From Alphaproteobacteria bacterium (lineage in GTDB: Bacteria; Pseudomonadota; Alphaproteobacteria; UBA8366; GCA-2717185), in NCBI GenBank assembly GCA_028822585.1, contig JAPKDL010000008.1, forward strand, positions 1,256 through 65,255: 64,000 nt of DNA, read 5' to 3'. The stretch's first letter is position 1; every line of letters starts with the position of its first letter. This document shows, piece by piece, positions 1 through 64,000 of this stretch. The translations under genes and the position numbers were made by a program. The notes under the pieces were generated by a model. It saw only the letters and a list, made by a program, of their open reading frames with translations. It searched no databases and was not told the origin of the DNA.

Positions 1-231
1 ACAATCAAACGATGGTGGTGGAAGATCCCAAGCCGAAAGACCGTATGGCGATAAACCGATGTCCGGATTTCGTCTCCGATGAACAATGGTCGGCACCGGA
101 TTAACACTGGTTAAGTTTTGTATGGAATTGTCGAGGGCTTCCATTGTATCTTAAGGCACGGTAAGACGCTTCGGACGCTAACTCATAGTTTTCGGAATAT
201 AACTTGTTGAAATAGAATGGAGAATTTATGT

Positions 232-1383
232 ATGTTTGAAAAAATCACGCGAAGAGGCGTGACGGGCCTGCTTGCTGCTGGCGCAGCCGCAGCGGTGCTT
301 GTGACGGTTCCAATACAACAAGCGATGGCCGCTACTGATTTTTCGGGTAAGCGCATTCGGATCATTGTTCCGTTCAATGAAGGCGGCGGCACTGATAGTC
401 TGACCCGTGCTTTGGTTCCGTTCATGGAGAAATATCTTCCAGGGAAGCCAAAAATTCTAGTGGTGAACAAGCCAGGTGCCGGTGGCATAGTGGGTGGTAA
501 TTTCTTTGAGTCGCGTGCTAAAAAAGACGGCACCTGGGTTATGGCGCTGTCCACATCGACGATCATGAATTATTTGCTGGGCGACCCCCGTGTTAAGTTT
601 GACATCAAGGGATGGGAACCAATCATCTTGTTGCCGCGTGGCAATATGGTTTACGCGCGGTCCGAGCTCGGCCTCAAAGGTTTGAGCGCGAAAGCTACCG
701 TTGCGAAATTGCGGTCTCTTCCGAAGGATAAATTGGTCTTTGGTGGTAAAACGCCAACATCGTCCGCCATTAACAAGCGGATGGCGTTATCCTTGCTCGG
801 CGTTGAAGTGAAAGACGTTTGGGGCATGAAGGGCAACGGTCCAATGGCGCAGGCCTTTGAACGCGGTGAGTTTACGCTCAATTTCGATAATTCATTATCA
901 TATTTAAACAATCGTAAAGGCTTCCGGAAATCCGGCATCGCCACGGAGTTATATACACATGGCGCGCCGGATGCGAAGGGTAACTGGACCGATGCCAATG
1001 GTAAATATAACCGTGATCCGACATGGCCGAATGTCCAAACCATCTACGAACTCTATGAAGAAGGTGCTGGTGGTAAATTTAGCACGCCTCAAGCTAATGC
1101 AACGCTTGCGTTGATCCGTGTTGGCACAGCGGCGAATAAATCGTTCCACCTTCCTAAAGGTGCGGATAAGGGTGCACTGGCGGCGTGGCGGAATGCGTTG
1201 ACCAAAACAATGACCGATCCGGAATTCGCGAAGAAAAAAGCGAAGGTGCTTGGAAAATTCAATGTTACGATCGGCGAACCGGCTCGCAAAGCGCTTCACG
1301 CGGCGATTAACTTGTCTGGTCCTCAGAAAGCCTACATCAAAAAATACGTCAAGACCCGTTACAATCTGGATCTAAACCTCTGA
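232..1383 (+). CDS. Bug/TctC-family tripartite tricarboxylate transporter substrate-binding protein (long, divergent member)
   Basis: Translation carries the Bug-family core IVPFNEGGGTDSLTR...NKPGAGG. The N-terminus has a signal peptide with a twin-arginine-like TRRGVTGLLAAGAAAAVLV...AMA. GGAG lies 9 nt upstream of ATG 232. The track ORF starts at 217 without an SD. Confidence 0.75.
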   Translation: MFEKITRRGVTGLLAAGAAAAVLVTVPIQQAMAATDFSGKRIRIIVPFNEGGGTDSLTRALVPFMEKYLPGKPKILVVNKPGAGGIVGGNFFESRAKKDGTWVMALSTSTIMNYLLGDPRVKFDIKGWEPIILLPRGNMVYARSELGLKGLSAKATVAKLRSLPKDKLVFGGKTPTSSAINKRMALSLLGVEVKDVWGMKGNGPMAQAFERGEFTLNFDNSLSYLNNRKGFRKSGIATELYTHGAPDAKGNWTDANGKYNRDPTWPNVQTIYELYEEGAGGKFSTPQANATLALIRVGTAANKSFHLPKGADKGALAAWRNALTKTMTDPEFAKKKAKVLGKFNVTIGEPARKALHAAINLSGPQKAYIKKYVKTRYNLDLNL

Positions 1384-1414
1384 TCTGGTGCGTTTATAAA
1401 TAGCGCGATTGCAG

Positions 1415-1449
1415 CGCCCGGTGATAACTCGCCGGGCGTTGTTTTTTTA
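1415..1449 (+). terminator. Rho-independent terminator after the TctC-like gene
   Basis: CGCCCGG-N10-CCGGGCG stem followed by TTGTTTTTTT, 32 nt after the stop codon. Confidence 0.7.
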
Positions 1450-2175
1450 TCGACTTTGTGAAGAATGGAGCTGTTAGAGCCGTCATCTTTTTATGAAATG
1501 TCAGGATAGATATGCCGTCTTGCCGTATCGTCGCATTGGGCCTAATCCGATGAGGCCGACGCTAAGTGAGACGAAGAACGTAGGCATGGATATTTTTTGA
1601 CTGCGGAAAATATTATTTTAACAACTTAGTCATTGTCACTCTTCTTTCAAATGTTAAATATTTTTATCCACAATGCAAAAGGTGAGGTCATTAAAGTCGA
1701 AATTGAGCCTCACATATGCTATTCCTCAATATAAACTAAAGTGTTGCAGGTAGAGAGAGAGCCAGATGGCTCGTTTTTTAAGGCTGAAAAACCGTATGGC
1801 CAAGATGCTAACGCCATCTTGAGCCCAATTCCTCTTTATATAAATGTTCCTAAATTCGATAAACTACGTTGTATGTCCTGCATTTAGCCACAGCGTTACT
1901 GGCAAGAATAGTTTTTTAAGATCCATGTTTATGGTTGTGAGATTTCTTTGAAACGATTGTGACCTTAGAGTTCGCAATCAAGTTTGCCGCCGATGATAAG
2001 AAACAAGATTACAGTCCCCGATATGTCGTCACGTAACTTTCTAACGCATGGAAGTTTACGTGTTCTGTGACACATATTAGTCCTCCAGGTCGATTAGGGA
2101 TGCGACCTATTGTATTCTGTTGATCTTCTGTGAAGTGTCGTCGCGGGCGAAATAGCTGGCTGTAGAGGTGCACAG
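1450..2175. other. AT-rich gene-free spacer; possible unannotated small RNA or leader transcript(s)
   Basis: Visibly much more AT-rich than the flanking genes. There is no ORF above 25 codons with a credible SD on the plus strand. It contains several short hairpins (e.g. GAGCC-AGAT-GGCTC + GTTTTTT near 1758-1778) and is bounded by two plus-strand terminators. Confidence 0.4.
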
Positions 2176-2220
2176 AATTAAGGGTCCACATATTCTGTGG
2201 ACCCTTAATTTTTCTTTTCT
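2176..2220 (+). terminator. Strong intrinsic terminator (15-bp perfect stem), probably bidirectional
   Basis: AATTAAGGGTCCACA-TATTC-TGTGGACCCTTAATT followed by TTTCTTTTCT on the plus strand. On the minus strand the same hairpin sits 16 nt after the tctA-like stop, preceded by an A-tract. Confidence 0.75.
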
Positions 2221-2233
2221 GATAAGGTCCAGT

Positions 2234-4240
2234 CTACTGTGGGCCGCCAAGATAAAATGGCATTTCGAATCCCAGAAAATGTTCTGTGAAGAGTTGTAGC
2301 AATCCTGGCGGATATTCTAACGTTAGGAAGTAGGAGAGCGCGCCAAGGAACACTGCTGCCGATAGGCCCAATAATCCGTTGCGCACATGGTTGATTTCCA
2401 CTTTGGATGATACGAAATGGTATATGAAGATCGCTGCAGCGATAGGAAAGCCAAGTAGCGCGATGAATCCAAGCATGCCAGCGATCCATCCGAGGTAATA
2501 AAACTCCGAATGGGTCGTTTCGCCGTGAAGTTCTTTATCGATAAGCACGGCGCAAGGCTTCGTCGCCCGGATTTGCTGAAAGAGCACTGGCAGCACAAAG
2601 GCGAACCCAATCCCCCCGATCACGAACGGAAAGATGCGGCCCAATGTTTCGTAACGAAATCCATCGAGGAATGCGACTATCACGATGGATAACATGAAAA
2701 GGGTGAAACCGATTTGCGGCCATTTGCGTCGAGTCGAGGCTTCGCTGTCTTCTGTGTAGAACTTCCCGGCGTTGGGATTGTAACGCAGTGCGCCATAGAT
2801 TGAGAGCACGGTTAAAGCCAGCAAGACCTGCACGATTGGCCGCTCAAAGAAGGTGAAGCCATAAACTTGTATCGATTGGTAAAGCGATGTCTCGATGCGT
2901 TCCGACAGGAAAAATCCAATGAGCAGTGCCGGGCGCGACCAACCGTACCGTTTCATGAAGGTGCCGAGCGTGCCGAAAACGAACAATGCTATAAGATCGC
3001 TCCAGTCCCGCGTCGCCTGGAAGGCAGCGAAGAAAATCAATATCAGCATGAATGGTGCTAAAAACCCGTACCGGATCGTCGTTAATTTTGCGATATACGA
3101 GGACAGGAATAAGCACGCGCCGGCACCGAATACATTCGCCAGCGCCAACGACCAGATCATCGTATAGGTTAAATCAAGGCGTTCGGTGATCATTTCGCTG
3201 CCGGGTTCAATGCCAATCAGGATAAACCCGCTTAACAATATGGCGTAACTTCCCGACCCCGGAATACCGAACAGGATCGTGGGGATCATCGCCCCACCTT
3301 CTTTTGCATTGTTGGCTGATTCGGGCGCAAGGACCCCGCGAATATCACCTGTGCCGTATTTCGATTTATCCTTGGACGTTTGGATTACGTGCCCATATGC
3401 GATCCAATCAACGACCGAGCCCCCAAGGCCAGGCAATGCGCCGACGATACAGCCAATGGCGGAGCAGCGTAAGACAATCCACCAGTTTGTTACCGCGTCT
3501 TTGAACCCTCTGGCCCACCCGCTACCAAGCACGCCACCTTCCGAAATTGTTTTATGGCGACGCACCAAATCCACAATTTCGGGCATGGCGAACATGCCCA
3601 AGCCTATAATTACGATCTTTATTCCATCACTTAGATAAGCGGATTCATAAACGCCCGGAATTCCGGCCAACCTGAAGGCACCATGGGGTTCGTAACCAAT
3701 CATGCCGACAATAAGGCCAATCACGCATGTGGCGAGCCCCTTGAACGCGTGGTTGCCGGTCAACATGCCAATCATGCTCAATGCCAACATGATCAACATC
3801 ATTTGTTCGCCAAACCCCATCGCCAGGATTATTGGCCTGGCGGCGAAGATGGCGCCGGTCAGCACGAACGCGCCAAACAGGCCCCCGAATAGGGAGGCGG
3901 TAAAGGCTGCGCCCAACGCGCGGGCACCTTCACCTCTTTTCGCGAGGGGGAAGCCATCTACCACGGTCGCTTGAGAGGCTGACGTGCCGGGTATTCCCAT
4001 GAGTACCGAGGGGAATGTGTCTGAAGTGGTCGTGGGGGCCAGCAAGCCGATCATCATGGCCAAAGCGTTGGCGGGATCCATATCGTAGACAAAGGGCAGC
4101 AATAGAGACAAACCTGCGACGCCACCCAAACCCGGTAATACACCAATTAGAAGGCCAAGTGTGACGCCAATGAGCAAAAACATCAAATGATTCGGCTCAA
4201 ATAACTGCGTGAATGCGCTGATAAAAACGTCGACTTCCAT
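2234..4240 (-). CDS. Tripartite tricarboxylate transporter permease, TctA fused to a C-terminal TctB-like 4-TM domain
   Basis: TctA-like polytopic sequence (LPGLGG motif twice, GIPG repeats). An extra ~170 aa follows the usual TctA end, with a TctB-like segment (GRIFPFVIGGIGFAFVLPVLF) and 4 hydrophobic helices. ATG 4240 has GGGAG 5 nt upstream; the track start at 4258 is TTG. Confidence 0.85.
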   Translation of the reverse strand: MEVDVFISAFTQLFEPNHLMFLLIGVTLGLLIGVLPGLGGVAGLSLLLPFVYDMDPANALAMMIGLLAPTTTSDTFPSVLMGIPGTSASQATVVDGFPLAKRGEGARALGAAFTASLFGGLFGAFVLTGAIFAARPIILAMGFGEQMMLIMLALSMIGMLTGNHAFKGLATCVIGLIVGMIGYEPHGAFRLAGIPGVYESAYLSDGIKIVIIGLGMFAMPEIVDLVRRHKTISEGGVLGSGWARGFKDAVTNWWIVLRCSAIGCIVGALPGLGGSVVDWIAYGHVIQTSKDKSKYGTGDIRGVLAPESANNAKEGGAMIPTILFGIPGSGSYAILLSGFILIGIEPGSEMITERLDLTYTMIWSLALANVFGAGACLFLSSYIAKLTTIRYGFLAPFMLILIFFAAFQATRDWSDLIALFVFGTLGTFMKRYGWSRPALLIGFFLSERIETSLYQSIQVYGFTFFERPIVQVLLALTVLSIYGALRYNPNAGKFYTEDSEASTRRKWPQIGFTLFMLSIVIVAFLDGFRYETLGRIFPFVIGGIGFAFVLPVLFQQIRATKPCAVLIDKELHGETTHSEFYYLGWIAGMLGFIALLGFPIAAAIFIYHFVSSKVEINHVRNGLLGLSAAVFLGALSYFLTLEYPPGLLQLFTEHFLGFEMPFYLGGPQ

Positions 4241-4364
4241 TATGGCTCCCAGAAACAAAAATTTTTCTTATTGCAACGCGTCATTTTTAGACAAGTACAA
4301 AGAATTATTCGAAGAAATATAGAAGTATCCACAATAAGGCAATTCTCCGATAGTTTCTTTAGTT

Positions 4365-5990
4365 TTAGGCTGCCGAAGATGGGCGTTGGATGAGGTCCCA
4401 TACGCTGGGCATTTCTCCAACGGGGACTTCGATCAGGGCGGGTCCCGGCGCCGCGAAAGCTTCGCGTATCGCTGCGCGCAACTCTTCTGGCGTTTCCGCG
4501 CGAATGCCGGTCATACCAAAGGTGTGTGCCAGCGCGGCGAAATCTGGATTGTGCAAATCAACGGCGATATAACGTTCGCCATAATTATCCTTCTGAAATC
4601 GTTTAACATTGCCAAATGCTTTGTCGGCGAACACGATGGTCACCACGTTGATGTGGTGCGCCACGGCGGTGGACAGTTCCTGAACATTGAACATGAAGCC
4701 GCCATCGCCGGAAATACAGATCACCCTGCGGTCCGGATGCGCGACCTGTGCCCCTAACGCAGTGGGAAAGGCGTAACCTAAAGTGGCCTGATAGCTGGGC
4801 GTGATCAATGTTCGCGGATGGTGGACCGGCATCCAGTTCTGAAGGTAGGTCGCCATTTGCGTCACGTCGGTAACGACGATCCCATCGTCAGGAACTTCGT
4901 CACGGATGACTTTGGCGAATCCGTATTGGGGTTCGAGCGTTTCCAATTTGGCTTGAGCGTCGGCTTTGACCTTACGCAGTTCAGTTTCGCGAGAAGGTCG
5001 GGTGCGGTTCTGTGGCTCGATTAAGTCACACAATGCGGCCAACCCGTTGCGCGCATTTGAAATGATGGTGATGTCTGACGGGCGCGGCTTGGTTGCCTGT
5101 TCGCCGTCAATGTCGATACGCACGGTCTTGACCTCGTCCGCGCGGCCCCAGGCCAAGGCGGGGGTGGTGAAGCGGGTGCCCACAATCAAGGCGACGTCGA
5201 CACTTGGCCAGATGTCCTGTCCGGCAATCATGCCTTGCGCGTGGTAGTCGCTATCGCCAAGGGCACCCCGCCCGGTTCGGCTCATGATAACAGGGGCTTC
5301 CAGAAGTTCCGACAGGCGCTGTAGTTCGGCTTCTGCGCCAAAGACGCCGCTGCCTACAAAGATTGCCGGTTTTCCCGCTTGCCCCAGTAGCGCGGCCGCT
5401 TTGTCCAAAGCGTCAACGTCTGGTTGTGCGGATCCGTCGTAATCTTGCACATCCAATAAGTCGACGTATTCCTCGCGGCCCATAACGTCCGGCGCCATTT
5501 CAAATACGACGGGCTGATGTCGCGTTTCCAACATTTGGCGGAATGCGTCCTGCAATACACTGGGCGCATCAGCGGCTGACTCGGCGCGGCCCACCCATTT
5601 GGCGACGCCGCGCATGGCGGCCGACTGATCGCGAATTTCGTGAGTCATGCCGACGCCGCCGCCAATCTGGCTAGAGGGCAACTGACCGCCGATGCACAAA
5701 ACCGGCGCGTTGGACGCTGCTGCCGTGGCCAACGCCGCGCCTGCATTCAACAGGCCGGGGCCGGGGCCGACGATACATGCGCCGACCTTGCCGCTGGATT
5801 GCGCGTAACCCAGCGCCATATAGGCGGCACCTTGTTCGTGGCGGGTGTGGATGGTGCGTATGGTGTTGCGCGCCTCATAGAGGGCGTCAAACGTATTGTC
5901 GAGCTGAACGCCGGGTAGGCCGAAGATCGTATCAACCCCATGGTTTGTCAGTGTCCGGACAATCGCTTGTCCACCAGTTAATTTCGCCAT
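4365..5990 (-). CDS. Thiamine-diphosphate-dependent enzyme (acetolactate synthase large-subunit-like)
   Basis: N-terminal TPP-pyrimidine domain (GVDTIFGLPGVQ...HEQGAAYMALGYA) and a C-terminal GDGGF Mg-TPP motif (ISGDGGFMFNVQEL). Confidence 0.85.
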   Translation of the reverse strand: MAKLTGGQAIVRTLTNHGVDTIFGLPGVQLDNTFDALYEARNTIRTIHTRHEQGAAYMALGYAQSSGKVGACIVGPGPGLLNAGAALATAAASNAPVLCIGGQLPSSQIGGGVGMTHEIRDQSAAMRGVAKWVGRAESAADAPSVLQDAFRQMLETRHQPVVFEMAPDVMGREEYVDLLDVQDYDGSAQPDVDALDKAAALLGQAGKPAIFVGSGVFGAEAELQRLSELLEAPVIMSRTGRGALGDSDYHAQGMIAGQDIWPSVDVALIVGTRFTTPALAWGRADEVKTVRIDIDGEQATKPRPSDITIISNARNGLAALCDLIEPQNRTRPSRETELRKVKADAQAKLETLEPQYGFAKVIRDEVPDDGIVVTDVTQMATYLQNWMPVHHPRTLITPSYQATLGYAFPTALGAQVAHPDRRVICISGDGGFMFNVQELSTAVAHHINVVTIVFADKAFGNVKRFQKDNYGERYIAVDLHNPDFAALAHTFGMTGIRAETPEELRAAIREAFAAPGPALIEVPVGEMPSVWDLIQRPSSAA

Positions 5991-6037
5991 AAGGGCGCTC
6001 CTGTGGTTGCTTCAATAAGGCTTTTGTGTACGGGGGG

Positions 6038-7348
6038 TTAATCCAGCGCGCAGGTCCGGAACCCGGCAAAAGCATCATTTCGGTTAGGACCAAAATAGTT
6101 ACGATACTTTGCGTTGATCATGCGGCTTCGCGTAGTCCAAGCGCCACCGCGTAGCACTTTCGTATCATTGAAAAGGGGTGTGGAATATTCTTTGTAATCG
6201 TCGGGCGCGAATCCGTCGAAGGGCCGGAACGTGTCGCTGGTCCATTCCCAGACATTGCCAATCAACTGACGGCACCCCCAAGCGTTATCGCCTTTAGGAC
6301 AGGCGGCAGTATCAATGCAGCCCAATGCGAAGCCGTCAAGATTGGCGTGATCAGGGGTTGGGTCGTCATCGCCCCAGGGATAGGCATGTTTGTCCAGACC
6401 GCCCCCTTTGTTGGGCCGCATCGTTGCGGTGAATTCCCATTCCGCTTCCGTTGGCAACCGTCGGCTCGCCCAGCGGCAATAAGCATTTGCTTCAAACCAC
6501 GTGACATGTATTACCGGCGCGTCAGGTGCCATCGTCCGCCAGGTATCGAAGTGCCGCGTGTCCCATCCTTCGCCGCCATTGCCGCGCCAGTAAACAGGAT
6601 GCGTTGCGTTGACGTCGGTGCGCCACCGCCAGCCTTCCGGGGTCCATAAATCGGACCGGTCGTATCCATCATCGGCGATGAAGTCGGCGAACGCCTTGTT
6701 AGTGGTGGGAGTGAGCGCCATATGGAATGGCGTAACCAATATTTCATGCGCCCATTTTTCATTGTCGAAAAGAAATGGACTGTCGGGTTGTGACCCAAAA
6801 GCGAACGAGCCGCCGGGAATAGCCGCGTCACCGTCGAGGCTTCCTGTCGTGTTGTCGAGATACAAGCAGTTCGGGCGGTCTGGGGCGAATATTGGCGTTG
6901 GATAGCCATGGATTTGGCGCGCCGAGGTGAACGCTTCACAATGCATGTCTTCATGAAAAGTGGTGAATTGATAGAGATAACTCTCCCGTTCATCCGCTAA
7001 GCCTACGCCTAGGTGATCCACGAGCGTATCGAGCACTCGGGTCATATAATCGACCATTTCATCGAGCGGATACACAGGCAAATCCCATCTATTTTCATGC
7101 AGGATGGCTATTGAATCATAGAGCAGGTCGCCACGAGCTAATAGCGGTGCGTGGCCTAAGTGGCGACGCAAAATGAAAATTTCATAAAACCAGGCAACAT
7201 GCCCAATTTCCCAAATTAACGGGTTCACTGTGGGTAACTTTGGGCCAATTTGCTGTTCTTGCGTTAAACCCTGGATGAGTTCTAACGTGCGTTGACGTGC
7301 ACTTTGCATCATCGATATAAGTTTGGTCGTTTCAACAGGTACGGTCAT
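6038..7348 (-). CDS. senA: EgtB-type non-haem-iron sulfoxide/selenoxide synthase (DinB-like N-domain + FGE-like C-domain); candidate selenoneine synthase
   Basis: 3-His pattern IGHVAWF and FHEDMHCE (His52/134/138 in track numbering) as in EgtB. C-terminal FGE/SUMF1-like region (RGGAWTT, GFR). Sits head-to-head with a SenB-like glycosyltransferase. The symbol rests on context, not on an HMM score. Confidence 0.6.
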   Translation of the reverse strand: MTVPVETTKLISMMQSARQRTLELIQGLTQEQQIGPKLPTVNPLIWEIGHVAWFYEIFILRRHLGHAPLLARGDLLYDSIAILHENRWDLPVYPLDEMVDYMTRVLDTLVDHLGVGLADERESYLYQFTTFHEDMHCEAFTSARQIHGYPTPIFAPDRPNCLYLDNTTGSLDGDAAIPGGSFAFGSQPDSPFLFDNEKWAHEILVTPFHMALTPTTNKAFADFIADDGYDRSDLWTPEGWRWRTDVNATHPVYWRGNGGEGWDTRHFDTWRTMAPDAPVIHVTWFEANAYCRWASRRLPTEAEWEFTATMRPNKGGGLDKHAYPWGDDDPTPDHANLDGFALGCIDTAACPKGDNAWGCRQLIGNVWEWTSDTFRPFDGFAPDDYKEYSTPLFNDTKVLRGGAWTTRSRMINAKYRNYFGPNRNDAFAGFRTCALD

Positions 7349-7368
7349 GCTCACTCTTGGATGGTTTT

Positions 7369-8325
7369 ATGAAGATTAGCCTTGTTACGCCCGCGGGAAA
7401 ACAGTCTCGGTCCGGAAACCGTGCAACAGCGTCGCGTTGGGCGCGTATTTTTCGCGATCTTGGGCACAAAGTTGGTATTTACGTTGAAGATGATGGCGTA
7501 GATGCTGATATGATGGTAGCTGTTCATGCGTGGCGCAGCGCGGAATCGATAGACCGATTCGCTGCAATTCATCCGGACAGGCCACTGATTGTTCTCCTTT
7601 CAGGGACGGATATTTACCGATTTCAGGAGAGTCACCCGGAGCCAACCCATGCATCTATGGAAAAAGCGACGGCGTTGGTGTGCCTCCATGATTTGGTGCA
7701 CCGGGCGATTCCCGAACAATTTCATTCCAAACTCCATGTGATCCATCAATCGGCGCCGCCGTTGCCGCGTCCGCGTGCGCCATCCCGAAATACATTTGAT
7801 ATTTGCGTGGTTGGTCATTTGCGAGAGGAAAAGGATTCTCTGCGCACCGCGTTCGCTGCCCGATTGGCGCCGTCTGAATCCCGCTTGCGGGTGATCCATC
7901 TGGGCAAGGCGCATAACGATGAATGGGCGCGGGACGGGGCGGCGGAAGCCGCCGATAATCCCCGATATTTTTGGCGTGGGGAAACGCCGGGCTGGCAGGT
8001 GCGACGCATATTCTCTCAATGCCATGCGATGGTGATCAGTTCGCGTATGGAAGGTGGCGCGAATGTCGTGTCGGAAGCTGCCGCCGCGGGTTTGCCGGTT
8101 GTTGCGTCATATATCGATGGCAATGTGGGGCTCCTCGGAGGCGATTATGAAGGTTATTACCCGGTGGCGGATGAAGCGGCCTTGGCTAAAGTGCTGCACC
8201 GCGCGGAAACCGAGCCCGCGTTTTTAAAGCGCTTGGGCGAACAATGCCAAGCGCGCGCTTCGCTGTTTGAACCAGCGCTGGAACGTGCCGCATGGACACG
8301 ATTGCTTGCGACATTGACTAAATAA
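7369..8325 (+). CDS. senB: GT-B glycosyltransferase, candidate selenosugar synthase of the selenoneine pathway
   Basis: N-terminus reads MKISLVTPAGKQSRSGNRATASRWARIF. The C-terminal half is group-1 glycosyltransferase-like (EGGANVVSEAAAAGLPVV). The gene diverges from the EgtB-like gene with start codons 20 bp apart. Confidence 0.55.
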   Translation: MKISLVTPAGKQSRSGNRATASRWARIFRDLGHKVGIYVEDDGVDADMMVAVHAWRSAESIDRFAAIHPDRPLIVLLSGTDIYRFQESHPEPTHASMEKATALVCLHDLVHRAIPEQFHSKLHVIHQSAPPLPRPRAPSRNTFDICVVGHLREEKDSLRTAFAARLAPSESRLRVIHLGKAHNDEWARDGAAEAADNPRYFWRGETPGWQVRRIFSQCHAMVISSRMEGGANVVSEAAAAGLPVVASYIDGNVGLLGGDYEGYYPVADEAALAKVLHRAETEPAFLKRLGEQCQARASLFEPALERAAWTRLLATLTK

Positions 8326-8328
8326 AAA

Positions 8329-9825
8329 TTACTGCCGCTCCATCCTAGTTTGCAGTCGGAGACGGGCCCTGATCTGACGTGAAATTATATCGACCGCGAT
8401 GTTCAACAATGCGGTGACAAGTATTAAAAATACGGCGCGGTCAAAGCGAAGATCGGCGAAGGCGCTGTCGATATAAAACCCCAGCGTCGAGATGCCTAAT
8501 ATTCCCAGGATCGCGGTTTCCCGCATGATCACTTCCCAGCGGTAGAACAACAGCGCCAGCATTTGTCGATAGACGCGCGGTAGGATCTCGTAAGCGTAAC
8601 GGCGTATGCCCCGGCAGGCGTCGACCCGCAACGTAATGGCTTCGGTGTAGCGTCCCACCAGATGACCGATAATGCCGCCATTATGAAGCGCCAGCGCGAC
8701 AATCGCGGGCAACATCGATGGGCCCCAAAGCTGCAACAAAACGTATGCCAGAATATATTCGGGCGTAGATCGAATGATGACTAGGCAAGTATGGCCCAAG
8801 GTGCGGGCGGAACGCCCAAGCAACAGCGGCGAGATGAGTGGGAAGAATAGCAACGTTAACAGGCCGGAGCAGACAAGTGCGATCATCGTCAATTGAATGG
8901 TAATTGCTGCGCCCGGTAGGGCTTGCTCGAACAGCATTGTTTGTAGCCACTCGTTCAGTCGCGCCAAGGTCTCGCCGGTTTCCGCTGGCGCGGCGCGCAA
9001 GGGATACGGAACTATATCATGGGTTAAAAAGCGCCAGATATTGTCGGCGGTAAATGACAGGCCCCATGGAAGAATTGCAGCGGCGCCGATCAGATATACC
9101 GGTAAAGCGAAGCGACGCATCCAAACCCTCATACTGGCGATAATAAGGTAAAACAGAATCAATAACGCCGAAACCTCGGAGTACAAACCTTGGCTAAACG
9201 CTGATTCCAAATGAAAGCCCAGCGTTGGCAGGCCGACGAATCCTAACACGGCGCTCGACCGTAACCCGCATTCCAGTCGGTACATGGAATAGGTCGTGAA
9301 ATGCGCCCAGGCATCGGGCAATCGCACGAACAAAAACGCCGACATGCGCCCGGTGCTCGGCGGCATCGCCTGTAGCGGTGAAGGGTCGGCCTCCTCTAAT
9401 ATTTCCGCGTAGACCTTGGCGATAATCCCGGCATAGGGAATGCCAATTGCCAAAATCCCGGTTAGTGGCGATAAACCGAAGAGCTGCAGGAAGATCAACG
9501 CCCAGAACAATTCATGCACGGCGCGAACAAAGGCGCATCCCGTCCGAACGATTCGGCTAAAGAACAGCAACGATAATATGAACCCGAATACATTGCCGAA
9601 CGCGACGCCAAGCAACGCAAAGGCCAGAGTATAAGCCAGCGCACCGCCCAGGTTATCCGTTGCGTAAAAATCAGGCGTCACGACGCCATGCAACAACCGC
9701 GTAAGTTCTTGCCAGGGGTGGACTGTCGTGATTTCGAAATCGGCAAAAATTGCGCAAATCAGCGCTACGGCGATAAACGCCATTGTCGTCTTGGATAGGT
9801 TTGAAAAGGGGCGGCGTGTTTGCAC
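8329..9825 (-). CDS. PhnE-type ABC transporter permease, internally duplicated (two permease modules in one 498-aa protein)
   Basis: About twice the usual PhnE length, with two similar polytopic halves. It lies directly downstream of the ATPase and the PhnD-like binding protein. The start (GTG 9825 vs ATG 9783) is uncertain. Confidence 0.75.
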   Translation of the reverse strand: MQTRRPFSNLSKTTMAFIAVALICAIFADFEITTVHPWQELTRLLHGVVTPDFYATDNLGGALAYTLAFALLGVAFGNVFGFILSLLFFSRIVRTGCAFVRAVHELFWALIFLQLFGLSPLTGILAIGIPYAGIIAKVYAEILEEADPSPLQAMPPSTGRMSAFLFVRLPDAWAHFTTYSMYRLECGLRSSAVLGFVGLPTLGFHLESAFSQGLYSEVSALLILFYLIIASMRVWMRRFALPVYLIGAAAILPWGLSFTADNIWRFLTHDIVPYPLRAAPAETGETLARLNEWLQTMLFEQALPGAAITIQLTMIALVCSGLLTLLFFPLISPLLLGRSARTLGHTCLVIIRSTPEYILAYVLLQLWGPSMLPAIVALALHNGGIIGHLVGRYTEAITLRVDACRGIRRYAYEILPRVYRQMLALLFYRWEVIMRETAILGILGISTLGFYIDSAFADLRFDRAVFLILVTALLNIAVDIISRQIRARLRLQTRMERQ

Positions 9826-9843
9826 GAAATTCAGGCGTGTAAT

Positions 9844-10500
9844 TTAGGTGAAGTAGAGGTGATCCAAATCGCTTGGCGTCATGCCTGCGGTTGGTTCGTC
9901 CAGCACAATTCGACCATCCTTCAGCCCGATCAAACGATCCGCAAAATCGAGTGCGAGCGCGCGGTCATGCATGGCCAGAATACAGGTTTTTTTTCGCTCG
10001 CCCAGGACATCAAGAATCCGGCGTGCTTGATGTTCATCAACATTTGAAACCGGTTCGTCCCCCAGGACAATGTCGCCAGTATGAAACAATGCGCGGCCAA
10101 TGGCGGTTCGTTGCTGTTGACCACCGGACAATTCACCAACGGCGGTAAACAGCTTGTCGTCCAGGCGTAAACCGTCCACGACATCGCGCACCGCAGACAC
10201 ATCGCGGGCGACCGGGCGCAGGAGATTGTGTAAATTGCGCCAGACCGAGTGTTCGTGAAGTTGACCCATATAGACGTTGTGAAACACGGTCAGCGATTGA
10301 ACTAACCCGAATTCTTGCGGTATTAACGAGGCACGGTCCTGGCATTGCGCGTAAATCATACGCAGTAGCGTAGATTTTCCAACGCCGCTTGCGCCAACCA
10401 GGGCAATGCGCTCCTGGTCGGCGACGCGCAGCGTAACGCCACTAAGGACAGTTGCGCCGCGGTATCCCGCGTCTTCGTTGGTCAGTTCAATTACGGGCAT
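9844..10500 (-). CDS. ABC transporter ATP-binding protein (PhnC-like)
   Basis: Walker A GASGVGKST, signature LSGGQQQR and Walker B IVLGDEP. Confidence 0.85.
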   Translation of the reverse strand: MPVIELTNEDAGYRGATVLSGVTLRVADQERIALVGASGVGKSTLLRMIYAQCQDRASLIPQEFGLVQSLTVFHNVYMGQLHEHSVWRNLHNLLRPVARDVSAVRDVVDGLRLDDKLFTAVGELSGGQQQRTAIGRALFHTGDIVLGDEPVSNVDEHQARRILDVLGERKKTCILAMHDRALALDFADRLIGLKDGRIVLDEPTAGMTPSDLDHLYFT

Positions 10501-10514
10501 TTGAGTCGCTTACG

Positions 10515-11384
10515 TTAATCGATGAGTCCGATGGATCTTGCGACATCCTTGATGGGTTTGTAGTCCGAATTCGTCGCTGGAATAAAGCTGCTGCGCGGGA
10601 AGGCTTTCAACAAGTCTGGGTCTTTCATTGATAATAATGCGGCCCGTACCTTGTCCATGAAGCCGACGCTGAATGTTTTGTCGACATCGCCGCGAACGCT
10701 CCATTGATAATCTGGATAGGGCGGCGTGCGCCAGATGATTTTCACCTTTTTCAGATCGATCTTGCCTTCTTTCAATTCACGCTGCCAAACCTTGAAATTA
10801 ACAGCGCCGACCTTGTAACTACCGGATTGCACCAAGGCGATGGTGCGGGAGTGATCGCCGCTAAACCCGACCCGGTCGAATATTTTTCGCGGTGATTCGC
10901 CGAAGGATTCCCGGATGTGGAATTCCGGCATCAAACGACCTGACGTCGATCCTTTGGAGCCGAAGGTAAATGTCGTGCCTGCAATCCCTTTCGGGAACGC
11001 CTTGCCCTCTTTTAATCCAAGGCTAGCATGGGCGATGAAATAGGTCTCGAAGGCGCTGTCTTCCGCGCCTTGTGCAAGCGCCTGTGAACCTCGCACCAAC
11101 GCGCGGGCGCGAACGCCCGACAATCCCCCAAACCAGGCCAGCTGAACTTGATTGTTGCGAAACGCGGTGACGGCGGCGGCGTATGATTTTACCGGAATAT
11201 ACTTGGTTTCTACACCCAGGGTTGTCGACAAATAATTCGCCACTTTCCCAAAACGCTCGCGTAGCTGGCTTTCATCCTGATCGGGTATAGCGGTGAAGAC
11301 GAAAGGTTCCGCTATAGCTGTAACGCTAAATAGAGAAATTGTTAGAATAGTAGCAATTAGTGGGATGGTTCGGGTGCTTTGCAT
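10515..11384 (-). CDS. PhnD-family periplasmic substrate-binding protein (phosphonate/phosphite/possibly selenate-type)
   Basis: Signal peptide MQSTRTIPLIATILTISLFSVTAIA, then the PhnD-like core (FTAIPDQD..., GSKGSTSG). AAGGA lies 4 nt upstream of ATG 11384; the track start at 11429 lacks an SD. Confidence 0.8.
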   Translation of the reverse strand: MQSTRTIPLIATILTISLFSVTAIAEPFVFTAIPDQDESQLRERFGKVANYLSTTLGVETKYIPVKSYAAAVTAFRNNQVQLAWFGGLSGVRARALVRGSQALAQGAEDSAFETYFIAHASLGLKEGKAFPKGIAGTTFTFGSKGSTSGRLMPEFHIRESFGESPRKIFDRVGFSGDHSRTIALVQSGSYKVGAVNFKVWQRELKEGKIDLKKVKIIWRTPPYPDYQWSVRGDVDKTFSVGFMDKVRAALLSMKDPDLLKAFPRSSFIPATNSDYKPIKDVARSIGLID

Positions 11385-11809
11385 AACGTCCTTAATGGAG
11401 GGTTGTTTTTTGGTAAGGCAGAATTTCATACTGGCGTGTATTGGCGTTGTAAATGTATTTAACGATATTAATTTATATTGATCTGATTCAATCAGTCAGG
11501 TTAATTCGGCTAATATTGCCTCGCCTTTTATGGGGACTTCGCCATTGTTAGGTCGTCAAAACCGCACGGTAATTGAAATATTAGCTGCTTGCGCTGGACG
11601 GAGATCTTGATGAGCGCGACGCTGATCCTAGCTGCTGCTACACGTTATTAATTTATGAAGTAGTCGTGTCGTGCATTGGCTGCGTATTGAAGGGATCATT
11701 GACGAACTCTACGATGTAGTATGCTGGCCCGGCGTGTAACGCGCGATGTTAATTGGCTTTTGCACCCAAGAAATTTGCCGAGTCATCGGCATAGACCCCG
11801 CATCATGAC

Positions 11810-11828
11810 TTCAGTCAAAATTCAGTCA
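11810..11828 (+). promoter_or_regulatory. Tandem direct repeat TTCAGTCA-N3-TTCAGTCA just upstream of the crotonase RBS
   Basis: Read directly from the sequence. The repeat has an 11-bp period and ends 20 nt before ATG 11849. Function is unknown. Confidence 0.3.
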
Positions 11829-11848
11829 CCTAAAGAACGGAGTACACA

Positions 11849-12658
11849 ATGACCGACCGCTACGCGAAGTATTCAAAATTTGATTTCGACCGACCCGCCG
11901 ACCGAGTATTGCGGATTACCTTCAACAATCCAAAAACATACAACTCACTAGATTCCGAAGGACACAAGCAGTTCGCCTACCTGTGGCGGGAAATAGACGA
12001 TGACGAAGACATTAGCGCGGTCATTCTGACGGGTAAGGGCAAAGCGTTTTCGTCGGGCGGCGATTTCGGGATGATTGAAGAAAACATGAACGATGAAGTC
12101 GCCCGCATGCGCGCATGGAAAGAAGCGCGCGATCTTGTCTACAATATTATCAATTGCAACAAACCCATCATATCGGCGATCAACGGTGTGGCGGTTGGTG
12201 CCGGGTTAGTGGCTGGGCTGTTAGCCGATATTTCCATTGCTGGGAAATCCGCAAAAATTGTTGATGGACATACGCGTCTCGGCGTCGCTGCAGGCGATTG
12301 CGCCATTATTAATTGGCCGTTGCTATGTGGGATGGCTAAGGCAAAATATCTGTTGTTGCTGTGTGAACCCGTGGATGGGGAAGCGGCGGAGAAGTATGGA
12401 TTGGTGTCGCTCTGCGTTGAAGACGATGAGCTACAGGATAAGGCTTTGGAAGTCGCCAAACGTCTTGTTGCGGGGCCGCCCAGCGCCATTCGTTGGACGA
12501 AATATGCGCTGAACAACTGGTATCGTATGATGGGGCCGTCTTTCGATGCGTCTACGGCGTTGGAAATGCTGGGCTTCGCCGGGTCGGAAGTACGCGAAGG
12601 TTTGGCGGCACATTTGGAAAAACGTGATCCGGTATTCGATCCAAAATCGCCGGTATAA
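11849..12658 (+). CDS. Enoyl-CoA hydratase/isomerase (crotonase) family protein
   Basis: Crotonase fold motifs (LTGKGKAFSSGGD, INGVAVGAGL). GGAG lies upstream of the ATG. Confidence 0.85.
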   Translation: MTDRYAKYSKFDFDRPADRVLRITFNNPKTYNSLDSEGHKQFAYLWREIDDDEDISAVILTGKGKAFSSGGDFGMIEENMNDEVARMRAWKEARDLVYNIINCNKPIISAINGVAVGAGLVAGLLADISIAGKSAKIVDGHTRLGVAAGDCAIINWPLLCGMAKAKYLLLLCEPVDGEAAEKYGLVSLCVEDDELQDKALEVAKRLVAGPPSAIRWTKYALNNWYRMMGPSFDASTALEMLGFAGSEVREGLAAHLEKRDPVFDPKSPV

Positions 12659-12782
12659 GGAATTGTCGCTGCAAGGGTAATTGCGGCGCCGACAACTTGC
12701 GGCCATAATCAAGGAGCCGTCGCCTAGGGTTTTTGCCTGGGCGGCGTCTGTCCGGTTCGCAATACAGATTTAGGGGTAAAAA

Positions 12783-15137
12783 TTGTCCGATATAGATGAC
12801 GCGCCATTTGCCAAATACGCTATAGGTCAATCTGTAGCGCGTTCCGAAGACCCCCGACTATTGCGCGGGGACGGCCGTTATTCCGATGATTTCAGTCTGC
12901 CAGGCCAAGCCTACGGTTATGTATTTCGCTCGCCGTTCGCCCATGGCGTGGTGACATCGCTGGATGTGGAGGATGCTCGCGCGGTGCCAGGCGTTCTGGC
13001 AGTGTTGACGTCAGTGGAAATGGCGGCAGCGAATATAGGGCCCTTGCCGAATACCCAACCGCATAAAAGCCGTGACGGAACACCGATGATCAAGCCGGAA
13101 CGTCCTGTGTTAGCAACGGACAAAGTGCGCTATCGCGGTCAGGCGGTCGCGATGATTGTGGCGGAATCGACGGCGGCGGCGAAGGATGCGGCTGAACTGA
13201 TCGAGTTCGACGTTGAGGTTTTACCTGCAGAAACTGACGCGGAAGACGCGATGCGCGACGGCGCGGCGCAATTGCACGACGAAGCGCCAGGCAATGTGGC
13301 GCTGGATTGGGAATTTGGCGATGGCGCTGAAGCCGACCGAATTTTCAAGTCGGCCCATCATGTGACAAGTTTAAAACTGCGCAGCAATCGCGTGGTAGTG
13401 GCGTCCATGGAGCCCCGCGCGGCGACGGCGGAATATAACGCCGCTGAAGAACGCTACACTCTTCATGTAGGCACCCAGGGCGTGTTCGGATTCCGCAATA
13501 TGTTGGCGGATCGTGTATTGGGGGTGGAGCGCGACAAGTTGCGGGTGCGCACTTACGATGTCGGCGGCTCGTTTGGTATGAAGTCCGGTCTGTATCCGGA
13601 ATATGCACCGTTGCTGGTGGCGTCGCGTTTGTTGGGGCGGCCCGTCAAATGGTGCGATGAACGCAGCGACAGTTTTTTATCGGATCAACACGGCAGGGAT
13701 TCCTGGGCCGATGCGTCGCTGGCATTTGACGAAGAAGGTCATATTTTGGCCGCACGTGTGGAATGCACCTGTAATTTAGGGGCCTATCTGACCGCGGCGG
13801 GTCCAAACATGCATACGGGCAATCTGGTAAAAAATTTCCCCGGCGTATATCGGCTGCCCATTTACCATGCGGCTACCAGGGCCGTATTTACCAACACCAC
13901 GCCAATCGGCGCCTATCGCGGTGCTGGACGTCCGGAAGGCGTCTATTATATGGAGCGGTTAATGGATAACGCCGCGCGTGAAATGGGCATGGACCGTGTT
14001 GAATTGCGGCGTCGAAACCTCATTCGCTCCGACGAAATGCCTTATGCGGCGATTTCAAACCTGACCTATGACAGCGGTGATTTTCCCGCCGTATTGGATT
14101 CCGGTTTGGCGCAGTCTGATTGGGCGGGTTTTGAATCCCGCCGTGCAGAATCCGCGAAGTCAGGCAAGCTGCGCGGTTTGGGAATTTCCTGCTACCTGGA
14201 AGTGACCGGGCCGCCCGCCACTGAAATGGGGGGCATCCGATTCGAAGATGACGGGCGCATTACGATGACTTCGGGTTCGCAGAATTACGGGCAGGGACAT
14301 GCGTCGACCTTCGCGCAAATTCTGGTCAGCAAATTGGGCGTTCCATTCGAACAACTTCAATTGGATCAAGGCGACAGCGATAAACTGTTGGCGGGGTCGG
14401 GCACCGGTGGGTCGAAGACTGTCATCACGGCGGGCAATGCGTTGGTTGTTGCGGCTGAAAAAGTCATCGAAAATGGTCGTATTTTGGCGGGGCAAGTCCT
14501 GGAGACGGCGACCGCCGACATTGAATTTACGGCGGGAGCATTCAGTGTTGCGGGGACGGACCGCGCGATCGACATTATGGAATTGTCCCGTGAAGCTCAT
14601 ACGATGAAACTTAACGGAAGCCTGCCCGAAGACGCGCCCGATGGGTTGGACGCCGCAATCACTGTTGATGACCCGCCGCCGCTGGCGTTTCCCAATGGGT
14701 GCCATGTCGCGGAAGTGGAAATCGATCCGGACACAGGCGAGACGGCATTGGCGCGCTATGTCGTGGTCGACGATTTCGGCGTCATGATCAATCCGATGCT
14801 GGTCGAAGGCCAAGTTCATGGAGGCATTGCGCAAGGTGTGGGCCAAGCGTTGATGGAAAATGTCGTGTACGATGCAGACGGGCAACCTATTTCAGGATCG
14901 TACATGGATTATACCATGCCACGCGCCCACGACATGCCAGACGTTGAATTCGGCGAGTATTCGGTGCCGGCGACGACCAATGTGCTGGGCGCCAAGGGCT
15001 GTGGCGAAGCGGGCACGACCGGGTCTTTACCCGCCGTCATGAACGCCATCGTCGATGTATTGAACCGGGAAAATGGGGTTGAGCATTTTGATATGCCCGC
15101 GACGTCGGAACGGGTCTGGTCCGCGCTGAACGGATAA
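12783..15137 (+). CDS. Xanthine dehydrogenase/CoxL-family molybdopterin-binding large subunit (form-II-like)
   Basis: 784 aa with the full aldehyde oxidase/XDH a/b-hammerhead and MoCo-binding domains. The active-site loop is AYRGAGRPEG, not the form-I CODH AYxCSFR. TTG start. Confidence 0.9.
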   Translation: MSDIDDAPFAKYAIGQSVARSEDPRLLRGDGRYSDDFSLPGQAYGYVFRSPFAHGVVTSLDVEDARAVPGVLAVLTSVEMAAANIGPLPNTQPHKSRDGTPMIKPERPVLATDKVRYRGQAVAMIVAESTAAAKDAAELIEFDVEVLPAETDAEDAMRDGAAQLHDEAPGNVALDWEFGDGAEADRIFKSAHHVTSLKLRSNRVVVASMEPRAATAEYNAAEERYTLHVGTQGVFGFRNMLADRVLGVERDKLRVRTYDVGGSFGMKSGLYPEYAPLLVASRLLGRPVKWCDERSDSFLSDQHGRDSWADASLAFDEEGHILAARVECTCNLGAYLTAAGPNMHTGNLVKNFPGVYRLPIYHAATRAVFTNTTPIGAYRGAGRPEGVYYMERLMDNAAREMGMDRVELRRRNLIRSDEMPYAAISNLTYDSGDFPAVLDSGLAQSDWAGFESRRAESAKSGKLRGLGISCYLEVTGPPATEMGGIRFEDDGRITMTSGSQNYGQGHASTFAQILVSKLGVPFEQLQLDQGDSDKLLAGSGTGGSKTVITAGNALVVAAEKVIENGRILAGQVLETATADIEFTAGAFSVAGTDRAIDIMELSREAHTMKLNGSLPEDAPDGLDAAITVDDPPPLAFPNGCHVAEVEIDPDTGETALARYVVVDDFGVMINPMLVEGQVHGGIAQGVGQALMENVVYDADGQPISGSYMDYTMPRAHDMPDVEFGEYSVPATTNVLGAKGCGEAGTTGSLPAVMNAIVDVLNRENGVEHFDMPATSERVWSALNG

Positions 15138-15143
15138 ACTGTC

Positions 15144-15593
15144 GTGACGGAAATTTACGTTGACGCCGACGCCTGCCCGGTGAAGTCGGAAATTTTGCGG
15201 GTGGCGACGCGGCATGTGACCCCTGTGCATATGGTCAGCAATAGCTGGATGCGCCTGGAGGAAAGCCCGTTAATCCATCGTGTCGTCGTATCAGATGGTT
15301 TCGACGCGGCGGATGACTGGATTGCGGAGCATATCGGGACGGGGGATGTTGCGATCACATCAGATATTCCCTTGGCCGACCGCTGCCTGAAGCAAGGTGC
15401 CAGCGTTATGGGGCCAACGGGGAAACCCTTTACAAGCGACAATATTGGGCCGGCGTTGGCGACCCGAGATTTAATGTCACATTTGCGCGATATTGGCGAA
15501 GTGCGGGGCGTGGGTCCGACATTTTCAAAAAAGGATCGCTCGAATTTTCTGCAGGAGTTGGAGGTGACGTTGCAGCGCCTTAAGCGAAGGTAA
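15144..15593 (+). CDS. YaiI/YqxD (DUF188, UPF0178) family protein
   Basis: N-terminus IYVDADACPVK is typical of DUF188. The GTG start is 6 nt after the CoxL-like stop. Confidence 0.75.
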   Translation: MTEIYVDADACPVKSEILRVATRHVTPVHMVSNSWMRLEESPLIHRVVVSDGFDAADDWIAEHIGTGDVAITSDIPLADRCLKQGASVMGPTGKPFTSDNIGPALATRDLMSHLRDIGEVRGVGPTFSKKDRSNFLQELEVTLQRLKRR

Positions 15594-15595
15594 GC

Positions 15596-16582
15596 TTATC
15601 GCGCGGGTAAATTCGATAGCGCCGACTGCGCCTCTGCAACGATCGACTGCACGATATCGTTAGCGGACAGCACATCGTTAATCAGGCCACTGCTTTGTCC
15701 GGCAGGCAGGACGCCGTTTTCGACATCGCCTTCGATCCGACCGATGAGCGATGCGGGATGCCCGACATTCATCGCCTGTAGCGGGTAGGGTTCTATTTCA
15801 ACTTCGCGACCGGACCATCTTTCTGTGAATGCATTCCGAATGAGCCGACAGGTTTTGCCACTATGGGCGCGGGTGATCAGGGTTCCCGCCGTATCTGTCT
15901 CGACGATTTTATTTTTATAATTGTCGTGTGCGCGGGCTTCCTTGCTGGCGATGAACCGTGTGCCCATCCATACGCCTTGTGCGCCGAACGCCATGGCGGC
16001 GACAAGCCCGCGTCCATCGGCAAGTCCGCCGCCCGCCAACACCGGGACATCGACGGCGTCGACAACGGCGGGAATGAGAGCTGCGGTTCCGATCACGCCA
16101 ACGTGGCCGCCGCCATCGGACCCGGTTGCAATGATGACGTCAACGCCGTCGGCGACGGCTTTTTGCGCGTGACGCACAGCGCCAACAACCGACATCACGG
16201 TGATCCCACGTTTCTTGGCTTCGGGCACGACGTCTTTGGGGCTGCCCAACCCGGAGACTAAAACGGGGACTTTTTCTTCGAAGACAACATCCACCATCGC
16301 GGCAACTTTGTCGGTGTAGCGGACCGCCTCGTTAACCTTTGGCGCAACGGTCGCGAAAAGGATATCAACGCCGAAGGGTCGATTGGTTTGCGCCTTCACG
16401 CGTTGAATTTCATCCCGAAGTTCTTCCGCGTCCATGCTCGATCCCGCACCGATGCAGCCCAGCCCGCCAGCTTCTGATACGGCAGCTGCCAAGTCCGCAC
16501 GGGCAATCCATCCCATTCCCGCTTGAAAAATGGGGTAGTCGATGTTGAGGAGATCACAAATAGACGTGCGGAAAGCAGACAT
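15596..16582 (-). CDS. Nitronate monooxygenase / 2-nitropropane dioxygenase family FMN enzyme
   Basis: NMO motifs YPIFQAGMG, GGHVG and VLAGGGLADGRG. Confidence 0.85.
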   Translation of the reverse strand: MSAFRTSICDLLNIDYPIFQAGMGWIARADLAAAVSEAGGLGCIGAGSSMDAEELRDEIQRVKAQTNRPFGVDILFATVAPKVNEAVRYTDKVAAMVDVVFEEKVPVLVSGLGSPKDVVPEAKKRGITVMSVVGAVRHAQKAVADGVDVIIATGSDGGGHVGVIGTAALIPAVVDAVDVPVLAGGGLADGRGLVAAMAFGAQGVWMGTRFIASKEARAHDNYKNKIVETDTAGTLITRAHSGKTCRLIRNAFTERWSGREVEIEPYPLQAMNVGHPASLIGRIEGDVENGVLPAGQSSGLINDVLSANDIVQSIVAEAQSALSNLPAR

Positions 16583-16605
16583 ATGTATTCCTTCGCTTAA
16601 AGGCC

Positions 16606-16851
16606 TCAGCCGCCTGCGATTTGCGGCATTAAAATAACTTCGCTTTCGGGTGGGATTGATTGAAGCCAGGCGTCTTGATAGATCACGCCGTCAATTGCGA
16701 CGCCGATGCCTTCCAGCAAATGCGGCTCCATCGCAGGGTAGAGTTCCGACAATTTTCGAAACAGTTGCCGGATGGTCGCCGCGTCCAAGTCGAAAGCTTC
16801 TGTACCTTCGCTAAAACGTAGCAGCCCGCCAGTAAGGACAACTCGCGCCAT
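16606..16851 (-). CDS. MoaD/ThiS-family beta-grasp protein ending in Gly-Gly
   Basis: 81-85 aa with the C-terminus ...LMPQIAGG-stop. ATG 16851 has AGGGGTG upstream and begins 14 nt after the stop of the upstream Mo-hydroxylase gene. Confidence 0.7.
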   Translation of the reverse strand: MARVVLTGGLLRFSEGTEAFDLDAATIRQLFRKLSELYPAMEPHLLEGIGVAIDGVIYQDAWLQSIPPESEVILMPQIAGG

Positions 16852-16865
16852 TGTAGACCGCACCC

Positions 16866-19136
16866 CTATTGGGCGTCGGAAATGCCTTTAAGGACAACGG
16901 GTGGCGACATCGGCAACTGGGTAAAACGGACAGACGTGGCACTGTCAATGGCGTTGGCGATGGCGGCCATTGGCGGGATAATCGGCGTTTCGCCTACACC
17001 GCGCACTCCATAAGGATGGGTTGGGTTTGGCACTTCAACGATAATAGCGTCGATCATCGGCAAATCTGACGCCACGGGAATGCGGTAATCAAGAAAGCCT
17101 GCATTTTCCAACTGGCCTTTGGCGTTATAAATATACTCCTCGTTTAACGCCCAGCCGACGCCTTGCACAGCACCGCCTTGAATTTGTCCTTCGACATAGG
17201 CGGGATGGATCGCTTTGCCCGCGTCTTGGGCTGCTGTGTAGCGCAGAACCTTGACGTGTCCGGTGTCTGGGTCGACTTCAACATCGACTAGATGGGTTCC
17301 AAAGCCTGGACCCGCGCCTTGTGCGTTGATTTCTGCATGGCCCGCGATGGGCCCTCCGGTTTTCCCCGCCACGATGGCGAGGTCACTTAGTGACATCGGT
17401 TCGAAATCGCCCGCATTGCTGCCTGCGGGACTGGCTTCGCCATCTTCCCATTCGACGGCGTCGACGGAAATATCCCAGATTTTAGCGGCGCGTTCGCGTA
17501 ATTCGTCCACCATGCTTCGGCATGCTTGCACCACGGCCATTCCGCTGGAGAATGTGGCGCGGCTCCCGCCGGTTAGGAAGGTGTACCCGATGGTGCTGGT
17601 GTCGCCAATGCGCGGGCGAACCTTGGACATATTGATGCCCAATTCTTCCGCCGCCATCATCGCCATGGACGCGCGGCTACCGCCAACGTCCGGGGTACCG
17701 ACAGTCAATTCGATGGTGCCATCCTCGTTCAGCAATAAGGAAGCGCTGGTTTCGCCACCAATATTGAACCAGAATCCGGACGCGACGCCCCGGCCTTGAT
17801 TGGGGCCCAACGGCATTTTGTAATGTTCAGTGTCCTTGACTGCGTTCAATGTTTCGATCAATCCAACAGGCCCGAACTTGGGACCATAGGCGGCGCGGGT
17901 GCCTTCTTTTGCGGCATTTTTCAGGCGTAATTCTACGGGGTCGATGTTCAATTTTTTGGCCAGTTCGTCGACCAGGGATTCGACTGCGTATTCGGATATC
18001 GGCGCGCCCGGAGCCCGGTAAGCTGCGACCTTGGGGCGGTTGGTGACGACGTCATAACCAATGACTTTGACATGTTCTAAATCATACGGGGCAAAGGCGC
18101 ACATGCAGCCCGGCTGTACTGGGGAGCCCGCATAGGCGCCCGCTTGAAATTTCAAAACGGCGGAGCCAGCGGTGATTGTGCCGTCGTTCTTTGCGCCAAT
18201 CTTAATGACCATGTTCGCGCCGGATGTTGGGCCCGTCGCGCGGAACAGATCAGTTCGCGGCATGACCATGTGGACCGGTTGGCAGGCGATGCGCGACAAC
18301 GCTAGCGCCAACGGTTCCAAATAAACAACCGTCTTGCCGCCAAAGCCGCCTCCTATTTCCGAGGAGGTGACGCGGATTTTGGAAATATCCATGCCCAGCA
18401 AACGGGCGCAATGGGCTCGCGCCACAAATTGCCCCTGTGTCGAACACCAAAGTTCCGCATAGCCGTCTTCGGAGACGCTGGCGGCGCAAGCATGCAATTC
18501 AATGTAGCCTTGATGAACGGGTTGGGTGTTGAATTCCCGCTCCAAAATGACATCAGCCTGTGCGAAGCCTTCGTCTATATCACCGATCTTGATTTCAATT
18601 CGCTTGGCGATATTGGAGGGTGTGTCGGGTTTAGGGTCCACGCCATCGGTGAATAATTTATCATGTAGGATGGGGGCGCTGGGCTCCATTGCTTCGACGA
18701 CATCGATGACGTGTGGCAAGACTTCGTAATCAACTTCGATGAGTGAGATGGCTTTTTCCGCAATGGTGGCACTGGTCGCGGCGACGGCGGCGAGCGCATG
18801 TCCGTCGTAAAGAACTTTGTCGCGTGCCATGAGGTTTTCGGACATGTCCTTGTAGTTCACCATCATTTCGCCTGCCGGAATGAATTCCGAAGACAATGCC
18901 GGGAAGTCCGCACTGGTGACGATAGCCTTCACACCCTGCAGTGCAGCGGCTTTCGAGGTGTCGATGGATTTGATTTTTGCGTGGGCGTGGGGGCTGCGCA
19001 ACACCGCGCCCGTCAACATGCCGGCTTTAAAGGTGTCGGCGCCAAATTTTGCGCGCCCTGTGACTTTGTCCACGCCATCGGGGCGAATTGGACGTGTGCC
19101 AACCCATTTCAATTCTTTTCCGTTGCCCTTGGACAT
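16866..19136 (-). CDS. Xanthine dehydrogenase/aldehyde oxidase-family molybdopterin-binding large subunit
   Basis: 756 aa. N-terminus WVGTRPIRPDGVDKVTGRAKF with a SPHAHAKI motif and the loop AAYRAPGAP. Confidence 0.9.
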   Translation of the reverse strand: MSKGNGKELKWVGTRPIRPDGVDKVTGRAKFGADTFKAGMLTGAVLRSPHAHAKIKSIDTSKAAALQGVKAIVTSADFPALSSEFIPAGEMMVNYKDMSENLMARDKVLYDGHALAAVAATSATIAEKAISLIEVDYEVLPHVIDVVEAMEPSAPILHDKLFTDGVDPKPDTPSNIAKRIEIKIGDIDEGFAQADVILEREFNTQPVHQGYIELHACAASVSEDGYAELWCSTQGQFVARAHCARLLGMDISKIRVTSSEIGGGFGGKTVVYLEPLALALSRIACQPVHMVMPRTDLFRATGPTSGANMVIKIGAKNDGTITAGSAVLKFQAGAYAGSPVQPGCMCAFAPYDLEHVKVIGYDVVTNRPKVAAYRAPGAPISEYAVESLVDELAKKLNIDPVELRLKNAAKEGTRAAYGPKFGPVGLIETLNAVKDTEHYKMPLGPNQGRGVASGFWFNIGGETSASLLLNEDGTIELTVGTPDVGGSRASMAMMAAEELGINMSKVRPRIGDTSTIGYTFLTGGSRATFSSGMAVVQACRSMVDELRERAAKIWDISVDAVEWEDGEASPAGSNAGDFEPMSLSDLAIVAGKTGGPIAGHAEINAQGAGPGFGTHLVDVEVDPDTGHVKVLRYTAAQDAGKAIHPAYVEGQIQGGAVQGVGWALNEEYIYNAKGQLENAGFLDYRIPVASDLPMIDAIIVEVPNPTHPYGVRGVGETPIIPPMAAIANAIDSATSVRFTQLPMSPPVVLKGISDAQ

Positions 19137-19242
19137 CGATTACTCTCCTTGTTCAAATCTGTGTTTAACCGTTGTAGCATTGTTTGAAACTTTACCTGCA
19201 CAATGCCTTAGATCGAAGTCTTTCTCAAGCATCGAAAACGGC

Positions 19243-19965
19243 TTAGTCATCAAAAGAAGGGCCCATTGTGGGCCCCGCATTGGGGTCAGGGATTGCAAAA
19301 CGGTTATTCAAGACAGCGTCGCCGACAAACGGGTTGTCCTCCCGTTCCTGACCAAACGTGGATAAACGTCCGTGGCCCGGTAGAAAAATAACCTCGTCTC
19401 CCAGCGGCCAAAGCTGTTCCTGAATCGACTTCACCAGCGTGTCGTGGTCGCCGCGCTCCAAATCGCTGCGTCCGACGGAACCGCGAAAGATAACGTCACC
19501 GACAATCGCCAGTTGGGAGTCTTCGTGGAAGAAAATCACGTGGCCCGGCGTGTGCCCGGGACAATGCCGAACGTCCAGGGTCAAATCGCCCACTGTGACC
19601 GTGTCATTACCTTCCAGCCAGCGGTCGGGTGTGAAGGATTTAGTGGCGGGAAAGCCAGGTTTTTCCTCGACTGTATCCAGTTTGTCGATCCAGAATTTAT
19701 CGTCGATATGCGGGCCTTCGACCGGTATGCCCAACTCTTCCGCTAAAGCCGCCGTGCCCCCTGCATGGTCGCGATGCCCATGGGTGATAAGGATTTTCTC
19801 AATCGTTATCTGTTTTTCCATGGCAACCTGCATAATTCGGTCCAGATTGCCGCCAGGGTCGACGATTGCGCCCTTCATGGTCTTGGTGCACCAGATGATC
19901 GAGCAGTTCTGTTGATACGGGGTGACCGGAACAATGGCGGTTTGCATCGGTGGTTGTTTCAACAT
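19243..19965 (-). CDS. MBL-fold metallo-hydrolase (glyoxalase-II-like)
   Basis: Metal motif ITHGHRDHAGG, with later HCPGHTPGH and LPGHG. Confidence 0.85.
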   Translation of the reverse strand: MLKQPPMQTAIVPVTPYQQNCSIIWCTKTMKGAIVDPGGNLDRIMQVAMEKQITIEKILITHGHRDHAGGTAALAEELGIPVEGPHIDDKFWIDKLDTVEEKPGFPATKSFTPDRWLEGNDTVTVGDLTLDVRHCPGHTPGHVIFFHEDSQLAIVGDVIFRGSVGRSDLERGDHDTLVKSIQEQLWPLGDEVIFLPGHGRLSTFGQEREDNPFVGDAVLNNRFAIPDPNAGPTMGPSFDD

Positions 19966-20006
19966 GGCGCGGCGTCCTTTATTCTAAGTCTGGATTTCGT
20001 GAATGC

Positions 20007-20858
20007 TCAGGTGGCGGGACGTATGTCACCCTGGACTTGGGTGCGGTGCATCAATCGTCGTTCGGCGTCGTCAAAGCCGTCCCGCCGGTGCATGGTGCAA
20101 CGATTATCCCATAGAACCAAGTCGCCAACAGCCCATTTCTGCGCCCAGGAGTGGGGGCTTGCGTTTGCATGATCCCAAATTTCGTCGAGTAAAACGTCGC
20201 TGTCGGCTGCTGACATGCCAACGATGTAAGCGTTCCGTCGGCGGCCAAGATATAGCGCCTGACGGCTAGTTTCTGGATGTCGCACAATCAAGGGGTGGTC
20301 TTCGCCTGGTTGTTCTTCTGGCGAATATTGTTCGGCGAATCCAGTTCGCAGACTACCAGAACTGGTGCGCGTCGAATCATGTTTGCAGCGCAACCCGACG
20401 ATACGTGTTTTCATGGCCTCAGGCAGATCCTCATAAACCCGATACATATTGCAAAACCAAGTGTCGCCACCGGTATTGGGGATTTCCATGCCATAGAGTA
20501 GGGACGCTTTCGGCGGCATGTCGACATAGGTCATGTCCGAATGCCAAACAGCTTCGCTATTACCTAGGCCGCCTATCGCTTTGCCATCCTCAATTATATT
20601 GGAAATGATAGTAATTTCGGGACGGTCGGGAATGGGGTAGTCGCCGCCCCGCCCGATCGGTGCGTTGTCCAGCTTACCGAACCTGCGACTGAACGCCGCC
20701 AGTGAGGTGTCGTCGAGGGTCTGTCCGCGAAACCGCAACACCAGATGTTCCAGCCAGGCGGCGTGAATTTCGTCAAACGCGCTTTGGTCTAAGTTCGCCA
20801 TATCCACATTTGAAATCGTTGCGCCCAAACTTTCGCCTGTGGGTTCGATCTTAATCAT
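20007..20858 (-). CDS. TauD/TfdA-family Fe(II)/2-oxoglutarate dioxygenase
   Basis: WHSDMTY (HxD) motif and C-terminal WDNRCTMHRR. AGGAGG lies 4 nt upstream of ATG 20858; the track start is 20903. Confidence 0.85.
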   Translation of the reverse strand: MIKIEPTGESLGATISNVDMANLDQSAFDEIHAAWLEHLVLRFRGQTLDDTSLAAFSRRFGKLDNAPIGRGGDYPIPDRPEITIISNIIEDGKAIGGLGNSEAVWHSDMTYVDMPPKASLLYGMEIPNTGGDTWFCNMYRVYEDLPEAMKTRIVGLRCKHDSTRTSSGSLRTGFAEQYSPEEQPGEDHPLIVRHPETSRQALYLGRRRNAYIVGMSAADSDVLLDEIWDHANASPHSWAQKWAVGDLVLWDNRCTMHRRDGFDDAERRLMHRTQVQGDIRPAT

Positions 20859-20914
20859 GAAGCCTCCTGTCCCTTGATTATTTTCAAAAACATCGTAGCG
20901 CAATTTTTTAGTGG

Positions 20915-20936
20915 GGAAAATGCCAGAAAATTTTCC
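20915..20936. promoter_or_regulatory. Inverted repeat GGAAAAT-N8-ATTTTCC in a divergent intergenic region
   Basis: Read directly between the TauD operon start (minus) and the HPF-like gene (plus). Candidate operator; no cognate regulator was seen. Confidence 0.25.
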
Positions 20937-21031
20937 TGTTTGTTGGATAGTTGATCTGCCTCAAGGCGTGTAAATCGTTGTGATGTAAGCTGATGGCGTG
21001 TTCAGATCAAACGAATGAGAGGTGCAGCATC

Positions 21032-21353
21032 ATGGTTCTGTTGCAAATTATATTTGCAGGTATGGAAACGTCGGGTGCTGTTCGTGCAAGAGTCAAAGAA
21101 GGGGCGGAAAAAGTGGAGCGATCCCATGGCCGTATTGCATCCTGCCAAGTTGTGGAGAAGGTGCCCAATCATCACGGCGGATTGTTAGAGACGCGAATAC
21201 ACATGACGATGCCAGGTGATTTGGAGGTGAATATTGGGCGTCATCATGACTAAGGATCATTTGTACGAAGATGTTTATATCGCGATCTGTGACGCATTCT
21301 CTGCCGCGCGGCGGCAATTGGAGGACAGGGCCGAAAGCTCGAAGGATTCGTGA
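21032..21353 (+). pseudogene. HPF/RaiA-family ribosome-associated factor, split by a 1-nt frameshift into 73-aa and 35-aa ORFs
   Basis: The first ORF (21032-21253) matches the HPF N-terminal two-thirds. A +1-frame ORF (21246-21353, MTKDHLYEDVYIAICDAFSAARRQLED...) matches the conserved HPF C-terminal helix (compare E. coli DMYAAIDGLIDKLARQL). The junction reads CAT CAT GAC TAA GG. Confidence 0.65.
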
Positions 21354-21485
21354 AACTTCATAAATCTTAGAGCCTGACCGTGGAATTCATATTATCGCAC
21401 GAACGCCGAATTCTCGAAATTGCTCTTCCCCGACGCCAGGGGTAAGGTTGCCTCGGTTTTAGTCATTAACGTACAGGGGACGGTC

Positions 21486-22841
21486 ATGGACGAAAATCCA
21501 ACATCACTGCGGGTTGAGGATCCGGGTATCCGGGAATTGTTTACATTGGATTCGCGCTGGCAGGCGTGGCTGGACGTAGAAGCCGCCCTGGCGATTGCAG
21601 AAGCTGATCTCGGCATGGTGCCCGACGCGGCGGCGAAGGAAATCGTCACGAAATGCAAGTTGGAGCTTCTGAATCGCGAGAATGTCATCGAAGGGTTGCG
21701 TCGCACGGCACATCCGTTGGTGCCGTTAGTGTGGGAATTATCGCGGATATGCGAAGGCGATGCAGGGAATTACGTCCATTGGGGCGCCACCACGCAGAAT
21801 ATCACCCAGACCGGCAATATAATCGTCTTACGCCATGCGCATCGAATTTTCCTGCGTCAGATCGCGGCAATCTTAACCGCAATGGCCGATTTGGCTGAAC
21901 GCGGCGCTGACATGGCAATGCCGGGGCGCACCCATGGCCAACATGCGGTCCCTGCGACGTTTGGATACAAGGTCGCGGTGTGGATTGCTGAGTTGTCCAA
22001 TCATGTGGACCGGTTGCGCGAGATAGAACCCCGCATCTTTACGGTCTTGCTGGGGGGCGCGGCGGGTACGATGGCGTCCTTTGATGGCAAGGGCTATGCG
22101 TTACAGGATGGCGTTGCGAAAATTCTTGGCATGACGTCCATGCGGATGCCGTCTCGGGCCACGGGCGACCACCAGGCGGAGTATGTTTGCCTGCTTGGGT
22201 TGATGGCGGCGACGTGCAGTAAGGTCGGGCGCGAAATTTACACCATGATGAAACAGGAATTCGGTGAAGTTGAAGAACCCGTGCCGCCGGGGACGGTGGG
22301 CAGCAGCACCATGCCGCAAAAGCGTAATCCGAAACTGTCGCAGGATATTGTCGCTGCGGCGATGCAAGTGCGCGCGTTGGTGCCTCTGGCGCTTGAATCG
22401 ATGCAGACCGAACACGAAGCGGATCGCACGACCTCCATTACTCATAACCACGCCTTGCAGGAAGGCAGTGCACAGATGGGTGATATTCTGTCGCGTATGA
22501 CGATGATGTTGGAAGGCCTGACGTTGAACCCGGAACGAATGCGCCGCAACCTCGAGCTGTCGGATGGCATGATCATGGCCGAAGCCCTTATGTTGTCGTT
22601 GGGGGAAACCATTGGGCGCCAGGAAGCGCATGACGTTATCTATGATGCAGCCCAAGCGGCGGCGACCGGGGACAAATCTTTCACCGAGCTGTTGGAGGCC
22701 GATGAGCTTGTTCTGAAGCATCTGAATTCGGCGCAAATTCGCGAATTGCTGGACCCCACAGCCTATACTGGTGAATGTGCCAACATGGCCCGTGAACAGG
22801 CGAAGCACGCACGTAGTGTCGCGGCCAGCATAAACTCATAA
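21486..22841 (+). CDS. Fumarate-lyase superfamily enzyme (3-carboxy-cis,cis-muconate cycloisomerase / adenylosuccinate lyase-like)
   Basis: Signature GSSTMPQKRNP, plus TQNITQTG and PGRTHGQHA motifs. GGGGA lies 5 nt upstream of ATG 21486. Confidence 0.85.
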   Translation: MDENPTSLRVEDPGIRELFTLDSRWQAWLDVEAALAIAEADLGMVPDAAAKEIVTKCKLELLNRENVIEGLRRTAHPLVPLVWELSRICEGDAGNYVHWGATTQNITQTGNIIVLRHAHRIFLRQIAAILTAMADLAERGADMAMPGRTHGQHAVPATFGYKVAVWIAELSNHVDRLREIEPRIFTVLLGGAAGTMASFDGKGYALQDGVAKILGMTSMRMPSRATGDHQAEYVCLLGLMAATCSKVGREIYTMMKQEFGEVEEPVPPGTVGSSTMPQKRNPKLSQDIVAAAMQVRALVPLALESMQTEHEADRTTSITHNHALQEGSAQMGDILSRMTMMLEGLTLNPERMRRNLELSDGMIMAEALMLSLGETIGRQEAHDVIYDAAQAAATGDKSFTELLEADELVLKHLNSAQIRELLDPTAYTGECANMAREQAKHARSVAASINS

Positions 22842-22850
22842 GGATCCAGT

Positions 22851-24047
22851 ATGAAAAGACCCATGGAGGGCGTGCGCGTCCTCGATATAGCTACTTATAT
22901 CGCAGCACCTTATTGCGCGACAGTATTGGCGGAATTCGGCGCTGAAGTGATCAAGGTCGAACAGCCCGGCGTCGGCGACCCCTGTCGGCGCCTTGGCACG
23001 GTGAGCGAGTGCGGCGACACGCTCGTTTGGATGAGCGAGGCGCGCAACAAGAAGTCGATCACGTTGAATTTGAAAGACCCGCGCGGTCAGGAAATGTTGA
23101 AGAAGCTGATCGCGGAAAGCGATGTGCTGTGCGAAAATTTCCGGCCTGGTACCCTGGAAGGCTGGGGCATGGGGTGGGAGGTGTTCAAAGCGATAAATCC
23201 TAAACTCGTCATGCTACGCGTGTCCGGTTACGGCCAAACCGGACCTTATAAAGACAAGCCCGGCTTTGGGCGCATAGGCAACGCTTATGGCGGCATTTCG
23301 TTTCTGTCCGGCGACCCGGATCGTCCGCCCGCCACGCCGGGATCGGCCACTTTGGCGGACTATATGTCTGGCATGTACGGCGTTATTGGCGTCTTGATGG
23401 CGTTGCGCTCGGCGGACGCCACGGGTGTGGGTCAGGTCATCGATATTGGCTTGTATGAGCCAATTTTCCGTATTCTCGATGAATTGGCGCCAGCTTATGA
23501 CAAGAGTGGATTCATCCGCCAACGCATGGGCGCGCCAACGGTGAATGTTTGCCCGCACAGCCATTACCCCACCAAAGACGACCGCTGGGTCGCCATCGCG
23601 TGCACCAACGATAAAATTTTTGGGCGCCTGGCTGGTCTCATGGAGCAGGGTGACGTTGCGGGTGACGGTAAATACGGAACCATTCAACAACGCGATGCCG
23701 ACCGCTCTGGCGTTGATGGCATGGTGACTGACTGGACAATGGCGCGCACGCAGAAGGAAGTCGTCGCACAATGCGAAACCGCCGAAGTGCCTTGTGGCAT
23801 TGTCGCTGCCATCGATGAGCTGTTTAAGGAACCGCATTACGCGGCGCGGGAAAACATCGTGCGTGTGAAAGATCCGCGCATTGGCGACCTTGCGGTCCCC
23901 AATGTGGTGCCGCGCCTGACCGAAACGCCGGGGTCGGTGGATACGCTGGGGCCTGCGCTGGGCGCGGGTAACGATGAAATTTATCGCGACATGCTAGGCT
24001 TGGGGGACGACGATATGGCGGAACTGACGGCGGCGGGGGTTATCTAA
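22851..24047 (+). CDS. Family III CoA-transferase (CaiB/BaiF)
   Basis: GVRVLD...AAPYC...LAEFGAEVIKVE N-terminus and ENFRPG motif. Confidence 0.9.
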   Translation: MKRPMEGVRVLDIATYIAAPYCATVLAEFGAEVIKVEQPGVGDPCRRLGTVSECGDTLVWMSEARNKKSITLNLKDPRGQEMLKKLIAESDVLCENFRPGTLEGWGMGWEVFKAINPKLVMLRVSGYGQTGPYKDKPGFGRIGNAYGGISFLSGDPDRPPATPGSATLADYMSGMYGVIGVLMALRSADATGVGQVIDIGLYEPIFRILDELAPAYDKSGFIRQRMGAPTVNVCPHSHYPTKDDRWVAIACTNDKIFGRLAGLMEQGDVAGDGKYGTIQQRDADRSGVDGMVTDWTMARTQKEVVAQCETAEVPCGIVAAIDELFKEPHYAARENIVRVKDPRIGDLAVPNVVPRLTETPGSVDTLGPALGAGNDEIYRDMLGLGDDDMAELTAAGVI

Positions 24048-25024
24048 CCAAGCCCCTTACGCACCGCCTGCATCAGCAAATTGACGATTCCTTCGTGGAT
24101 GGCCATGGGCAACCCGTCAACCGTGGCTTCCAGTCGCCCGCTGGTGCCGTCGATCAGGCCGATGCCGGGCGACGCTTCAATGAGCGCGCGTTCCAAATCG
24201 GCTGTATGGGCGATGTCTGGTTTGTTCGTTAGGATCGCCAGGGCGGCGATGATGGCGTAACAGCCCCAATTCGACACGCCGACGGGATAGACGATGTCTG
24301 TCGCCAGATTGGCGCACAGTACGTCGCCGCCCGGCACGTGTTCGGCCACCGCGTTGCGAATGGCGCCGAAACCGATTTCGTTGCCGCCATCGCCGATGCC
24401 AATTGTAGGAATGCCCCGCGCCTGGGCTTCTTCGATAACATAATCGAGCTTCGCGCGGCCTTCGCTGTAATCCTGCGCGAGCATGTTGCGGTACGTGCCG
24501 TCCGCGCTCATGCCCGCGCGTTCGGTGGAAATTATCACCTTGGGATTATGACGTTCCACCAAAATTTTGGCGAGGGCTCGGGCTTCAGTATCGTCGATGG
24601 CACCGGCCTCGACCACCGCGACGCTGGTGTAACGTGGTGTCGCGACGGCAATGTCGGCCTGAGCCTGGGTCACGACATTTGGTCCTGCGCGTTCAACCAT
24701 CGCCGCTGTTTTATCGACGGTGGTTTCATCGACGAGCACGACCGGAATGGCGTTGAAGCCATAGGTTAGCGCGCGCGCCAAAACCGCCGCCCCGATGGGA
24801 CCGTCATTTTCGGCGATGCTGGTCGATACGCCCGCGCGTGACAGTGATCCGGTGACGATAAACACTCGGTCACCTGGAGCAAGCTCGGTGAGCGTGCGTG
24901 CGGCGGCCGCGCATATAGGTTCGGTCGTCATTGCGCGGGCAGGCGCGTACAGGCCGGTGATTCCTCGACCGCCAATATCCAATCCGACAATTCGGTCGAT
25001 AAGTTCGAACATGGTGTTGGACAT
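24044..25024 (-). CDS. DUF4392 / D-glutamate-cyclase-like domain protein
   Basis: Motifs ENDGPIGA, STERAG, IGDGGNEIGFG and GVSNWGCYA match my recollection of the DUF4392 family. The ATG is 2 nt after the TGA of the upstream CoxL-like gene. Confidence 0.65.
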   Translation of the reverse strand: MSNTMFELIDRIVGLDIGGRGITGLYAPARAMTTEPICAAAARTLTELAPGDRVFIVTGSLSRAGVSTSIAENDGPIGAAVLARALTYGFNAIPVVLVDETTVDKTAAMVERAGPNVVTQAQADIAVATPRYTSVAVVEAGAIDDTEARALAKILVERHNPKVIISTERAGMSADGTYRNMLAQDYSEGRAKLDYVIEEAQARGIPTIGIGDGGNEIGFGAIRNAVAEHVPGGDVLCANLATDIVYPVGVSNWGCYAIIAALAILTNKPDIAHTADLERALIEASPGIGLIDGTSGRLEATVDGLPMAIHEGIVNLLMQAVRKGLG

Positions 25025-25026
25025 GA

Positions 25027-27369
25027 TCAAGCGTTTCCTTTGTTCATCGCGCGCCAGATTCGTTCCGGTGTGGCGGGCATGTCAATATGGGTGACGCCAA
25101 ATGGCGCCAATGCATCGACGACGGCGTTGATGACGGCGGGCAGGGCGGCGGTCGGTCCAGATTCGCCACAGCCCTTAACGCCGAGTGGGTTGGTTTCGCA
25201 ACGGGTCTCATTCACGGCCCAGTCGAAGTTGGGCAGTTCGCGCGCGCGCGGCGTCCAGTAATCCATGCCGGATCCGGTGATCAATTGTCCGTTGTCGGAA
25301 TCATAGACGCTTTCTTCATTCAACGCCTGACCGATGCCTTGCACGACGCCGCCATGCAATTGGCCTTCAACGAGCATTGGATTAATGACGACGCCGAAGT
25401 CGCTGACCATTTGATAGCGTGTAACGTCGACCATGCCGGTATCCTGGTCGATTTCCACCTCGCAGACATGGCAGCCGCACGGGAAGCTGTAGGTCCGCGC
25501 AACATAGTGATTGGCGGCTTCCAAACCCAGGCCTAAATCTTCGGGCACATTGACGTCGTTAAAGGACGCCACGGCGACCGCCGCCAAATCGATAGACCGG
25601 TCCGTGCCGGTGATGACGAATTGCCCGGACTCAAAAGCAATATCCTCCGTACTGGCTTCCATCATGCGAGCGGCAATCTGCTTGCCTTTATCGATGATCT
25701 CCAGGGCGCCGTAATGAATCGCGCCACCCGCGACCGTCGTGGTGCGCGATCCGCCAGACCCGGAGCCGGGGCCAATACGGTCGGTGTCGCCTTGGACCAC
25801 GGTAATGTTGTTGAACGGCAGGCCCAATTTGTCGGCAACAATCTGACTGAAGGTGGTTTTGTGCCCCTGCCCGTTAGTGTGCCCGGTTAAGGTCACGGTC
25901 AACTGACCGGTAGGGTCGAATTGCATGGAAACGCGATTGTCCTTGAAGCCATCCGGTTCGGTGTAGGTGGAAAACCCAAAGCCCAATAACTTACCGCGCG
26001 CTTTGGCGTCGGCGCGGCGGTCCTCCACCGACGCGCGTTCGGCGAGGGTTAGCGCTTCGTCCATGTTTCTGGCGAATTCACCACTGTCGTAGATCAATCC
26101 CATCGCGGTTGTGTAGGGAAAGTCTTCCACCGCCACCATGTTGGCGCGGCGCAACTCTGCGGGATCAGTGTCCAGTTCGCGCGCGGCGGCGTCCACCAGA
26201 CGTTCGACGATATAGCAGAATTCCGGCTTCCCTGCGCCGCGAAACGCCGCAATGGGAACGGTGTTGGTGAAGACACATTGGGTTTCCGCATGAACCGCGC
26301 CGATCCGGTAAACATTGGTCAGCATACGAGTGCCGCCTGCGGTCGGAATAATCGGCGCGCCGCCTGTCAGGTACGCGCCCATGTTGGAAACGGTCTGACA
26401 TCGCAGCGCTATAAATTTTCCGTCCGCGTCCAACGCCAATTCCCCATGCATTCGATGGTCGCGGGCGTGGTAGTCGGTAAGAAATCCATCGGTGCGTTCC
26501 GGATACCATTTGACCGCCCGGCCGATACGCTTCGCCGCCCAGGCCGCAACGATCTGTTCCGGGTACAGGCCATTCTTGATGCCAAACCCGCCGCCAACAT
26601 CGGGCGGGGTTACCACGCGGATTTTTTCGAGCGGCACCTGCACGCTTTTGGATAGGGCGGCGCGGATTTCATTGCTGCCTTGTGACGTGGTGTAAACGGT
26701 ATAGCGGTCTTCCAGAGAATCGTAGCGCGCGACAACCCCGCGTGGCTCTAACGCATTCACCATGATGCGATTGTTGACAACATCCAGCCGCGTAATGTGC
26801 GCCGCGCGCGAAAAGGCAGCGTCCACGGTCGCCTTGTCACCGGATTCCCAATCCAGCGCAACGTTGGATCCAAAATCCGGCCAGATCACCGTGTTAGCGG
26901 TATCTTTGGATTGGAGAGGATTGGTGACGCAGGGTAATTCTTCGTAATCAACGTCGATCAGGAGGGCGGCGTCTTCGGCTTGGATACGCGTTTCCGCCAG
27001 GACAACGGCAATTGTGTCGCCGACATAGCGGGCGCGGTCCGTCGCCATGGCGCGCCATACCGGCGCTTTGATGGGAGAGCCGTCCTTGTTTTTAACCGGA
27101 TACGCGGACGTCAGACGACCGATGCCGTCGGCGTCCAAATCAGCTCCCGTCAAAACAGCGACAACGCCCGCGGCCACAGCCGCAGAGGATATATCAATAC
27201 GTGTGATGACGGCGTGCGCATGTGGCGAGCGCAGGAAATGCGCATGGGTTTGCCCCGGCATGTTGATGTCGTCAATGAACTGACCAACGCCGCGCAAAAG
27301 CGCATCATCCTCAATCCGGACGACCGAACGCCCTATCCCAACCTGTGCTGCAGTTGCGCCGTTACTCAC
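25027..27369 (-). CDS. Xanthine dehydrogenase/CoxL-family molybdopterin-binding large subunit (variant loop AFRGAGKPE)
   Basis: 780 aa, collinear with the 12783-15137 product (IGRSVVRIEDDALLRG, SPHAHA, GGGFG). Confidence 0.9.
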   Translation of the reverse strand: MSNGATAAQVGIGRSVVRIEDDALLRGVGQFIDDINMPGQTHAHFLRSPHAHAVITRIDISSAAVAAGVVAVLTGADLDADGIGRLTSAYPVKNKDGSPIKAPVWRAMATDRARYVGDTIAVVLAETRIQAEDAALLIDVDYEELPCVTNPLQSKDTANTVIWPDFGSNVALDWESGDKATVDAAFSRAAHITRLDVVNNRIMVNALEPRGVVARYDSLEDRYTVYTTSQGSNEIRAALSKSVQVPLEKIRVVTPPDVGGGFGIKNGLYPEQIVAAWAAKRIGRAVKWYPERTDGFLTDYHARDHRMHGELALDADGKFIALRCQTVSNMGAYLTGGAPIIPTAGGTRMLTNVYRIGAVHAETQCVFTNTVPIAAFRGAGKPEFCYIVERLVDAAARELDTDPAELRRANMVAVEDFPYTTAMGLIYDSGEFARNMDEALTLAERASVEDRRADAKARGKLLGFGFSTYTEPDGFKDNRVSMQFDPTGQLTVTLTGHTNGQGHKTTFSQIVADKLGLPFNNITVVQGDTDRIGPGSGSGGSRTTTVAGGAIHYGALEIIDKGKQIAARMMEASTEDIAFESGQFVITGTDRSIDLAAVAVASFNDVNVPEDLGLGLEAANHYVARTYSFPCGCHVCEVEIDQDTGMVDVTRYQMVSDFGVVINPMLVEGQLHGGVVQGIGQALNEESVYDSDNGQLITGSGMDYWTPRARELPNFDWAVNETRCETNPLGVKGCGESGPTAALPAVINAVVDALAPFGVTHIDMPATPERIWRAMNKGNA

Positions 27370-27419
27370 GAAAGTTCTCCTTCATTCGGATACGGTTGTA
27401 AGTATAACCGCCAGACCTC

Positions 27420-28934
27420 CTACGATGCCACACTACGTTTTGCGCGAGGGTTGCGGCATAGATAGACCAGGGGGATGCAAACAACCGTGGCGATGGTGAT
27501 GAGCAGGAAGTCGCTGATATAGGCCGATGCGGTGGCCTGGCGGGTGATTTCGTGTCCTATTGCGGCCAGGCCGCTGTTCGTTTCGATATCCCAGACCAAA
27601 GGCAGGGGAACGTGGCGGTAGGTTTCGTTGTACAACGATACGTCCGGTGCGATGTCGGCGAAATTTCGCTGGGTGTTGCGAATCAACGCGCCGACGACGA
27701 TGGAGACGCCGACGCTGCTGCCAATGTTTCGCAATAACGAGAACAACGCTGTGCCCGTTGGCGTTTGGACAACACTCAGGTCGGAAAAGGTCACTATCGA
27801 GAGCGGTACGAAGAAAAAGCCCATGCCGGCACCTTGGATGACGCTAATGAATATGATCTGCGTTGCGCCGACATCTGGTGTGATTTGCGAAAACTGCCAT
27901 GTTGAATACGCGCAAAGACTCATGCCGAATGCGATGATGGGTCGGGGTTCGATATATTTTAACAATCTGCCTGCTGTATAGGAAGCAAACAGCGTGCCGA
28001 GGCCGCGTGGGGCAAGGACTAATCCAATGGTCAATACGGGAAATCCGCTGAGATTTTGCAGATACGGCGGTATCAACGCTAAAACCGCGAGCATGATTAC
28101 GCCCAGAAGAAACATGAGCATCAAGCCTATCGTGAAGTTACGGCTTTTAAAGATGGCCGGGTCGATGAACGGGTTGCGTGCGGTGAGACTATGAACGATG
28201 AAGGCGTAAAATGCGGCCGCCGACACGCCCGTTAAAATCCAAATTTCCTGTGATGAAAACCAGTCTTGACGCTCACCTCTGTCCAGTGTGAGTTGCATGG
28301 TCGCTAGCGCGACCCCCAGTAATAAAAATCCGAACACGTCGAATGGGTGGCGTGCGCCGCCCTTGGTATCGGGAACAAAAAGAACGACCAGGACGATTGT
28401 CGCCACCGCAATCGGAACGTTGACAAAGAACACCCAGGACCAACTCAAATATTCGGTGATGACACCGCCAAAGGTTGGCCCAAATATGGGTCCGAACATC
28501 ATGCCGATGGTCCACCACCCCATGGCGGTCCCGCGTTCCTCCGCCTCGTAATTGTTCAACAGGATGGCCTGGGACATCGGGCCCAGGGGTGCTGCGAACA
28601 CACCCTGTAATGTGCGGAACGCCACAATTTCCCCCAAGGATTCGGAAAGTCCGCAGAAGACAGAAGTTGTGGTGAATCCAACAACGCAAATTAGGAAGAA
28701 TCGCTTTTGTCCGATGCGGAGGCTTAAAAAACTGCTGGCGGGCGTAACAATGGCTACGGCGATGACGTAAAACGTTAATACCCAGGACACTTGATCCTGT
28801 GTCGCTGATAGGCTGCCCATCAAATGGGGCAGAGCGACGCTGATCATCGATGTGTCGAGCACCTGCATCACCGCGCCGAGCGCGACGGCGAAAGTCAGAA
28901 GGCCCCGATTTTTGACCGTGGCGCGTTTGGTCAT
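27420..28934 (-). CDS. MFS DHA2 (EmrB/QacA-type, 14-TM) multidrug efflux permease
   Basis: 504 aa with MFS motifs. It overlaps the upstream HlyD/EmrA-like gene by 4 nt. Confidence 0.85.
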   Translation of the reverse strand: MTKRATVKNRGLLTFAVALGAVMQVLDTSMISVALPHLMGSLSATQDQVSWVLTFYVIAVAIVTPASSFLSLRIGQKRFFLICVVGFTTTSVFCGLSESLGEIVAFRTLQGVFAAPLGPMSQAILLNNYEAEERGTAMGWWTIGMMFGPIFGPTFGGVITEYLSWSWVFFVNVPIAVATIVLVVLFVPDTKGGARHPFDVFGFLLLGVALATMQLTLDRGERQDWFSSQEIWILTGVSAAAFYAFIVHSLTARNPFIDPAIFKSRNFTIGLMLMFLLGVIMLAVLALIPPYLQNLSGFPVLTIGLVLAPRGLGTLFASYTAGRLLKYIEPRPIIAFGMSLCAYSTWQFSQITPDVGATQIIFISVIQGAGMGFFFVPLSIVTFSDLSVVQTPTGTALFSLLRNIGSSVGVSIVVGALIRNTQRNFADIAPDVSLYNETYRHVPLPLVWDIETNSGLAAIGHEITRQATASAYISDFLLITIATVVCIPLVYLCRNPRAKRSVAS

Positions 28935-29986
28935 TCGTCACTTTGAAAGAAGATGAGCAAGGATGAAATAAATTTAGGTGTTTTGCGTTCGTGCAACGTG
29001 TCGATGTCAACGACAACGCTCATGCCGGCGCGGAGGGGTGGATCCAATGTCGTCTGCACGACGTCGAGCCGAATGGGAATTCGTTGAACGACTTTGACCC
29101 AATTTCCGCTGGTGTTCTGAGGCGGCAAAAGTGCAAATTCCGCGCCTGTCGCCGGGCTTATTGATGAAACGATGGCGGTCCATTCATGGTCTGGGTAAGC
29201 GTCCACGCGCACGGATGCCTGATGACCTGGTTGAATATAGGTAAGGTCGGTTTCCTTCAAATTTGCCTGAATCCAGACGCCGGAGGTTTTCACAATGCTG
29301 AATATGGGTTTTCCCGCCTGTACGTATTCGCCCGGCTGGAGGCCAAAATTCGTGACCACGCCGGCTGTGGGCGCGTAAATCAAGGTGCGTCGAAGATTCA
29401 ACGCCGACTCTCTCCGAACGGCTAGGGCCTCTCGATAACGAGGGTGTTTTGCTAGGGGCGTATCCGGTTTTCCGCCCAAATTTGCGCGGACGTGGGCAAG
29501 TTCTTGTTCGATGGCGATGACCTGCTGTCGCGAAGTCGCAAGGTCGCGCCGGGTTTCGTCCAGTTTGGACAGTGATAAATGACCCTTGGCGTGTAATTTG
29601 ACGCGACGTTCAAATTCCCGCTTGAAGTATTTGGAATCTTCCCGTGCAAGCTTCATTTCCGCCTGTTTTTGACCATAGTCAGCGCGGAGCGCATCAATTT
29701 CTGCGGCAACCAATGCGATGTTGGCGTCGGCTTTGTCGCGTAGGATTCGAAACGATTCCCCATCAATCTGGAACAGCAGCTGGCCTTTGGCGATGAACTG
29801 ATTGTCCTTCACCACGACTTTTGTCACGCGTCCGGAAACATCTGTGCTGATGGCGATTTTGTCCGCCTTGATGTTGGCGTTTTCGGTCGAAATTACCCGG
29901 CCGCCGGTCATATAAAAATAACCGCCGCCGATGGCGATCACCGCGGGCCCCAGGATGAGGATCAACATTCTTTTAAGAAATAGCAT
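28931..29986 (-). CDS. HlyD/EmrA-family membrane fusion protein
   Basis: Single N-terminal TM, coiled-coil centre and beta-barrel C-terminus. It lies between the MarR and EmrB-like genes. Confidence 0.85.
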   Translation of the reverse strand: MLFLKRMLILILGPAVIAIGGGYFYMTGGRVISTENANIKADKIAISTDVSGRVTKVVVKDNQFIAKGQLLFQIDGESFRILRDKADANIALVAAEIDALRADYGQKQAEMKLAREDSKYFKREFERRVKLHAKGHLSLSKLDETRRDLATSRQQVIAIEQELAHVRANLGGKPDTPLAKHPRYREALAVRRESALNLRRTLIYAPTAGVVTNFGLQPGEYVQAGKPIFSIVKTSGVWIQANLKETDLTYIQPGHQASVRVDAYPDHEWTAIVSSISPATGAEFALLPPQNTSGNWVKVVQRIPIRLDVVQTTLDPPLRAGMSVVVDIDTLHERKTPKFISSLLIFFQSDE

Positions 29987-30005
29987 GTTGTCGTGTCGCG
30001 CGGCG

Positions 30006-30404
30006 TTAACCGGCGTCCTCTATTTTGGGGTCTTGGTCGATGAGATTTTTTTTCAAGCGCAACAGGGCGTTCAGCAGGGCGTCCGATTCCGCCGGAGAGA
30101 ACCCCTGCAGTGTCTCCGCGCGCGTTTTCAGCGAAATATGCTGCATCTGCGAAAGGGTTGGATGCGCCTTTTTGGTTACATAGAGACGCCAGGCGCGACG
30201 ATCCATTGGATCCCGGTGACGCTGGACCCAACCTGCGTTTTGCAAACGATCTATGTGGCGGCCAAGCGTGATGTTCTCAACTTCAAGAATGTCCGCTAAC
30301 GCAGTCTGGTTTATGCCTTGCTGAAGACCAATGTGTGCGGAAATGCGCCACTGCGCCCGCGTCAGGGCTAGTTTAGCGGCGCGGTCATCGAAGCGTTTTC
30401 GCAT
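30006..30404 (-). CDS. MarR-family transcriptional regulator
   Basis: Winged-HTH segment QTALADILEVENITLGRHIDRLQNAGWVQR..DPMDRR. Confidence 0.85.
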   Translation of the reverse strand: MRKRFDDRAAKLALTRAQWRISAHIGLQQGINQTALADILEVENITLGRHIDRLQNAGWVQRHRDPMDRRAWRLYVTKKAHPTLSQMQHISLKTRAETLQGFSPAESDALLNALLRLKKNLIDQDPKIEDAG

Positions 30405-30414
30405 GAGGTGCTAC

Positions 30415-30444
30415 ACGTCGCTTAGAACAAAGGCGACGTTTTTG
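30415..30444. promoter_or_regulatory. Hairpin/palindrome ACGTCGC-N11-GCGACGT + TTTT located 10 nt upstream of the marR start
   Basis: Read directly. In the plus orientation it looks like an intrinsic terminator, but no plus-strand gene precedes it. In the minus orientation it sits in the marR leader, so it could be an operator or attenuator. Confidence 0.3.
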
Positions 30445-30526
30445 TCGAGATCGGTATTACGCATGTGCGATAATTAATAAGCTTGCTTGATATAAGCCAG
30501 CCCAATAAAGGGTACATGCTGTTTTA

Positions 30527-31672
30527 TCACCTCTGTTTTGCCGCCCCAGAGGCCAGTAGCGCGTCTATGTCGCTGACAGCGAAGCCCCAATCCGCTAATG
30601 CGTCTTTCGAATGTTCACCGGCGTAGGCGCCGACTTGCGGTGTGTCGCTGGGGGTTCGTTCGAAACGGGGGGCAGGCCCCGGTTGCTTTACCCCGCCAAC
30701 ATCGATGAAGGTGCCGCGATGGACGTTGTGCGGGTGCTCCATGGATTCGCTCATATTCAATACCGGTGCATAGCAGACGTCAATCTGCTCCATAATTTCC
30801 GTCCATTCCTCTCGAGTCTTAGTCTTGAAAACGGTGGCTAATGTCTCCCGGTTTCTCGGCCAATTGTCCCGGTCGGTCTGGGCTGGTAGGTCGGCGTCGC
30901 CAAGGCCGATGGTCTCCAGCAACAGTTTATAGAACTGAGGTTCGTTGGAACCGATGGCGATATGTTCACCGTCGCTGGTTTCATAGGCACCGTAATGGTG
31001 GCAACCGCCGTCGAGCCGGTTCGACTGGCGCTCCTCTTTGAATGTTCCGCCCGCCAATGCGCCGTAGGCTGACGTCATCAAGGACGCCGCGCCTTCCACC
31101 ATGGAAGTGTCAACCACTTGGCCTGTGCCAGATTTTTGTGCTTCGATATAGGCGGCAAGCGCGCCCATTGCCATGTAAAGCGCACCCCCACCAAAATCGC
31201 CGATCAGGTTGAGCGGCGGCGTTGGGCCATTTTCCTTCGTACCAATCGCATGTAAAGCGCCTGTTAGCGCGATGTAGTTGATGTCATGTCCGGCGGTGTG
31301 CGCAATGGGGCCGTCCTGGCCCCAACCGGTCATCCGACCATAAACAATCCTGGGGTTTCGTTCCATGACCACCTCGGGGCTCAGGCCAAGGCGCTCCATG
31401 ACGCCGGGCCGGAAACCTTCGATCAAAATATCCGCCTGGTCACAAAATTTGAGAGCGGCTTCGACGCCGTCGGGATGTTTGAGGTCCAGGGCGATGTTCT
31501 TACGTCCGCGCAGAAGGTTGTTGTATTTTGGTTCGTTCGGGTCGGCGCCGACATTGGCGGCCCGGTCCAAACGGATCACATCCGCGCCCATATCAGACAA
31601 CAACATGCAGCAGAACGGTCCCGGTCCGATGCCTGCGAATTCAACAACTTTTACCCCTGCCAACGGTCCCAT
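30527..31672 (-). CDS. Family III CoA-transferase (alpha-methylacyl-CoA racemase-like)
   Basis: GVKVVEFAGIGPGPFC...DMGADVIRLDR, EGFRPGVMERLG. Paralogue of 47466-48632. Confidence 0.9.
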   Translation of the reverse strand: MGPLAGVKVVEFAGIGPGPFCCMLLSDMGADVIRLDRAANVGADPNEPKYNNLLRGRKNIALDLKHPDGVEAALKFCDQADILIEGFRPGVMERLGLSPEVVMERNPRIVYGRMTGWGQDGPIAHTAGHDINYIALTGALHAIGTKENGPTPPLNLIGDFGGGALYMAMGALAAYIEAQKSGTGQVVDTSMVEGAASLMTSAYGALAGGTFKEERQSNRLDGGCHHYGAYETSDGEHIAIGSNEPQFYKLLLETIGLGDADLPAQTDRDNWPRNRETLATVFKTKTREEWTEIMEQIDVCYAPVLNMSESMEHPHNVHRGTFIDVGGVKQPGPAPRFERTPSDTPQVGAYAGEHSKDALADWGFAVSDIDALLASGAAKQR

Positions 31673-31682
31673 GACTTTCTCC

Positions 31683-32867
31683 TTAAATTTGTGGCTGTAC
31701 GCCCCATTTACGTTGCAAAATTTTAAACGCGCCCAACAACACTGGAATCAGAATCCACAATAATCCAGCGAACCACAAGGGGGCGGCTGTGTTAGCTGTT
31801 GCGTCGAGTACATATCCGGCGATTGCCGGGAACGCCGCCATGCCGATAAAGTAAACTGCAGCGGCGATGGCGAACCCTGCGCGGCGGCTTTCGGGGCGTA
31901 GCACTTGGGACGGCAGCGCCATGATTCCACCGGTACAACCGCCGCGTAAAATTCCGAACAATAATATCCACAATAATACAGGCGCAAAATAGGGCGTGAG
32001 AAGGCAGGTGATAGTGGTTCCCACGGCGCCGCCGATGATAAAATGGTTTGGTTTTCCAGTCCGATCCGACAAGACGCCCCCGAGCGGTACGGAGATCATA
32101 GATGTCACGGCTGCGAGGCTGGTCAGCACCCCCGCTTCGACGACGTCCATACCCTGACTTATCAGCAGCAGTGGCATGAAGCTCATGAAAACGACATACC
32201 CGGTGCTGAACAAGGTGCGGCCAATTCCGGCGAGTACGGACAACACAAATTCAGGCTTGTCGAGAGTCAAAAGCGCTGGGCGGGAGAACGTGTCTTCGGG
32301 TGTCTTATGAGGGCGGAAGAAAACGAAGAACAGGGCCATCGCCACGACGGTCACACTGGCGTTGAGGGTCATTGCGACGGGCCAGGAAGACATCTCCGCG
32401 AGGGAGGGCAACACCGCCATGGCGAGCCCGACGCCAAGTCCAAAGCTGGACGCGACCGTCGCCAGAGCCGTGGCGATTTCTTTGCCGACGAACCAGTCCG
32501 TCACCACCTTCGGGAGCAATATGGTGATCATCACGGCGCCGGATCCACTCAGCAATCGGCTGATGAACATGACGGCGTAGGAGTCTGTTACTGCGAACAG
32601 CAATGCGCCGCAAAGCATCACCGCAAGGCCCATCAACAAGGCCGCCTTGTCACCAATCCGCGTCGCCAAAACGCCGCCGGGCGCGGCCAGAAAAATGCCG
32701 GGAAACATGAACAGGCCGGTCAGAACGCCAATATCGGTATAGCTCAAACCGGCTTCGTTGATCAGAAACGGCGCCAAGGCCGGGACCGCCTGAAACTGCA
32801 TCGGCAAGGTGAGTCCGATCAGGAAGACGAGCCCCAAAACAGCCCATCGGTTGGTCAAACCGGCCAT
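31683..32867 (-). CDS. MFS transporter
   Basis: 12 hydrophobic segments; 10-nt gap to the downstream CoA-transferase gene. Confidence 0.8.
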   Translation of the reverse strand: MAGLTNRWAVLGLVFLIGLTLPMQFQAVPALAPFLINEAGLSYTDIGVLTGLFMFPGIFLAAPGGVLATRIGDKAALLMGLAVMLCGALLFAVTDSYAVMFISRLLSGSGAVMITILLPKVVTDWFVGKEIATALATVASSFGLGVGLAMAVLPSLAEMSSWPVAMTLNASVTVVAMALFFVFFRPHKTPEDTFSRPALLTLDKPEFVLSVLAGIGRTLFSTGYVVFMSFMPLLLISQGMDVVEAGVLTSLAAVTSMISVPLGGVLSDRTGKPNHFIIGGAVGTTITCLLTPYFAPVLLWILLFGILRGGCTGGIMALPSQVLRPESRRAGFAIAAAVYFIGMAAFPAIAGYVLDATANTAAPLWFAGLLWILIPVLLGAFKILQRKWGVQPQI

Positions 32868-32879
32868 CGGTTCATCGCT

Positions 32880-34052
32880 TTAGTAAAACACCGCGGGCGG
32901 GCGGTCCAGCAGGACCTGACCCACGGTTTCGTAATGCGCATCGCGGGACTGGATCTGCTGAGAGACCGTGTGAATGTCGCGGAAGCGTCGCTCGAACGGC
33001 GACCCAGGAAAGATCGCGCTAACGCCTGCTTCGTGATAGACCCAGTCCGCGACTTCGACCGCACCGTGAATGGCGTTGGACGCCCCTAACCGGACCCGGG
33101 CGCGGTCTTCGGTGCTGATTGATGTGCTGGGTTGGGCGGCGGCGTAAATTTCGCGCAGCGCCTCCAGCAGATAAGCGCGTGCCGAACCGATCCGAGCCTC
33201 GCTCCTGGCGACGCCGCTTTGTACGCCCGCGCGATCGGCCAGCGTGTCGAGACCGCGTGGGGTCTTGGTTGTGGCCAATTCCTTGAAGGCTTCCAACATG
33301 GCGCGCGCGATACCCAGCGCGACCCCGGCGACGCCGACGGCGTAGATTCCCTGCATGGTGAAGGCGTAGAGGGGACCCGGTTCGCGGCTGTCGTCGGGGG
33401 TTTCGCGCGATCCGCTGAAGGCGTCGGCGACGAACAAGTCCTCGACCTTGTAGGAATCTGACGCCGTGCCGCGCAACCCGATTGTGTTCCAGGTGTCGAG
33501 CTGGGTCGCCTGATCCACCGGAAAAAGCATGGAGCGAATTTCAGGGTGGCCATCGGCATTGAGGCGGGGCGAACCGTCGGGTTTCTGAACCATGCAATGC
33601 AGTCCCATCCAGGTGGCTTGACGTGATCCACTGGCGAAACTCCATTCGCCGGTGACCCGGTACCCGCCGGGCTCAATGGTAGCCAAAGTTGCGTTGGGCG
33701 GACCCCAGGCGACCAAGGCGTTTGGCGGCCCGAATACCGTTTGCGCGGTTTCAGGTTCAAGATACGGCGCTATCAACGCCGCGCTGTTGGCAACAAAGAC
33801 GTTCCAGCCAACGGAGCTGTTGTGCTGGGAGAGTTCCTCAATGCACTGTAAATAAAGGCCAGGGTGGATTTCGTCGCCGCCCGTTGACTTTGGCAGCAGC
33901 ATTTTACAAAGGCGCAGTTCATGCATGCGCGCTAGCAAGTGCGCTGGAATGCGTCGTGTGCGTTCGACTTCATCGGCGGATTTTGCAAGGTCTCGCGCGA
34001 TGGCCCGCGCGTTCGCCATCGCGTCGACCGGTAGGGCGGTTGGGTTGTTCAT
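32880..34052 (-). CDS. Acyl-CoA-dehydrogenase-fold flavin-dependent monooxygenase/hydroxylase (group D-like)
   Basis: ACAD type-2 architecture without the usual C-terminal catalytic Glu context. Motifs: WSFASGS, TIGLRGTASDSY. Confidence 0.75.
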   Translation of the reverse strand: MNNPTALPVDAMANARAIARDLAKSADEVERTRRIPAHLLARMHELRLCKMLLPKSTGGDEIHPGLYLQCIEELSQHNSSVGWNVFVANSAALIAPYLEPETAQTVFGPPNALVAWGPPNATLATIEPGGYRVTGEWSFASGSRQATWMGLHCMVQKPDGSPRLNADGHPEIRSMLFPVDQATQLDTWNTIGLRGTASDSYKVEDLFVADAFSGSRETPDDSREPGPLYAFTMQGIYAVGVAGVALGIARAMLEAFKELATTKTPRGLDTLADRAGVQSGVARSEARIGSARAYLLEALREIYAAAQPSTSISTEDRARVRLGASNAIHGAVEVADWVYHEAGVSAIFPGSPFERRFRDIHTVSQQIQSRDAHYETVGQVLLDRPPAVFY

Positions 34053-34119
34053 GTCGATTCCTTTGTTTCAATGTATTCGACAAAGGGTTCAGCTTAAACG
34101 AATCAAAAAACCTTACAAA

Positions 34120-35298
34120 TCATGCTCTGCGTTGCGCCATGCCAAGCCATGCTGCGGTCAATAGCGAGACGATCAATAACGGCGCGGCGCCTGCGTTTAC
34201 CCAGGCCCATCCGAACCAGTGCATCAAGACGCCGGACGATAGCGATCCAAAGGCGACCACGGTGAAGATAATGAAGTTATAGGCTGCCTGCGTCTTGGCG
34301 CGTTCCGAGGGCGTATAGGTTTGCGTCAACAGATTAGTGCTGGCGGTGAAGGCGAAGTTCCAGCCCAATCCCAAGGCCGCCATGGCGAACCAGAAATTGC
34401 CCACACTATCGCCTGAAAGCGCGGCGGCGACGCCCATGGTCTGGATCACAATTCCGGCGCAAATGGTGGGAACAGCACCGATGCGATTGATCAGCGACCC
34501 GGTAAAAAACCCAGGTGCGTACATGAAAAATATATGCCATTCTATCACCAGTGCAGTGTCACTGAACGCATGGGTCGCGTGGCGCATCGCCAATGGTGTG
34601 GAGGTCATCAATAGGTTCATGACCGCTTGCGCGACGACACCGCACAACGTGGCGACAATGAACACGGGTTGGCGCATTATTTCGCCGATGGGACGTCCTG
34701 GCTGGCGGGCTTCTTCGGGAGAAAGCTTGGGAATGTTGACGCCCATGACGATAACGCCGGACAGAACTGTCAGCGCGATCATGAAGATGTAGGACGCAAA
34801 AAACGGCGTGTCGGCCACCATGTGATGCCCTAATATCGCCAGTTCCGGACCGACGAAGGCGGCGACTAATCCACCTGCGAGCACCAGCGAGATCGCCTTG
34901 CTTTTGAAGTGCTCCGGCGCGACGTCGGCGCCGGCAAACCGGTAAAGTTGCGCGAAGCCGGAGAAGAGTCCGAACAACAGCGCGCCGAGGCAAAAGGTCG
35001 TGAAGTTTCCATGATATAGCCCATGCAGACAGGTCAGGCCGCCGGCCACGCCAATGGCCGACCCGGTTGCAAACCCCAGGCTGCGCCCGACGCGTCGCAT
35101 CAGCAGGGACGCGGGGATTGTCGCGGCTGCCGTGCCTATCACCGCCAGCGAAATAGGCACGGTTGACAGCGCCTTGTTTTCCGCGATTTCGTAGGCGATC
35201 AGCGGGCTTGTCGCGACCAGCAGCGATCTGCCTGAATTGTACAACATCTGGCAGGTCGCCAAAACGGCAACGTTGCGCCAGTCTCTGTGGTTATCCAT
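34120..35298 (-). CDS. MFS transporter
   Basis: 12-TM hydrophobic profile with an MFS loop motif (MRRVGR). Confidence 0.8.
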   Translation of the reverse strand: MDNHRDWRNVAVLATCQMLYNSGRSLLVATSPLIAYEIAENKALSTVPISLAVIGTAAATIPASLLMRRVGRSLGFATGSAIGVAGGLTCLHGLYHGNFTTFCLGALLFGLFSGFAQLYRFAGADVAPEHFKSKAISLVLAGGLVAAFVGPELAILGHHMVADTPFFASYIFMIALTVLSGVIVMGVNIPKLSPEEARQPGRPIGEIMRQPVFIVATLCGVVAQAVMNLLMTSTPLAMRHATHAFSDTALVIEWHIFFMYAPGFFTGSLINRIGAVPTICAGIVIQTMGVAAALSGDSVGNFWFAMAALGLGWNFAFTASTNLLTQTYTPSERAKTQAAYNFIIFTVVAFGSLSSGVLMHWFGWAWVNAGAAPLLIVSLLTAAWLGMAQRRA

Positions 35299-35321
35299 GT
35301 GGGGGGGTGCTCGGTCGAAGG

Positions 35322-35966
35322 TTACGTGATGGCGTCGAATTTTTGGCCCCAGGAATCCTGATACACGAAATCCGCCAACTCACCGCGACCGACCGGGCCA
35401 AAATTCCCCATGGGGTAGCCAATCGGCAAAATGGCGTAAGAATGCACCCCTTTGGGCAGGCCAAGGGCTGCTTCGGCCTCTTTTTCATGGAGCAAGTACC
35501 GCGTCGTCAGCGTCGACCCCAAACCGAGCGCGCGCGCCGCCAGCAGCATGTTTTGCACGGCGGGATAAATCGAGGCACCCGAGGACCGGTTTGGCGCGCC
35601 GTCGCCATGATCGATGCAGGGCACAATCCAGACCGGCGCTTCGTGGTAATGGTCGGTCAGATATTCTACCGCCGTATGTTGCCGGTGATAACCGTCCTGG
35701 GTTGCGCCCGGCGGCGTCGTGGCGTTGGCGTAGCGCGGACCGACAATCTCGTCTAGTGCGCGCTTGTAGAAAACCTGAACTTTCTTTTTGATTTCAATGT
35801 CTTTGATCACCAGAAATTTCCAGGTCTGGGTGTTGCCACTATTCGGCGCGTGCAGCCCGGCGCGTAAAATTCGAACAATGAGTTCATCCGGCACGGGGTC
35901 CGGCTTCAACCGGCGCATGGCCCGCGTGGTGTCCAAAATGTCGAAAAAATCAGTGCTGTCCAGCAT
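35322..35966 (-). CDS. Nitroreductase-family FMN oxidoreductase
   Basis: RAMRRLKPDPVPDELI...APNSGNTQTWKFLV is typical of the nitroreductase fold. Confidence 0.85.
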   Translation of the reverse strand: MLDSTDFFDILDTTRAMRRLKPDPVPDELIVRILRAGLHAPNSGNTQTWKFLVIKDIEIKKKVQVFYKRALDEIVGPRYANATTPPGATQDGYHRQHTAVEYLTDHYHEAPVWIVPCIDHGDGAPNRSSGASIYPAVQNMLLAARALGLGSTLTTRYLLHEKEAEAALGLPKGVHSYAILPIGYPMGNFGPVGRGELADFVYQDSWGQKFDAIT

Positions 35967-36053
35967 GGGTCTCTCTCCAGAAATTGGGCGACGCGCGCAC
36001 CATTCATCATCGCGACCCCAATGTCACGCCAGTGACGTCGCGCCGGTTAAAAT

Positions 36054-37223
36054 TTACCCCTCCGCCAATTCCTTTAACTGCTGGTAAACCTTCGACTTCA
36101 GCTCGATTCCAATACCTGGCGTGTCGTGTGGGCGGGCGTACCCGTCCACTATATCCACGTCATCGGCGAACCCGCCCCAAGGCTGGAACACCAGCGGGTA
36201 GGTTTCTGACCCGCCCAATTGCATGCCCGCCGCCATGTTGAACCCCAGCTGATGCCCGCCATGGGGAATTTGTTGGCGCCGGCTCCACCCTTGCTCAGTC
36301 ATCATCGCGTCCACCTTGAGGTATTCGGTGAACCCATAGGCCAGCGCCGGGTCGATCTGAATCCAGTCCAGTTCCGGGCGCATGCCGCCATATACCACCA
36401 GATTTTTTGCGTCCTGGGCGGAAAATAAATTCTCCCCCGTGGCCATGGACCCGGAATAATGCTGCGTCAGTTCCGCCTGCAGCGCGTAGTCCAGCGGGTC
36501 GCCAGGCTCTTCAAACCAGAACAGCTTGTAGGACTCCACTGCCTTGCCGAATGCGATAGCCTCGTCCAGCGAGAACCGCCCGTTGGCATCCACCGCCAGA
36601 TTCGCGCCGTCGCCCACCACCTCTAGCACGGCTTCGATGCGCCGCAAGTCGGTATCCAGATCGGCCCCACCGACCTTCATCTTCAACACTCGGTAGCCCT
36701 GTTCCTGATACGTCCGCATTTCCGCCTGCAGCGGCTCCAACCCTTTGCCGGGGTAGTAGTAGCCGCCGCCGGGATAGACCAGCACCCGGTCGTCATAGGC
36801 GCCGCCGTTGAACCGATTGGCGATCACCTGCCACAGCGGTTTTTCCTCCACCTTAGCGACAATGTCCCACATCGCCATGTCGATAACGGCCGCCGCCACT
36901 GCCCGGTCTCCGTGCCCGCCGGGCTTTTCGTTGCGCATCATTGCGCCCATCACCTTGGCCGGGTCAAAATTCGCACCCGCGCCATCTAGCAAGTCTACCG
37001 GCACCGCCTCCAACACCCGCGGGATCAAGCGTTCCCTCAAAATCCCACCCTGAGCGTAGCGCCCGTTTGACCCGACGCCATACCCGATGACCGGTTTCCC
37101 GTCGCGCACCACATCGGTAATGATAGCGCACACGCTGGCGGTCATCTTGGAGAAATCGATAGACGCGTTGCGCATGGCGGAATGAAGCGGAACGCTGCGT
37201 TCCCGGATATCGACGATTTTCAT
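36054..37223 (-). CDS. Enolase-superfamily enzyme (mandelate racemase/muconate lactonizing enzyme family, acid-sugar-dehydratase-like)
   Basis: KxK motif (LKMKVGG) and metal ligands in AVDANGRF, FEEP and ATGE. The true start is most likely ATG 37223 (MKIVDIRE...); the track ORF has an 86-codon 5' extension with no family similarity. Confidence 0.85.
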   Translation of the reverse strand: MKIVDIRERSVPLHSAMRNASIDFSKMTASVCAIITDVVRDGKPVIGYGVGSNGRYAQGGILRERLIPRVLEAVPVDLLDGAGANFDPAKVMGAMMRNEKPGGHGDRAVAAAVIDMAMWDIVAKVEEKPLWQVIANRFNGGAYDDRVLVYPGGGYYYPGKGLEPLQAEMRTYQEQGYRVLKMKVGGADLDTDLRRIEAVLEVVGDGANLAVDANGRFSLDEAIAFGKAVESYKLFWFEEPGDPLDYALQAELTQHYSGSMATGENLFSAQDAKNLVVYGGMRPELDWIQIDPALAYGFTEYLKVDAMMTEQGWSRRQQIPHGGHQLGFNMAAGMQLGGSETYPLVFQPWGGFADDVDIVDGYARPHDTPGIGIELKSKVYQQLKELAEG

Positions 37224-37492
37224 GTACGGGGCCTTTTGTAAAAAATTGAAGGACGATTGCTCAACCAACCTTGGAGTCCCGGCTTCGCTTGAATGACGAA
37301 TATTTGTGCATGCCGATTCATCTTTCATCACCGCCAAACGCGCTCTGGCGTTTCCAAAAACATTCGCATGAGATAGCTTGGCTATACATTTCATAACACC
37401 GCCCCCGGTCACGTCATATACCGTGGAGCGGTCACGGGATTTCGCATAATAGGAATATATGACCTTTTCAGGATTTTTCAAGGAGACATCAC

Positions 37493-38407
37493 ATGAGCGA
37501 CTTCGAATTCATCACCTACGAGATTGACGCCGGACGGGCGCGGATCACATTCAACCGCCCGGAAAAGCGCAACGCCTTGTCGATCCCCCTACTGGAGGAA
37601 TTGAACACAGCGCTCTGGGAGGCGGATAATGACAAGGGCGTGCATTGCGTCATCCTGCGCGGCGCGGGTCCGTGTTTCAGCGCTGGGTATGATTTGACGC
37701 CGACGCCGAACGCGCGTGTGGAAGGTGGCGATTCAACTCGCACCTACCGCGACGGCGGCATCTACGCCGACCCAACCATCGACGACGACATCTGGCGGCT
37801 GGAGCGCGGCCAGCGCCTGCGCATGACCCTGTTCGACATGCACAAGCCCACCATTGCCCAGGTCCACGGCTATTGCATTGCTGGGGGCACCGACATCGCA
37901 CTGCTGTGCGACATGGTGATCGTCGCCGACGATGCCACGATCGGCTTTCCGCCCGCGCGCGATCTAGGGTCGCTGCCGAACCAGATGTGGCTGTATCACT
38001 GCGGCCCGCAATGGACCAAACGGTTGCTGCTGACTGGTGACACCATCACCGGCGCGGAAGCCCCGCTCATCGGCTTCGCCATGAAGTCCGTGCCCGCCGA
38101 CATGCTGGAGGCTGAAGTCGAAGGTCTCGCCGACCGTCTGGCGAAGATCGATCCGGACTTGCTGTCGTCGAACAAGCGCATCGTCAATCTGGGCATGGAG
38201 CTGATGGGCGCGCGAACCCTGCAACGCCTGGCGGCGGAAAACGATGGGCGCGCCCATCTGGCGCCCGGCACAGCGGCATTTCGCCAAAACGCCAAGGAAA
38301 AAGGCCTCAAAGCGGCCCTGCAAGCCCGCGACGCCGATTTCGGCGACGGCCGCGCAAGGGTGGTTGGGCCGGAAGTGCGTGACGCGGATGGGCGATTGGT
38401 AGAGTAA
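37493..38407 (+). CDS. Enoyl-CoA hydratase/isomerase (crotonase) family protein
   Basis: ITFNRPEKRNAL, GAGPCFSAGYDL, HGYCIAGG. AAGGAG lies upstream of the ATG. Confidence 0.85.
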   Translation: MSDFEFITYEIDAGRARITFNRPEKRNALSIPLLEELNTALWEADNDKGVHCVILRGAGPCFSAGYDLTPTPNARVEGGDSTRTYRDGGIYADPTIDDDIWRLERGQRLRMTLFDMHKPTIAQVHGYCIAGGTDIALLCDMVIVADDATIGFPPARDLGSLPNQMWLYHCGPQWTKRLLLTGDTITGAEAPLIGFAMKSVPADMLEAEVEGLADRLAKIDPDLLSSNKRIVNLGMELMGARTLQRLAAENDGRAHLAPGTAAFRQNAKEKGLKAALQARDADFGDGRARVVGPEVRDADGRLVE

Positions 38408-38640
38408 GCGGGGGATGGGCGTCGTTGGCGTCGCCACTTCAACTTTTCGCGTCACATCCCTGAAGGTGGAAGCTTAGGAAGTCGATGAGGCGTCAGGAAT
38501 TTGCTGGAATTAGATACTGTGCCGCCAGAATTGGCGGAACTCGCCCTCAGTCGTTCATCGGCACCGTCTCATTCCCCCCCTTGCTCGGGTCAAGCCTAGG
38601 CAAGACGGGGCGGCGGAGCCGGGCTCCGGTTCATCCCCCG

Positions 38641-39345
38641 CTAGGTCTCGCCGTTCAGACTCTGCCGCTGCTGGCCGTCCGCGTCGAAATTGTTGGGGCT
38701 GAGCCAGGCCTCGAAGTTAGCCTTCAACGCTGGCCATTCCGTATCGAGGATTGAGAACCAGTCGGTGTCACGGTTGCGGCCTTTATAGGTGGTGGCCTGG
38801 CGGAACCGGCCTTCATAGGTAAAGCCGAGCCGTGTGGCCGCGTTGCGTGAGGGTTCGTTGTATGAATCGCATTTCCATTCATAACGCCGATAACCCAATT
38901 CCTCGAAGACGCGCCGCATAAGCAAATACATGGTTTCGGTTGCGAGCTGCGTGCGTTGCAACGCGGGGCCGTAGTGAATATCACCAACTTCAATGCACCC
39001 AACGGCAGCGTCGATGCGCATCAGCGAGGCGACGCCCAGCGCTTTGTCTGTCGTGCGGTCAATAATCGTGTGGTATAGGCGTTCGTTGTTTGTCTCACTT
39101 TGGCGGCACCAGTCCTGGAAGGGCGTGAATTCGGTGAAGGGTTCATAGGATAAATAGGTCCACCCCACCCCCGTTTCGTCGACGGCGAAGGCGTCATATA
39201 AATCCTGCGCGTGCTTGTCGGCGTCCAGGGGCTCCAACCTGCACCAATGGCCGTCGAGGGGGCTTCTGGGGGGAAATGTCGCTGGCGTCCAGTCAGGAAC
39301 AGGCGCGCCGATGGGTTGTCCCAATGAATTAGTGTGAATGGTCAT
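38641..39345 (-). CDS. GNAT-family N-acetyltransferase (RimJ/RimL-like)
   Basis: Acetyltransf_3-like core (GVASLMRID, QRTQLATE, LGYRRYEWKCDSYNEPSRNAATRLGF). Start choice (39345 vs 39405) is uncertain. Confidence 0.75.
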   Translation of the reverse strand: MTIHTNSLGQPIGAPVPDWTPATFPPRSPLDGHWCRLEPLDADKHAQDLYDAFAVDETGVGWTYLSYEPFTEFTPFQDWCRQSETNNERLYHTIIDRTTDKALGVASLMRIDAAVGCIEVGDIHYGPALQRTQLATETMYLLMRRVFEELGYRRYEWKCDSYNEPSRNAATRLGFTYEGRFRQATTYKGRNRDTDWFSILDTEWPALKANFEAWLSPNNFDADGQQRQSLNGET

Positions 39346-39463
39346 TGTTTTGTGGCTCTTGAAGGTTGATGTTAACACACACTTTAACGATGGTTCTGAA
39401 GACATAGAAGGTCCAATGTGGTGGATTTTCCGGGTGCCAATTTGGATATCGGGGAAAAAGATT

Positions 39464-40267
39464 ATGAATGATAACGAATGGATAGATCCTTACGAAGGTT
39501 TTGTTTATCAAGAGGACACGATCACAATTGCGACCGTAGATCAGAACAAGGCCTTAATTGCCTGCGGCGTCGACCCGGCGCTGTACGATGGCAAGGCCGA
39601 CCCCTCGTTCTTTATATCCGAAGCGATTCGCGCGGGTGTCCGCAGCGGCATCACGTCGAACGGCAACGTCAACATGCTGCAATCCCTGGTGCAACACCGA
39701 CCGGTTGTTCTGGATGAGCCCTTGCGGGTTCAAGGCCAGATCACGGCGGTGCAGGCGGTGGCGCGGGGCCGGACCATCGACACGGATGTGTGGTTCGAAG
39801 GCGCCGATGGCGCACGGGCGATAACCGCCAAACGACGGACCTTGAAGCCCGGTCCCGACAAAGCCGGTACCGTTAATGCTGGCGGCGGCGCAGGGGAACG
39901 GCCGGCACCTATTGTTGAAGACCCGTTGGCATTGAACAATGTTGGCGACCACGCCCTGACGCCAGGCGGTGTGCTGGCGTATAGCTCCGAAGGCAATAGC
40001 ATCCATTTTGAGCCGGAGGCCGCGCGAAAGGCGGGGTTCCGCGCGCCGATCATCGGCGGCGGCATGGGGGTGCATTATTTGGTGGCGGCGCTCTGGGCGC
40101 ATGGAGAACCCGCAGGACCCGCCGAACTCGACCTCGATATTTATTTCCGGCGCCCCGTGTTCTGGGATGATGCCTTTAGCGTGCGGGTGGATGCGGACTG
40201 GCGCGTGATTTGTCTTGAAAAGGGCGGCAAGGTCTTGACCGAAGCCCGGTTGAATAGGGTCAGTTAA
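39464..40267 (+). CDS. Double-hotdog (MaoC-dehydratase-like) protein with a degenerate hydratase motif
   Basis: The C-terminal half has SSEGNSIHFEPEAARKAGFRAPIIGG, compared with the MaoC consensus SGDxNPIHxDPExA...GF..PIaHG. The N-terminal half has hotdog-like beta-strand periodicity. GGGGAAAAAG lies upstream of ATG 39464. Confidence 0.55.
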   Translation: MNDNEWIDPYEGFVYQEDTITIATVDQNKALIACGVDPALYDGKADPSFFISEAIRAGVRSGITSNGNVNMLQSLVQHRPVVLDEPLRVQGQITAVQAVARGRTIDTDVWFEGADGARAITAKRRTLKPGPDKAGTVNAGGGAGERPAPIVEDPLALNNVGDHALTPGGVLAYSSEGNSIHFEPEAARKAGFRAPIIGGGMGVHYLVAALWAHGEPAGPAELDLDIYFRRPVFWDDAFSVRVDADWRVICLEKGGKVLTEARLNRVS

Positions 40268-40270
40268 ACC

Positions 40271-41041
40271 GTGGTGAAAATTGATATAGGCAACCGTTTT
40301 TTGTTCAACCTGCTGGCCATTGCGGGGGTGGTGTTGGTGTTCTATGCCCTGGCATTTTCAGGGTTGGGCCCCGCATGGCGGGCGCAAGGCGGGCCGCTGC
40401 TGTATCTCGTCGCCGTGGCCGGGGCGGGGTTGTTGCTGGTGTCGGTCGTGTTCCTGATCGCCAAACGCACTGGCCTTGGGTCGCCCCGAATATGGTTCAT
40501 CGCCCATGTGATCGCGGCGACGGTGGGATTTGTGCTGGTGTCAATACACGCCGCCGGGTCGTTTTTCGAAGCCCCCGCGGTTTTGTTGGCGGTACTGGTG
40601 GGATTGATGGGGTTGGGCGTGTGGGCGCGGGTGCGGGCGGCGAATCTTATGGCCGGAACCTTCGCGACCAAGCGCGGTGGGTTCGCAGCCGCCGACCCGG
40701 AATTGATGGGTCGAATGCGTCGCTTGATTGAAGAAAAGAGAGCCGTGCTGGCGCGTCTGGACCCGAATGCGTCGGAAGCGTTGTTTTCGGTGACGTTGGG
40801 GCATTGGCTGCGGCACCCCGGTTTGGCGGTGGCGTATCATAAGCTGGCCCGTACCGAGGAAGGCCTCGTCGGAGCGCGGCAATCCGTTGGCGCCGCGCAG
40901 GCGTGGTGGCGGTCGCTGCATATGGCGCTGGCGGGACTATTTATCGCGGGCTTGATAACCCATATTGTCGTGGTGACGTTTTTCGCAGGTTATGTCGCGG
41001 AAGGCCGGGATATTTATTGGTGGCACTTGGCGGCTTGGTAA
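40271..41041 (+). CDS. Integral membrane protein, 5 predicted TM helices, candidate di-haem b-type cytochrome (H-x13-H in TM3 and TM5)
   Basis: His79/His93 (FIAHVIAATVGFVLVSIHAAG) and His217/His231 (LHMALAGLFIAGLITHIVV). A basic ~95-aa loop separates TM4 and TM5. The GTG start is 3 nt after the upstream stop. The CDS call is solid; the haem function is inference. Confidence 0.6.
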   Translation: MVKIDIGNRFLFNLLAIAGVVLVFYALAFSGLGPAWRAQGGPLLYLVAVAGAGLLLVSVVFLIAKRTGLGSPRIWFIAHVIAATVGFVLVSIHAAGSFFEAPAVLLAVLVGLMGLGVWARVRAANLMAGTFATKRGGFAAADPELMGRMRRLIEEKRAVLARLDPNASEALFSVTLGHWLRHPGLAVAYHKLARTEEGLVGARQSVGAAQAWWRSLHMALAGLFIAGLITHIVVVTFFAGYVAEGRDIYWWHLAAW

Positions 41042-41058
41042 GCAAAGGATGGTGAATT

Positions 41059-44049
41059 GTGACGGCTGAAGACTCGAACGCGGGTGAACGATTGTCTCTG
41101 ATGATCGACATCGCGCGGTGCACCGGCTGCAAAAGCTGCGAGGTCGCATGCAAACAGGAACACGGGCTGGGCTCCGGCGTATATCGCAACAGGGTGCTGT
41201 GGCTGACGGGGGAAGCCGAAGCCGAAGCCGAAGCTGCGCCGACACCTGCGCCCACGCTCGATTTTCTCAACGTGACCTGCCAGCATTGCGAACGCCCGGC
41301 CTGTCTGCGCGCCTGTCCGGTCAGTCCCAAGGCCCTGTCCAAGGACCCGGTCACCGGCGTCGTCACCGTCAATGAAGACCGTTGCACTGGGTGTGGGGAA
41401 TGCGTTGTCGCGTGCCCTTATGGTGCCATTGGTTACGACCCCATCGACCATCACGCGGTGAAGTGTGATTTATGCGCCGATCGGCGGGCCGAGGGATTGG
41501 GTCCGGCCTGCGCCAGTGTCTGTCCGGGTAAGGCGATCCAGTTCGGCAAACACGATGTTCTCGTGTCCCAGGCGGCGGATTCGGGCCGCTCAGCAGGGGA
41601 ACATGACCCGTTCCTGATGGGACCGGGGACGGTTTACCTGGAACCCCTAAAGGAAGGCCCAGCGTTTTCGCTGGCGGCGTTGGCGCGCCGCAATGGCCCG
41701 GCTTTGATGGACGACCCGGACGCACGTGCCCAGATGGGAACCGATCCGACGGAATTTCCCTATCGCCATGCCCGCGCGGACCGAAAACCCAACCGGGTTG
41801 AAGCTGGTGGATGTGCGCTGTGTTTCAATTGCTGCACCACGAAGTTCCATTTTCGCGACGATAAACTGGTGCGCATTACCGGCAATGAGGAAGACCCGTT
41901 GCTGGAAGGCCGCGTCTGCCCGAAATCGCAATTATCCGTCCAACTTCACACCAGCGACAAAAGACTGACCGAACCCATGAAGCGCGTCGGCAAGCGCGGT
42001 GAGAATAAGTTCGAGCCGATTTCCTGGGATCAGGCGTTGGATGAAATCGCCGAAAAACTAAAGGCGTTGCGCGATAAATACGGCAGCGAGGCCCTCGCGC
42101 TGTTTTCTGGCACGCGGACGGGGATAATGGTTAACCGGGGTTATCTACGGCTGTTCGCGCAAATGTGGGGCACGCCAAACATCGAATCCACCGAAGCGTT
42201 CTGTTCGGCGGGCAAGAACATGGCTTATACCTTGATTCAAGGCGTGGGCGGGTCCGGTAACAGCTATACTGAAGGCGATATGGGCTCCGCCGAAATGTAC
42301 GTGTTCATCGGTGATAATCAGGCTGAAACTCGCCCGGTTTATTTCGGCATGATCAACGATTGGCGCCTGCGCAACGGTGCGCGTATGGTCGCCGTCGACC
42401 CACGCTTTACGGTCACCGCCAGCAAGGCGGATGAATGGTTGGCGATCCGGCCCGGCGCGGATATGGCGCTGGGGTTGGCGTTGATCCACCATATATTCGC
42501 GAACGATTTACACGACGCCGCGTTCTGTGAATCTGATATAATGGGTTGGTCGGAATGGCGCGACTTCGTGCTGGAGAAAAACTACGACGCGGATTGGGCG
42601 GCGCCGATCACTGACCTTCCCGCTGACGCCATCCGCCGTTTGGCGACCGATATCGCCAAAGCGGATGGCTGTGTGATCTTTGGCAGTCGGGGGCTTAATC
42701 AGCATTCCAATTCCTTACAAACCAACCGCGTGTTTATGTTCCTGGCGGCGATGACAGGGAATTGGGGGCGAGCGGGTGGCGCGTATTTCAACGTTGGCGC
42801 CGGGGTGCCGATTGAGGCGAACGCGCCGATGGAGCGTCGCGGCAAGATCGAGCGTCCGAAAATCCAATCCACCCCGGTTGCTTGGGCGGACGCCATCCGC
42901 ACCGGCAAGCCGTACCCGTTGAAAGGCTTGATCACCAGCAATAATCCGCTCGCCATGTGGCCGGACCAGACCAAGGCGCGCGAAGCGTTGGAAAGTTTGG
43001 ATTTGCTGGTCCATGTCGAATTATTCCCGAACGAAACCACGGCCTATGCCGATTATGTTCTACCTGCGGCGACGGGCATCGAAAAAGGCGAAATAGGTCG
43101 GTCTAACGACGACCGGCGCATTGTGTGGATCGATCAAATGATGGACCCGCCGGGCAACGCGAAACCAGACGGGTGGATTTGGACGGAGCTTGGAAAACGA
43201 CTCGGCTTCGACGATGTGATGAAGGAAGAATACAAGGATTCGGCCTTCTTCTGGGACGACGCGTTGATCGACAACGATCATATGCGTGGCGTGACGCAAA
43301 AACGCCTGCACAGTGTGCCCTATCGCTGGGTCCGGTTTCCCGTGGCCGATGAAACCGCGCCGGAAATCGAAACGTTGTATCTAAAAGGCACAACAGCGAT
43401 TGGCAAACCGGAAGGCCATCGTTTCCCCAGCAAAAGCGGCAAGCTTGAATTCTGGTCGCCGGACATGGAGACCAAGTTCAACGGGCTTGGCCTGTCAGCG
43501 TTTCCGGAATTTTATGGGGAGCGGGAACAACTGATTGACGGACCCTACATGGAGTTGCTGGAAGACGACGGCGCCGACGGCGTAATCTCGACTCTGCGCG
43601 CCGAGCCGACGATCAATTCGCCGGGACGAATTGTGCAGCCATCTGAACACGCGCCGGGTCAGGCGCTTCGGGATGCAGGCTATGACACGGAACTGGTGAC
43701 CGGGCGCCCGCCTGCACCGCAATTCCATGCCTGGACCCATTACGCGTGGCAGGCGCAGGAAATGTGGCCTGATTTATATATGCAAATTCACCCGGACAAG
43801 GCGGGCGCGTTGGGTATCGAGGACGGCAAGCGCGTGAAGGTTGAAACGTCCCATGGGGAGATTGAAGCGCGTGCCTGGGTCACCACCGGTATTCGCAAAA
43901 CATCTGTGTTCATCCCCATCGGTTGGGGCGAACAACAGCCGTATCACCCGTGGCGTCCGGTGAATTATCTGACGGACAAGGCGCAACGTGACCCATTGTC
44001 GGGTCAGACGAACCTCAAAACGTATCTATGCCGGGTGTCTCCGGCCTAA
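41059..44049 (+). CDS. Fusion protein: N-terminal four-cluster [4Fe-4S] ferredoxin (DmsB/PsrB/NrfC type) + bis-MGD molybdopterin oxidoreductase catalytic domain; no Tat signal
   Basis: Four Cys groups lie at residues 21-31, 74-86, 109-120 and 136-156. The FS0 motif C252-x2-C-x3-C-x27-C287 follows, with a candidate Mo-ligand Cys in TEAFCSAGKN. Molybdopterin and C-terminal dinucleotide-binding domains complete the protein. GTG start with AAGGA 9 nt upstream. Confidence 0.9.
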   Translation: MTAEDSNAGERLSLMIDIARCTGCKSCEVACKQEHGLGSGVYRNRVLWLTGEAEAEAEAAPTPAPTLDFLNVTCQHCERPACLRACPVSPKALSKDPVTGVVTVNEDRCTGCGECVVACPYGAIGYDPIDHHAVKCDLCADRRAEGLGPACASVCPGKAIQFGKHDVLVSQAADSGRSAGEHDPFLMGPGTVYLEPLKEGPAFSLAALARRNGPALMDDPDARAQMGTDPTEFPYRHARADRKPNRVEAGGCALCFNCCTTKFHFRDDKLVRITGNEEDPLLEGRVCPKSQLSVQLHTSDKRLTEPMKRVGKRGENKFEPISWDQALDEIAEKLKALRDKYGSEALALFSGTRTGIMVNRGYLRLFAQMWGTPNIESTEAFCSAGKNMAYTLIQGVGGSGNSYTEGDMGSAEMYVFIGDNQAETRPVYFGMINDWRLRNGARMVAVDPRFTVTASKADEWLAIRPGADMALGLALIHHIFANDLHDAAFCESDIMGWSEWRDFVLEKNYDADWAAPITDLPADAIRRLATDIAKADGCVIFGSRGLNQHSNSLQTNRVFMFLAAMTGNWGRAGGAYFNVGAGVPIEANAPMERRGKIERPKIQSTPVAWADAIRTGKPYPLKGLITSNNPLAMWPDQTKAREALESLDLLVHVELFPNETTAYADYVLPAATGIEKGEIGRSNDDRRIVWIDQMMDPPGNAKPDGWIWTELGKRLGFDDVMKEEYKDSAFFWDDALIDNDHMRGVTQKRLHSVPYRWVRFPVADETAPEIETLYLKGTTAIGKPEGHRFPSKSGKLEFWSPDMETKFNGLGLSAFPEFYGEREQLIDGPYMELLEDDGADGVISTLRAEPTINSPGRIVQPSEHAPGQALRDAGYDTELVTGRPPAPQFHAWTHYAWQAQEMWPDLYMQIHPDKAGALGIEDGKRVKVETSHGEIEARAWVTTGIRKTSVFIPIGWGEQQPYHPWRPVNYLTDKAQRDPLSGQTNLKTYLCRVSPA
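41212..41235 (+). repeat. In-frame hexanucleotide tandem repeat (GAAGCC)x3 + GAAGCT encoding (EA)4
   Basis: Read directly. It is followed by a Pro/Thr/Ala linker (AAPTPAPT) between Cys group I and II of the ferredoxin domain. Confidence 0.9.
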
Positions 44050-45059
44050 GCTTGGCTGTTTCCGGTCAATCGCCGGACTGCTTCGATGATTGCGGTGGGG
44101 TCGCCTTTGTTCTGCCCGGCGATGTCATGTCCGCTGCCATGAGCGACGGAGGAGAACAGGATCGGACTGCCGATGGACAAACCGGCGGTTCGCCGTGGTG
44201 CCAAAAGCTTGGCTGGGATGTGTCCCTGGTCGTGCAACATGACGACGAAGGCGTCGACATCAGTGCGGCTTAGCATCACGTCCGCGCCGACAGGGCCTTC
44301 GACATTGATGCCCGCGCCGCGTGCAGCTTCAATGGCTGGGGCGACGATGTCCCGGTCTTCATTACCAAACAACCCGTCTTCGCCCGCATGGGGGTTCAAT
44401 CCACCGACGAGTATTTTTGGTGCGCCGTCGCCAATATGGATCAGCGTGTCGTGCACGGCTTGGATGACTGCCTGCACACGATCAAACGTGATGAAGTCTA
44501 ACGACTTCCGGACGCTGGCGTGCAGGGTGCAGTGGGCTATTTTAATCTTGTCGAAGCACAGCATCAAAAATACGTCTTCCGGCGCCAGGCCGGTCTCCCG
44601 CGCGACAAAGGATGGATAACCGTCAAAGTCCACTCCGGTCAGCGCGATGGATTTCTGGTTTTGCGGCGCGGCGACTACTGCTGCCGCCTTTCCATCCAGG
44701 ACCGTCTTGATGGCGGTGGACGCACTATCGAGCGCGGCGAGACCGTTGGCGGCGTTGACCGCACCCAGTTCATAGGGCGCTTTGGTGAATTGGTCCCGCG
44801 CACACAATTTTACGCCCGGCTGGTTCCAATCGAATTGATCCGACGTAACTGCAATGTCAAAATTGATTGGCATGCCACAAGCGTTTGCTTGCAAATTGAG
44901 CACTACGGGGTCGCCAAATAAGACTGGCCGGCATATGTCGGTGAGCGCTGTACTCTGCGCGGCCTTGAGGCAGAGTTCGGGGCCGATCCCGCCAGGATCG
45001 CCCGTGGCGAGCGCCACGATGGGTGGTTCGGTGGTCAAATTTTGAAACTTTCCAGGCAT
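44046..45059 (-). CDS. PdxA-family NAD-dependent dehydrogenase (4-hydroxythreonine-4-phosphate dehydrogenase family; also includes TphB-type diol dehydrogenases)
   Basis: TGDPGGIGPE N-terminal motif, NPHAGE, and SVAHGSGHDIAG metal-binding C-terminus. Confidence 0.85.
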   Translation of the reverse strand: MPGKFQNLTTEPPIVALATGDPGGIGPELCLKAAQSTALTDICRPVLFGDPVVLNLQANACGMPINFDIAVTSDQFDWNQPGVKLCARDQFTKAPYELGAVNAANGLAALDSASTAIKTVLDGKAAAVVAAPQNQKSIALTGVDFDGYPSFVARETGLAPEDVFLMLCFDKIKIAHCTLHASVRKSLDFITFDRVQAVIQAVHDTLIHIGDGAPKILVGGLNPHAGEDGLFGNEDRDIVAPAIEAARGAGINVEGPVGADVMLSRTDVDAFVVMLHDQGHIPAKLLAPRRTAGLSIGSPILFSSVAHGSGHDIAGQNKGDPTAIIEAVRRLTGNSQA

Positions 45060-46027
45060 TCCGGCGCGAATAGGTCTTCCGGCTCCAATTTACGCGCCGA
45101 CAGCCCTTGTTCATGATGAATGCGCAAAAAGACATCAAGCGTATCGCGGTTTTCCGCAAACCCATACGCCCACCAATCTTTGCCAAATGTCTCGATGGTT
45201 TCCTCAACATGGGCGACGAGCCAGGGCAGCATATATTTCATTGCCGCCGTTTCAAAATAATTTTCATGCGCGCGGCGCTTGGATTCCTCGAACGCCTTGA
45301 ACAGCGCCATGGCGACCCAGGGGTGTTTTTCATAGACATCGCGCCGGATGACGACAGTGTGCATGATCGGAAAGATATTTGTCTCGGCGTAATAGGCCTG
45401 TTCGACTTCCTTGTAGTCTGGGAACAATCGCCGGATTGTGCCGGGACGGCTGTCCATGGTCGTGGGCTTGCGCGCCGTGTGCAACGCGTCAATTTCACCA
45501 TCGGCAAGCATTTGCGACAGGGTCTGGCCCGGCCCGATACGGTGGATGTGGAACTTCTCCGGTAATGTGATGGCGAGTTTTTCGTCGCGGTTGGGTTCTT
45601 CTTCGCCGCCGCAATAATATTCCACCGATGCCGCGTCGACGCCGTAATGGTCCGACAGAATGCCGCGAATCCACACCGGCGCGGTCATTTGATATTCCGG
45701 CGTGCCTATCTTGCGGCCAATCAAATCCTGCGGCGTTTCGATGCCGCTTTTGGTGTTCACATAAATGCTGGAATGCCGAAACATGCGTGATGGGAAAACG
45801 GGGATTGCGATAAAGGGCGAATCCTTCAACAACGACACAGTATACGACGACAGCGACATCTCGGCTACGTCAAATTCACGATAGCGCAGCATCCGAAAGA
45901 ACGTCTCTTCAACGGGAAGTGTTTGGTAGATGAGATCTATGCCGTCGGGCGTGACAGTCCCGTCCGCCAAGGATCGGGTGCGGTCATAGTCCCAACACGC
46001 GAGACTCAATTTAAGTCGCTGCGCCAT
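45035..46027 (-). CDS. 4,5-dihydroxyphthalate-decarboxylase-like protein (periplasmic-binding-protein/NMT1-like fold)
   Basis: N-terminus MAQRLKLSLACWDYDRTRSLADGTVTPDGIDL...FFRMLRYREFDVAEMSLSSY matches my recollection of this family. AGGAG lies 10 nt upstream of ATG 46027; the track ORF carries a 56-codon spurious extension. Confidence 0.6.
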   Translation of the reverse strand: MAQRLKLSLACWDYDRTRSLADGTVTPDGIDLIYQTLPVEETFFRMLRYREFDVAEMSLSSYTVSLLKDSPFIAIPVFPSRMFRHSSIYVNTKSGIETPQDLIGRKIGTPEYQMTAPVWIRGILSDHYGVDAASVEYYCGGEEEPNRDEKLAITLPEKFHIHRIGPGQTLSQMLADGEIDALHTARKPTTMDSRPGTIRRLFPDYKEVEQAYYAETNIFPIMHTVVIRRDVYEKHPWVAMALFKAFEESKRRAHENYFETAAMKYMLPWLVAHVEETIETFGKDWWAYGFAENRDTLDVFLRIHHEQGLSARKLEPEDLFAPECLESFKI

Positions 46028-46046
46028 AGTGCGGATCTCCTGAAAA

Positions 46047-47330
46047 TTAAACGGTGAGGGGGTCTGACCCTGGTTCCGGGAACAACCCGTGTTTTGAGCC
46101 TTCGACGAAATTCGTGTCCTTGGGCAATTCGATGGCGACGGAGCGGACCCCTTGATGTTCCGGCGCAAGGCCCTTGAACGGTTCGCCTTTTGCATTGGCG
46201 GTTGCCGCGCGGGTGAGTTCGCTGCGGGCCATTGCGATGCCGGTGTCGGTCAGGCACAAATTTTCCATGGTGCGGTTTTGGATCGAGCCCATGCTTTCCT
46301 GCAAGGACGCGTCCTGCATGGCGATGCCTTCCACGCCGCTATAGGTACGGCCTGCCTTTTGGCCTTCACGATCCATCAGGTAGTCGTTGCGCCTATTGGC
46401 AGTGGGAATGAAAGTGCCGGGCACATAGGTTACATGGATGCCTTTGCCTGCAATCATCGCGGCGCGTTCATCGGCAGTCAAATCGCGGCTGGGGTGGTAA
46501 TTGATGCTCCACGCCCAGCAATTATGATCGTCAATAGGGACCCAGGCGTGCCCGCCAATTGGATGACCGGCGCGGGGGGGGATGAGACTGTACCACGGCA
46601 TGATCCAGGGCGTGATGCGCCAGTAATATTGATCGTTTTCGGCATTGCGTCGCGCCCCGATCAGGATGCCGCCATCGAATGCTTCGGCCTCGAACAAGGG
46701 CATGCGGTCTTCTTCGTTGTACTGATTGCCCTTGGAGCCGGCGAATAGAGGGTCGTTTTGAAGCGCACTGCCGTGCAGCCATGACACATGGCTAGAGTCG
46801 ATGCCGCCTTCCATAGCCTGCAAGTAGTTGCATTCCTGCAGGCGTTTGGAGACGTACAGCTGACCTGGTGAAACTTCGGTCCATTCCAACGCAGGTTCGG
46901 GTGGCCGTTGGCCCGGGGGTCCCATATATGCCCAAATAATTCCCGCTTTTTCTATACAAGGGTATGATTTTAGTTTGATGCGTTCGCGCGTACCGGTACT
47001 GTCGTCTTCAGAAGGAAGATCAACGCACTGGCCGGTCACGTCGTACTTCCAACCGTGATAAGGGCAGCGAATGCCGCATTCTTCGTTCCGCCCATACCAC
47101 AGTGAGACGCCGCGATGCGCACAAAATTCGTCGATCAAGCCTAACTTGCCTTCGGTGTCGCGAAAGGCGATCAAGTTTTCGCCCATCAACCGTGCCCGCA
47201 CTGGGGAACAGTCTGGTTCAGGCAATTCGCTAGACAATAGGAAGGGTGCCCAAAACCGGCGCATGAGACCGCCCATGGGCGTGCCTTGGTCCGTTGAACA
47301 CAGGAATTGGTTACGTTCCTCTGACAGCAT
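46047..47330 (-). CDS. Rieske [2Fe-2S] non-haem-iron oxygenase, alpha subunit of the phthalate-dioxygenase (class IA, alpha-only) type
   Basis: Rieske motif CAHRG-x..-CPYHGWKY and mononuclear iron motif DSSHVSWLH. AGGGGG lies 6 nt upstream of ATG 47330. Confidence 0.85.
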   Translation of the reverse strand: MLSEERNQFLCSTDQGTPMGGLMRRFWAPFLLSSELPEPDCSPVRARLMGENLIAFRDTEGKLGLIDEFCAHRGVSLWYGRNEECGIRCPYHGWKYDVTGQCVDLPSEDDSTGTRERIKLKSYPCIEKAGIIWAYMGPPGQRPPEPALEWTEVSPGQLYVSKRLQECNYLQAMEGGIDSSHVSWLHGSALQNDPLFAGSKGNQYNEEDRMPLFEAEAFDGGILIGARRNAENDQYYWRITPWIMPWYSLIPPRAGHPIGGHAWVPIDDHNCWAWSINYHPSRDLTADERAAMIAGKGIHVTYVPGTFIPTANRRNDYLMDREGQKAGRTYSGVEGIAMQDASLQESMGSIQNRTMENLCLTDTGIAMARSELTRAATANAKGEPFKGLAPEHQGVRSVAIELPKDTNFVEGSKHGLFPEPGSDPLTV

Positions 47331-47465
47331 CCACGACCCCCTATCGTAAATCACAGATCAAAATTTCGTTGATGAAAGCTGCCTTTGTAAAACCCGCGGC
47401 GGGAAGAGTTTGCAAACCCGATGAAATTCAGCTTTCCTTGAGACAGCATTTAACGGGAGAATAAG

Positions 47466-48632
47466 ATGACTCTAAAATCCGCACAAGGCCCATTGGTTGG
47501 CGTAAAAATTATTGAATTGGCGGGGATTGGACCGGGACCTTTATGTTCGGCTCTGCTGGCCGATATGGGGGCGGATATCCTGCGTATCGACCGCCCGGCA
47601 CCCGCCGATATTGGCGGCCCGCGCCCGGCACGTGCCGATGTTGCGCGGCGGGGACGATATTCGGTTTCCGTCGATCTCAAAAATGCGCAGGGTGTGGATA
47701 CAATTTTGCGATTGGCGAAAAATGCCGACGCCATTCTGGATCCGTTCCGGCCCGGCGTGACAGAACGGCTGGGCCTTGGGCCGGATGACGTATTCGCCCG
47801 CAACAAGCGGATCATCTATGGCCGCATGACGGGGTGGGGACAGGACGGTCCGCTCGGCCAGGCGGCGGGGCATGATTTGAACTATCTGGCGATCACCGGT
47901 GTCTTGAACGCCATTGGCCCGAAAGAAATGCCGGTGCCGCCGTTGAACGTGGTCGCCGATATGGGTGGCGGTGCAATGTTCTTGGCGGTAGGCGTGCTTG
48001 CGGGGATTATCGAAGCCCGGCAATCCGGCAAAGGACAAGTGGTGGACGCCGCCATGGTCGAAGGTTCGGCCTATCTGGGCATGGGGCAGTTCGGCATGGT
48101 AGCGACGAATGCGCGCGTCAACGAACGCGCCGCCAATTCGACTGATGGCGGATCGCATTTTTACCGGTGCTATAAAACAAGCGATGACAAATTTGTATCC
48201 ATCGCCTCCATAGAACGAAAATTCTACGCTAATTTGTTGGACAAACTGAATCTGAACCCCGCTGATTTGCCGGAACAGCACGACGAATCGACGTGGCCCG
48301 ATATGGCCACGAAATTTGAAGGCATTTTTCGACAAAAAACTCAAATCGAGTGGACGGAAATCATGGGCGATACCGATATTTGTTACGCCCCGGTGTTGGA
48401 CTTCGAGGAAGCACCGAGACATCCGCACAATGTTGCGCGCGGTAATTTCGTCGAAGTGGATGGCGTGGTGCAGCCGCGTCCCGCGCCCCGGTTCAGCCGT
48501 ACGCCATCCGCAGTGCAATCCGCGCCACCGGTCGTCGGCGCCGACACGCGCACAGGTTTGGCATCCTGGGGCTTCAGTGACAGCGAGATAGATGAACTGG
48601 AAGCCCGAAAAGCGATTGGCTGGCAAGGTTAA
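47466..48632 (+). CDS. Family III CoA-transferase (alpha-methylacyl-CoA racemase-like)
   Basis: GVKIIELAGIGPGPLC..DMGADILRIDR, DPFRPGVTERLG. GGGAGAA lies upstream of the ATG. Confidence 0.9.
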   Translation: MTLKSAQGPLVGVKIIELAGIGPGPLCSALLADMGADILRIDRPAPADIGGPRPARADVARRGRYSVSVDLKNAQGVDTILRLAKNADAILDPFRPGVTERLGLGPDDVFARNKRIIYGRMTGWGQDGPLGQAAGHDLNYLAITGVLNAIGPKEMPVPPLNVVADMGGGAMFLAVGVLAGIIEARQSGKGQVVDAAMVEGSAYLGMGQFGMVATNARVNERAANSTDGGSHFYRCYKTSDDKFVSIASIERKFYANLLDKLNLNPADLPEQHDESTWPDMATKFEGIFRQKTQIEWTEIMGDTDICYAPVLDFEEAPRHPHNVARGNFVEVDGVVQPRPAPRFSRTPSAVQSAPPVVGADTRTGLASWGFSDSEIDELEARKAIGWQG

Positions 48633-48638
48633 GGGGAC

Positions 48639-49781
48639 GTGGATTTCGATTTCAATGACGAACAGCGGGAAATTCGTGATCTGATTCGGCGTGTCGCGGT
48701 GGACAAGATTGCGCCGCGCGCTCGTGAGATCGACGCCTCGGCGGAATATCCCCAGGATATGTTTGATTTGTTGCGGGAACTGGGCCTGTTCACATTGCCG
48801 TTTCCCGCTGAATTCAACGGATCGAACTCCATGTTGTCCGCCTGCGTTGCGGTCGAGGAATTGGCGCGGGTTTGCTACAATACGGCTTACCTTCTTGTCG
48901 TTCAGTGGACGCCTTTTGGCGCGATTTTAGCGGGAGGGACGGACGCGCAGAAGCAACGCTATTTGCCAGGTCTGGCATCGGGGGCATTGCGCGCAGCGTT
49001 TTCCCTGACCGAACCGCAAAGCGGATCGGATGTAGCTGGCATTCAAACCCGTGCCGAGCGTTGCGATGGAGGGTATCGCCTAAACGGCGGCAAAATCTGG
49101 TGTACGAATTCACCAGTGTCCGATTTCATCTTGGTCGCGGCGAAGTCAGGCGGAGAGGCCGCGCGTGGCGTCATTAACTTCTTTATTGTTGAACCCGGCA
49201 TGGAGGGGTTTGAGATCGGCGCCAAGGAAGACAAGATGGGCGCGCGTGGCATTCCATCCTGCGCCTTGTTTTTTGACGATGTGTTCGTACCGGAAGAAAA
49301 CCGGTTGGGCCCCGAAGGCGCTGGCTTCAAGATTGTCATGGAGGCGCTGAACCTGTCACGGCCCATCATTGGTGCGCGCGGGGTTGGGTTGGCCCAGGGC
49401 GCGATGGATCACGCGACCCAGTTCGTCAAAAACCGCCAGGCATTCGGCCAGACGGTCAGCGACTTCCAAGGCGTTCGGTGGATGCTGGCGGATATGGCGA
49501 TTCAGACCGAAGCCGCGCGTAATCTGGTGTACAAAGCCGCCGCTGCAGTTGACGCGGGCGTGCGCGGACCGGAATTGGGATCGATGTCCGCCATCGCAAA
49601 ATGCCACGCGACCGACACCGCGATGGCGGTTGCGGAAAACGCCGTGCAATTGTTTGGCGCGGCGGGTATTTCCAACGAATATCCTATCAACCGGTATTTT
49701 CGTGATGCCAAGGTTTTACAAATTGTCGAAGGCACCAACCAAATACAACGCAACATAATTTCGCGGACATTGTTGAAGTAA
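48639..49781 (+). CDS. Acyl-CoA dehydrogenase
   Basis: Canonical ACAD layout (LTEPQSGSD, CTNSP, C-terminal IVEGTNQIQRNII with catalytic Glu). The GTG start is 6 nt after the upstream stop. Confidence 0.9.
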   Translation: MDFDFNDEQREIRDLIRRVAVDKIAPRAREIDASAEYPQDMFDLLRELGLFTLPFPAEFNGSNSMLSACVAVEELARVCYNTAYLLVVQWTPFGAILAGGTDAQKQRYLPGLASGALRAAFSLTEPQSGSDVAGIQTRAERCDGGYRLNGGKIWCTNSPVSDFILVAAKSGGEAARGVINFFIVEPGMEGFEIGAKEDKMGARGIPSCALFFDDVFVPEENRLGPEGAGFKIVMEALNLSRPIIGARGVGLAQGAMDHATQFVKNRQAFGQTVSDFQGVRWMLADMAIQTEAARNLVYKAAAAVDAGVRGPELGSMSAIAKCHATDTAMAVAENAVQLFGAAGISNEYPINRYFRDAKVLQIVEGTNQIQRNIISRTLLK

Positions 49782-49806
49782 CCGCTAAAGCAAGGAGAGC
49801 AAAACC

Positions 49807-50274
49807 ATGGAAACTGTGGGCCTGGGCCTGTATTTCGAAGATCTGCCCGTCGGCAAAACCTTTAAGACAATTGGACGGAGCGTGACGGAAGCGGATATCA
49901 TCAATTTCGTTAACGCCACCGGTATGGTCGAGGTACTGTTTACTAATCTGGAGTTTCTGGCGGAAGAATCCGATATCAAGGGTCGCCCGGCGCCGGGCGC
50001 GCTTGGCTATACTTTCGCTGAAGGTTTGCTTGTGCAGTCGACGATGCAGCACACCGGGTACGCCTTCCTTCATATGGAGATGGAGATCAAAGCCCCGGTG
50101 TTGGCGGGTGATACGATCCATGTTGAATGCGAGGTCATCGAGTCGCGGCGCAGCAAGAGCCGTCCGGGACGCGGCCTTGTCCGCACACGCAACAACGTTG
50201 TCAATCAAGATGGGACGGTGGTCATCGTCTACACACCGTTGCGGATGGTGAAGTGCCGTAGCGATAGTGAATAA
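49807..50274 (+). CDS. MaoC-family (R)-specific enoyl-CoA hydratase (single hotdog)
   Basis: 155 aa with the hotdog hydratase pattern (FEDLPVGKTF...TEADIINFVNATG). Confidence 0.8.
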   Translation: METVGLGLYFEDLPVGKTFKTIGRSVTEADIINFVNATGMVEVLFTNLEFLAEESDIKGRPAPGALGYTFAEGLLVQSTMQHTGYAFLHMEMEIKAPVLAGDTIHVECEVIESRRSKSRPGRGLVRTRNNVVNQDGTVVIVYTPLRMVKCRSDSE

Positions 50275-50302
50275 GTACAGACTATAAATCGGAGGCATAA
50301 CC

Positions 50303-51280
50303 ATGGCGTTACCCTTGGAAGACCGTTTGAAGGTCGGCGTTCAGACAATTCACCGGCGCACCGAACCCGCTGTCGGGGTCTGGGAGCCTCGGATCGACCA
50401 GCTTGTCGAAGTCGTCGAATTGGTCGACCGTTGCGGGTATGATTCACTCTGGATGGGTGACCATGTGTCTTTTCCCATTCCAATGATGGACCCGCTGTTG
50501 ATGATCGCCCAGGCTGCGGTGGTGAGCCGCCGATTGACCTTTGGAACGGGGGTTTACCTGTTGCCGTTGCGCCATCCGGCACCGGTGGCGAAACAGGTGT
50601 CTACTCTAGATCATTTGACCGAAGGCCGCTTCATTTTCGGCGTTGGCGTAGGCGGTGAATTTCCCAAGGAATATGAACTGTGCGGTGTTCCGATCAACGA
50701 ACGCGGCGCGCGGTTGAGCGAAGGCATGAAGGTTCTGCGCAAATTATGGTCGGGCGAGCCGGTGTCACATGAAAGCAGGTTTTATAACTTTGATGGCATC
50801 CCCATGCAGCCTCCTGGACGTCAGCCAGGCGGGCCGCCAATTTGGGTGGGTGGTCGGTCGGATGCGGCGTTGCGCCGCGCCGGTCGTCTCTCAGATGGCT
50901 ATGTGTCTTATGTTATTACGCCGGATATGTTCGTAAGCGCACTGGAAAAAATCGAAGTGGCGGCCCAGGAAGCTGAGCGGAAAATTGATGCTTTTGGGAC
51001 GGGACATTTGTTGTTCATGCGCATCGACGACACCTATGAAAAAGCGCTCGATGTTGCGACTGAAACTCTGAGCGTGCGTTACGCAATGGATTTCCGCAAA
51101 GCGGCCCAGCGTTACGCCGCGTTGGGAACACCGGCGCAGGTCTCGGAGAAAATTCGTGAATTCCATGCGGCGGGCGTCCGCCACATCATGCTCGATCTGT
51201 TGGGACCTTATGAAGAACGCAGCGCACAGATTGAACGGTTCGCGGCGGAAGCGCTGCCGTTGCTAAATGATTTAAGGTGA
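50303..51280 (+). CDS. Luciferase-like (LLM class) flavin/F420-dependent oxidoreductase
   Basis: LLM motifs (GYDSLWMGDHV, LDHLTEGRFIFGVGVG, GGPPIWVGG). Confidence 0.85.
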   Translation: MALPLEDRLKVGVQTIHRRTEPAVGVWEPRIDQLVEVVELVDRCGYDSLWMGDHVSFPIPMMDPLLMIAQAAVVSRRLTFGTGVYLLPLRHPAPVAKQVSTLDHLTEGRFIFGVGVGGEFPKEYELCGVPINERGARLSEGMKVLRKLWSGEPVSHESRFYNFDGIPMQPPGRQPGGPPIWVGGRSDAALRRAGRLSDGYVSYVITPDMFVSALEKIEVAAQEAERKIDAFGTGHLLFMRIDDTYEKALDVATETLSVRYAMDFRKAAQRYAALGTPAQVSEKIREFHAAGVRHIMLDLLGPYEERSAQIERFAAEALPLLNDLR

Positions 51281-51285
51281 CACAC

Positions 51286-52119
51286 ATGAGTGCAATCGAA
51301 ATTCGTCCCATCTCCGGTGCCTTGGGCGCGGAAATCAGCGGTGTTGATTTGTCCCAGGATTTGGACCCATCGATTGTTGATAAACTCAAGGACGCCTTTC
51401 ACGAACACCTTGTTGTCTTTTTCCGTGATCAGCCAATTTCATCAAATCGATTTTTGACCTTTGCTGGGCTGTTTGGCGAGGTTATTCCCTATCCGATGTT
51501 GGAAGGGTTGGACAATTACCCCAAGATTGTGCCGGTTTTGAAATTGCCGGGGGAAACCACGAATTTTGGTGGAATTTGGCATACGGATACGGCGTATTTG
51601 GAAAGCCCACCAATGGGATCAATTTTGATCGCACGGGAATTGCCACCCACGGGCGGCGACACCCTGTGGTCGAACATGTATCTGGCCTATGAGACCCTAT
51701 CAGATGGCTTGAAACGCATGTTGGGCGAGTTGACGGCATTGAACACCTCAGCCAAGGGGGCTGCCGCTAAAACACGGGAAGACCGACGCAAGACGGCGGC
51801 GATCGATGGGGCAGGGGTTATCCCGGAAGCCGTTCACCCTGTGGTTCGCACGCACCCTGTGACTGGACGTAAGGCATTGTATGTGAATTTTGGGCACACG
51901 ACCCGGTTCGCCGGCATGACCGAAGCCGAGAGCGCGCCAATTCTGGAATATTTGTTTGCGCATCAAACTAGGCCGGAATTTACCTGCCGGTTTTCATGGC
52001 GGGAAGGCGACATCGCGTTTTGGGATAATCGCGCGACCCAGCATTTACCGCTAAACGATTACCACGGTTATAAGCGGTTGTTGCACCGAATTACGCTGGC
52101 GGGGGATCGCCCGGTTTAA
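51286..52119 (+). CDS. TauD/TfdA-family Fe(II)/2-oxoglutarate dioxygenase
   Basis: WHTDTAY (HxD) and WDNRATQH. AAGGTG lies 6 nt upstream of ATG 51286, which is 5 nt past the LLM stop. Confidence 0.85.
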   Translation: MSAIEIRPISGALGAEISGVDLSQDLDPSIVDKLKDAFHEHLVVFFRDQPISSNRFLTFAGLFGEVIPYPMLEGLDNYPKIVPVLKLPGETTNFGGIWHTDTAYLESPPMGSILIARELPPTGGDTLWSNMYLAYETLSDGLKRMLGELTALNTSAKGAAAKTREDRRKTAAIDGAGVIPEAVHPVVRTHPVTGRKALYVNFGHTTRFAGMTEAESAPILEYLFAHQTRPEFTCRFSWREGDIAFWDNRATQHLPLNDYHGYKRLLHRITLAGDRPV

Positions 52120-52130
52120 ATTTGACAGTT

Positions 52131-52946
52131 TTAACCGCGACTGGCGCGTCGCGCAGCGGTGTCTTGGATACCCGCGGTCATGCCGCCATCCACGGGCAAG
52201 GACGTGCCCGTGATCATGCCTGCATCCGCTGAGGCCAGGAACAGGGCCGCATTAGCGATGTCGATGGGTTGCGCGACGCGTCCCAGCGGGATCGACTGAC
52301 CGGATTTCGCCACCGATTCGTCTTTTTGCGCCTGGGTCCAATCCTCTGACATGAAGCCGCGAACCATTGCGGTGTCGGTGGAGACCGGGCACACGGCGTT
52401 GACGCGAATATTTTCTGATGCCAATTCCAACGACAGGCCTTTCATTAATCCAATAACGCCATGCTTGGTCGCGGTGTACGGCGTCAAATACGGTCGCGCG
52501 CTGATCCCTTGTAGGCTGGAGGTGTAGACGATCGCCGCGCCGCCCTCCAAGGATGATGCGCTGTCCCGCAGTGCTGGCAGAGCCGCTTGAGTCATCCGGA
52601 ATGGACCGGTTAAATTGACGCTGATGATCTGTTCCAACTGGTCGTCACTAATGTTTTCGAACCGGCCGCCGGATCCGATCCCAGCATTGTTGTACAGGAT
52701 ATCCAGCCTGCCGAACCGTTCCACCGCCAAGGCGACGGCGGCTTCGTTGTCGTCGCGACTCCGGTGGTCGACATGGGCATACACGCACGCATCGCCCAAT
52801 TCCGTTGCGATAGGCTCGCCTGCTGTATCATTAATATCACCGATGACAACTTTTGCGCCTTCAGCCACGAACAATCTCGCTGCAGCGGCACCGATGCCTG
52901 ACGCACCGCCGGTGATGATAGCTACTCTGTCCTGCAGACGTCCCAT
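52131..52946 (-). CDS. Short-chain dehydrogenase/reductase (SDR)
   Basis: TGGASGIG cofactor motif, NNAG, and the catalytic YTATK (YxxxK). Confidence 0.9.
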   Translation of the reverse strand: MGRLQDRVAIITGGASGIGAAAARLFVAEGAKVVIGDINDTAGEPIATELGDACVYAHVDHRSRDDNEAAVALAVERFGRLDILYNNAGIGSGGRFENISDDQLEQIISVNLTGPFRMTQAALPALRDSASSLEGGAAIVYTSSLQGISARPYLTPYTATKHGVIGLMKGLSLELASENIRVNAVCPVSTDTAMVRGFMSEDWTQAQKDESVAKSGQSIPLGRVAQPIDIANAALFLASADAGMITGTSLPVDGGMTAGIQDTAARRASRG

Positions 52947-52955
52947 TAATTAAAC

Positions 52956-54158
52956 CTATGCAACCTGTTGGTGGACGGGGACCTCGACGTTGAGAAACTT
53001 CGCCGCGTTCAAGCCTAATAATTTGGCGCGCTGAGTATTATTAAGCATGCCCATTGTGCGTTCGATGGCTTCGGCGGAATGTGGCCAAGTGCCTTCATGG
53101 TGGGGATAATCGTTCGCCCACATGAAGTTATCGATTAGGTTATAGCTTTCGGCCAAATGCAGACCGGACGGGTCTTCCTGGAAACTCGCATAGCCATGAT
53201 TGCGGAAATAGTCGCTGGGTAGGCCCTGTAATTTCGGGCGCGTCCACATGTGGTGCTTGCGATGTGCTTCGTCCATGGCGTCCAACAACCAGGGAATCCA
53301 GCCGATGCCCGCTTCTATGGTTGCGAAATTCAAGCCGGGGAAGCGCTCTAATACGCCTGATGCACATAAATTTGCTACGGGCTCAATAGTGGGCGAGAGG
53401 GAATGCGTGACGTAGTTGATGATCGCGCCGCCGTTGCCACGTGACGCGCGCGGATCGCGCCCGGTCGAGACATGAAAGGTCATTGGCATGTTGGTTTCTT
53501 CCAACAGCGCCCACATGGGATCAAAATGGGGCAAGTTGTAATTTACATGATCGATGTCATGCGCACCCCACATTGGTTTGCATGGTAGCGTCACTGCCTT
53601 AAACCCAAGTTTTGCGCAGCGCGTAATTTCTGCCAAGGTGCCTTCGAGATCGCCTGTCGACATTGCGGCGGCGGGCACGAAATTGTTGGGATGGGAGGAA
53701 TATTGTTCCCATGCCCAATTGTTCCAGACCCGGCATTGCGCTGTTGCAAAGACCGGATCCGGCGTCGCCCACATGCCAAGGCCCTTGTTTGGGAATATCA
53801 GTTCGACATCGATTCCGTCTTCCTTGTTATCTATAATACGCTTTTCAATGTCAGCTCCAGCCTTGGCGCGCAACTGATCCTCGCCTTCGAAGCTGGAGAT
53901 ACGCAACCGGTCGGGTCGGTGACCTTCTGAGACGCGCCACTGGACGCCATTTTCATCGGTTTCCACGTGGGGCACCCGGTCGCGGTATTCTGGCTCGATT
54001 TGCGTTGCCCATAAATCAGGGGGTTCGTTAGCATGGCAATCCGCGGAGACAATAAAATATTTCTTTGGGGAATCCGCGCGCGGTGACATTTCCCATCCGC
54101 TGTCACCAGGGGTTTCCAGGCGCCAAAGATTTTGTTCGTTGATTTGAAAATCATCCAT
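52956..54158 (-). CDS. Amidohydrolase-2 (ACMSD/LigW-type) family metal-dependent hydrolase/decarboxylase
   Basis: SADCHANEPPDLW N-terminal metal motif, FHVSTG, and a WANDYPHHEG C-terminal motif. Confidence 0.85.
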   Translation of the reverse strand: MDDFQINEQNLWRLETPGDSGWEMSPRADSPKKYFIVSADCHANEPPDLWATQIEPEYRDRVPHVETDENGVQWRVSEGHRPDRLRISSFEGEDQLRAKAGADIEKRIIDNKEDGIDVELIFPNKGLGMWATPDPVFATAQCRVWNNWAWEQYSSHPNNFVPAAAMSTGDLEGTLAEITRCAKLGFKAVTLPCKPMWGAHDIDHVNYNLPHFDPMWALLEETNMPMTFHVSTGRDPRASRGNGGAIINYVTHSLSPTIEPVANLCASGVLERFPGLNFATIEAGIGWIPWLLDAMDEAHRKHHMWTRPKLQGLPSDYFRNHGYASFQEDPSGLHLAESYNLIDNFMWANDYPHHEGTWPHSAEAIERTMGMLNNTQRAKLLGLNAAKFLNVEVPVHQQVA

Positions 54159-54195
54159 GGTTTCTCTCCGCTCTATGTATTGTTAGACCTGCCGA

Positions 54196-54642
54196 TTAGC
54201 TATATTGCCACTGCAACAGCGTGAAAGCTGGGTCGTTGTCTTTGTGATGTTCGAGCACGGCATTTACGGGCGCGCCGATGCGGACTTCCTGTTCTGGATC
54301 GCCCAGCAAATTGCCGATCATCCGGATGTTGCCGTAATCCCGCAATTCCACCAGCACTACGATGTAGGGACCCTGGTTGCTCAAAGCTGAATGGACCGGA
54401 TGCCAGACTCGTTCCCAGCTATAAATGTGACCATTACCTTCAACTTTGGTCCAGGTCAGGTCAAACGAATGGCATTTGTGGCACATCCATTCCGGACCCC
54501 ATTGCCAGTTCTGGCATTTGTCACAGCGTTGCACGAGAATTTCGTTGTTTTGCAGACCTTCCCAATAGGGTTTGCTTAACCCGTCGGCTTCAGGGACTGG
54601 GGCGGGCAGGCCTTCGTCGAGATAGTAAGCGCGTTCCGACAT
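54196..54642 (-). CDS. DUF35 OB-fold/zinc-ribbon acyl-CoA-associated protein
   Basis: PYWEGL..., Cys4 ribbon CDKC...CHKC, and an OB-fold tail. Its ATG overlaps the thiolase stop (TAATG). The track ORF has a spurious 53-codon extension. Confidence 0.8.
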   Translation of the reverse strand: MSERAYYLDEGLPAPVPEADGLSKPYWEGLQNNEILVQRCDKCQNWQWGPEWMCHKCHSFDLTWTKVEGNGHIYSWERVWHPVHSALSNQGPYIVVLVELRDYGNIRMIGNLLGDPEQEVRIGAPVNAVLEHHKDNDPAFTLLQWQYS

Positions 54643-55823
54643 TATAATGTGGCCTCCGTACCAAAAATTGAACTGCTGACCGGCGTCACCATGGGGCCGG
54701 AACAAACGATGGAAACATCGACATCGGCGACTGGGTTGGGCGAGTCTCCGCGAATTTGCCGGATGGCCTCCAATTGAAGCTCTAGTCCGTGCATGTAGCA
54801 TTCCGCCAAATTGCCGCCGCTGGTGTTCAACGGCATCTTGCCCGTTGGTGCCAACAAATTATCGACCTTTAAGAAGTCGTTGGCTTCTTCGGCGGCGAAA
54901 AAGCCGTGCTCGACCAGGCTCATCAGAACGCCGCCCGTGAAGTTTTCATAGCTTTGCACCACATCGACATCTTTGGGCGTGACTTGCGCCATTTCGAACA
55001 GGTGCGGCGCAACGCTGGCGAAGCTTGAACTGGCGTAGTTTGGCGCGTTATGGGAAGGCGCGGCGCAACGGTGGTCCGACCCTGACGAGACGCCCAGTAC
55101 GTAAGACGGTTTATGCGGTAAATCTTTCGCCCGTTCGGCGGGCACGATGATCATCGCTGCCGCACCGTCATTTTCCATACAACAGTCGAACAACTTGAAT
55201 GGTTCCACGATCCAACGTGAATTATCGTATTTTTCCTCGTCCAGCGGGCGACCGTTCATGACCGCGCGCGGATTGTTTTGCGCGTGGTGATAGGACGCCA
55301 TTGCGATGGCGCGCTGGGCTTCCTGACGCACCCCGTGATCATGCATGAAGCGCATCATTTTCATGGCGAAGCGTTGCGCTGGGGACAATAATCCATATGG
55401 ACTGGCCATGGCTAGGTCGCCAGAAATCGTCGGGACCTGCGGGCCGCGTCCAAACCGTGCGAACTGGCCTTGCGCTAGGGCGCGGAATACAACGACGCAA
55501 TCGGCCATGCCGCCGGCCACCGCCGCCGATGCGTTGCCAACCGCAGCTGATCCGCCGCCGCCGCCGCCGCCCCATTGCATGTTGGAGAAGCGCAGCTCTT
55601 TCGTGCCAAGCGCCGCGGCCAATCGAGACGGGTCGTTCCGGTCATTGGAGTAGGATGAAAAGCCATCGATTTCGCGCGGGTCAATCCCGGCGTCTTCGCA
55701 GGCGGCCAAAATAGCCATCAACGCCAGTTTGAATTCCGATTCCGGCGCTTGGCCATGTTTGTAATAAGTTGTTTCGCCGATTCCGGCGACAGCGGTTTTA
55801 CCACGCAGCGTACGTTCGCCCAT
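54642..55823 (-). CDS. SCP-x/nonspecific lipid-transfer-type thiolase-like protein
   Basis: MGERTLRGKTAVAGIGETTY N-terminus and thiolase fold. It is paired with DUF35 as in BbsAB or Ltp2-type systems. Confidence 0.85.
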   Translation of the reverse strand: MGERTLRGKTAVAGIGETTYYKHGQAPESEFKLALMAILAACEDAGIDPREIDGFSSYSNDRNDPSRLAAALGTKELRFSNMQWGGGGGGGSAAVGNASAAVAGGMADCVVVFRALAQGQFARFGRGPQVPTISGDLAMASPYGLLSPAQRFAMKMMRFMHDHGVRQEAQRAIAMASYHHAQNNPRAVMNGRPLDEEKYDNSRWIVEPFKLFDCCMENDGAAAMIIVPAERAKDLPHKPSYVLGVSSGSDHRCAAPSHNAPNYASSSFASVAPHLFEMAQVTPKDVDVVQSYENFTGGVLMSLVEHGFFAAEEANDFLKVDNLLAPTGKMPLNTSGGNLAECYMHGLELQLEAIRQIRGDSPNPVADVDVSIVCSGPMVTPVSSSIFGTEATL

Positions 55824-56012
55824 AAGATTTCGATCCGTTCTTGTCGTTTTGCTGGATAAAACAGTAGCCCAAGGATTTTCGGGGGTAAAGGTTGCTCGCC
55901 CCATAATTTATAGATACTGGAATGTGAATGCACGGGCCTTCCGCTTTGAGCCGCCGCCGCGCCCGTGTTAAAGCTCGTCGCGTAATTTCAAATCAAAATG
56001 GATAACTAACGG

Positions 56013-57095
56013 ATGAGCATGTCGACAGAGACACCCAAGGTGATAACTACGCTGGGGATTGGCTTTTTTGAAAAATGGCTGACGGTGTGGGTTGCGCTTT
56101 GCATCATTGTAGGCATTGGCCTAGGTAATTTCGCGCCCGAGGCGTTCGAAGTCCTGGCCGGGTGGAAGTATGCGTCGGTCAATCTGGTTGTGGCGGTGCT
56201 CATCTGGGCGATGGTCTATCCCATGATGGTCGCCGTTGATTTCGCCAGTCTGCGCCATATTGGCGACCGGCCAAAGGGATTGGTTGTCACCATCGTGGTG
56301 AATTGGTTGATCAAGCCGTTCACGATGGCGGCGTTGGGCGTGTGGTTCTTCGAATACATCTTCGCCGATTTAATCGCGCCGAAGGATGCACAGGAATATA
56401 TCGCGGGATTGATCTTGTTGGGCGCCGCGCCTTGCACGGCGATGGTGTTCGTCTGGTCGCAGCTTACGCGCGGCGATCCCGCCTATACGCTGATGCAAGT
56501 GTCGGTCAACGATGTCATCATGATTTTCGCTTTCGCGCCCATCGTCGCCTTCTTGTTGGGCGTCACGGATATTACGGTGCCGTGGAAAACGTTGTTGCTG
56601 TCGGTTGTGTTGTATGTGGTGATTCCGCTGGCGGCGGGCGCCGCGACAAGGTGGTTGATTGTGTCGCGTACAGACAACGCGCGCGAGGGCGATGTCGCCG
56701 TGTCGCGCTTCACCGACCGAATCAAGCCTTACTCCATCGTGGGATTATTGGCGACAGTGGTATTGCTGTTCGGGTTCCAGGGGCATGTAATTCTGGATCG
56801 TCCCCTGTTGATAGGCTTGATAGCCGTGCCGCTTGTGCTGCAGTCCTATGGCATATTCATCGTCGCCTATGTGGCGGCGTGGGCGTGGCGGATACCGTTC
56901 AACGTCGCGGCACCATGCGCCCTGATAGGCACGTCGAATTTCTTTGAACTAGCGGTGGCGGTGGCGATAAGCTTGTTTGGGTTGGACTCGGGTGCCGCCT
57001 TGGCCACGGTGGTTGGCGTCCTGGTGGAAGTCCCGGTCATGCTGTCGCTGGTCGCATTGGCCAACCGGACGCGTAACCTGTTTCCCGCAACCTGA
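56013..57095 (+). CDS. ACR3-family arsenite efflux permease (BART superfamily)
   Basis: [10 protein letters not shown] and [23 protein letters not shown], including the conserved Cys of Acr3. Confidence 0.85.
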
Positions 57096-57107
57096 AGGAA
57101 CGCCGGT

Positions 57108-57872
57108 TTGTTTGGCCTGCCATTCGAGATGCTCTTATTCCTTTGCGGTGCGACGGTGCTCGCGGCCACGCTGCAAACGGCGACAGGTATCGGCTTTGGT
57201 TTGATTGCGGGGCCGTTTGTGTTGATGGCTATACAAGGACGCGACGCCATCGAAGTCACCGCGTTGTTGAGCCTATTGATCACCTTGGTTCTCGCGCCGA
57301 AATTACTGCCTGACGTCAATCGGCGGGACTTAGTGAATTTGACGATTGGGTGCGCCGTGGGTTTGCCCGCCGGGTTGCTGGTCTATCTGTATGCCGATGC
57401 GTTTTATTTGAAGCTGGGCGCGGCGATAGTGATCTTAATGGTTCTGGGCATGATGTTTTTTCCGATTCGCGCAGCCGCCGGGCACACAGGAAAATTTGAA
57501 CGGTCCGGTGGCGTGCTGGCCGGGGTGGCGGCGGGCGTGTTGGGCACCTGTTTGGCGATGCCAGGGCCAGTGGCGGCGGTTTTTCTGGTTCGCCAGGGCC
57601 GGGGCAAAGCCGTTGTCCGGGCGACAATGTTGACGTTCTTCGTCTTCGCGTTGGGCGCGGCGCTGGCGTTGCAAGTTATTGTCGATGGGCTGCCCACCAG
57701 GGTTATGGAGGTTTCCGCGGTTCTGGCCCCGGCCTGTATCGTTGGCCTTGTTATGGGCAATTATTTAGTGACGAGGGTGAGTGAAAAGGCATTTCAGCGA
57801 CTGCTGCAAGTGGTCCTTGCAGGGACGGTGTTGAGCTTGCTGGTGTCGTCATACGGCGACTTAAATCTTTAA
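57108..57872 (+). CDS. TauE/SafE (TSUP) family anion exporter
   Basis: Eight hydrophobic segments in a duplicated 4-TM arrangement. TTG start 12 nt after the ACR3 stop. Confidence 0.75.
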   Translation: MFGLPFEMLLFLCGATVLAATLQTATGIGFGLIAGPFVLMAIQGRDAIEVTALLSLLITLVLAPKLLPDVNRRDLVNLTIGCAVGLPAGLLVYLYADAFYLKLGAAIVILMVLGMMFFPIRAAAGHTGKFERSGGVLAGVAAGVLGTCLAMPGPVAAVFLVRQGRGKAVVRATMLTFFVFALGAALALQVIVDGLPTRVMEVSAVLAPACIVGLVMGNYLVTRVSEKAFQRLLQVVLAGTVLSLLVSSYGDLNL

Positions 57873-59491
57873 GCGAGCGCTTGCACCCAAAACACATACA
57901 TGGCCTCGAATGCGTCGGAATTTTCACCTTCGAAGGCGATCCAGGCGTCTAAGTCGCCCAGCGCATTGTGGCCTTTGGCGTCGATAAACCGCGTGGTTGT
58001 CGCAGGGCTGGCGTCGAAACATAAAAATCGCAATCCCTGCTGGTCGATAAAGTCGCGGATTTCGAGCAGGGTCAGCGGAATTTCGTGGACGTTGAACAGC
58101 AGATCCCGAAGGTTCGATAGGGTGTTGAAATCGGCCGATTGGATGATGGATCTCTCGAAGTCGTTTTGCGGCGCGCAGATCATGTTGTGGCGTAAGGTTC
58201 TAATCATGTCGTCGCTGGGAGGCTCGGTGTGGTCCAGCCCGGCGCGGTATTTTGACAATCCAGCCCGCGCTGACGCGCTGTAGACTCCGACCGCCATCAA
58301 ACCTCTCGGTTTTAAAACGTTAAGCAACTGCCGCCAGCTTTCCATCGGATCGGCGGTATGGTGCAGCACGCCGATGGATTCGATGATGTCGAACGTTCGA
58401 TCCAGGCTATCGATGTCCAGAATATCGCCCTGGGCGAGGGTCAGATTTTTCACTGCAAAGGTCTTTGTCATACGCGCCGCATAGGACAGGCTCGTGCGGC
58501 TTAGATCAACGCCTAGGACCGACGATTTGGGGCCATATCCCAACGCCGAAACAATGGCGTGCTGGCCGGTGCCGCACCCCGCGATCAGGACACCGGGTCT
58601 CTTTATTCTATGTAGCCGGTTATCGTTGGACAGGCTGCGCGCCATGGTAAGCCGTCCGCTGGCTTCGGGAACATTTAGGCTGGTCCAGCGGGGATAGGGG
58701 GCGTTGGCGTATTGCGCGCCGACTTTCATAGACACTTCATCGGTGATGGTGCCAAATGTCGGAATCGAATGGGCCTCGTCGTCTGTGTAGTTTGCACCTT
58801 CATAGAGAGCGTTAAGCATGGATTTGGCGGCGCCCGAAGGCAAGTTTTCCAATCCCGCCGTTTCGGAATCGCTTTGCAGCCAAACGGCTTCGTTCAATTC
58901 TACCTGCCGGGTTATTGCCAATGCAATGCTCGCTACTGGCGTATTTTTCAATCGTTCTGGTTTTTGAAGAAGTTTCGTGCGCACGGCTATCAAGAGTAAT
59001 TCCAAATTGAATGCCTGCACGGTGTCGGTTTCCAGTGCAGTGATAAACAACGCGTCGTCTGCGATCTCCTCGGCGGCGTCGAGAAACAACCCCGCGGCAA
59101 TATCCCACGTCCCAGTTTCACCGGCGCCTATGATCTTGATCAAGGGCCAGCGGCTCATGGCTTTGAACATCGCGATCTGCGCGAGTGACGCCCGATCCAC
59201 CGTCGGGTTATTGAGAAGATTCAACAAGCCCGGTTCGGAGAGGCTCGATACGTTAAAATCAGCATAGGTTGCGGCCAAGTTCGACGCCGTGCGCAACACC
59301 AGTCGTGCGTTGACGCCAGTCCCGATCCGATCGAGCAGCATTTCCAGAGCAGCTTGGGGATCGCCTGCACGCTCCAGCGAAATCGCATGTTGGGCTACCG
59401 CCAAGGGGGTCGCCCGACGGTGGTTGAAGTTGCGTGAAGGCTCATGGTCAGTCATCGCACGCAGACTAACATCGTGGGCGCGTGCGTCCAT
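57869..59491 (-). CDS. Class I SAM-dependent methyltransferase with a large helical N-terminal domain
   Basis: SAM motif VLIAGCGTGQHA, post-I VLGVDLS, and DIIESIGVLHH. The first ~300 aa are not recognisable. Confidence 0.75.
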   Translation of the reverse strand: MDARAHDVSLRAMTDHEPSRNFNHRRATPLAVAQHAISLERAGDPQAALEMLLDRIGTGVNARLVLRTASNLAATYADFNVSSLSEPGLLNLLNNPTVDRASLAQIAMFKAMSRWPLIKIIGAGETGTWDIAAGLFLDAAEEIADDALFITALETDTVQAFNLELLLIAVRTKLLQKPERLKNTPVASIALAITRQVELNEAVWLQSDSETAGLENLPSGAAKSMLNALYEGANYTDDEAHSIPTFGTITDEVSMKVGAQYANAPYPRWTSLNVPEASGRLTMARSLSNDNRLHRIKRPGVLIAGCGTGQHAIVSALGYGPKSSVLGVDLSRTSLSYAARMTKTFAVKNLTLAQGDILDIDSLDRTFDIIESIGVLHHTADPMESWRQLLNVLKPRGLMAVGVYSASARAGLSKYRAGLDHTEPPSDDMIRTLRHNMICAPQNDFERSIIQSADFNTLSNLRDLLFNVHEIPLTLLEIRDFIDQQGLRFLCFDASPATTTRFIDAKGHNALGDLDAWIAFEGENSDAFEAMYVFWVQALA

Positions 59492-59619
59492 GATGGGTGC
59501 TTTTGATAATTTTAAAGGGTGATTGTGTGAAAAAGTTGTCCGGACCCATGATTTGGGTGTTTTTTTTAAAACTCGGCGAATAGCTTAGGCCCCGAACATT
59601 TTTATGAATATGAAAAGGT

Positions 59620-61716
59620 ATGGCGAACACCATGGCGGAAGGTGCAAAACTAGCGGTCGATATTGGCGGAACTTTTACCGATGTCGTGGTAGAATGGGCG
59701 GGACAACAAAAAAGCATCAAGGTGCTGACGACGACCCAGGCGCCCGAAGAAGGCGTGATCGAAGGCGTTCGTGCGGTTTTGGACACTGCGGGTGTGACGC
59801 CTGAATCGGTCCAACTGGCGATCCATGGCACGACGCTCGCCACCAATGCGTTGATTGAACGAAAGGGTGCGAAGACGGCGTTGATCACGACGGACGGGTT
59901 TCGGGACTCTATCGAAATCGCCTACGAGCACCGATTCGACCAATATGACTTGTATATGGAGCGCCCGCCGACCTTGACGCCGCGTCATCTACGTTTTGGC
60001 GTGCCGGAACGCGTGGCTGCGGACGGTTCGGTGTTGATGGGCTTGGATGAGGCGGCGTTGAAGGCTTTGATCCCGGTGTTGGCGGCGGAAAACGTTGAAG
60101 CCTTGGCGATCTGTTTTCTGCATTCCTACATAAACGCCGACCATGAATGCCGCGCCCGGGAAATTTTATCAGTGGGATTGCCGGATGTGCCGATTACGTT
60201 GTCGTCCGATGTCTGTCCCGAAATTCGCGAATACGACCGTATGTCCACGACCTGTGCCAACGCCTATGTCCAGCCTTTGATGGCGGGATATCTGCAACGT
60301 CTGGCGGATGCTCTTGAGGTGATGGGCGTAAAATGCCCGCTGTTGTTAATGATGTCGAGCGGCGGCGTCACGACGGTGGAGACCGCGATGGCGAATCCCA
60401 TTCGTTTGGTGGAATCTGGGCCTGCGGGTGGCGCGATCCTGGCCCAGCATATCGCGGCGGAAAATGGGCTTGCTAAGGTGTTGTCGTTTGATATGGGCGG
60501 GACGACGGCGAAGATCACTCTGATCGACGATCAGCAACCGCAATTGTCGCGTTCGTTCGAAGTGGCGCGGATGCACCGGTTTCTTAAAGGCAGTGGCCTA
60601 CCGATTCGAATTCCGGTTATCGACATGGTAGAAATTGGCGCTGGTGGGGGTTCCATCGCGAGCCTTGATGAATTGAACCGCATATTCGTTGGTCCGGAAA
60701 GCGCAGGATCAACGCCAGGTCCGGCCTGTTATGGCCAGGGCGGTACGGCGGCGACGGTGACCGACGCGGATGTCATTATTGGGCGTATTGACCCGATGCA
60801 TTTCGCGGGCGGCAAGGTGACATTGGACATCGATGCCGCGGCCAAAGCCGTAGATGCGTCTATAGGCGGCGCGCTGGGCGTTTCCATCATGGCGGCGGCG
60901 GCGGGGATCGACGAAATCGTCAACGAGAACATGGCTAACGCCGCACGGGTTCACGCCATTGAAAACGGCAAGGAAACGCATGGCCGGACGCTGGTAGCGT
61001 TTGGCGGTGCCGCGCCGTTGCACGCGGCGCGGTTGGCGGAAAAACTGGGAGTTGAGCGCGTGATCGTGCCGAGGGGCGCTGGCGTCGGGTCGGCGGTCGG
61101 CTTCTTGCGGGCGCCAATTGGGTATGAAGTGGTGCGCACCCGCTACATGGATATGCGCAACTTCGACGCCGCGCGGATTAACTCGGTTTTCGAAGAAATG
61201 CGCGCTGAAGCCGAAGCGGTGGTTCGGACCGGCGCGCCAATCGGTGATTTAACCGAAACTCGCACTGCCTTTATGCGGTATCGCGGGCAGGGTCATGAAA
61301 TTACGGTAGATTTGCCGATTAGAGCTTATCAAGCGGAAGACGAAGGTATGTTCCAGAACGCCTTCGACGAGTCCTACAAGGAGCTGTTCTCGCGGATCAT
61401 TCCGAACCTGACCGTGGAAGTTTTGACCTGGACCTTATCGCTCTCCACGGATCCGTCCTTGCCCAAACCGGTAGAGGCGCCATCGGCGTCGGCGCCGGGC
61501 GTCCCACAAGGGGAACGCACCGTCTTCGACGCTGTGTCGGGCCAGAACGTGATGACGCCGGTGTATAGTCGAACATCGCTTGAACCTGGCGCGACATTGG
61601 CGGGACCGGCGATCATCGTTGAAGATGAAACATCAACTCTGGTAACGGCAGGGTTTGACGCCGCCATTAACAGTTTGGGACAGATTGTGTTGACGAAGAA
61701 AGGCGCCGCCTCATGA
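59620..61716 (+). CDS. Hydantoinase/oxoprolinase family, A (HyuA-like) subunit
   Basis: LAVDIGGTFTDVV N-terminus with ASKHA-fold motifs (FDMGGTTAK). Alternative start at 59632. Confidence 0.9.
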   Translation: MANTMAEGAKLAVDIGGTFTDVVVEWAGQQKSIKVLTTTQAPEEGVIEGVRAVLDTAGVTPESVQLAIHGTTLATNALIERKGAKTALITTDGFRDSIEIAYEHRFDQYDLYMERPPTLTPRHLRFGVPERVAADGSVLMGLDEAALKALIPVLAAENVEALAICFLHSYINADHECRAREILSVGLPDVPITLSSDVCPEIREYDRMSTTCANAYVQPLMAGYLQRLADALEVMGVKCPLLLMMSSGGVTTVETAMANPIRLVESGPAGGAILAQHIAAENGLAKVLSFDMGGTTAKITLIDDQQPQLSRSFEVARMHRFLKGSGLPIRIPVIDMVEIGAGGGSIASLDELNRIFVGPESAGSTPGPACYGQGGTAATVTDADVIIGRIDPMHFAGGKVTLDIDAAAKAVDASIGGALGVSIMAAAAGIDEIVNENMANAARVHAIENGKETHGRTLVAFGGAAPLHAARLAEKLGVERVIVPRGAGVGSAVGFLRAPIGYEVVRTRYMDMRNFDAARINSVFEEMRAEAEAVVRTGAPIGDLTETRTAFMRYRGQGHEITVDLPIRAYQAEDEGMFQNAFDESYKELFSRIIPNLTVEVLTWTLSLSTDPSLPKPVEAPSASAPGVPQGERTVFDAVSGQNVMTPVYSRTSLEPGATLAGPAIIVEDETSTLVTAGFDAAINSLGQIVLTKKGAAS

Positions 61717-63431
61717 GTGAAATGGATCAAATCAGGTTTCAGGTTATGTGGAACCGCTTGTTGTCGGTGGTCGAAGAACAGGCCCAAACCTTGGTGCGCA
61801 CCGCGTTCAGCACATCGGCGCGTGAAGCCGGAGATGTGTCGGCAGGGGTCTTTGATTTGGACGGCCAGATGTTGGCGCAGGCGGTGACTGGAACGCCGGG
61901 GCATATCAATTCGATGGCCCGTGCGGTGATCCATTTTCTGAAAGTGTTTCCAAGCGACACGATGCAGGAGGGCGATACCTACATCACCAACGATCCCTGG
62001 AAGGGAACCGGGCATTTGCACGATTTTACCGTGGTTTCCCCGACCTTTAAGGATGGCGTAATGGTGGCATTGTTTGCTTCCACCAGCCATGTGGTGGATA
62101 TCGGCGGTATCGGGCAGTCGCCGGACGGAAAACAGATCTATCATGAAGGGTTGTTCATCCCCATCATGCCGCTGGCGACGCGTGGGGTAATGAATGAATG
62201 GCTGTTGAATTTGGTGCGCGCTAATGTCCGCGAACCGGTACAGGTCGAAGGCGACATTTATGCGCTGGCGGCGTGTAATGAGACCGGATCGCGCCGGTTG
62301 TTGGCCATGATGCGGGAATATGACTTGGAGTCGCTGGATGAACTGGGCGCACATATCATCGACACCAGCCGTGTCGGCATGGAAAAGGCGATTAACGACA
62401 TGCCGAAAGGGTCCTGGACCCACACCATGCGTATCGACGGGTACGAATCGCCGATTGATCTGACGGCGACATTGACCATCGGCGACGGTGAAATCGTCGT
62501 TGATTATACCGGGTCGTCGGGCACGTCGTCTTACGGCATTAATTGTCCGATGTGTTACACGGAAGCCTATACCGCATTCGGCGTTAAATGTGTCGTGGCT
62601 CCAAAAATTCCCAACAATGCGGGAACGCTGGACGCGATCAAGGTGACCGCCCCGGAAAACACCATCGTCAATGCGCCGCACCCCCATGCGGTCGTGGCGC
62701 GCGCGACCATCGGCCATATGCTGCCGGATGTCACCTTTGGGTGCTTGCATCAGGCGATGCCTGATGTGGTGCCGGCGGAAGGCACGTCGAATTTGTGGAC
62801 GGTCAAACTGGGCGCCGGGCATGGCATGACGATGACCGGGTCGAATGAGGGGACGTGGACGCCGTTCATGGTCAACAGTTTCCACAGCGGTGGCGCGGGC
62901 GCGCGCCCGCGCCAGGACGGATTGTCGGCGACACCGTTCCCCAGCGGCGTCCGCAATGTACCTGTTGAAATTACTGAAGCGATCACGCCGGTGGTGTTTT
63001 GGCGCAAGGAGTTCAGACAAAATTCAGGCGGTCCGGGGAAGCGGCGCGGTGGATTGGGACAGACTATGGAAATCTCCAACCGTGAAGCGGCGCCGTTTGG
63101 TATTTTCGCCACCTTTGAACGGGTCCATTATCCCGCGCGTGGTCGTGAAGGCGGAGCGCCCGGTGCCAATGGCCGGGTCCGGCTGGGTTCTGGGACTGAT
63201 TTGAAAAACAAAGGCTTCCAGATGATCCCGGCGGGCGACCGCCTGATTATCGAAATGCCCGGCGGCGGCGGTTATGGCGGGGCGATGGATCGAGATCCGG
63301 AAAGCGTTGCGGCGGATGTGAAAAGCCAACTCATTTCCCCTGAAGCCGCGGCGGCGGATTACGGCGTCATCGTGTCGGTGGACGGTGTTTTGGACGGAGT
63401 GGCGACGGTGGCAAAACGCCAATCGACGTGA
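61713..63431 (+). CDS. Hydantoinase B/oxoprolinase family, B (HyuB-like) subunit
   Basis: FQVMWNRLLSVVEEQ..., ITNDPW.GTGHL. 4-nt ATGA overlap with hyuA-like. Confidence 0.9.
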   Translation: MSEMDQIRFQVMWNRLLSVVEEQAQTLVRTAFSTSAREAGDVSAGVFDLDGQMLAQAVTGTPGHINSMARAVIHFLKVFPSDTMQEGDTYITNDPWKGTGHLHDFTVVSPTFKDGVMVALFASTSHVVDIGGIGQSPDGKQIYHEGLFIPIMPLATRGVMNEWLLNLVRANVREPVQVEGDIYALAACNETGSRRLLAMMREYDLESLDELGAHIIDTSRVGMEKAINDMPKGSWTHTMRIDGYESPIDLTATLTIGDGEIVVDYTGSSGTSSYGINCPMCYTEAYTAFGVKCVVAPKIPNNAGTLDAIKVTAPENTIVNAPHPHAVVARATIGHMLPDVTFGCLHQAMPDVVPAEGTSNLWTVKLGAGHGMTMTGSNEGTWTPFMVNSFHSGGAGARPRQDGLSATPFPSGVRNVPVEITEAITPVVFWRKEFRQNSGGPGKRRGGLGQTMEISNREAAPFGIFATFERVHYPARGREGGAPGANGRVRLGSGTDLKNKGFQMIPAGDRLIIEMPGGGGYGGAMDRDPESVAADVKSQLISPEAAAADYGVIVSVDGVLDGVATVAKRQST

Positions 63432-63463
63432 TTAGATGAGATGATCAGAAAAGGATCGCAGAA

Positions 63464-64000
63464 ATGGCAAATGAAATTGAGCCGGTATCCGGACCCCAAG
63501 TGTGGCGGGGCTCTGATATGGAAGGGCGCGTGAATGAATGGCGTCAGGAAATGACACCGGAACATATCACCGAACTAGACGCTGCGGTTGAGGCGGTTTT
63601 GGAGAGTGGGCAGGACATTGTCGATATCCGCAAGGATGACTTTCCACTGCCGAGCCTTGGTAAGATTCTGGATAAAATTCGCGGCGATGTTCTGTCGGGT
63701 CGGGGTTTTTCCTTGTTGGGTGGCGTTCCGGTGGATCGCTACGATATCAAGCGCTCTGGAATTGCCTATTTCGGCATTGGGGCGCATTTCGGAGAACGGG
63801 TGTCGCAAAACGCCAAAGGTCACGCGTTGGGTCATGTGCGCAATCTTGGTTTTGATTACGGTCGGGCGTTGACGCGCGGCTATCAGACGAATTCGCATTT
63901 GCCTTACCATACGGACGCGTCGGATGTGGTGGCTTTGCTCTGCTTGCAACCCAGTATATCCGGCGGTCTCAGCAGCATCATTAGTTCTGGGGCGCTGTTT
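63464..64000 (+). CDS. TauD/TfdA-like Fe(II)/2-oxoglutarate dioxygenase, 5' part (runs off the window)
   Basis: My own translation from ATG 63464 (AAGGA 8 nt upstream) stays open for 179 codons to the window edge. It contains LPYHTDASD (HxD). Confidence 0.7.
   Translation, partial: MANEIEPVSGPQVWRGSDMEGRVNEWRQEMTPEHITELDAAVEAVLESGQDIVDIRKDDFPLPSLGKILDKIRGDVLSGRGFSLLGGVPVDRYDIKRSGIAYFGIGAHFGERVSQNAKGHALGHVRNLGFDYGRALTRGYQTNSHLPYHTDASDVVALLCLQPSISGGLSSIISSGALF

Follow-up and report, generated by a model that had tools for sequence, protein, structure and literature searches.

The sen island described here occupies positions 6038-11384 of a 64-kb window (the whole stretch of DNA that was analysed) from an uncultured marine Rhodospirillaceae-like alphaproteobacterium, and the boundaries of its five open reading frames agree exactly with those given in an earlier note on this DNA. 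The first gene, senA (6038-7348, minus strand), encodes a predicted hercynine-type selenoneine (selenoxide) synthase of 436 amino acids from its ATG, or 438 from a GTG at 7354. Its start codon is separated by a 20-bp spacer (7349-7368), in which no promoter-like signal above chance was found, from that of the divergent senB (7369-8325, plus strand), whose 318-amino acid product, a predicted selenosugar synthase (Se-glycosyltransferase), begins MKISLVTPAGKQSRSGNRATASRWARIF. We compared the island with 80 related genomic loci that carry relatives of SenB (labelled L001 and so on); senA and senB are head to head in 68 of them, with a spacer that in this SenB subfamily is most often 22 bp, so that an arrangement previously remarked on as unusual is the standard layout. 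A 33-bp deletion scar (8296-8328, below) joins senB to three genes on the minus strand, which encode a fused double PhnE-type ABC permease (8329-9825; 498 amino acids as an open reading frame, 484 by gene finders), a PhnC-like ABC ATPase (9844-10500; 218 amino acids; Pfam ABC_tran) and a periplasmic substrate-binding protein of the NCBIfam family TIGR04553, putative selenate binding (10515-11384; 289 amino acids).

The earlier note had taken the two divergent genes for a SenA/SenB-type pair, the one an EgtB-type protein with a DinB-like N-domain and an FGE-like C-domain and the other a GT-B-like glycosyltransferase, and had suggested scoring both against family models. This identification holds, since both proteins lie above the curated NCBIfam cut-offs and keep the defining active-site residues. 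The SenA protein, which contains IGHVAWF and FHEDMHCE and has Pfam DinB_2 and FGE-sulfatase domains, scores 459.3 against the SenA model (NF041186, cut-off 420) and 83.6 against the TIGR04373 signature (cut-off 71), and is under the cut-off of the EgtB model (309.2 vs 360). Its three-His iron triad H50/H132/H136 and catalytic Y385 align with their equivalents in EgtB, SenA and OvsA, and H84 and F419 are selenosugar-type replacements of the EgtB thiol-binding pair Arg87/Asp416, whose change to His and Phe/Tyr denotes selenosugar use. SenB has the Pfam domain Glycos_transf_1, scores 403.4 against TIGR04348 (cut-off 300) and matches the solved Ramlibacter SenB (8k5u) with 196 bits. Its conserved N17, T20, H53, R56, T80, R152, K155, E228 and E236 are N20, T23, H58, R61, T85, R155, K158, E231 and E239 of characterised SenB, in which Lys158 is catalytic, N20, H58, R61, T83, T85 and R155 make up the selenophosphate pocket, and E231 in the motif EGGAHV binds the sugar (PMC10891094). 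Here the sugar-binding E228 lies within EGGANV, and the equivalent of T83 is S78 (Thr to Ser).

As had been claimed, the ABC system falls in a family whose annotation reads putative selenate importer, the binding protein scoring 373.4 against TIGR04553 (cut-off 250). It also contains the Pfam domain Phosphonate-bd, and it reaches 121.1 against PhnD (TIGR03431), under the cut-off of 261. The best NCBIfam match of the ATPase is PhnC (144.6, under a cut-off of 266), and the permease matches PhnE in two stretches, as a duplicated permease does (215.7 vs 216.7). Among the 80 loci the same transporter is found at 35, and the permease stays adjacent to the ATPase and the binding protein in 33 loci. 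Passing TIGR04553 while failing PhnD had been proposed as a check on the ligand, and it came out that way; however, the nearest structures to the binding protein, 7s6g and 5lq5, are those of the phosphite-binding PhnD1 of picocyanobacterial PhnD1-PhnC-PhnE systems (Synechococcus MITS9220 and Prochlorococcus MIT9301), and these PhnD1 proteins clear TIGR04553 as well (334.2 and 297.3 vs 250). The ligands measured for PhnD1 were phosphite (Kd 0.67-2.8 uM), phosphate, which binds more weakly, and methylphosphonate; its authors considered the tight phosphite binding possibly fortuitous, since the cells cannot use phosphite. Neither PhnD1 study included a selenium ligand, and no published selenium-binding data for any TIGR04553 member were found in the literature searched. 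Moreover, the direct ligand contacts of the window protein (Y44, S124, T125, S126, H156, D203 and Y204) are all identical to those of PhnD1, as are its capping residues.

The ABC system might then import a phosphorus oxyanion (phosphite/phosphate) as PhnD1CE does, its adjacency to sen having nothing to do with selenium supply. We think this unlikely, although it is the alternative that fares best. Where the transporter adjoins a SenB locus it is typically co-oriented with, and directly upstream of, an oxidoreductase-SelD gene, a linkage for which a phosphorus importer would have no reason, and it goes with both sen and ovs clusters in Alpha- and Gammaproteobacteria. In addition, the sen/ovs-linked binding proteins, sited in selenium-metabolism operons, form a separate clade in the tree that is sister to PhnD1 and about 43% identical to it (39-43% for the window protein), and all 28 of them (27 loci plus the window) have Gly at second-shell position 123, where PhnD1 has Ser or Asn. 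We therefore favor a putative importer of a selenium oxyanion. Because TIGR04553 also accepts the phosphite/phosphate-binding PhnD1, this assignment comes from gene context and not from the family model, so that of the dedicated selenium oxyanion importer proposed earlier the family and the context stand, whereas the label 'selenate' is unproven. Selenite is a pyramidal XO3 anion that resembles phosphite. Given this likeness and the common pocket, a selenium ligand for the sen importer might lead to a reinterpretation of PhnD1.

The island has no selenium-activating gene. Its reported absence from the 64 kb is confirmed and extends further, since a Pfam scan of 40 further open reading frames of the window found no AIRS/AIRS_C domains, tblastn with two SelD fusion proteins (E<=10) returned only noise, and neither selD nor egtD is present in the 64 kb or in the 9.2 kb past its right end (about 73 kb in all; precomputed Pfam annotation covers the window's last genes and these 9.2 kb). 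There is thus no co-located SenC (SelD-type) in these 73 kb. The importer operon of relatives runs on into an oxidoreductase-SelD fusion gene that lies tail to tail with senB. The fusion is full length in 50 of the 80 loci (754-777 amino acids in relatives), passes both TIGR03169 ('Nterm_to_SelD', 493.7) and the selD model TIGR00476 (298.3), and is presumably the SenC of this subfamily. By blastn, window positions 8296-8328 correspond to positions 10928-13217 of L091, 33 bp standing in place of about 2.29 kb; the scar consists of the final 30 bp of senB, which are divergent, and the 3-bp gap that separates its stop codon from that of the permease gene. Exactly at this position the fully syntenic relative L091/L092, the closest that bears SelD, has Pyr_redox_2 and AIRS/AIRS_C genes, its oxidoreductase-SelD being split by a frameshift in the part that encodes the active-site loop of SelD. 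L090 and L001 have a homologous junction and the deletion in common with the window, and the senB/permease junction recurs at 99.8-99.9% identity in L085 and L087, which come from independent metagenome assemblies, so it is not an assembly artefact. A tree of SenB places the window and L001 within a clade whose other members, where long enough to judge, all have a SelD at the locus. The missing selD is a real, derived, lineage-specific deletion of the oxidoreductase-SelD gene, and it is old, since the SelD-less junction is common to three diverged lineages (SenB 84-88% identical). The stretch from the binding-protein gene to an enoyl-CoA hydratase gene has lost other neighbouring genes as well.

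The absence of selD had been noted as unusual. Here it is a lineage-specific loss, and selD is commonly missing from sen loci (from about 25 of the 80 sampled). Only the N-terminal half of the fusion is left in L032, L036 and L071, and the loss of SelD from the locus, with senA and senB kept, is a recurrent event that took place independently in at least three clades; only 827 of 2,353 TIGR04348 genes have been reported to have both partners within 5 kb. With selD deleted from the locus in this lineage, the selenium-activating step is presumably encoded elsewhere, and the ovs genes, 'separated chromosomally in some cases', provide a precedent for a distal selD (PMC11030361).

The stepwise series from an intact fusion (most relatives) through a frameshift (L091/L092) to full deletion (the window, L090 and L001), like the disappearance of the additional neighbouring genes, could mean that the island is a decaying remnant that has made no selenium compound since SelD was lost and will eventually be lost itself. 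This is improbable in our judgement. None of the five genes is truncated or disrupted, and dN/dS between the window and L001, two lineages both without SelD, is 0.04-0.10 over the five genes (senA 0.06, senB 0.08, permease 0.06, ATPase 0.04), within the same range as flanking housekeeping genes; these values are approximate, as dS is 0.9-1.9 and near saturation. Such strong purifying selection on all five genes over a dS of about 1, after so old a deletion, indicates that the island stayed functional after SelD loss. Purifying selection on the retained genes, the lack of selD within 73 kb and the recurrent independent loss of locus SelD would equally suit a lineage without any SelD, in which SenB uses a SelD-independent activated selenium or sulfur donor, or in which the pathway has taken on another role or another chalcogen; if selD were encoded nowhere in the genome, those losses would mark a repeated switch to an alternative route. 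We give this slightly less credence still, as a distal selD is simpler and has precedent, the selenophosphate-pocket residues of SenB are conserved, and SenA accepted thioglucose only very poorly in vitro.

The window's lack of egtD, likewise reported earlier, was confirmed by the same Pfam scan of 40 further open reading frames, which found no Methyltransf_33 domain, and there is none in the 9.2 kb beyond; it is not unusual as had been supposed, since egtD is usually encoded away from sen clusters (Kayrouz et al.). An EgtB-like enzyme that was an OvsA, making ovoselenol from histidine, would also explain it. The best solved-structure match of the window protein by sequence is OvsA (288 and 280 bits, vs 195 for Variovorax paradoxus SenA), and, because the genuine OvsA of Vreelandella utahensis clears the NCBIfam SenA cut-off (428.1 vs 420), the SenA family score cannot alone exclude OvsA. 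However, the residues that choose between histidine and hercynine, M401/Q430/A431 in OvsA (PMC11030361), are Y388/N417/Y418 here and Tyr366/Asn395/Phe396 in V. paradoxus SenA, a conservative aromatic Phe-to-Tyr change; N-Y-F occurs in the window and 17 relatives (18 sequences) and N-F-F in 27. The composite motif of the window protein is HHHHY-Y-N-Y-F, the last four positions of which are Y-N-F-F in V. paradoxus SenA and M-Q-A-Y in OvsA, and EgtB differs at the corresponding positions (R...N-W-D). The higher-scoring OvsA entry is an engineered YNF variant that prefers hercynine, and OvsA outscores V. paradoxus SenA because the latter is missing a segment of about 50 residues (query 314-363) that is common to the window SenA, OvsA and EgtB. 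OvsA fails the TIGR04373 signature (44.6), and that of V. utahensis is only 35% identical to the window protein, vs 45-83% for divergent SenA genes at other loci. No OvsM-type methyltransferase was found near the locus, the only methyltransferase in the window (57869-59491, 540 amino acids, Methyltransf_11/25-type) being 50 kb off. Y388/N417/Y418 in place of the histidine-binding Met401/Gln430/Ala431 speaks against OvsA identity, and ovoselenol is a most improbable product; the window protein is, judged by its active-site residues and not by model score, of the hercynine-using SenA type. The ovs cluster of V. (Halomonas) utahensis (Kayrouz et al. 2024) resembles the island in its SenB homologue (58% identical), its transporter family (binding protein 57-59% identical) and its selenoxide synthase, an EgtB-family enzyme that also clears the NCBIfam SenA model; it differs in having OvsM and in that its synthase gene lies downstream of senB, where the window's is divergent from it.

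We conclude, with a probability of about 0.7, that this is a sen island of the published type that has kept the two enzymes that form C-Se bonds, together with a dedicated ABC importer, and has lost its selenium-activating gene through excision of the oxidoreductase-SelD gene in the window's lineage. The three transporter proteins would, from their context, import a selenium oxyanion, whose selenium would be reduced and then turned into selenophosphate by a SelD whose gene would lie beyond the 73 kb. SenB, by family membership and conserved catalytic residues, is predicted to form a selenosugar from selenophosphate and a UDP-sugar, and SenA would join this to C2 of hercynine to give selenoneine. 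Hercynine is the likely substrate since the active site has the residues for binding hercynine and not histidine; its supply would fall to an EgtD whose gene lies elsewhere, the usual arrangement in sen clusters. The senABC clusters of V. paradoxus and Amycolatopsis palatopharyngis (Kayrouz et al. 2022) share with the island SenA and SenB enzymes with their defining residues and an egtD located elsewhere; a putative selenate transporter alongside has been described before for a subset of sen clusters. The window differs from them in having no senC at the locus, through deletion, in its divergent and not collinear senA and senB, which is the norm for this subfamily, and in that the SenC equivalent of its relatives is the oxidoreductase-SelD fusion.

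Since the pathway, the neighbouring transporter and the off-site egtD have all been published, the sen island itself adds little to them. That the SenA model accepts OvsA means that 'selenoneine synthase' annotations may hide ovoselenol producers, and telling the two apart needs three active-site residues. The fused, split and deleted forms of the oxidoreductase-SelD gene indicate that a sen island easily loses the means of making its own selenophosphate. The original discovery of sen came from genome mining anchored on selD, and mining of that kind will for this reason overlook a considerable fraction of selenoneine producers.

The five open reading frames placed by the earlier note at the left of the window (sen island, 6038-11384) are present in the sequence, and independent assemblies reproduce the locus. 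The 436-aa product of senA (6038-7348, minus strand; DinB_2 and FGE-sulfatase domains in Pfam) scores 459.3 bits against the NCBIfam SenA model (cut-off 420) and 309.2 against EgtB (cut-off 360), and the 318-aa product of senB (7369-8325, plus strand) scores 403.4 against the NCBIfam model TIGR04348/SenB (cut-off 300). A 20-bp spacer (7349-7368) separates the start codons of senA and senB, and only 3 bp lie between the stop codons of senB and of a converging minus-strand gene for a 498-aa permease made up of two PhnE-like halves. The same strand encodes a 218-aa PhnC-like ATPase and, at 10515-11384, a 289-aa binding protein that passes TIGR04553, "putative selenate ABC transporter substrate-binding protein" (373.4 bits, cut-off 250), and fails PhnD (just 121.1, cut-off 261). 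The central proposal, a selenoneine locus with an adjoining probable selenium importer, is well supported; the type of system has already been described, and two of the three oddities claimed for this locus are normal.

We compared the island with 80 loci from a SenB-profile scan of one genome per species, mostly marine alphaproteobacterial metagenome-assembled genomes (MAGs); the closest SenB relative (88% identity) is in L001, a Rhodospirillaceae MAG. The head-to-head arrangement of senA and senB, previously thought unusual, is the norm, being found in 68 of these loci with a commonest spacer of 22 bp. The missing egtD is no oddity either, as Kayrouz et al. already report its usual absence, along with the transporter neighbour of sen genes. 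In four loci, all in Vreelandella/Halomonas-group genomes and MAGs, a gene for the ovoselenol synthase OvsA lies downstream of the SenB gene instead. Eight loci are missing senA; L008, L010, L011, L014, L018, L022, L030 and L042 form one SenB subclade with no senA within reach, in which most islands have SenB and an oxidoreductase-SelD fusion and several also encode the transporter (neither can be judged in the short L030), and selenosugar may be their end product.

A transporter like that of the window is present in 35 of the 80 loci. In 50, the gap from senB to the permease gene holds, on the transporter strand, a gene for a full-length oxidoreductase-SelD protein of 754-777 aa; contig ends cut 4 or 5 more. 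The N-terminal half of the fusion passes the TIGR03169 "Nterm_to_SelD" oxidoreductase model (493.7, cut-off 310) and the C-terminal half passes selD TIGR00476 (298.3, cut-off 125); such natural fusions are unmentioned in the SenC engineering paper. From this layout of transporter, oxidoreductase-SelD, SenB and SenA, the ancestral island order was thus uptake, reduction and activation, SenB and then SenA.

We seriously weighed the possibility that the EgtB-like enzyme of the window is an OvsA. Its closest solved structure by sequence is OvsA (288 and 280 bits), ahead of EgtB (221 bits) and Variovorax paradoxus SenA (195 bits), and the NCBIfam SenA model (NF041186) is unable to decide between SenA and OvsA, since the Vreelandella utahensis OvsA (L054:11018-12376), used as a control, clears it at 428.1 (cut-off 420). 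The higher OvsA score, however, arises only because a segment of about 50 residues (query 314-363) is kept in OvsA and EgtB and missing from V. paradoxus SenA. Exchange between OvsA M401/Q430/A431 and SenA Y366/N395/F396 switches the enzyme between histidine C5 and hercynine C2 (PMC11030361), and SenA has His and Phe/Tyr in place of EgtB R87/D416 (Kayrouz et al.). When the window protein was aligned with 52 related-locus proteins and three solved enzymes, its motif residues were H50, H84, H132, H136, Y385, Y388, N417, Y418 and F419; the same positions read HHHHYYNFF in V. paradoxus SenA, HHHHYMQAY in OvsA and HRHHYYNWD in EgtB. On these active-site residues an OvsA identity was rejected, and on this sequence evidence the window enzyme is a predicted hercynine-type SenA, which would need an EgtD somewhere. 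The TIGR04373 signature in the C-terminal 50 residues, which the window protein passes (83.6, cut-off 71) and OvsA fails (44.6), together with the three active-site residues tells SenA from OvsA.

The third oddity, the absence of selD from the window, is real and reflects an old deletion. The window and L001 pair as sisters in the SenB tree; of the remaining loci in their clade, all that are long enough for a call have SelD at the locus. The locus of protein-database entry P0004 (contigs L091/L092), whose SenB is 75% identical to that of the window, is syntenic over the whole neighbourhood: both share, in order, genes for a TctC-like protein, TctA, a thiamine-diphosphate enzyme, SenA, SenB, the permease, ATPase and binding protein, an enoyl-CoA hydratase and a molybdenum hydroxylase. 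In L091/L092, Pyr_redox_2 and AIRS/AIRS_C genes also separate senB from the permease gene, and in blastn alignment 33 bp of the window (8296-8328) stand for 2,290 bp of L091 (10928-13217). The deletion is common to L001 and the locus L090 (SenB 84% identical), with recognisably homologous junctions. In L091 (10947-13213; same coordinates in L092), the closest relative that still has SelD, the fusion reads as two ORFs of 431 and 340 aa, because a frameshift falls within the glycine-rich Cys/Lys loop of SelD ("AMRCGGCGAKVG"). Two JGI samples show this split, and the 340-aa form turns up again among protein-database entries; the split could be either a working two-gene arrangement or a first step of decay. 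Three other loci (L032, L036 and L071; e.g. L036:10963-12111) have just the N-terminal oxidoreductase half beside senB and no SelD domain within reach, and L041, L045 and a Reyranella-rich clade are without either half. This distribution implies three or more losses of locus-linked SelD. It is missing in about 25 of the 80 loci, in agreement with the count of Kayrouz et al., who found both partners within 5 kb of just 827 of 2,353 TIGR04348 genes.

Pfam scans of the other ORFs in the window found neither AIRS/AIRS_C (SelD) nor Methyltransf_33 (EgtD), and tblastn with two SelD fusion proteins as queries (E<=10) gave only noise; the sole candidate methyltransferase (57869-59491, 540 aa) belongs to the Methyltransf_11/25 type and is no EgtD. 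The right end of the window can be prolonged by 9.2 kb with a contig of 99.8% identity, and this extension has catabolic genes alone and neither selD nor egtD; to the left, where the first ORF has no database record, none of the contigs recovered via the thiamine-diphosphate enzyme is as long as the window. A search of the protein database for a relocated SelD found only sen-linked copies or the copy of a higher-G+C organism. Entry P0125 (81%, found with the SelD of the closest relative) was rejected as another sen-linked locus in an assembly that looks error-prone, and P0122 (83%; L094:1-1418), whose fusion is truncated and frameshifted and whose contig carries the label 1x, as belonging to another organism (64.5% G+C, versus 56% for the window). 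The L094 SelD is of the fusion type, 83% identical to that of L091, and downstream of it lie phosphodiesterase and Macro-domain genes and not senB; fusion-type SelD therefore exists outside sen islands in other organisms.

The genes that remain do not look like relics. Mutagenesis assigned SenB N20, T23, H58, R61, T85, R155, K158, E231 and E239 to selenophosphate binding or catalysis (PMC10891094); the window SenB keeps all of them (N17, T20, H53, R56, T80, R152, K155, E228 and E236) and has Ser at the T83 position. This conservation argues that selenophosphate, and hence a SelD, would still be required. Between the window and L001, both SelD-less, dN/dS is 0.06 for senA, 0.08 for senB, 0.06 for the permease, 0.04 for the ATPase and 0.10 for the binding protein, and 0.05 and 0.03 for flanking genes; these values are rough, as dS is high (0.9-1.9), yet they exclude neutral decay after the deletion. 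In the simplest reading a distal SelD would supply the selenophosphate, for which the chromosomal separation of ovs genes in some clusters (PMC11030361) offers a parallel, and the SelD-less island most likely depends on such a distal selD.

Since the divergent senA and senB starts lie only about 20-25 bp apart, in the window as in the 68 loci, their promoters must be inside the coding sequence of the partner gene. Promoter-like sites are not enriched in the window (5 found, 5.9 expected), terminator-like sites show weak enrichment and most of them fall inside genes, and no Rfam matches or tRNAs were found there. L090 and L091 have a 194-aa gene ahead of the binding-protein gene; it was rejected as part of the island because it is not conserved. 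Between the binding-protein and enoyl-CoA hydratase genes the window (11385-11848) is without both this gene and a DUF4915 gene, which L090 and L091 have in the corresponding intervals (14020-15979 and 16264-19918); in L001 a 61-residue remnant of the 194-aa gene survives. Such gene loss points to ongoing streamlining around the island.

The window also encodes three paralogous molybdopterin-binding large subunits of the xanthine-dehydrogenase/CO-dehydrogenase family (12783-15137, plus strand, 784 aa; 16866-19136, minus, 756 aa; 25027-27369, minus, 780 aa), with no adjacent gene for an FAD-binding or [2Fe-2S] subunit; the first of the three, just past the sen island, has syntenic counterparts in L090 and L091. 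Further on, a 930-bp stretch with no ORF of at least 100 aa (38408-39337) precedes 309-aa and 256-aa ORFs without a Pfam or NCBIfam match (39338-41041), directly after which a 996-aa protein (41059-44049) has a 4Fe-4S dicluster domain fused to a molybdopterin oxidoreductase.

The "selenate" label of TIGR04553 is itself a computational inference, and we found nothing relevant in the literature on this family or on a link between PhnD and selenium. The nearest solved structures to the window binding protein are PhnD1 of Synechococcus MITS9220 (7S6G, 221.5 bits) and Prochlorococcus MIT9301 (5LQ5, 187.9 bits), which form a sister clade to the sen/ovs-linked binding proteins at about 43% identity and clear the TIGR04553 cut-off of 250 (334.2 and 297.3 bits). 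The measured PhnD1 ligands are phosphite (0.67-2.8 uM for three Synechococcus proteins), then phosphate and methylphosphonate; the authors consider the phosphite affinity possibly fortuitous, the cells being unable to use phosphite, and selenium compounds are absent from the main text of both studies. The window protein matches PhnD1 at every direct ligand contact (Y44, S124, T125, S126, H156, D203 and Y204) and at the capping residues D11 and N174. The sole differences are second-shell, T65 to Ser (as in Prochlorococcus) and S123 to Gly, the latter shared by all 27 other sen/ovs-linked proteins. By gene context, the physiological ligand is most likely a selenium oxyanion: sen and ovs islands alike, in two proteobacterial classes, have the binding protein in one operon with the oxidoreductase-SelD gene. 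Phosphate- and sulfate-binding proteins provide an established contrast, in which an Asp hydrogen-bond acceptor disfavours a fully deprotonated tetrahedral anion. Such an Asp is conserved in the window pocket; given this acceptor and the phosphite-type pocket, we hypothesize that selenite or hydrogen selenite fits better than selenate.

As the NF041186 SenA equivalog model accepts OvsA, automated annotation will tag ovoselenol synthases as "selenoneine synthase". The added value of this locus lies in two annotation pitfalls, the SenA model and the selenate family, and in a testable link between selenite and PhnD1.

What the first reader, a model, noticed from the sequence alone, without database searches (positions are those of the whole stretch)
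39464..44049. Candidate undescribed membrane-linked molybdoenzyme: hotdog protein + H-x13-H x2 membrane protein + ferredoxin-fused, Tat-less bis-MGD oxidoreductase
Seen directly:
- Three same-strand genes are separated by only 3 and 17 nt.
- The 996-aa product starts with four Cys groups: CxxCxxCxxxC, CxxCx4Cx3CP, CxxCxxCx3CP and CxxCx11Cx3CP. That is the DmsB/PsrB/NrfC four-cluster pattern.
- After a ~90-aa linker comes the canonical catalytic-subunit FS0 motif C252-x2-C-x3-C-x27-C287, a likely Mo-ligand Cys (TEAFCSAGKN), and a full molybdopterin domain.
- The N-terminus (MTAEDSNAGERLSLM) has no twin-arginine signal.
- The preceding 256-aa protein has 5 predicted TM helices. His79/His93 lie in TM3 and His217/His231 in TM5, each pair exactly 13 residues apart.
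- By the positive-inside rule both helices run cytoplasm to periplasm. His79+His217 and His93+His231 would then form two stacked bis-His haem sites.

Established knowledge: this His geometry is the one used by cytochrome b of bc1 and by ferric-reductase-domain proteins. In characterised complex iron-sulfur molybdoenzymes (DmsABC, PsrABC, FdnGHI, NarGHI) the alpha and beta subunits are separate polypeptides. Their anchors (NarI, FdnI, PsrC, DmsC) look different from this protein.

Inference: this is a beta-alpha fused, cytoplasm-facing enzyme wired to a new type of di-haem anchor. The substrate is unknown. The co-transcribed double-hotdog protein has a degenerate MaoC motif (Glu for the catalytic Asp), which hints at an acyl or thioester-type substrate or a scaffolding role.
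Basis: partly seen in the sequence, partly recalled or inferred. Interest (0 to 1): 0.8.

Follow-up and report, generated by a model that had tools for sequence, protein, structure and literature searches.

The report
Uncharacterised two-gene membrane-bound molybdoenzyme

Summary
The sequence observations are correct.

- **Fusion gene, 41059-44049.** It encodes a Tat-less fusion of a four-cluster DmsB/PsrB-type ferredoxin and a complete bis-MGD catalytic subunit. All 16 ferredoxin Cys, the four FS0 Cys and Cys382 are invariant in homologues. Cys382 aligns with the Mo-ligand Cys173 of Thermus PsrA.
- **Membrane gene, 40271-41041.** It encodes a 5-TM, N-in/C-out protein. H79, H93, H217 and H231 are conserved down to 22% identity.
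- **Linkage.** The two genes are adjacent in 78 of 80 genomes examined; the other two contigs end too early to tell. They stay adjacent in divergent members, once in reversed order.
- **Classification.** No curated enzyme family, solved structure or paper covers the pair. The best 80 genome hits are all MAGs (Alpha-, Beta-, Lambdaproteobacteria, Nitrospinota).

- The hotdog gene is linked only in the window's own clade and belongs to an independent MaoC-like family.
- The anchor is a distant, sub-threshold relative of DUF4405, a class shown in 2024 to bind haem b.
- Fused alpha/beta subunits have a precedent in ActB.

Best model: a NarGHI-like wiring of Mo, five Fe-S clusters and two haems to quinone. 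Substrate and direction are unknown. This is a new variant of a known kind.

The parts
40271..41041 (+). Membrane subunit, 256 aa, 5 TM, N-in/C-out; putative di-haem cytochrome b anchor (distant DUF4405-like)
   Evidence: H79, H93, H217 and H231 are invariant in 24 homologues and conserved down to 22% identity. Topology comes from K+R counts. All 24 members give weak DUF4405 hits. A fusion gene is adjacent in 78 of 80 loci.
40505..40549 (+). TM3 His pair: H79 (40505-40507, cytoplasmic side) and H93 (40547-40549, periplasmic side)
   Evidence: Codons verified; invariant in alignments A1 and A3.
40919..40963 (+). TM5 His pair: H217 (40919-40921, cytoplasmic side) and H231 (40961-40963, periplasmic side)
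   Evidence: Codons verified. Invariant in A1 and at least 90% conserved in A3. This is the only segment that aligns with FdnI H155/H169, and not significantly.
40634..40900 (+). Cytoplasmic loop 4 (residues 122-210): basic, with invariant K156, E169 and E196; inferred docking surface for the fusion enzyme
   Evidence: Mean 15.7 K+R across homologues. Invariant residues hold in divergent members. The docking role is an inference.
41045..41049 (+). Shine-Dalgarno-like AAGGA, about 10 nt upstream of the fusion start codon
   Evidence: Read directly from the sequence.
41059..44049 (+). 996-aa fused subunit: four-cluster ferredoxin (beta) + linker + bis-MGD catalytic domain (alpha); no signal peptide
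   Evidence: Pfam and NCBIfam domains. 899 homologues, the listed ones sharing the architecture. AF2 model pTM 0.73. Foldseek places it with Fdh, Nap, Psr and acetylene hydratase.
41089..41583 (+). DmsB/PsrB/NrfC-type ferredoxin domain (residues 11-175) with 16 Cys in four groups, i.e. four [4Fe-4S]-type sites
   Evidence: Fer4_11 83 bits. TIGR02951 DmsB 128 bits, below its 214-bit cut-off. All 16 Cys invariant; codons verified.
41212..41234 (+). (GAAGCC)x3.8 hexanucleotide repeat encoding an EAEAEAEA insert in a ferredoxin-domain loop; absent from most homologues
41584..41793 (+). Linker of about 70 residues (176-245), poorly conserved and low confidence in the model
   Evidence: pLDDT below 50 for residues 182-232; variable and gapped in the alignment.
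41794..41943 (+). FS0 [4Fe-4S] motif C252-x2-C255-x3-C259-x27-C287
   Evidence: Molybdop_Fe4S4 20.4 bits, just under its cut-off. The four Cys are invariant and align with the FS0 segment of PsrA, FdhF and acetylene hydratase.
41962..43200 (+). Molybdopterin oxidoreductase domain (residues 302-714), including the putative Mo ligand Cys382 (42202-42204)
   Evidence: PF00384 at 163 bits. C382 is invariant and aligns with PsrA Cys173 and the FdhF Sec/Cys position. It is followed by Ser, not the His of formate dehydrogenases.
43693..44022 (+). Molybdopterin dinucleotide-binding domain (residues 879-988)
   Evidence: PF01568 at 78 bits.
39464..40267 (+). MaoC-like hotdog protein (267 aa): probably co-transcribed here, but a clade-specific neighbour and NOT part of the conserved module
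   Evidence: Present in only 2 of 80 loci, even with an HMM search. It has its own family of 658 hits. Three of three homologue loci lack the pair. The motif [E/D]-G-N-x-I-H is conserved.

Best explanation
Genes 40271-41041 and 41059-44049 encode a two-subunit, membrane-bound, cytoplasm-facing molybdenum (or tungsten) bis-MGD oxidoreductase of a family nobody has characterised.

The 996-aa subunit combines, in one polypeptide, a DmsB/PsrB-type ferredoxin with four Fe-S clusters and a catalytic domain with the FS0 cluster and a Cys-ligated Mo centre. It has no export signal, so it stays in the cytoplasm. There it docks on the 5-TM partner, probably on that protein's long basic cytoplasmic loop.

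The partner uses two H-x13-H pairs on TM3 and TM5 to bind two stacked b haems, one near each face of the membrane. Electrons would therefore travel Mo - FS0 - FS1-4 - cytoplasmic haem - periplasmic haem - quinone/quinol site. This is the same wiring logic as nitrate reductase NarGHI.

I lean (roughly 50:35) towards a quinol-oxidising reductase of a cytoplasmic substrate that adds to the proton-motive force, over a dehydrogenase that feeds quinone. The substrate is unknown.

Shown: the domains, the invariant ligand residues, the topology and the obligatory gene pairing. Inferred: haem binding, the docking site, the quinone link, the direction and the substrate. The upstream hotdog gene is not part of the enzyme.
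For: - **Domains and ligands:** Pfam and NCBIfam domains; all 21 cluster and Mo-ligand Cys invariant; C382 aligns with the PsrA Cys173 position.
- **Fold:** the catalytic domain resembles Fdh, Nap, Psr and acetylene hydratase with TM up to 0.8.
- **Cytoplasmic location:** the ORF is maximal, and homologues start directly at the first Cys group.
- **Anchor:** four His invariant or nearly so down to 22% identity. Positive-inside counts of about 20.8 against 2.7 give TM3 and TM5 the same orientation, pairing H79 with H217 and H93 with H231. All 24 members weakly hit DUF4405, a class shown experimentally to bind haem b through four central His (PMC11334425).
- **Coupling:** adjacency in 78 of 80 genomes. 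It is retained in 22% and 35% identical members, once with the gene order reversed. No third gene is conserved.
- **NarGHI as the wiring model:** a NarGH catalytic dimer anchored to the membrane by the di-haem cytochrome b NarI (PMC10609526); its cytoplasm-facing orientation is from my own knowledge.
Against: - No experiment exists on any member, so haem, Mo and quinone involvement are all inferred.
- The anchor scores below the DUF4405 cut-off (18.6 against 26.7 bits). It has no significant match to NarI, FdnI or any solved structure, and its model is only moderate (pLDDT 72.6).
- Direction is unresolved. No FNR/CRP-type box was found upstream in 0 of 79 loci, and the hosts look mostly aerobic, which does not favour a classical anaerobic reductase.
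- Gene neighbourhoods show no consistent transporter, regulator or pathway.
- No dedicated NarJ/TorD-type chaperone gene is linked.
Confidence: 0.72

Rival explanations
1. Same complex, opposite direction. It is a dehydrogenase that oxidises a cytoplasmic substrate (for example sulfite, an aldehyde or an organic acid or thioester) and passes the electrons through the haems to quinone, feeding the aerobic respiratory chain. The known parallels would be di-haem succinate:quinone reductases or the cytoplasm-facing SoeABC.
For: - Hosts are mostly aerobic or microaerobic lineages: marine Alphaproteobacteria, freshwater Burkholderiales, Nitrospinota.
- No FNR-type box lies upstream.
- TauD or luciferase-type genes, some family members of which release sulfite, occur near the pair in several loci. 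TauD is within 8 kb in 7 of 80 loci and in three of the loci looked up separately.
- Cytoplasm-facing, Tat-less enzymes of this class that act as dehydrogenases are known, such as SoeABC (PMC8076601, listed; my own knowledge of Dahl et al. 2013).
Against: - A quinone site on the far side of two transmembrane haems would dissipate proton-motive force for a low-potential donor, yet both haem pairs are strictly conserved.
- TauD, CoA-transferase and MR_MLE neighbours occur in a minority of loci, and these families are abundant in such genomes, so no enrichment is shown.
- No curated dehydrogenase family is matched at its cut-off.
Confidence: 0.3
2. The pair is a transmembrane electron exporter, not a quinone enzyme. 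The cytoplasmic molybdoenzyme oxidises a substrate, and the two haems carry the electrons across the membrane to a periplasmic acceptor, as proposed for MsrQ, PepSY-like and DUF4405 cytochromes.
For: - The anchor's only detectable relatives are DUF4405 proteins. [quoted passage not shown]
- A conserved periplasmic C-terminal motif (FFAGYVA..G..YWWH, with H252 invariant) could be an interaction or redox site.
Against: - No periplasmic partner gene (flavoprotein, ApbE, cytochrome c or MsrP-like) is conserved next to the pair.
- The DUF4405 link is sub-threshold.
- No precedent exists for a bis-MGD enzyme as the cytoplasmic donor.
Confidence: 0.1
3. A three-gene system. The hotdog protein is a functional subunit or substrate-handling partner, which would imply an acyl or thioester substrate (compare phenylacetyl-CoA:acceptor oxidoreductase PadBCD).
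For: - There is a 3-nt gap between the hotdog and membrane genes.
- The trio is also present in three close relatives: L001, L002 and the P0122 locus.
- The window is rich in CoA-transferase, acyl-CoA dehydrogenase and enoyl-CoA hydratase genes.
- A PadBCD-type membrane-bound Mo-Fe-S enzyme acting on a CoA ester exists (my own knowledge, not tested here).
Against: - The hotdog is absent from 78 of 80 loci, even with an HMM search.
- The hotdog family is large and independent (658 hits).
- Three of three homologue loci elsewhere lack the pair.
- Other lineages have unrelated genes upstream.
Confidence: 0.07

Closest known systems
NarGHI respiratory nitrate reductase (E. coli)
   Same: It works like this. 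A bis-MGD catalytic unit with FS0 and a four-cluster ferredoxin sits on the cytoplasmic face of the membrane without Tat export. It is anchored by a 5-TM di-haem cytochrome b that carries electrons between a quinol site and the cytoplasm (composition per PMC10609526; cytoplasmic orientation and TM count from my own knowledge).
   Different: - Not a member. NarG and NarH are separate polypeptides, and per PMC10609526 FS0 is His-coordinated.
- From my own knowledge, NarG uses an Asp Mo ligand, and the NarI His spacing (H-x9-H and H-x17-H) differs from the H-x13-H pairs here.
- No NarI HMM or hhalign match was found.
- The catalytic domain is closer to Psr, Fdh and Nap than to the Nar / type II enzymes.
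- No NarJ-type chaperone gene is linked.
Polysulfide/thiosulfate reductase PsrABC/PhsABC (Thermus PsrABC, PDB 2vpw)
   Same: It is the closest solved catalytic subunit by sequence (E 1e-66). The Cys ligand position aligns, as does the FS0 motif. The ferredoxin domain matches PsrB/NrfC.
   Different: - NCBIfam PhsA scores 304 bits against a 694-bit cut-off, and identity is only about 24%.
- From my own knowledge, Psr is Tat-exported and periplasmic, and its anchor is a haem-free NrfD-type PsrC.
- PsrA and PsrB are separate subunits.
FdhF/FdhH-type formate dehydrogenases
   Same: TIGR01591 is the top NCBIfam hit (308 bits). Several of the best structural matches are formate dehydrogenases, and some of these enzymes are cytoplasmic.
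   Different: - The score is far below the 666-bit cut-off.
- The residue after the ligand Cys is Ser, not the His seen at that position in the aligned FdhF.
- N-terminal Fe-S extensions of FdsA/YjgC-type enzymes are NuoG-like (PMC10100899), not DmsB-like.
DUF4405 / MsrQ / PepSY-like / FezC cytochromes b (PMC11334425)
   Same: Small membrane proteins with four central, highly conserved His, proposed or shown to bind haem b and move electrons in the membrane. DUF4405 is the only Pfam family hit by all 24 anchor homologues.
   Different: - The hit is sub-threshold for the window protein (18.6 against 26.7 bits) and covers only TM5.
- The anchor has 5 TM plus an 89-residue cytoplasmic loop, against the 6 TM described for DUF4405.
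- Its family is sharply bounded, with 283 representatives in 1.84 billion.
- The described DUF4405 proteins sit in ApbE/flavinylation clusters, not next to molybdoenzymes.
FdnI/FdoI/HyaC (Ni_hydr_CYTB) di-haem anchors
   Same: A di-haem cytochrome b anchor of a Mo (or NiFe) enzyme. An H-x13-H pair on one helix (FdnI H155/H169) is the only segment that aligns with the H217/H231 pair. The DUF4405 HMM co-hits this family (PMC12727194).
   Different: - The match is not significant (hhalign E 0.15), and only 3 of 24 members hit PF01292 weakly.
- From my own knowledge, FdnI takes its other two His from two different helices and serves a periplasmic enzyme.
ActB of Alternative Complex III; PsrBC fusions
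   Same: Both are precedents for fusing subunits of this enzyme class into one polypeptide (PMC10100899; PMC3906813).
   Different: - ActB has lost the Mo cofactor and three Fe-S clusters (PMC10100899). From my own knowledge it is arranged alpha-then-beta and is periplasmic.
- PsrBC fuses the ferredoxin to the membrane subunit.
- Here the order is beta-then-alpha, all ligands are intact, and the protein is cytoplasmic.
SoeABC sulfite dehydrogenase; PadBCD phenylacetyl-CoA:acceptor oxidoreductase
   Same: Cytoplasm-facing, Tat-less, membrane-bound enzymes of the same class (PMC8076601, listed; my own knowledge).
   Different: From my own knowledge, each has three separate subunits and a haem-free NrfD/DmsC-type anchor. 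No specific sequence relationship was tested or seen among the top NCBIfam hits.

Membership tests
Mo/W-bisPGD (DMSO reductase / MopB) superfamily, catalytic subunit | Molybdopterin oxidoreductase domain and dinucleotide-binding domain above Pfam cut-offs | tested here: met
   PF00384 scores 163 bits (cut-off 24) and PF01568 scores 78 bits (cut-off 26.8). Foldseek TM is up to 0.8 to NapA and FdhH.
Mo/W-bisPGD (DMSO reductase / MopB) superfamily, catalytic subunit | N-terminal FS0 Cys motif and a protein ligand to Mo at the conserved position | tested here: met
   C252, C255, C259, C287 and C382 are invariant. C382 aligns with PsrA Cys173 and the FdhF Sec/Cys position.
Mo/W-bisPGD (DMSO reductase / MopB) superfamily, catalytic subunit | Actually contains Mo or W bis-MGD | not testable with these tools
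   Needs metal and cofactor analysis of the protein.
Four-cluster ferredoxin subunit (DmsB/PsrB/NrfC/FdnH type) | Four Cys groups (16 Cys) and a Fer4_11 match | tested here: met
   PF13247 scores 83 bits (cut-off 26.2). All 16 Cys are invariant. The DmsB equivalog TIGR02951 scores only 128 bits against a 214-bit cut-off, so this is membership of the type, not of DmsB itself.
Named enzyme equivalogs (Fdh-alpha, PhsA, NasC, DmsA, NapA, ArrA, TtrA, and others) | Whole-protein score reaches the curated NCBIfam cut-off | tested here: not met
   The best scores are 308 against 666 (Fdh-alpha) and 304 against 694 (PhsA). All others are lower.
Formate dehydrogenase | His immediately after the Sec/Cys Mo ligand | tested here: not met
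   The query has C382-S383 where FdhF has C-H. S383 is not His in any of the 22 homologues.
Tat-exported periplasmic enzymes of this class (DmsABC, PsrABC, FdnGHI) | Twin-arginine signal peptide on the catalytic or ferredoxin subunit | tested here: not met
   The ORF is maximal from 41059, and the N-terminus MTAEDSNAGERLSLM runs straight into Cys group I. Homologues start at MSRLALMIDLERC. Longer upstream frames in L015 and L034 are unconserved and lack an RR motif.
DUF4405 (PF14358) cytochrome b | Pfam gathering score reached | tested here: inconclusive
   The window protein scores 18.6 bits against a 26.7-bit cut-off, covering residues 205-233 only. All 24 homologues hit the family, with a best E of 2e-6.
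DUF4405 (PF14358) cytochrome b | Four centrally placed, highly conserved His; binds haem b | tested here: inconclusive
   The four conserved His are met. Haem binding is not testable here. The helix count differs: 5 here against the 6 described in PMC11334425.
NarI (nitrate reductase gamma) | Sequence or profile similarity to NarI | tested here: not met
   No PF02665 hit in any of the 24 members at E <= 1. hhalign against E. coli NarI gives E 0.52.
FdnI/HyaC (Ni_hydr_CYTB, PF01292) | Sequence or profile similarity | tested here: not met
   Only 3 of 24 members hit, with a best E of 0.023. hhalign against E. coli FdnI gives E 0.15 over 25 columns.
Ferric-reductase domain (PF01794) / cytochrome b of bc1 (PF00033) | HMM match | tested here: not met
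   Neither family appears among the hits of the 24 members at E <= 1. Only the H-x13-H x2 pattern is shared, which is a resemblance from my own knowledge.
ActB (Alternative Complex III) fusion | Loss of the Mo cofactor and three [4Fe-4S] clusters (PMC10100899); alpha-then-beta order and periplasmic location (own knowledge) | tested here: not met
   Here the order is beta-then-alpha, there is no signal peptide, and all 16 ferredoxin Cys and the Mo-ligand Cys are retained. The ActB description comes from PMC10100899.
MaoC-like hydratase/dehydratase (the hotdog gene) | PF01575 cut-off and the hydratase-2 motif D-x-N-P-[LIV]-H | tested here: inconclusive
   PF01575 scores 22.2 bits against a 27-bit cut-off. 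The motif [E/D]-G-N-x-I-H is conserved, with Glu and Asp alternating. Some homologues carry a precomputed PF01575 hit.
Conserved three-gene system (hotdog + anchor + fusion) | Co-occurrence of all three genes across genomes | tested here: not met
   The hotdog is present in 2 of 80 loci. Three of three hotdog homologue loci lack the pair.

The most novel reading that the evidence does not exclude
The pair defines a previously unrecognised kind of respiratory module: a single-polypeptide ferredoxin-molybdoenzyme on the cytoplasmic face, wired through its own new family of di-haem cytochrome b. It would catalyse a quinone-linked (or transmembrane electron-exporting) reaction with a substrate not handled by any characterised enzyme of this class. 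It would operate in widespread uncultured lineages that appear mostly aerobic, including the nitrite-oxidising Nitrospinota.
Probability: 0.35. Interest if true: 0.78.

Novelty: new variant of a known kind. Interest (0 to 1): 0.62.

Why it matters
Enzymes of this class carry out many of the key redox steps of the nitrogen, sulfur, arsenic, selenium and carbon cycles. Each newly characterised clade has tended to reveal a new reaction.

Here is a clade with three unusual features together:
- a beta-alpha fusion;
- a cytoplasmic orientation;
- a private family of four-His anchors.

It is present in at least 225 species-level genomes and hundreds of metagenomic protein clusters. It has no name and no known substrate, and none of the 80 genome hits I could inspect comes from a cultured isolate.

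The module has only two genes, which makes it an unusually tractable target for heterologous expression. It also offers a simple model for how a cytoplasmic Fe-S chain docks on a minimal di-haem membrane wire.

If it proves to be a redox-loop reductase or an electron exporter in aerobes such as Nitrospinota and marine Alphaproteobacteria, that would add an unrecognised branch to their energy metabolism.

Tried and rejected
2. **Profile comparison with E. coli FdnI and NarI.** Neither was significant.
3. **Substrate from gene context.** Clustering all flanking ORFs of 80 loci found no third conserved gene. The recurrent neighbours are lineage-specific housekeeping or general metabolism genes. 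TauD, CoA-transferase, MR_MLE and ECH genes recur in a few loci, but only 1-7 of 80 by tblastn, so I did not accept a sulfonate/sulfite or acyl-CoA theme.
4. **Pair inserted into a hotdog-CoA-transferase operon.** In L091 a hotdog homologue overlaps a CoA-transferase gene, but that transferase is only 24% identical to the window's, so there is no orthology.
5. **Regulatory clues.** No FNR/CRP-type box in 0 of 79 upstream regions. No Rfam element such as a Moco riboswitch. Promoter and terminator matches were at or below chance.
6. **A hidden third ORF or Tat leader in loci with long gaps between the two genes.** It is only spacer.
7. **Literature.** Seven searches found no description of this fusion-plus-anchor module.
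8. **A concatenated anchor-plus-ferredoxin structure prediction.** I considered it and did not run it.

Full report
**1. What is in the sequence**

- The stop-to-start gaps are 3 and 17 nt, and an AAGGA lies about 10 nt before the third start.
- Both downstream ORFs already begin at the first possible start after an in-frame stop, so no longer N-terminus exists.
- The 996-aa protein matches Fer4_11 (residues 68-164, 83 bits), Molybdopterin (302-714, 163 bits) and Molydop_binding (879-988, 78 bits). Molybdop_Fe4S4 scores just below its cut-off (252-293, 20.4 against 22.7 bits).

**2. The fusion is real and conserved**

- A search of 5.8 billion proteins returned 899 relatives. Apart from two evidently truncated entries, the 120 listed are 969-1012 aa long and have the same domain content at 63-99% identity. 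Where named, they are called only 'molybdopterin-dependent oxidoreductase'.
- In 22 aligned homologues, all 16 ferredoxin Cys, the four FS0 Cys and Cys382 are invariant. Many sequences begin 'MSRLALMIDLERC', directly at Cys group I, so there is no room for a signal peptide.
- Cys382 aligns with residue 173 of Thermus PsrA (SLC173TAPR) and with the Cys/Sec position of FdhF. The next residue is Ser, not the His found there in the aligned FdhF.
- An AlphaFold model (pTM 0.73) has a confident catalytic core and a disordered linker at residues 182-232.
- Its best structural matches are FdhA, NapA, acetylene hydratase, FdhH and PsrA at 18-24% identity.
- No NCBIfam equivalog comes near its cut-off. 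The best are Fdh-alpha at 308 against 666 bits and PhsA at 304 against 694 bits.

The catalytic domain is therefore an orphan inside the Fdh/Nap/Psr part of the superfamily.

**3. The membrane protein**

- It has 322 relatives, and every one that carries a name is called 'hypothetical' or 'uncharacterized membrane protein'.
- H79, H93, H217 and H231 are invariant in 24 sequences down to 48% identity, as is H252.
- An exhaustive HMM search of 1.84 billion representatives found only 283 hits, many of them fragments. The family is small and sharply bounded.
- In its most divergent full-length members (22-46% identity), H79 and H93 are still invariant and H217 and H231 are at least 90% conserved. 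R66, G116, R120, K156, E169, E196 and R214 are also invariant.
- Hydropathy gives five TM segments. K+R counts across homologues are about 20.8 in the N-terminus, loop 2 and loop 4, against about 2.7 in loop 1, loop 3 and the C-terminus. The protein is therefore N-in/C-out, and TM3 and TM5 both run from the cytoplasm outwards.
- This places H79 with H217 near the cytoplasmic face and H93 with H231 near the periplasmic face, which is the geometry needed for two stacked bis-His haems. The 89-residue basic loop 4 is cytoplasmic.

**4. What the anchor is related to**

- The window protein hits only DUF4405, below the cut-off (18.6 against 26.7 bits, TM5 only). All 24 homologues hit DUF4405 (best E 2e-6), and 3 hit Ni_hydr_CYTB weakly. 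None hits the NarI, ferric-reductase or cytochrome b families.
- DUF4405 proteins were shown in 2024 to bind haem b and to have four central conserved His. They resemble MsrQ, PepSY-like proteins and FezC, but they were found in ApbE/flavinylation clusters, not next to molybdoenzymes (PMC11334425).
- The DUF4405 HMM also co-hits the Ni_hydr_CYTB gene clusters that include E. coli b0974 and b3892 (PMC12727194).
- hhalign of the family against E. coli FdnI aligned only H217..H231 with FdnI H155..H169, and not significantly (E 0.15). The comparison with NarI gave nothing.
- The PDB profile search and Foldseek gave nothing significant. The model itself is moderate (pLDDT 72.6).

The anchor is best described as a new, distant branch of the prokaryotic di-haem cytochrome b superfamily. 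It is not a member of any characterised anchor family.

**5. Linkage**

- A scan of 185,579 species genomes found 225 that encode a relative of the membrane protein. The best 80 are all MAGs: Alphaproteobacteria including Rhodospirillaceae, Hyphomicrobiaceae and Methyloligellaceae, as well as Burkholderiales, Lambdaproteobacteria and Nitrospinota.
- tblastn found the fusion immediately downstream of the membrane gene in 78 of 80 loci. The other two are contig ends.
- In a 22%-identical member (L088), the downstream gene opens with the same ferredoxin N-terminus. In a 35%-identical member (L087), the fusion's C-terminus lies immediately upstream, so the order is reversed but adjacency is kept.
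- Clustering of all flanking ORFs found no third conserved gene.
- The recurrent neighbours are lineage-specific: an ADP-forming acyl-CoA synthetase/GNAT protein, GreA, hydantoinase A/B, aminotransferases, ThiG, TrmB, and GntR or Crp regulators.
- Where the gap between the two genes is long (L015, L034), it is plain spacer.

**6. The hotdog gene is a neighbour, not a subunit**

- tblastn and an HMM built from three sequences found it only in L001 and L002, the window's closest relatives among the 80 loci. It is also present in the 87%-identical P0122 locus.
- It belongs to a separate family of 658 relatives, mostly from Pseudomonadales and Gammaproteobacteria MAGs and labelled 'acyl dehydratase' where named.
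- Three of three loci of such homologues lack the molybdoenzyme pair.
- Its motif [E/D]-G-N-x-I-H is conserved, with Glu and Asp alternating. It looks like an ordinary MaoC-type enzyme, consistent with the CoA-transferase, acyl-CoA dehydrogenase and enoyl-CoA hydratase genes that fill this part of the window.

**7. Mechanism**

The best-supported reading is a two-subunit enzyme of the complex iron-sulfur molybdoenzyme kind that faces the cytoplasm.

- The proposed electron path is Mo - FS0 - four ferredoxin clusters - cytoplasmic haem (H79/H217) - periplasmic haem (H93/H231) - quinone site. This is the wiring logic of NarGHI, in which a NarGH catalytic dimer is anchored by the di-haem cytochrome b NarI (PMC10609526).
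- Shown here: the ligand sets, the topology and the obligatory pairing.
- Inferred: haem and Mo content, docking on loop 4, the quinone link and the direction.
- Strict conservation of both haem pairs argues that electron transfer across the membrane is integral. That is energetically sensible for a quinol-driven reductase of a cytoplasmic substrate (a redox half-loop).
- Against this, the apparently aerobic hosts and the absence of FNR/CRP-type boxes (0 of 79 upstream regions) keep the dehydrogenase direction alive.
- A quinone-independent electron-export role, by analogy with DUF4405 and MsrQ, cannot be excluded, but no periplasmic partner gene is conserved.
- The substrate cannot be deduced. 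The neighbourhoods are inconsistent, and no riboswitch or other RNA element is present.

**8. Comparison with known systems and novelty**

- It works like NarGHI but fails every sequence test for membership.
- Its catalytic domain is nearest to Psr/Phs and FdhF-type enzymes but far below their thresholds, and it lacks the formate dehydrogenase His.
- Its ferredoxin domain is of the DmsB/PsrB type.
- Subunit fusion has precedents: ActB, which has lost its Mo cofactor (PMC10100899) and, from my own knowledge, has the opposite domain order and is periplasmic; and PsrBC fusions (PMC3906813). I found no description of a beta-alpha fusion with intact ligands.
- Cytoplasm-facing, Tat-less relatives exist (SoeABC, PadBCD; PMC8076601 listed, and my own knowledge), but they have separate subunits and haem-free anchors.
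- Seven literature searches found no description of this module.

I rate it a new variant of a known kind: widespread, uncharacterised and experimentally tractable. It is interesting to specialists but not categorically new.

**9.

It is correct on the fused, Tat-less, cytoplasm-facing enzyme and its four-His partner. It is incorrect on the hotdog protein as part of the system, and so on the acyl-substrate hint. It is overstated on the anchor being of an entirely new type and on alpha and beta subunits always being separate.

Noticed in passing
window 41212-41234: A perfect (GAAGCC)x3.8 hexanucleotide repeat encodes an 'EAEAEAEA' insert, followed by AAPTPAPT, in a surface loop of the ferredoxin domain. 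Most homologues lack it. One (P0200) has a different, longer insert at the same spot, so this loop tolerates slippage-type insertions.
   Followed up: partly
window 44046-47354 (- strand): A three-gene minus-strand block sits between the fusion gene and the downstream CoA-transferase: a PdxA-like dehydrogenase, a 334-386 aa protein with no Pfam hit, and a Rieske/LigXa-type oxygenase. The same block is present in the 87%-identical P0122 locus. It is absent in L002, where the CoA-transferase (84% identical) follows the fusion directly, so it looks like an inserted cassette. The fusion and PdxA-like ORFs converge and overlap by 4 nt (44046-44049).
   Followed up: partly
window 30527-38407 and 47466-52119: The surroundings are a dense catabolic island. 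It holds two family III CoA-transferases, two acyl-CoA dehydrogenases, two MFS transporters, an enolase-superfamily (MR_MLE) enzyme, an enoyl-CoA hydratase and a luciferase-like monooxygenase. The next ORF (51277-52119) corresponds by position to the TauD-type dioxygenase called in the 87%-identical P0122 locus. A similar MR_MLE + CoA-transferase + ECH + TauD set lies near the pair in an Ectothiorhodospiraceae MAG (L083), but not generally.
   Followed up: partly
window 36054-37481 (-) and 39338-40267 (+): The mechanical longest ORFs overextend the likely genes. The MR_MLE protein's TTG start adds about 90 residues with no domain match. The hotdog ORF from 39338 overlaps the divergent GNAT gene (38641-39405). 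The ATG at 39464 matches the homologues' N-termini.
   Followed up: partly
L087 (JGI 3300012355 contig, 1659 nt): In a divergent subgroup of the anchor family (about 35% identity, C-terminus ending YWWH[LV]R), the gene order is reversed: the fusion comes first and the membrane protein follows 10 nt later. This subgroup also has an insertion in the cytoplasmic loop.
   Followed up: partly
L086:1-6350 (Lambdaproteobacteria MAG): About 3-8 kb upstream of the pair lies a different membrane-bound system: a Fer4_11 ferredoxin, an NrfD-type membrane subunit, a large FlpD/Fer4 protein and a NarJ/TorD-family chaperone. The same genome therefore carries both a classical NrfD-anchored complex and the new cytochrome-b-anchored pair.
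   Followed up: no
L091:7001-9039: A hotdog homologue (about 60% identical to the window's) overlaps a family III CoA-transferase gene by 4 nt. This suggests the hotdog family usually works with CoA-transferases. The transferase is only 24% identical to the window's, so it is not an orthologue.
   Followed up: yes
membrane protein C-terminus, window 40964-41038: The periplasmic end of TM5 and the C-terminal tail carry the most conserved stretch of the family (VTFFAGYVA-G--IYWWH, with H252 invariant in the core group). It lies next to the outer haem site and is a candidate quinone or partner-binding site. Three very divergent members (P0339, P0347, P0353) lack this tail.
   Followed up: partly
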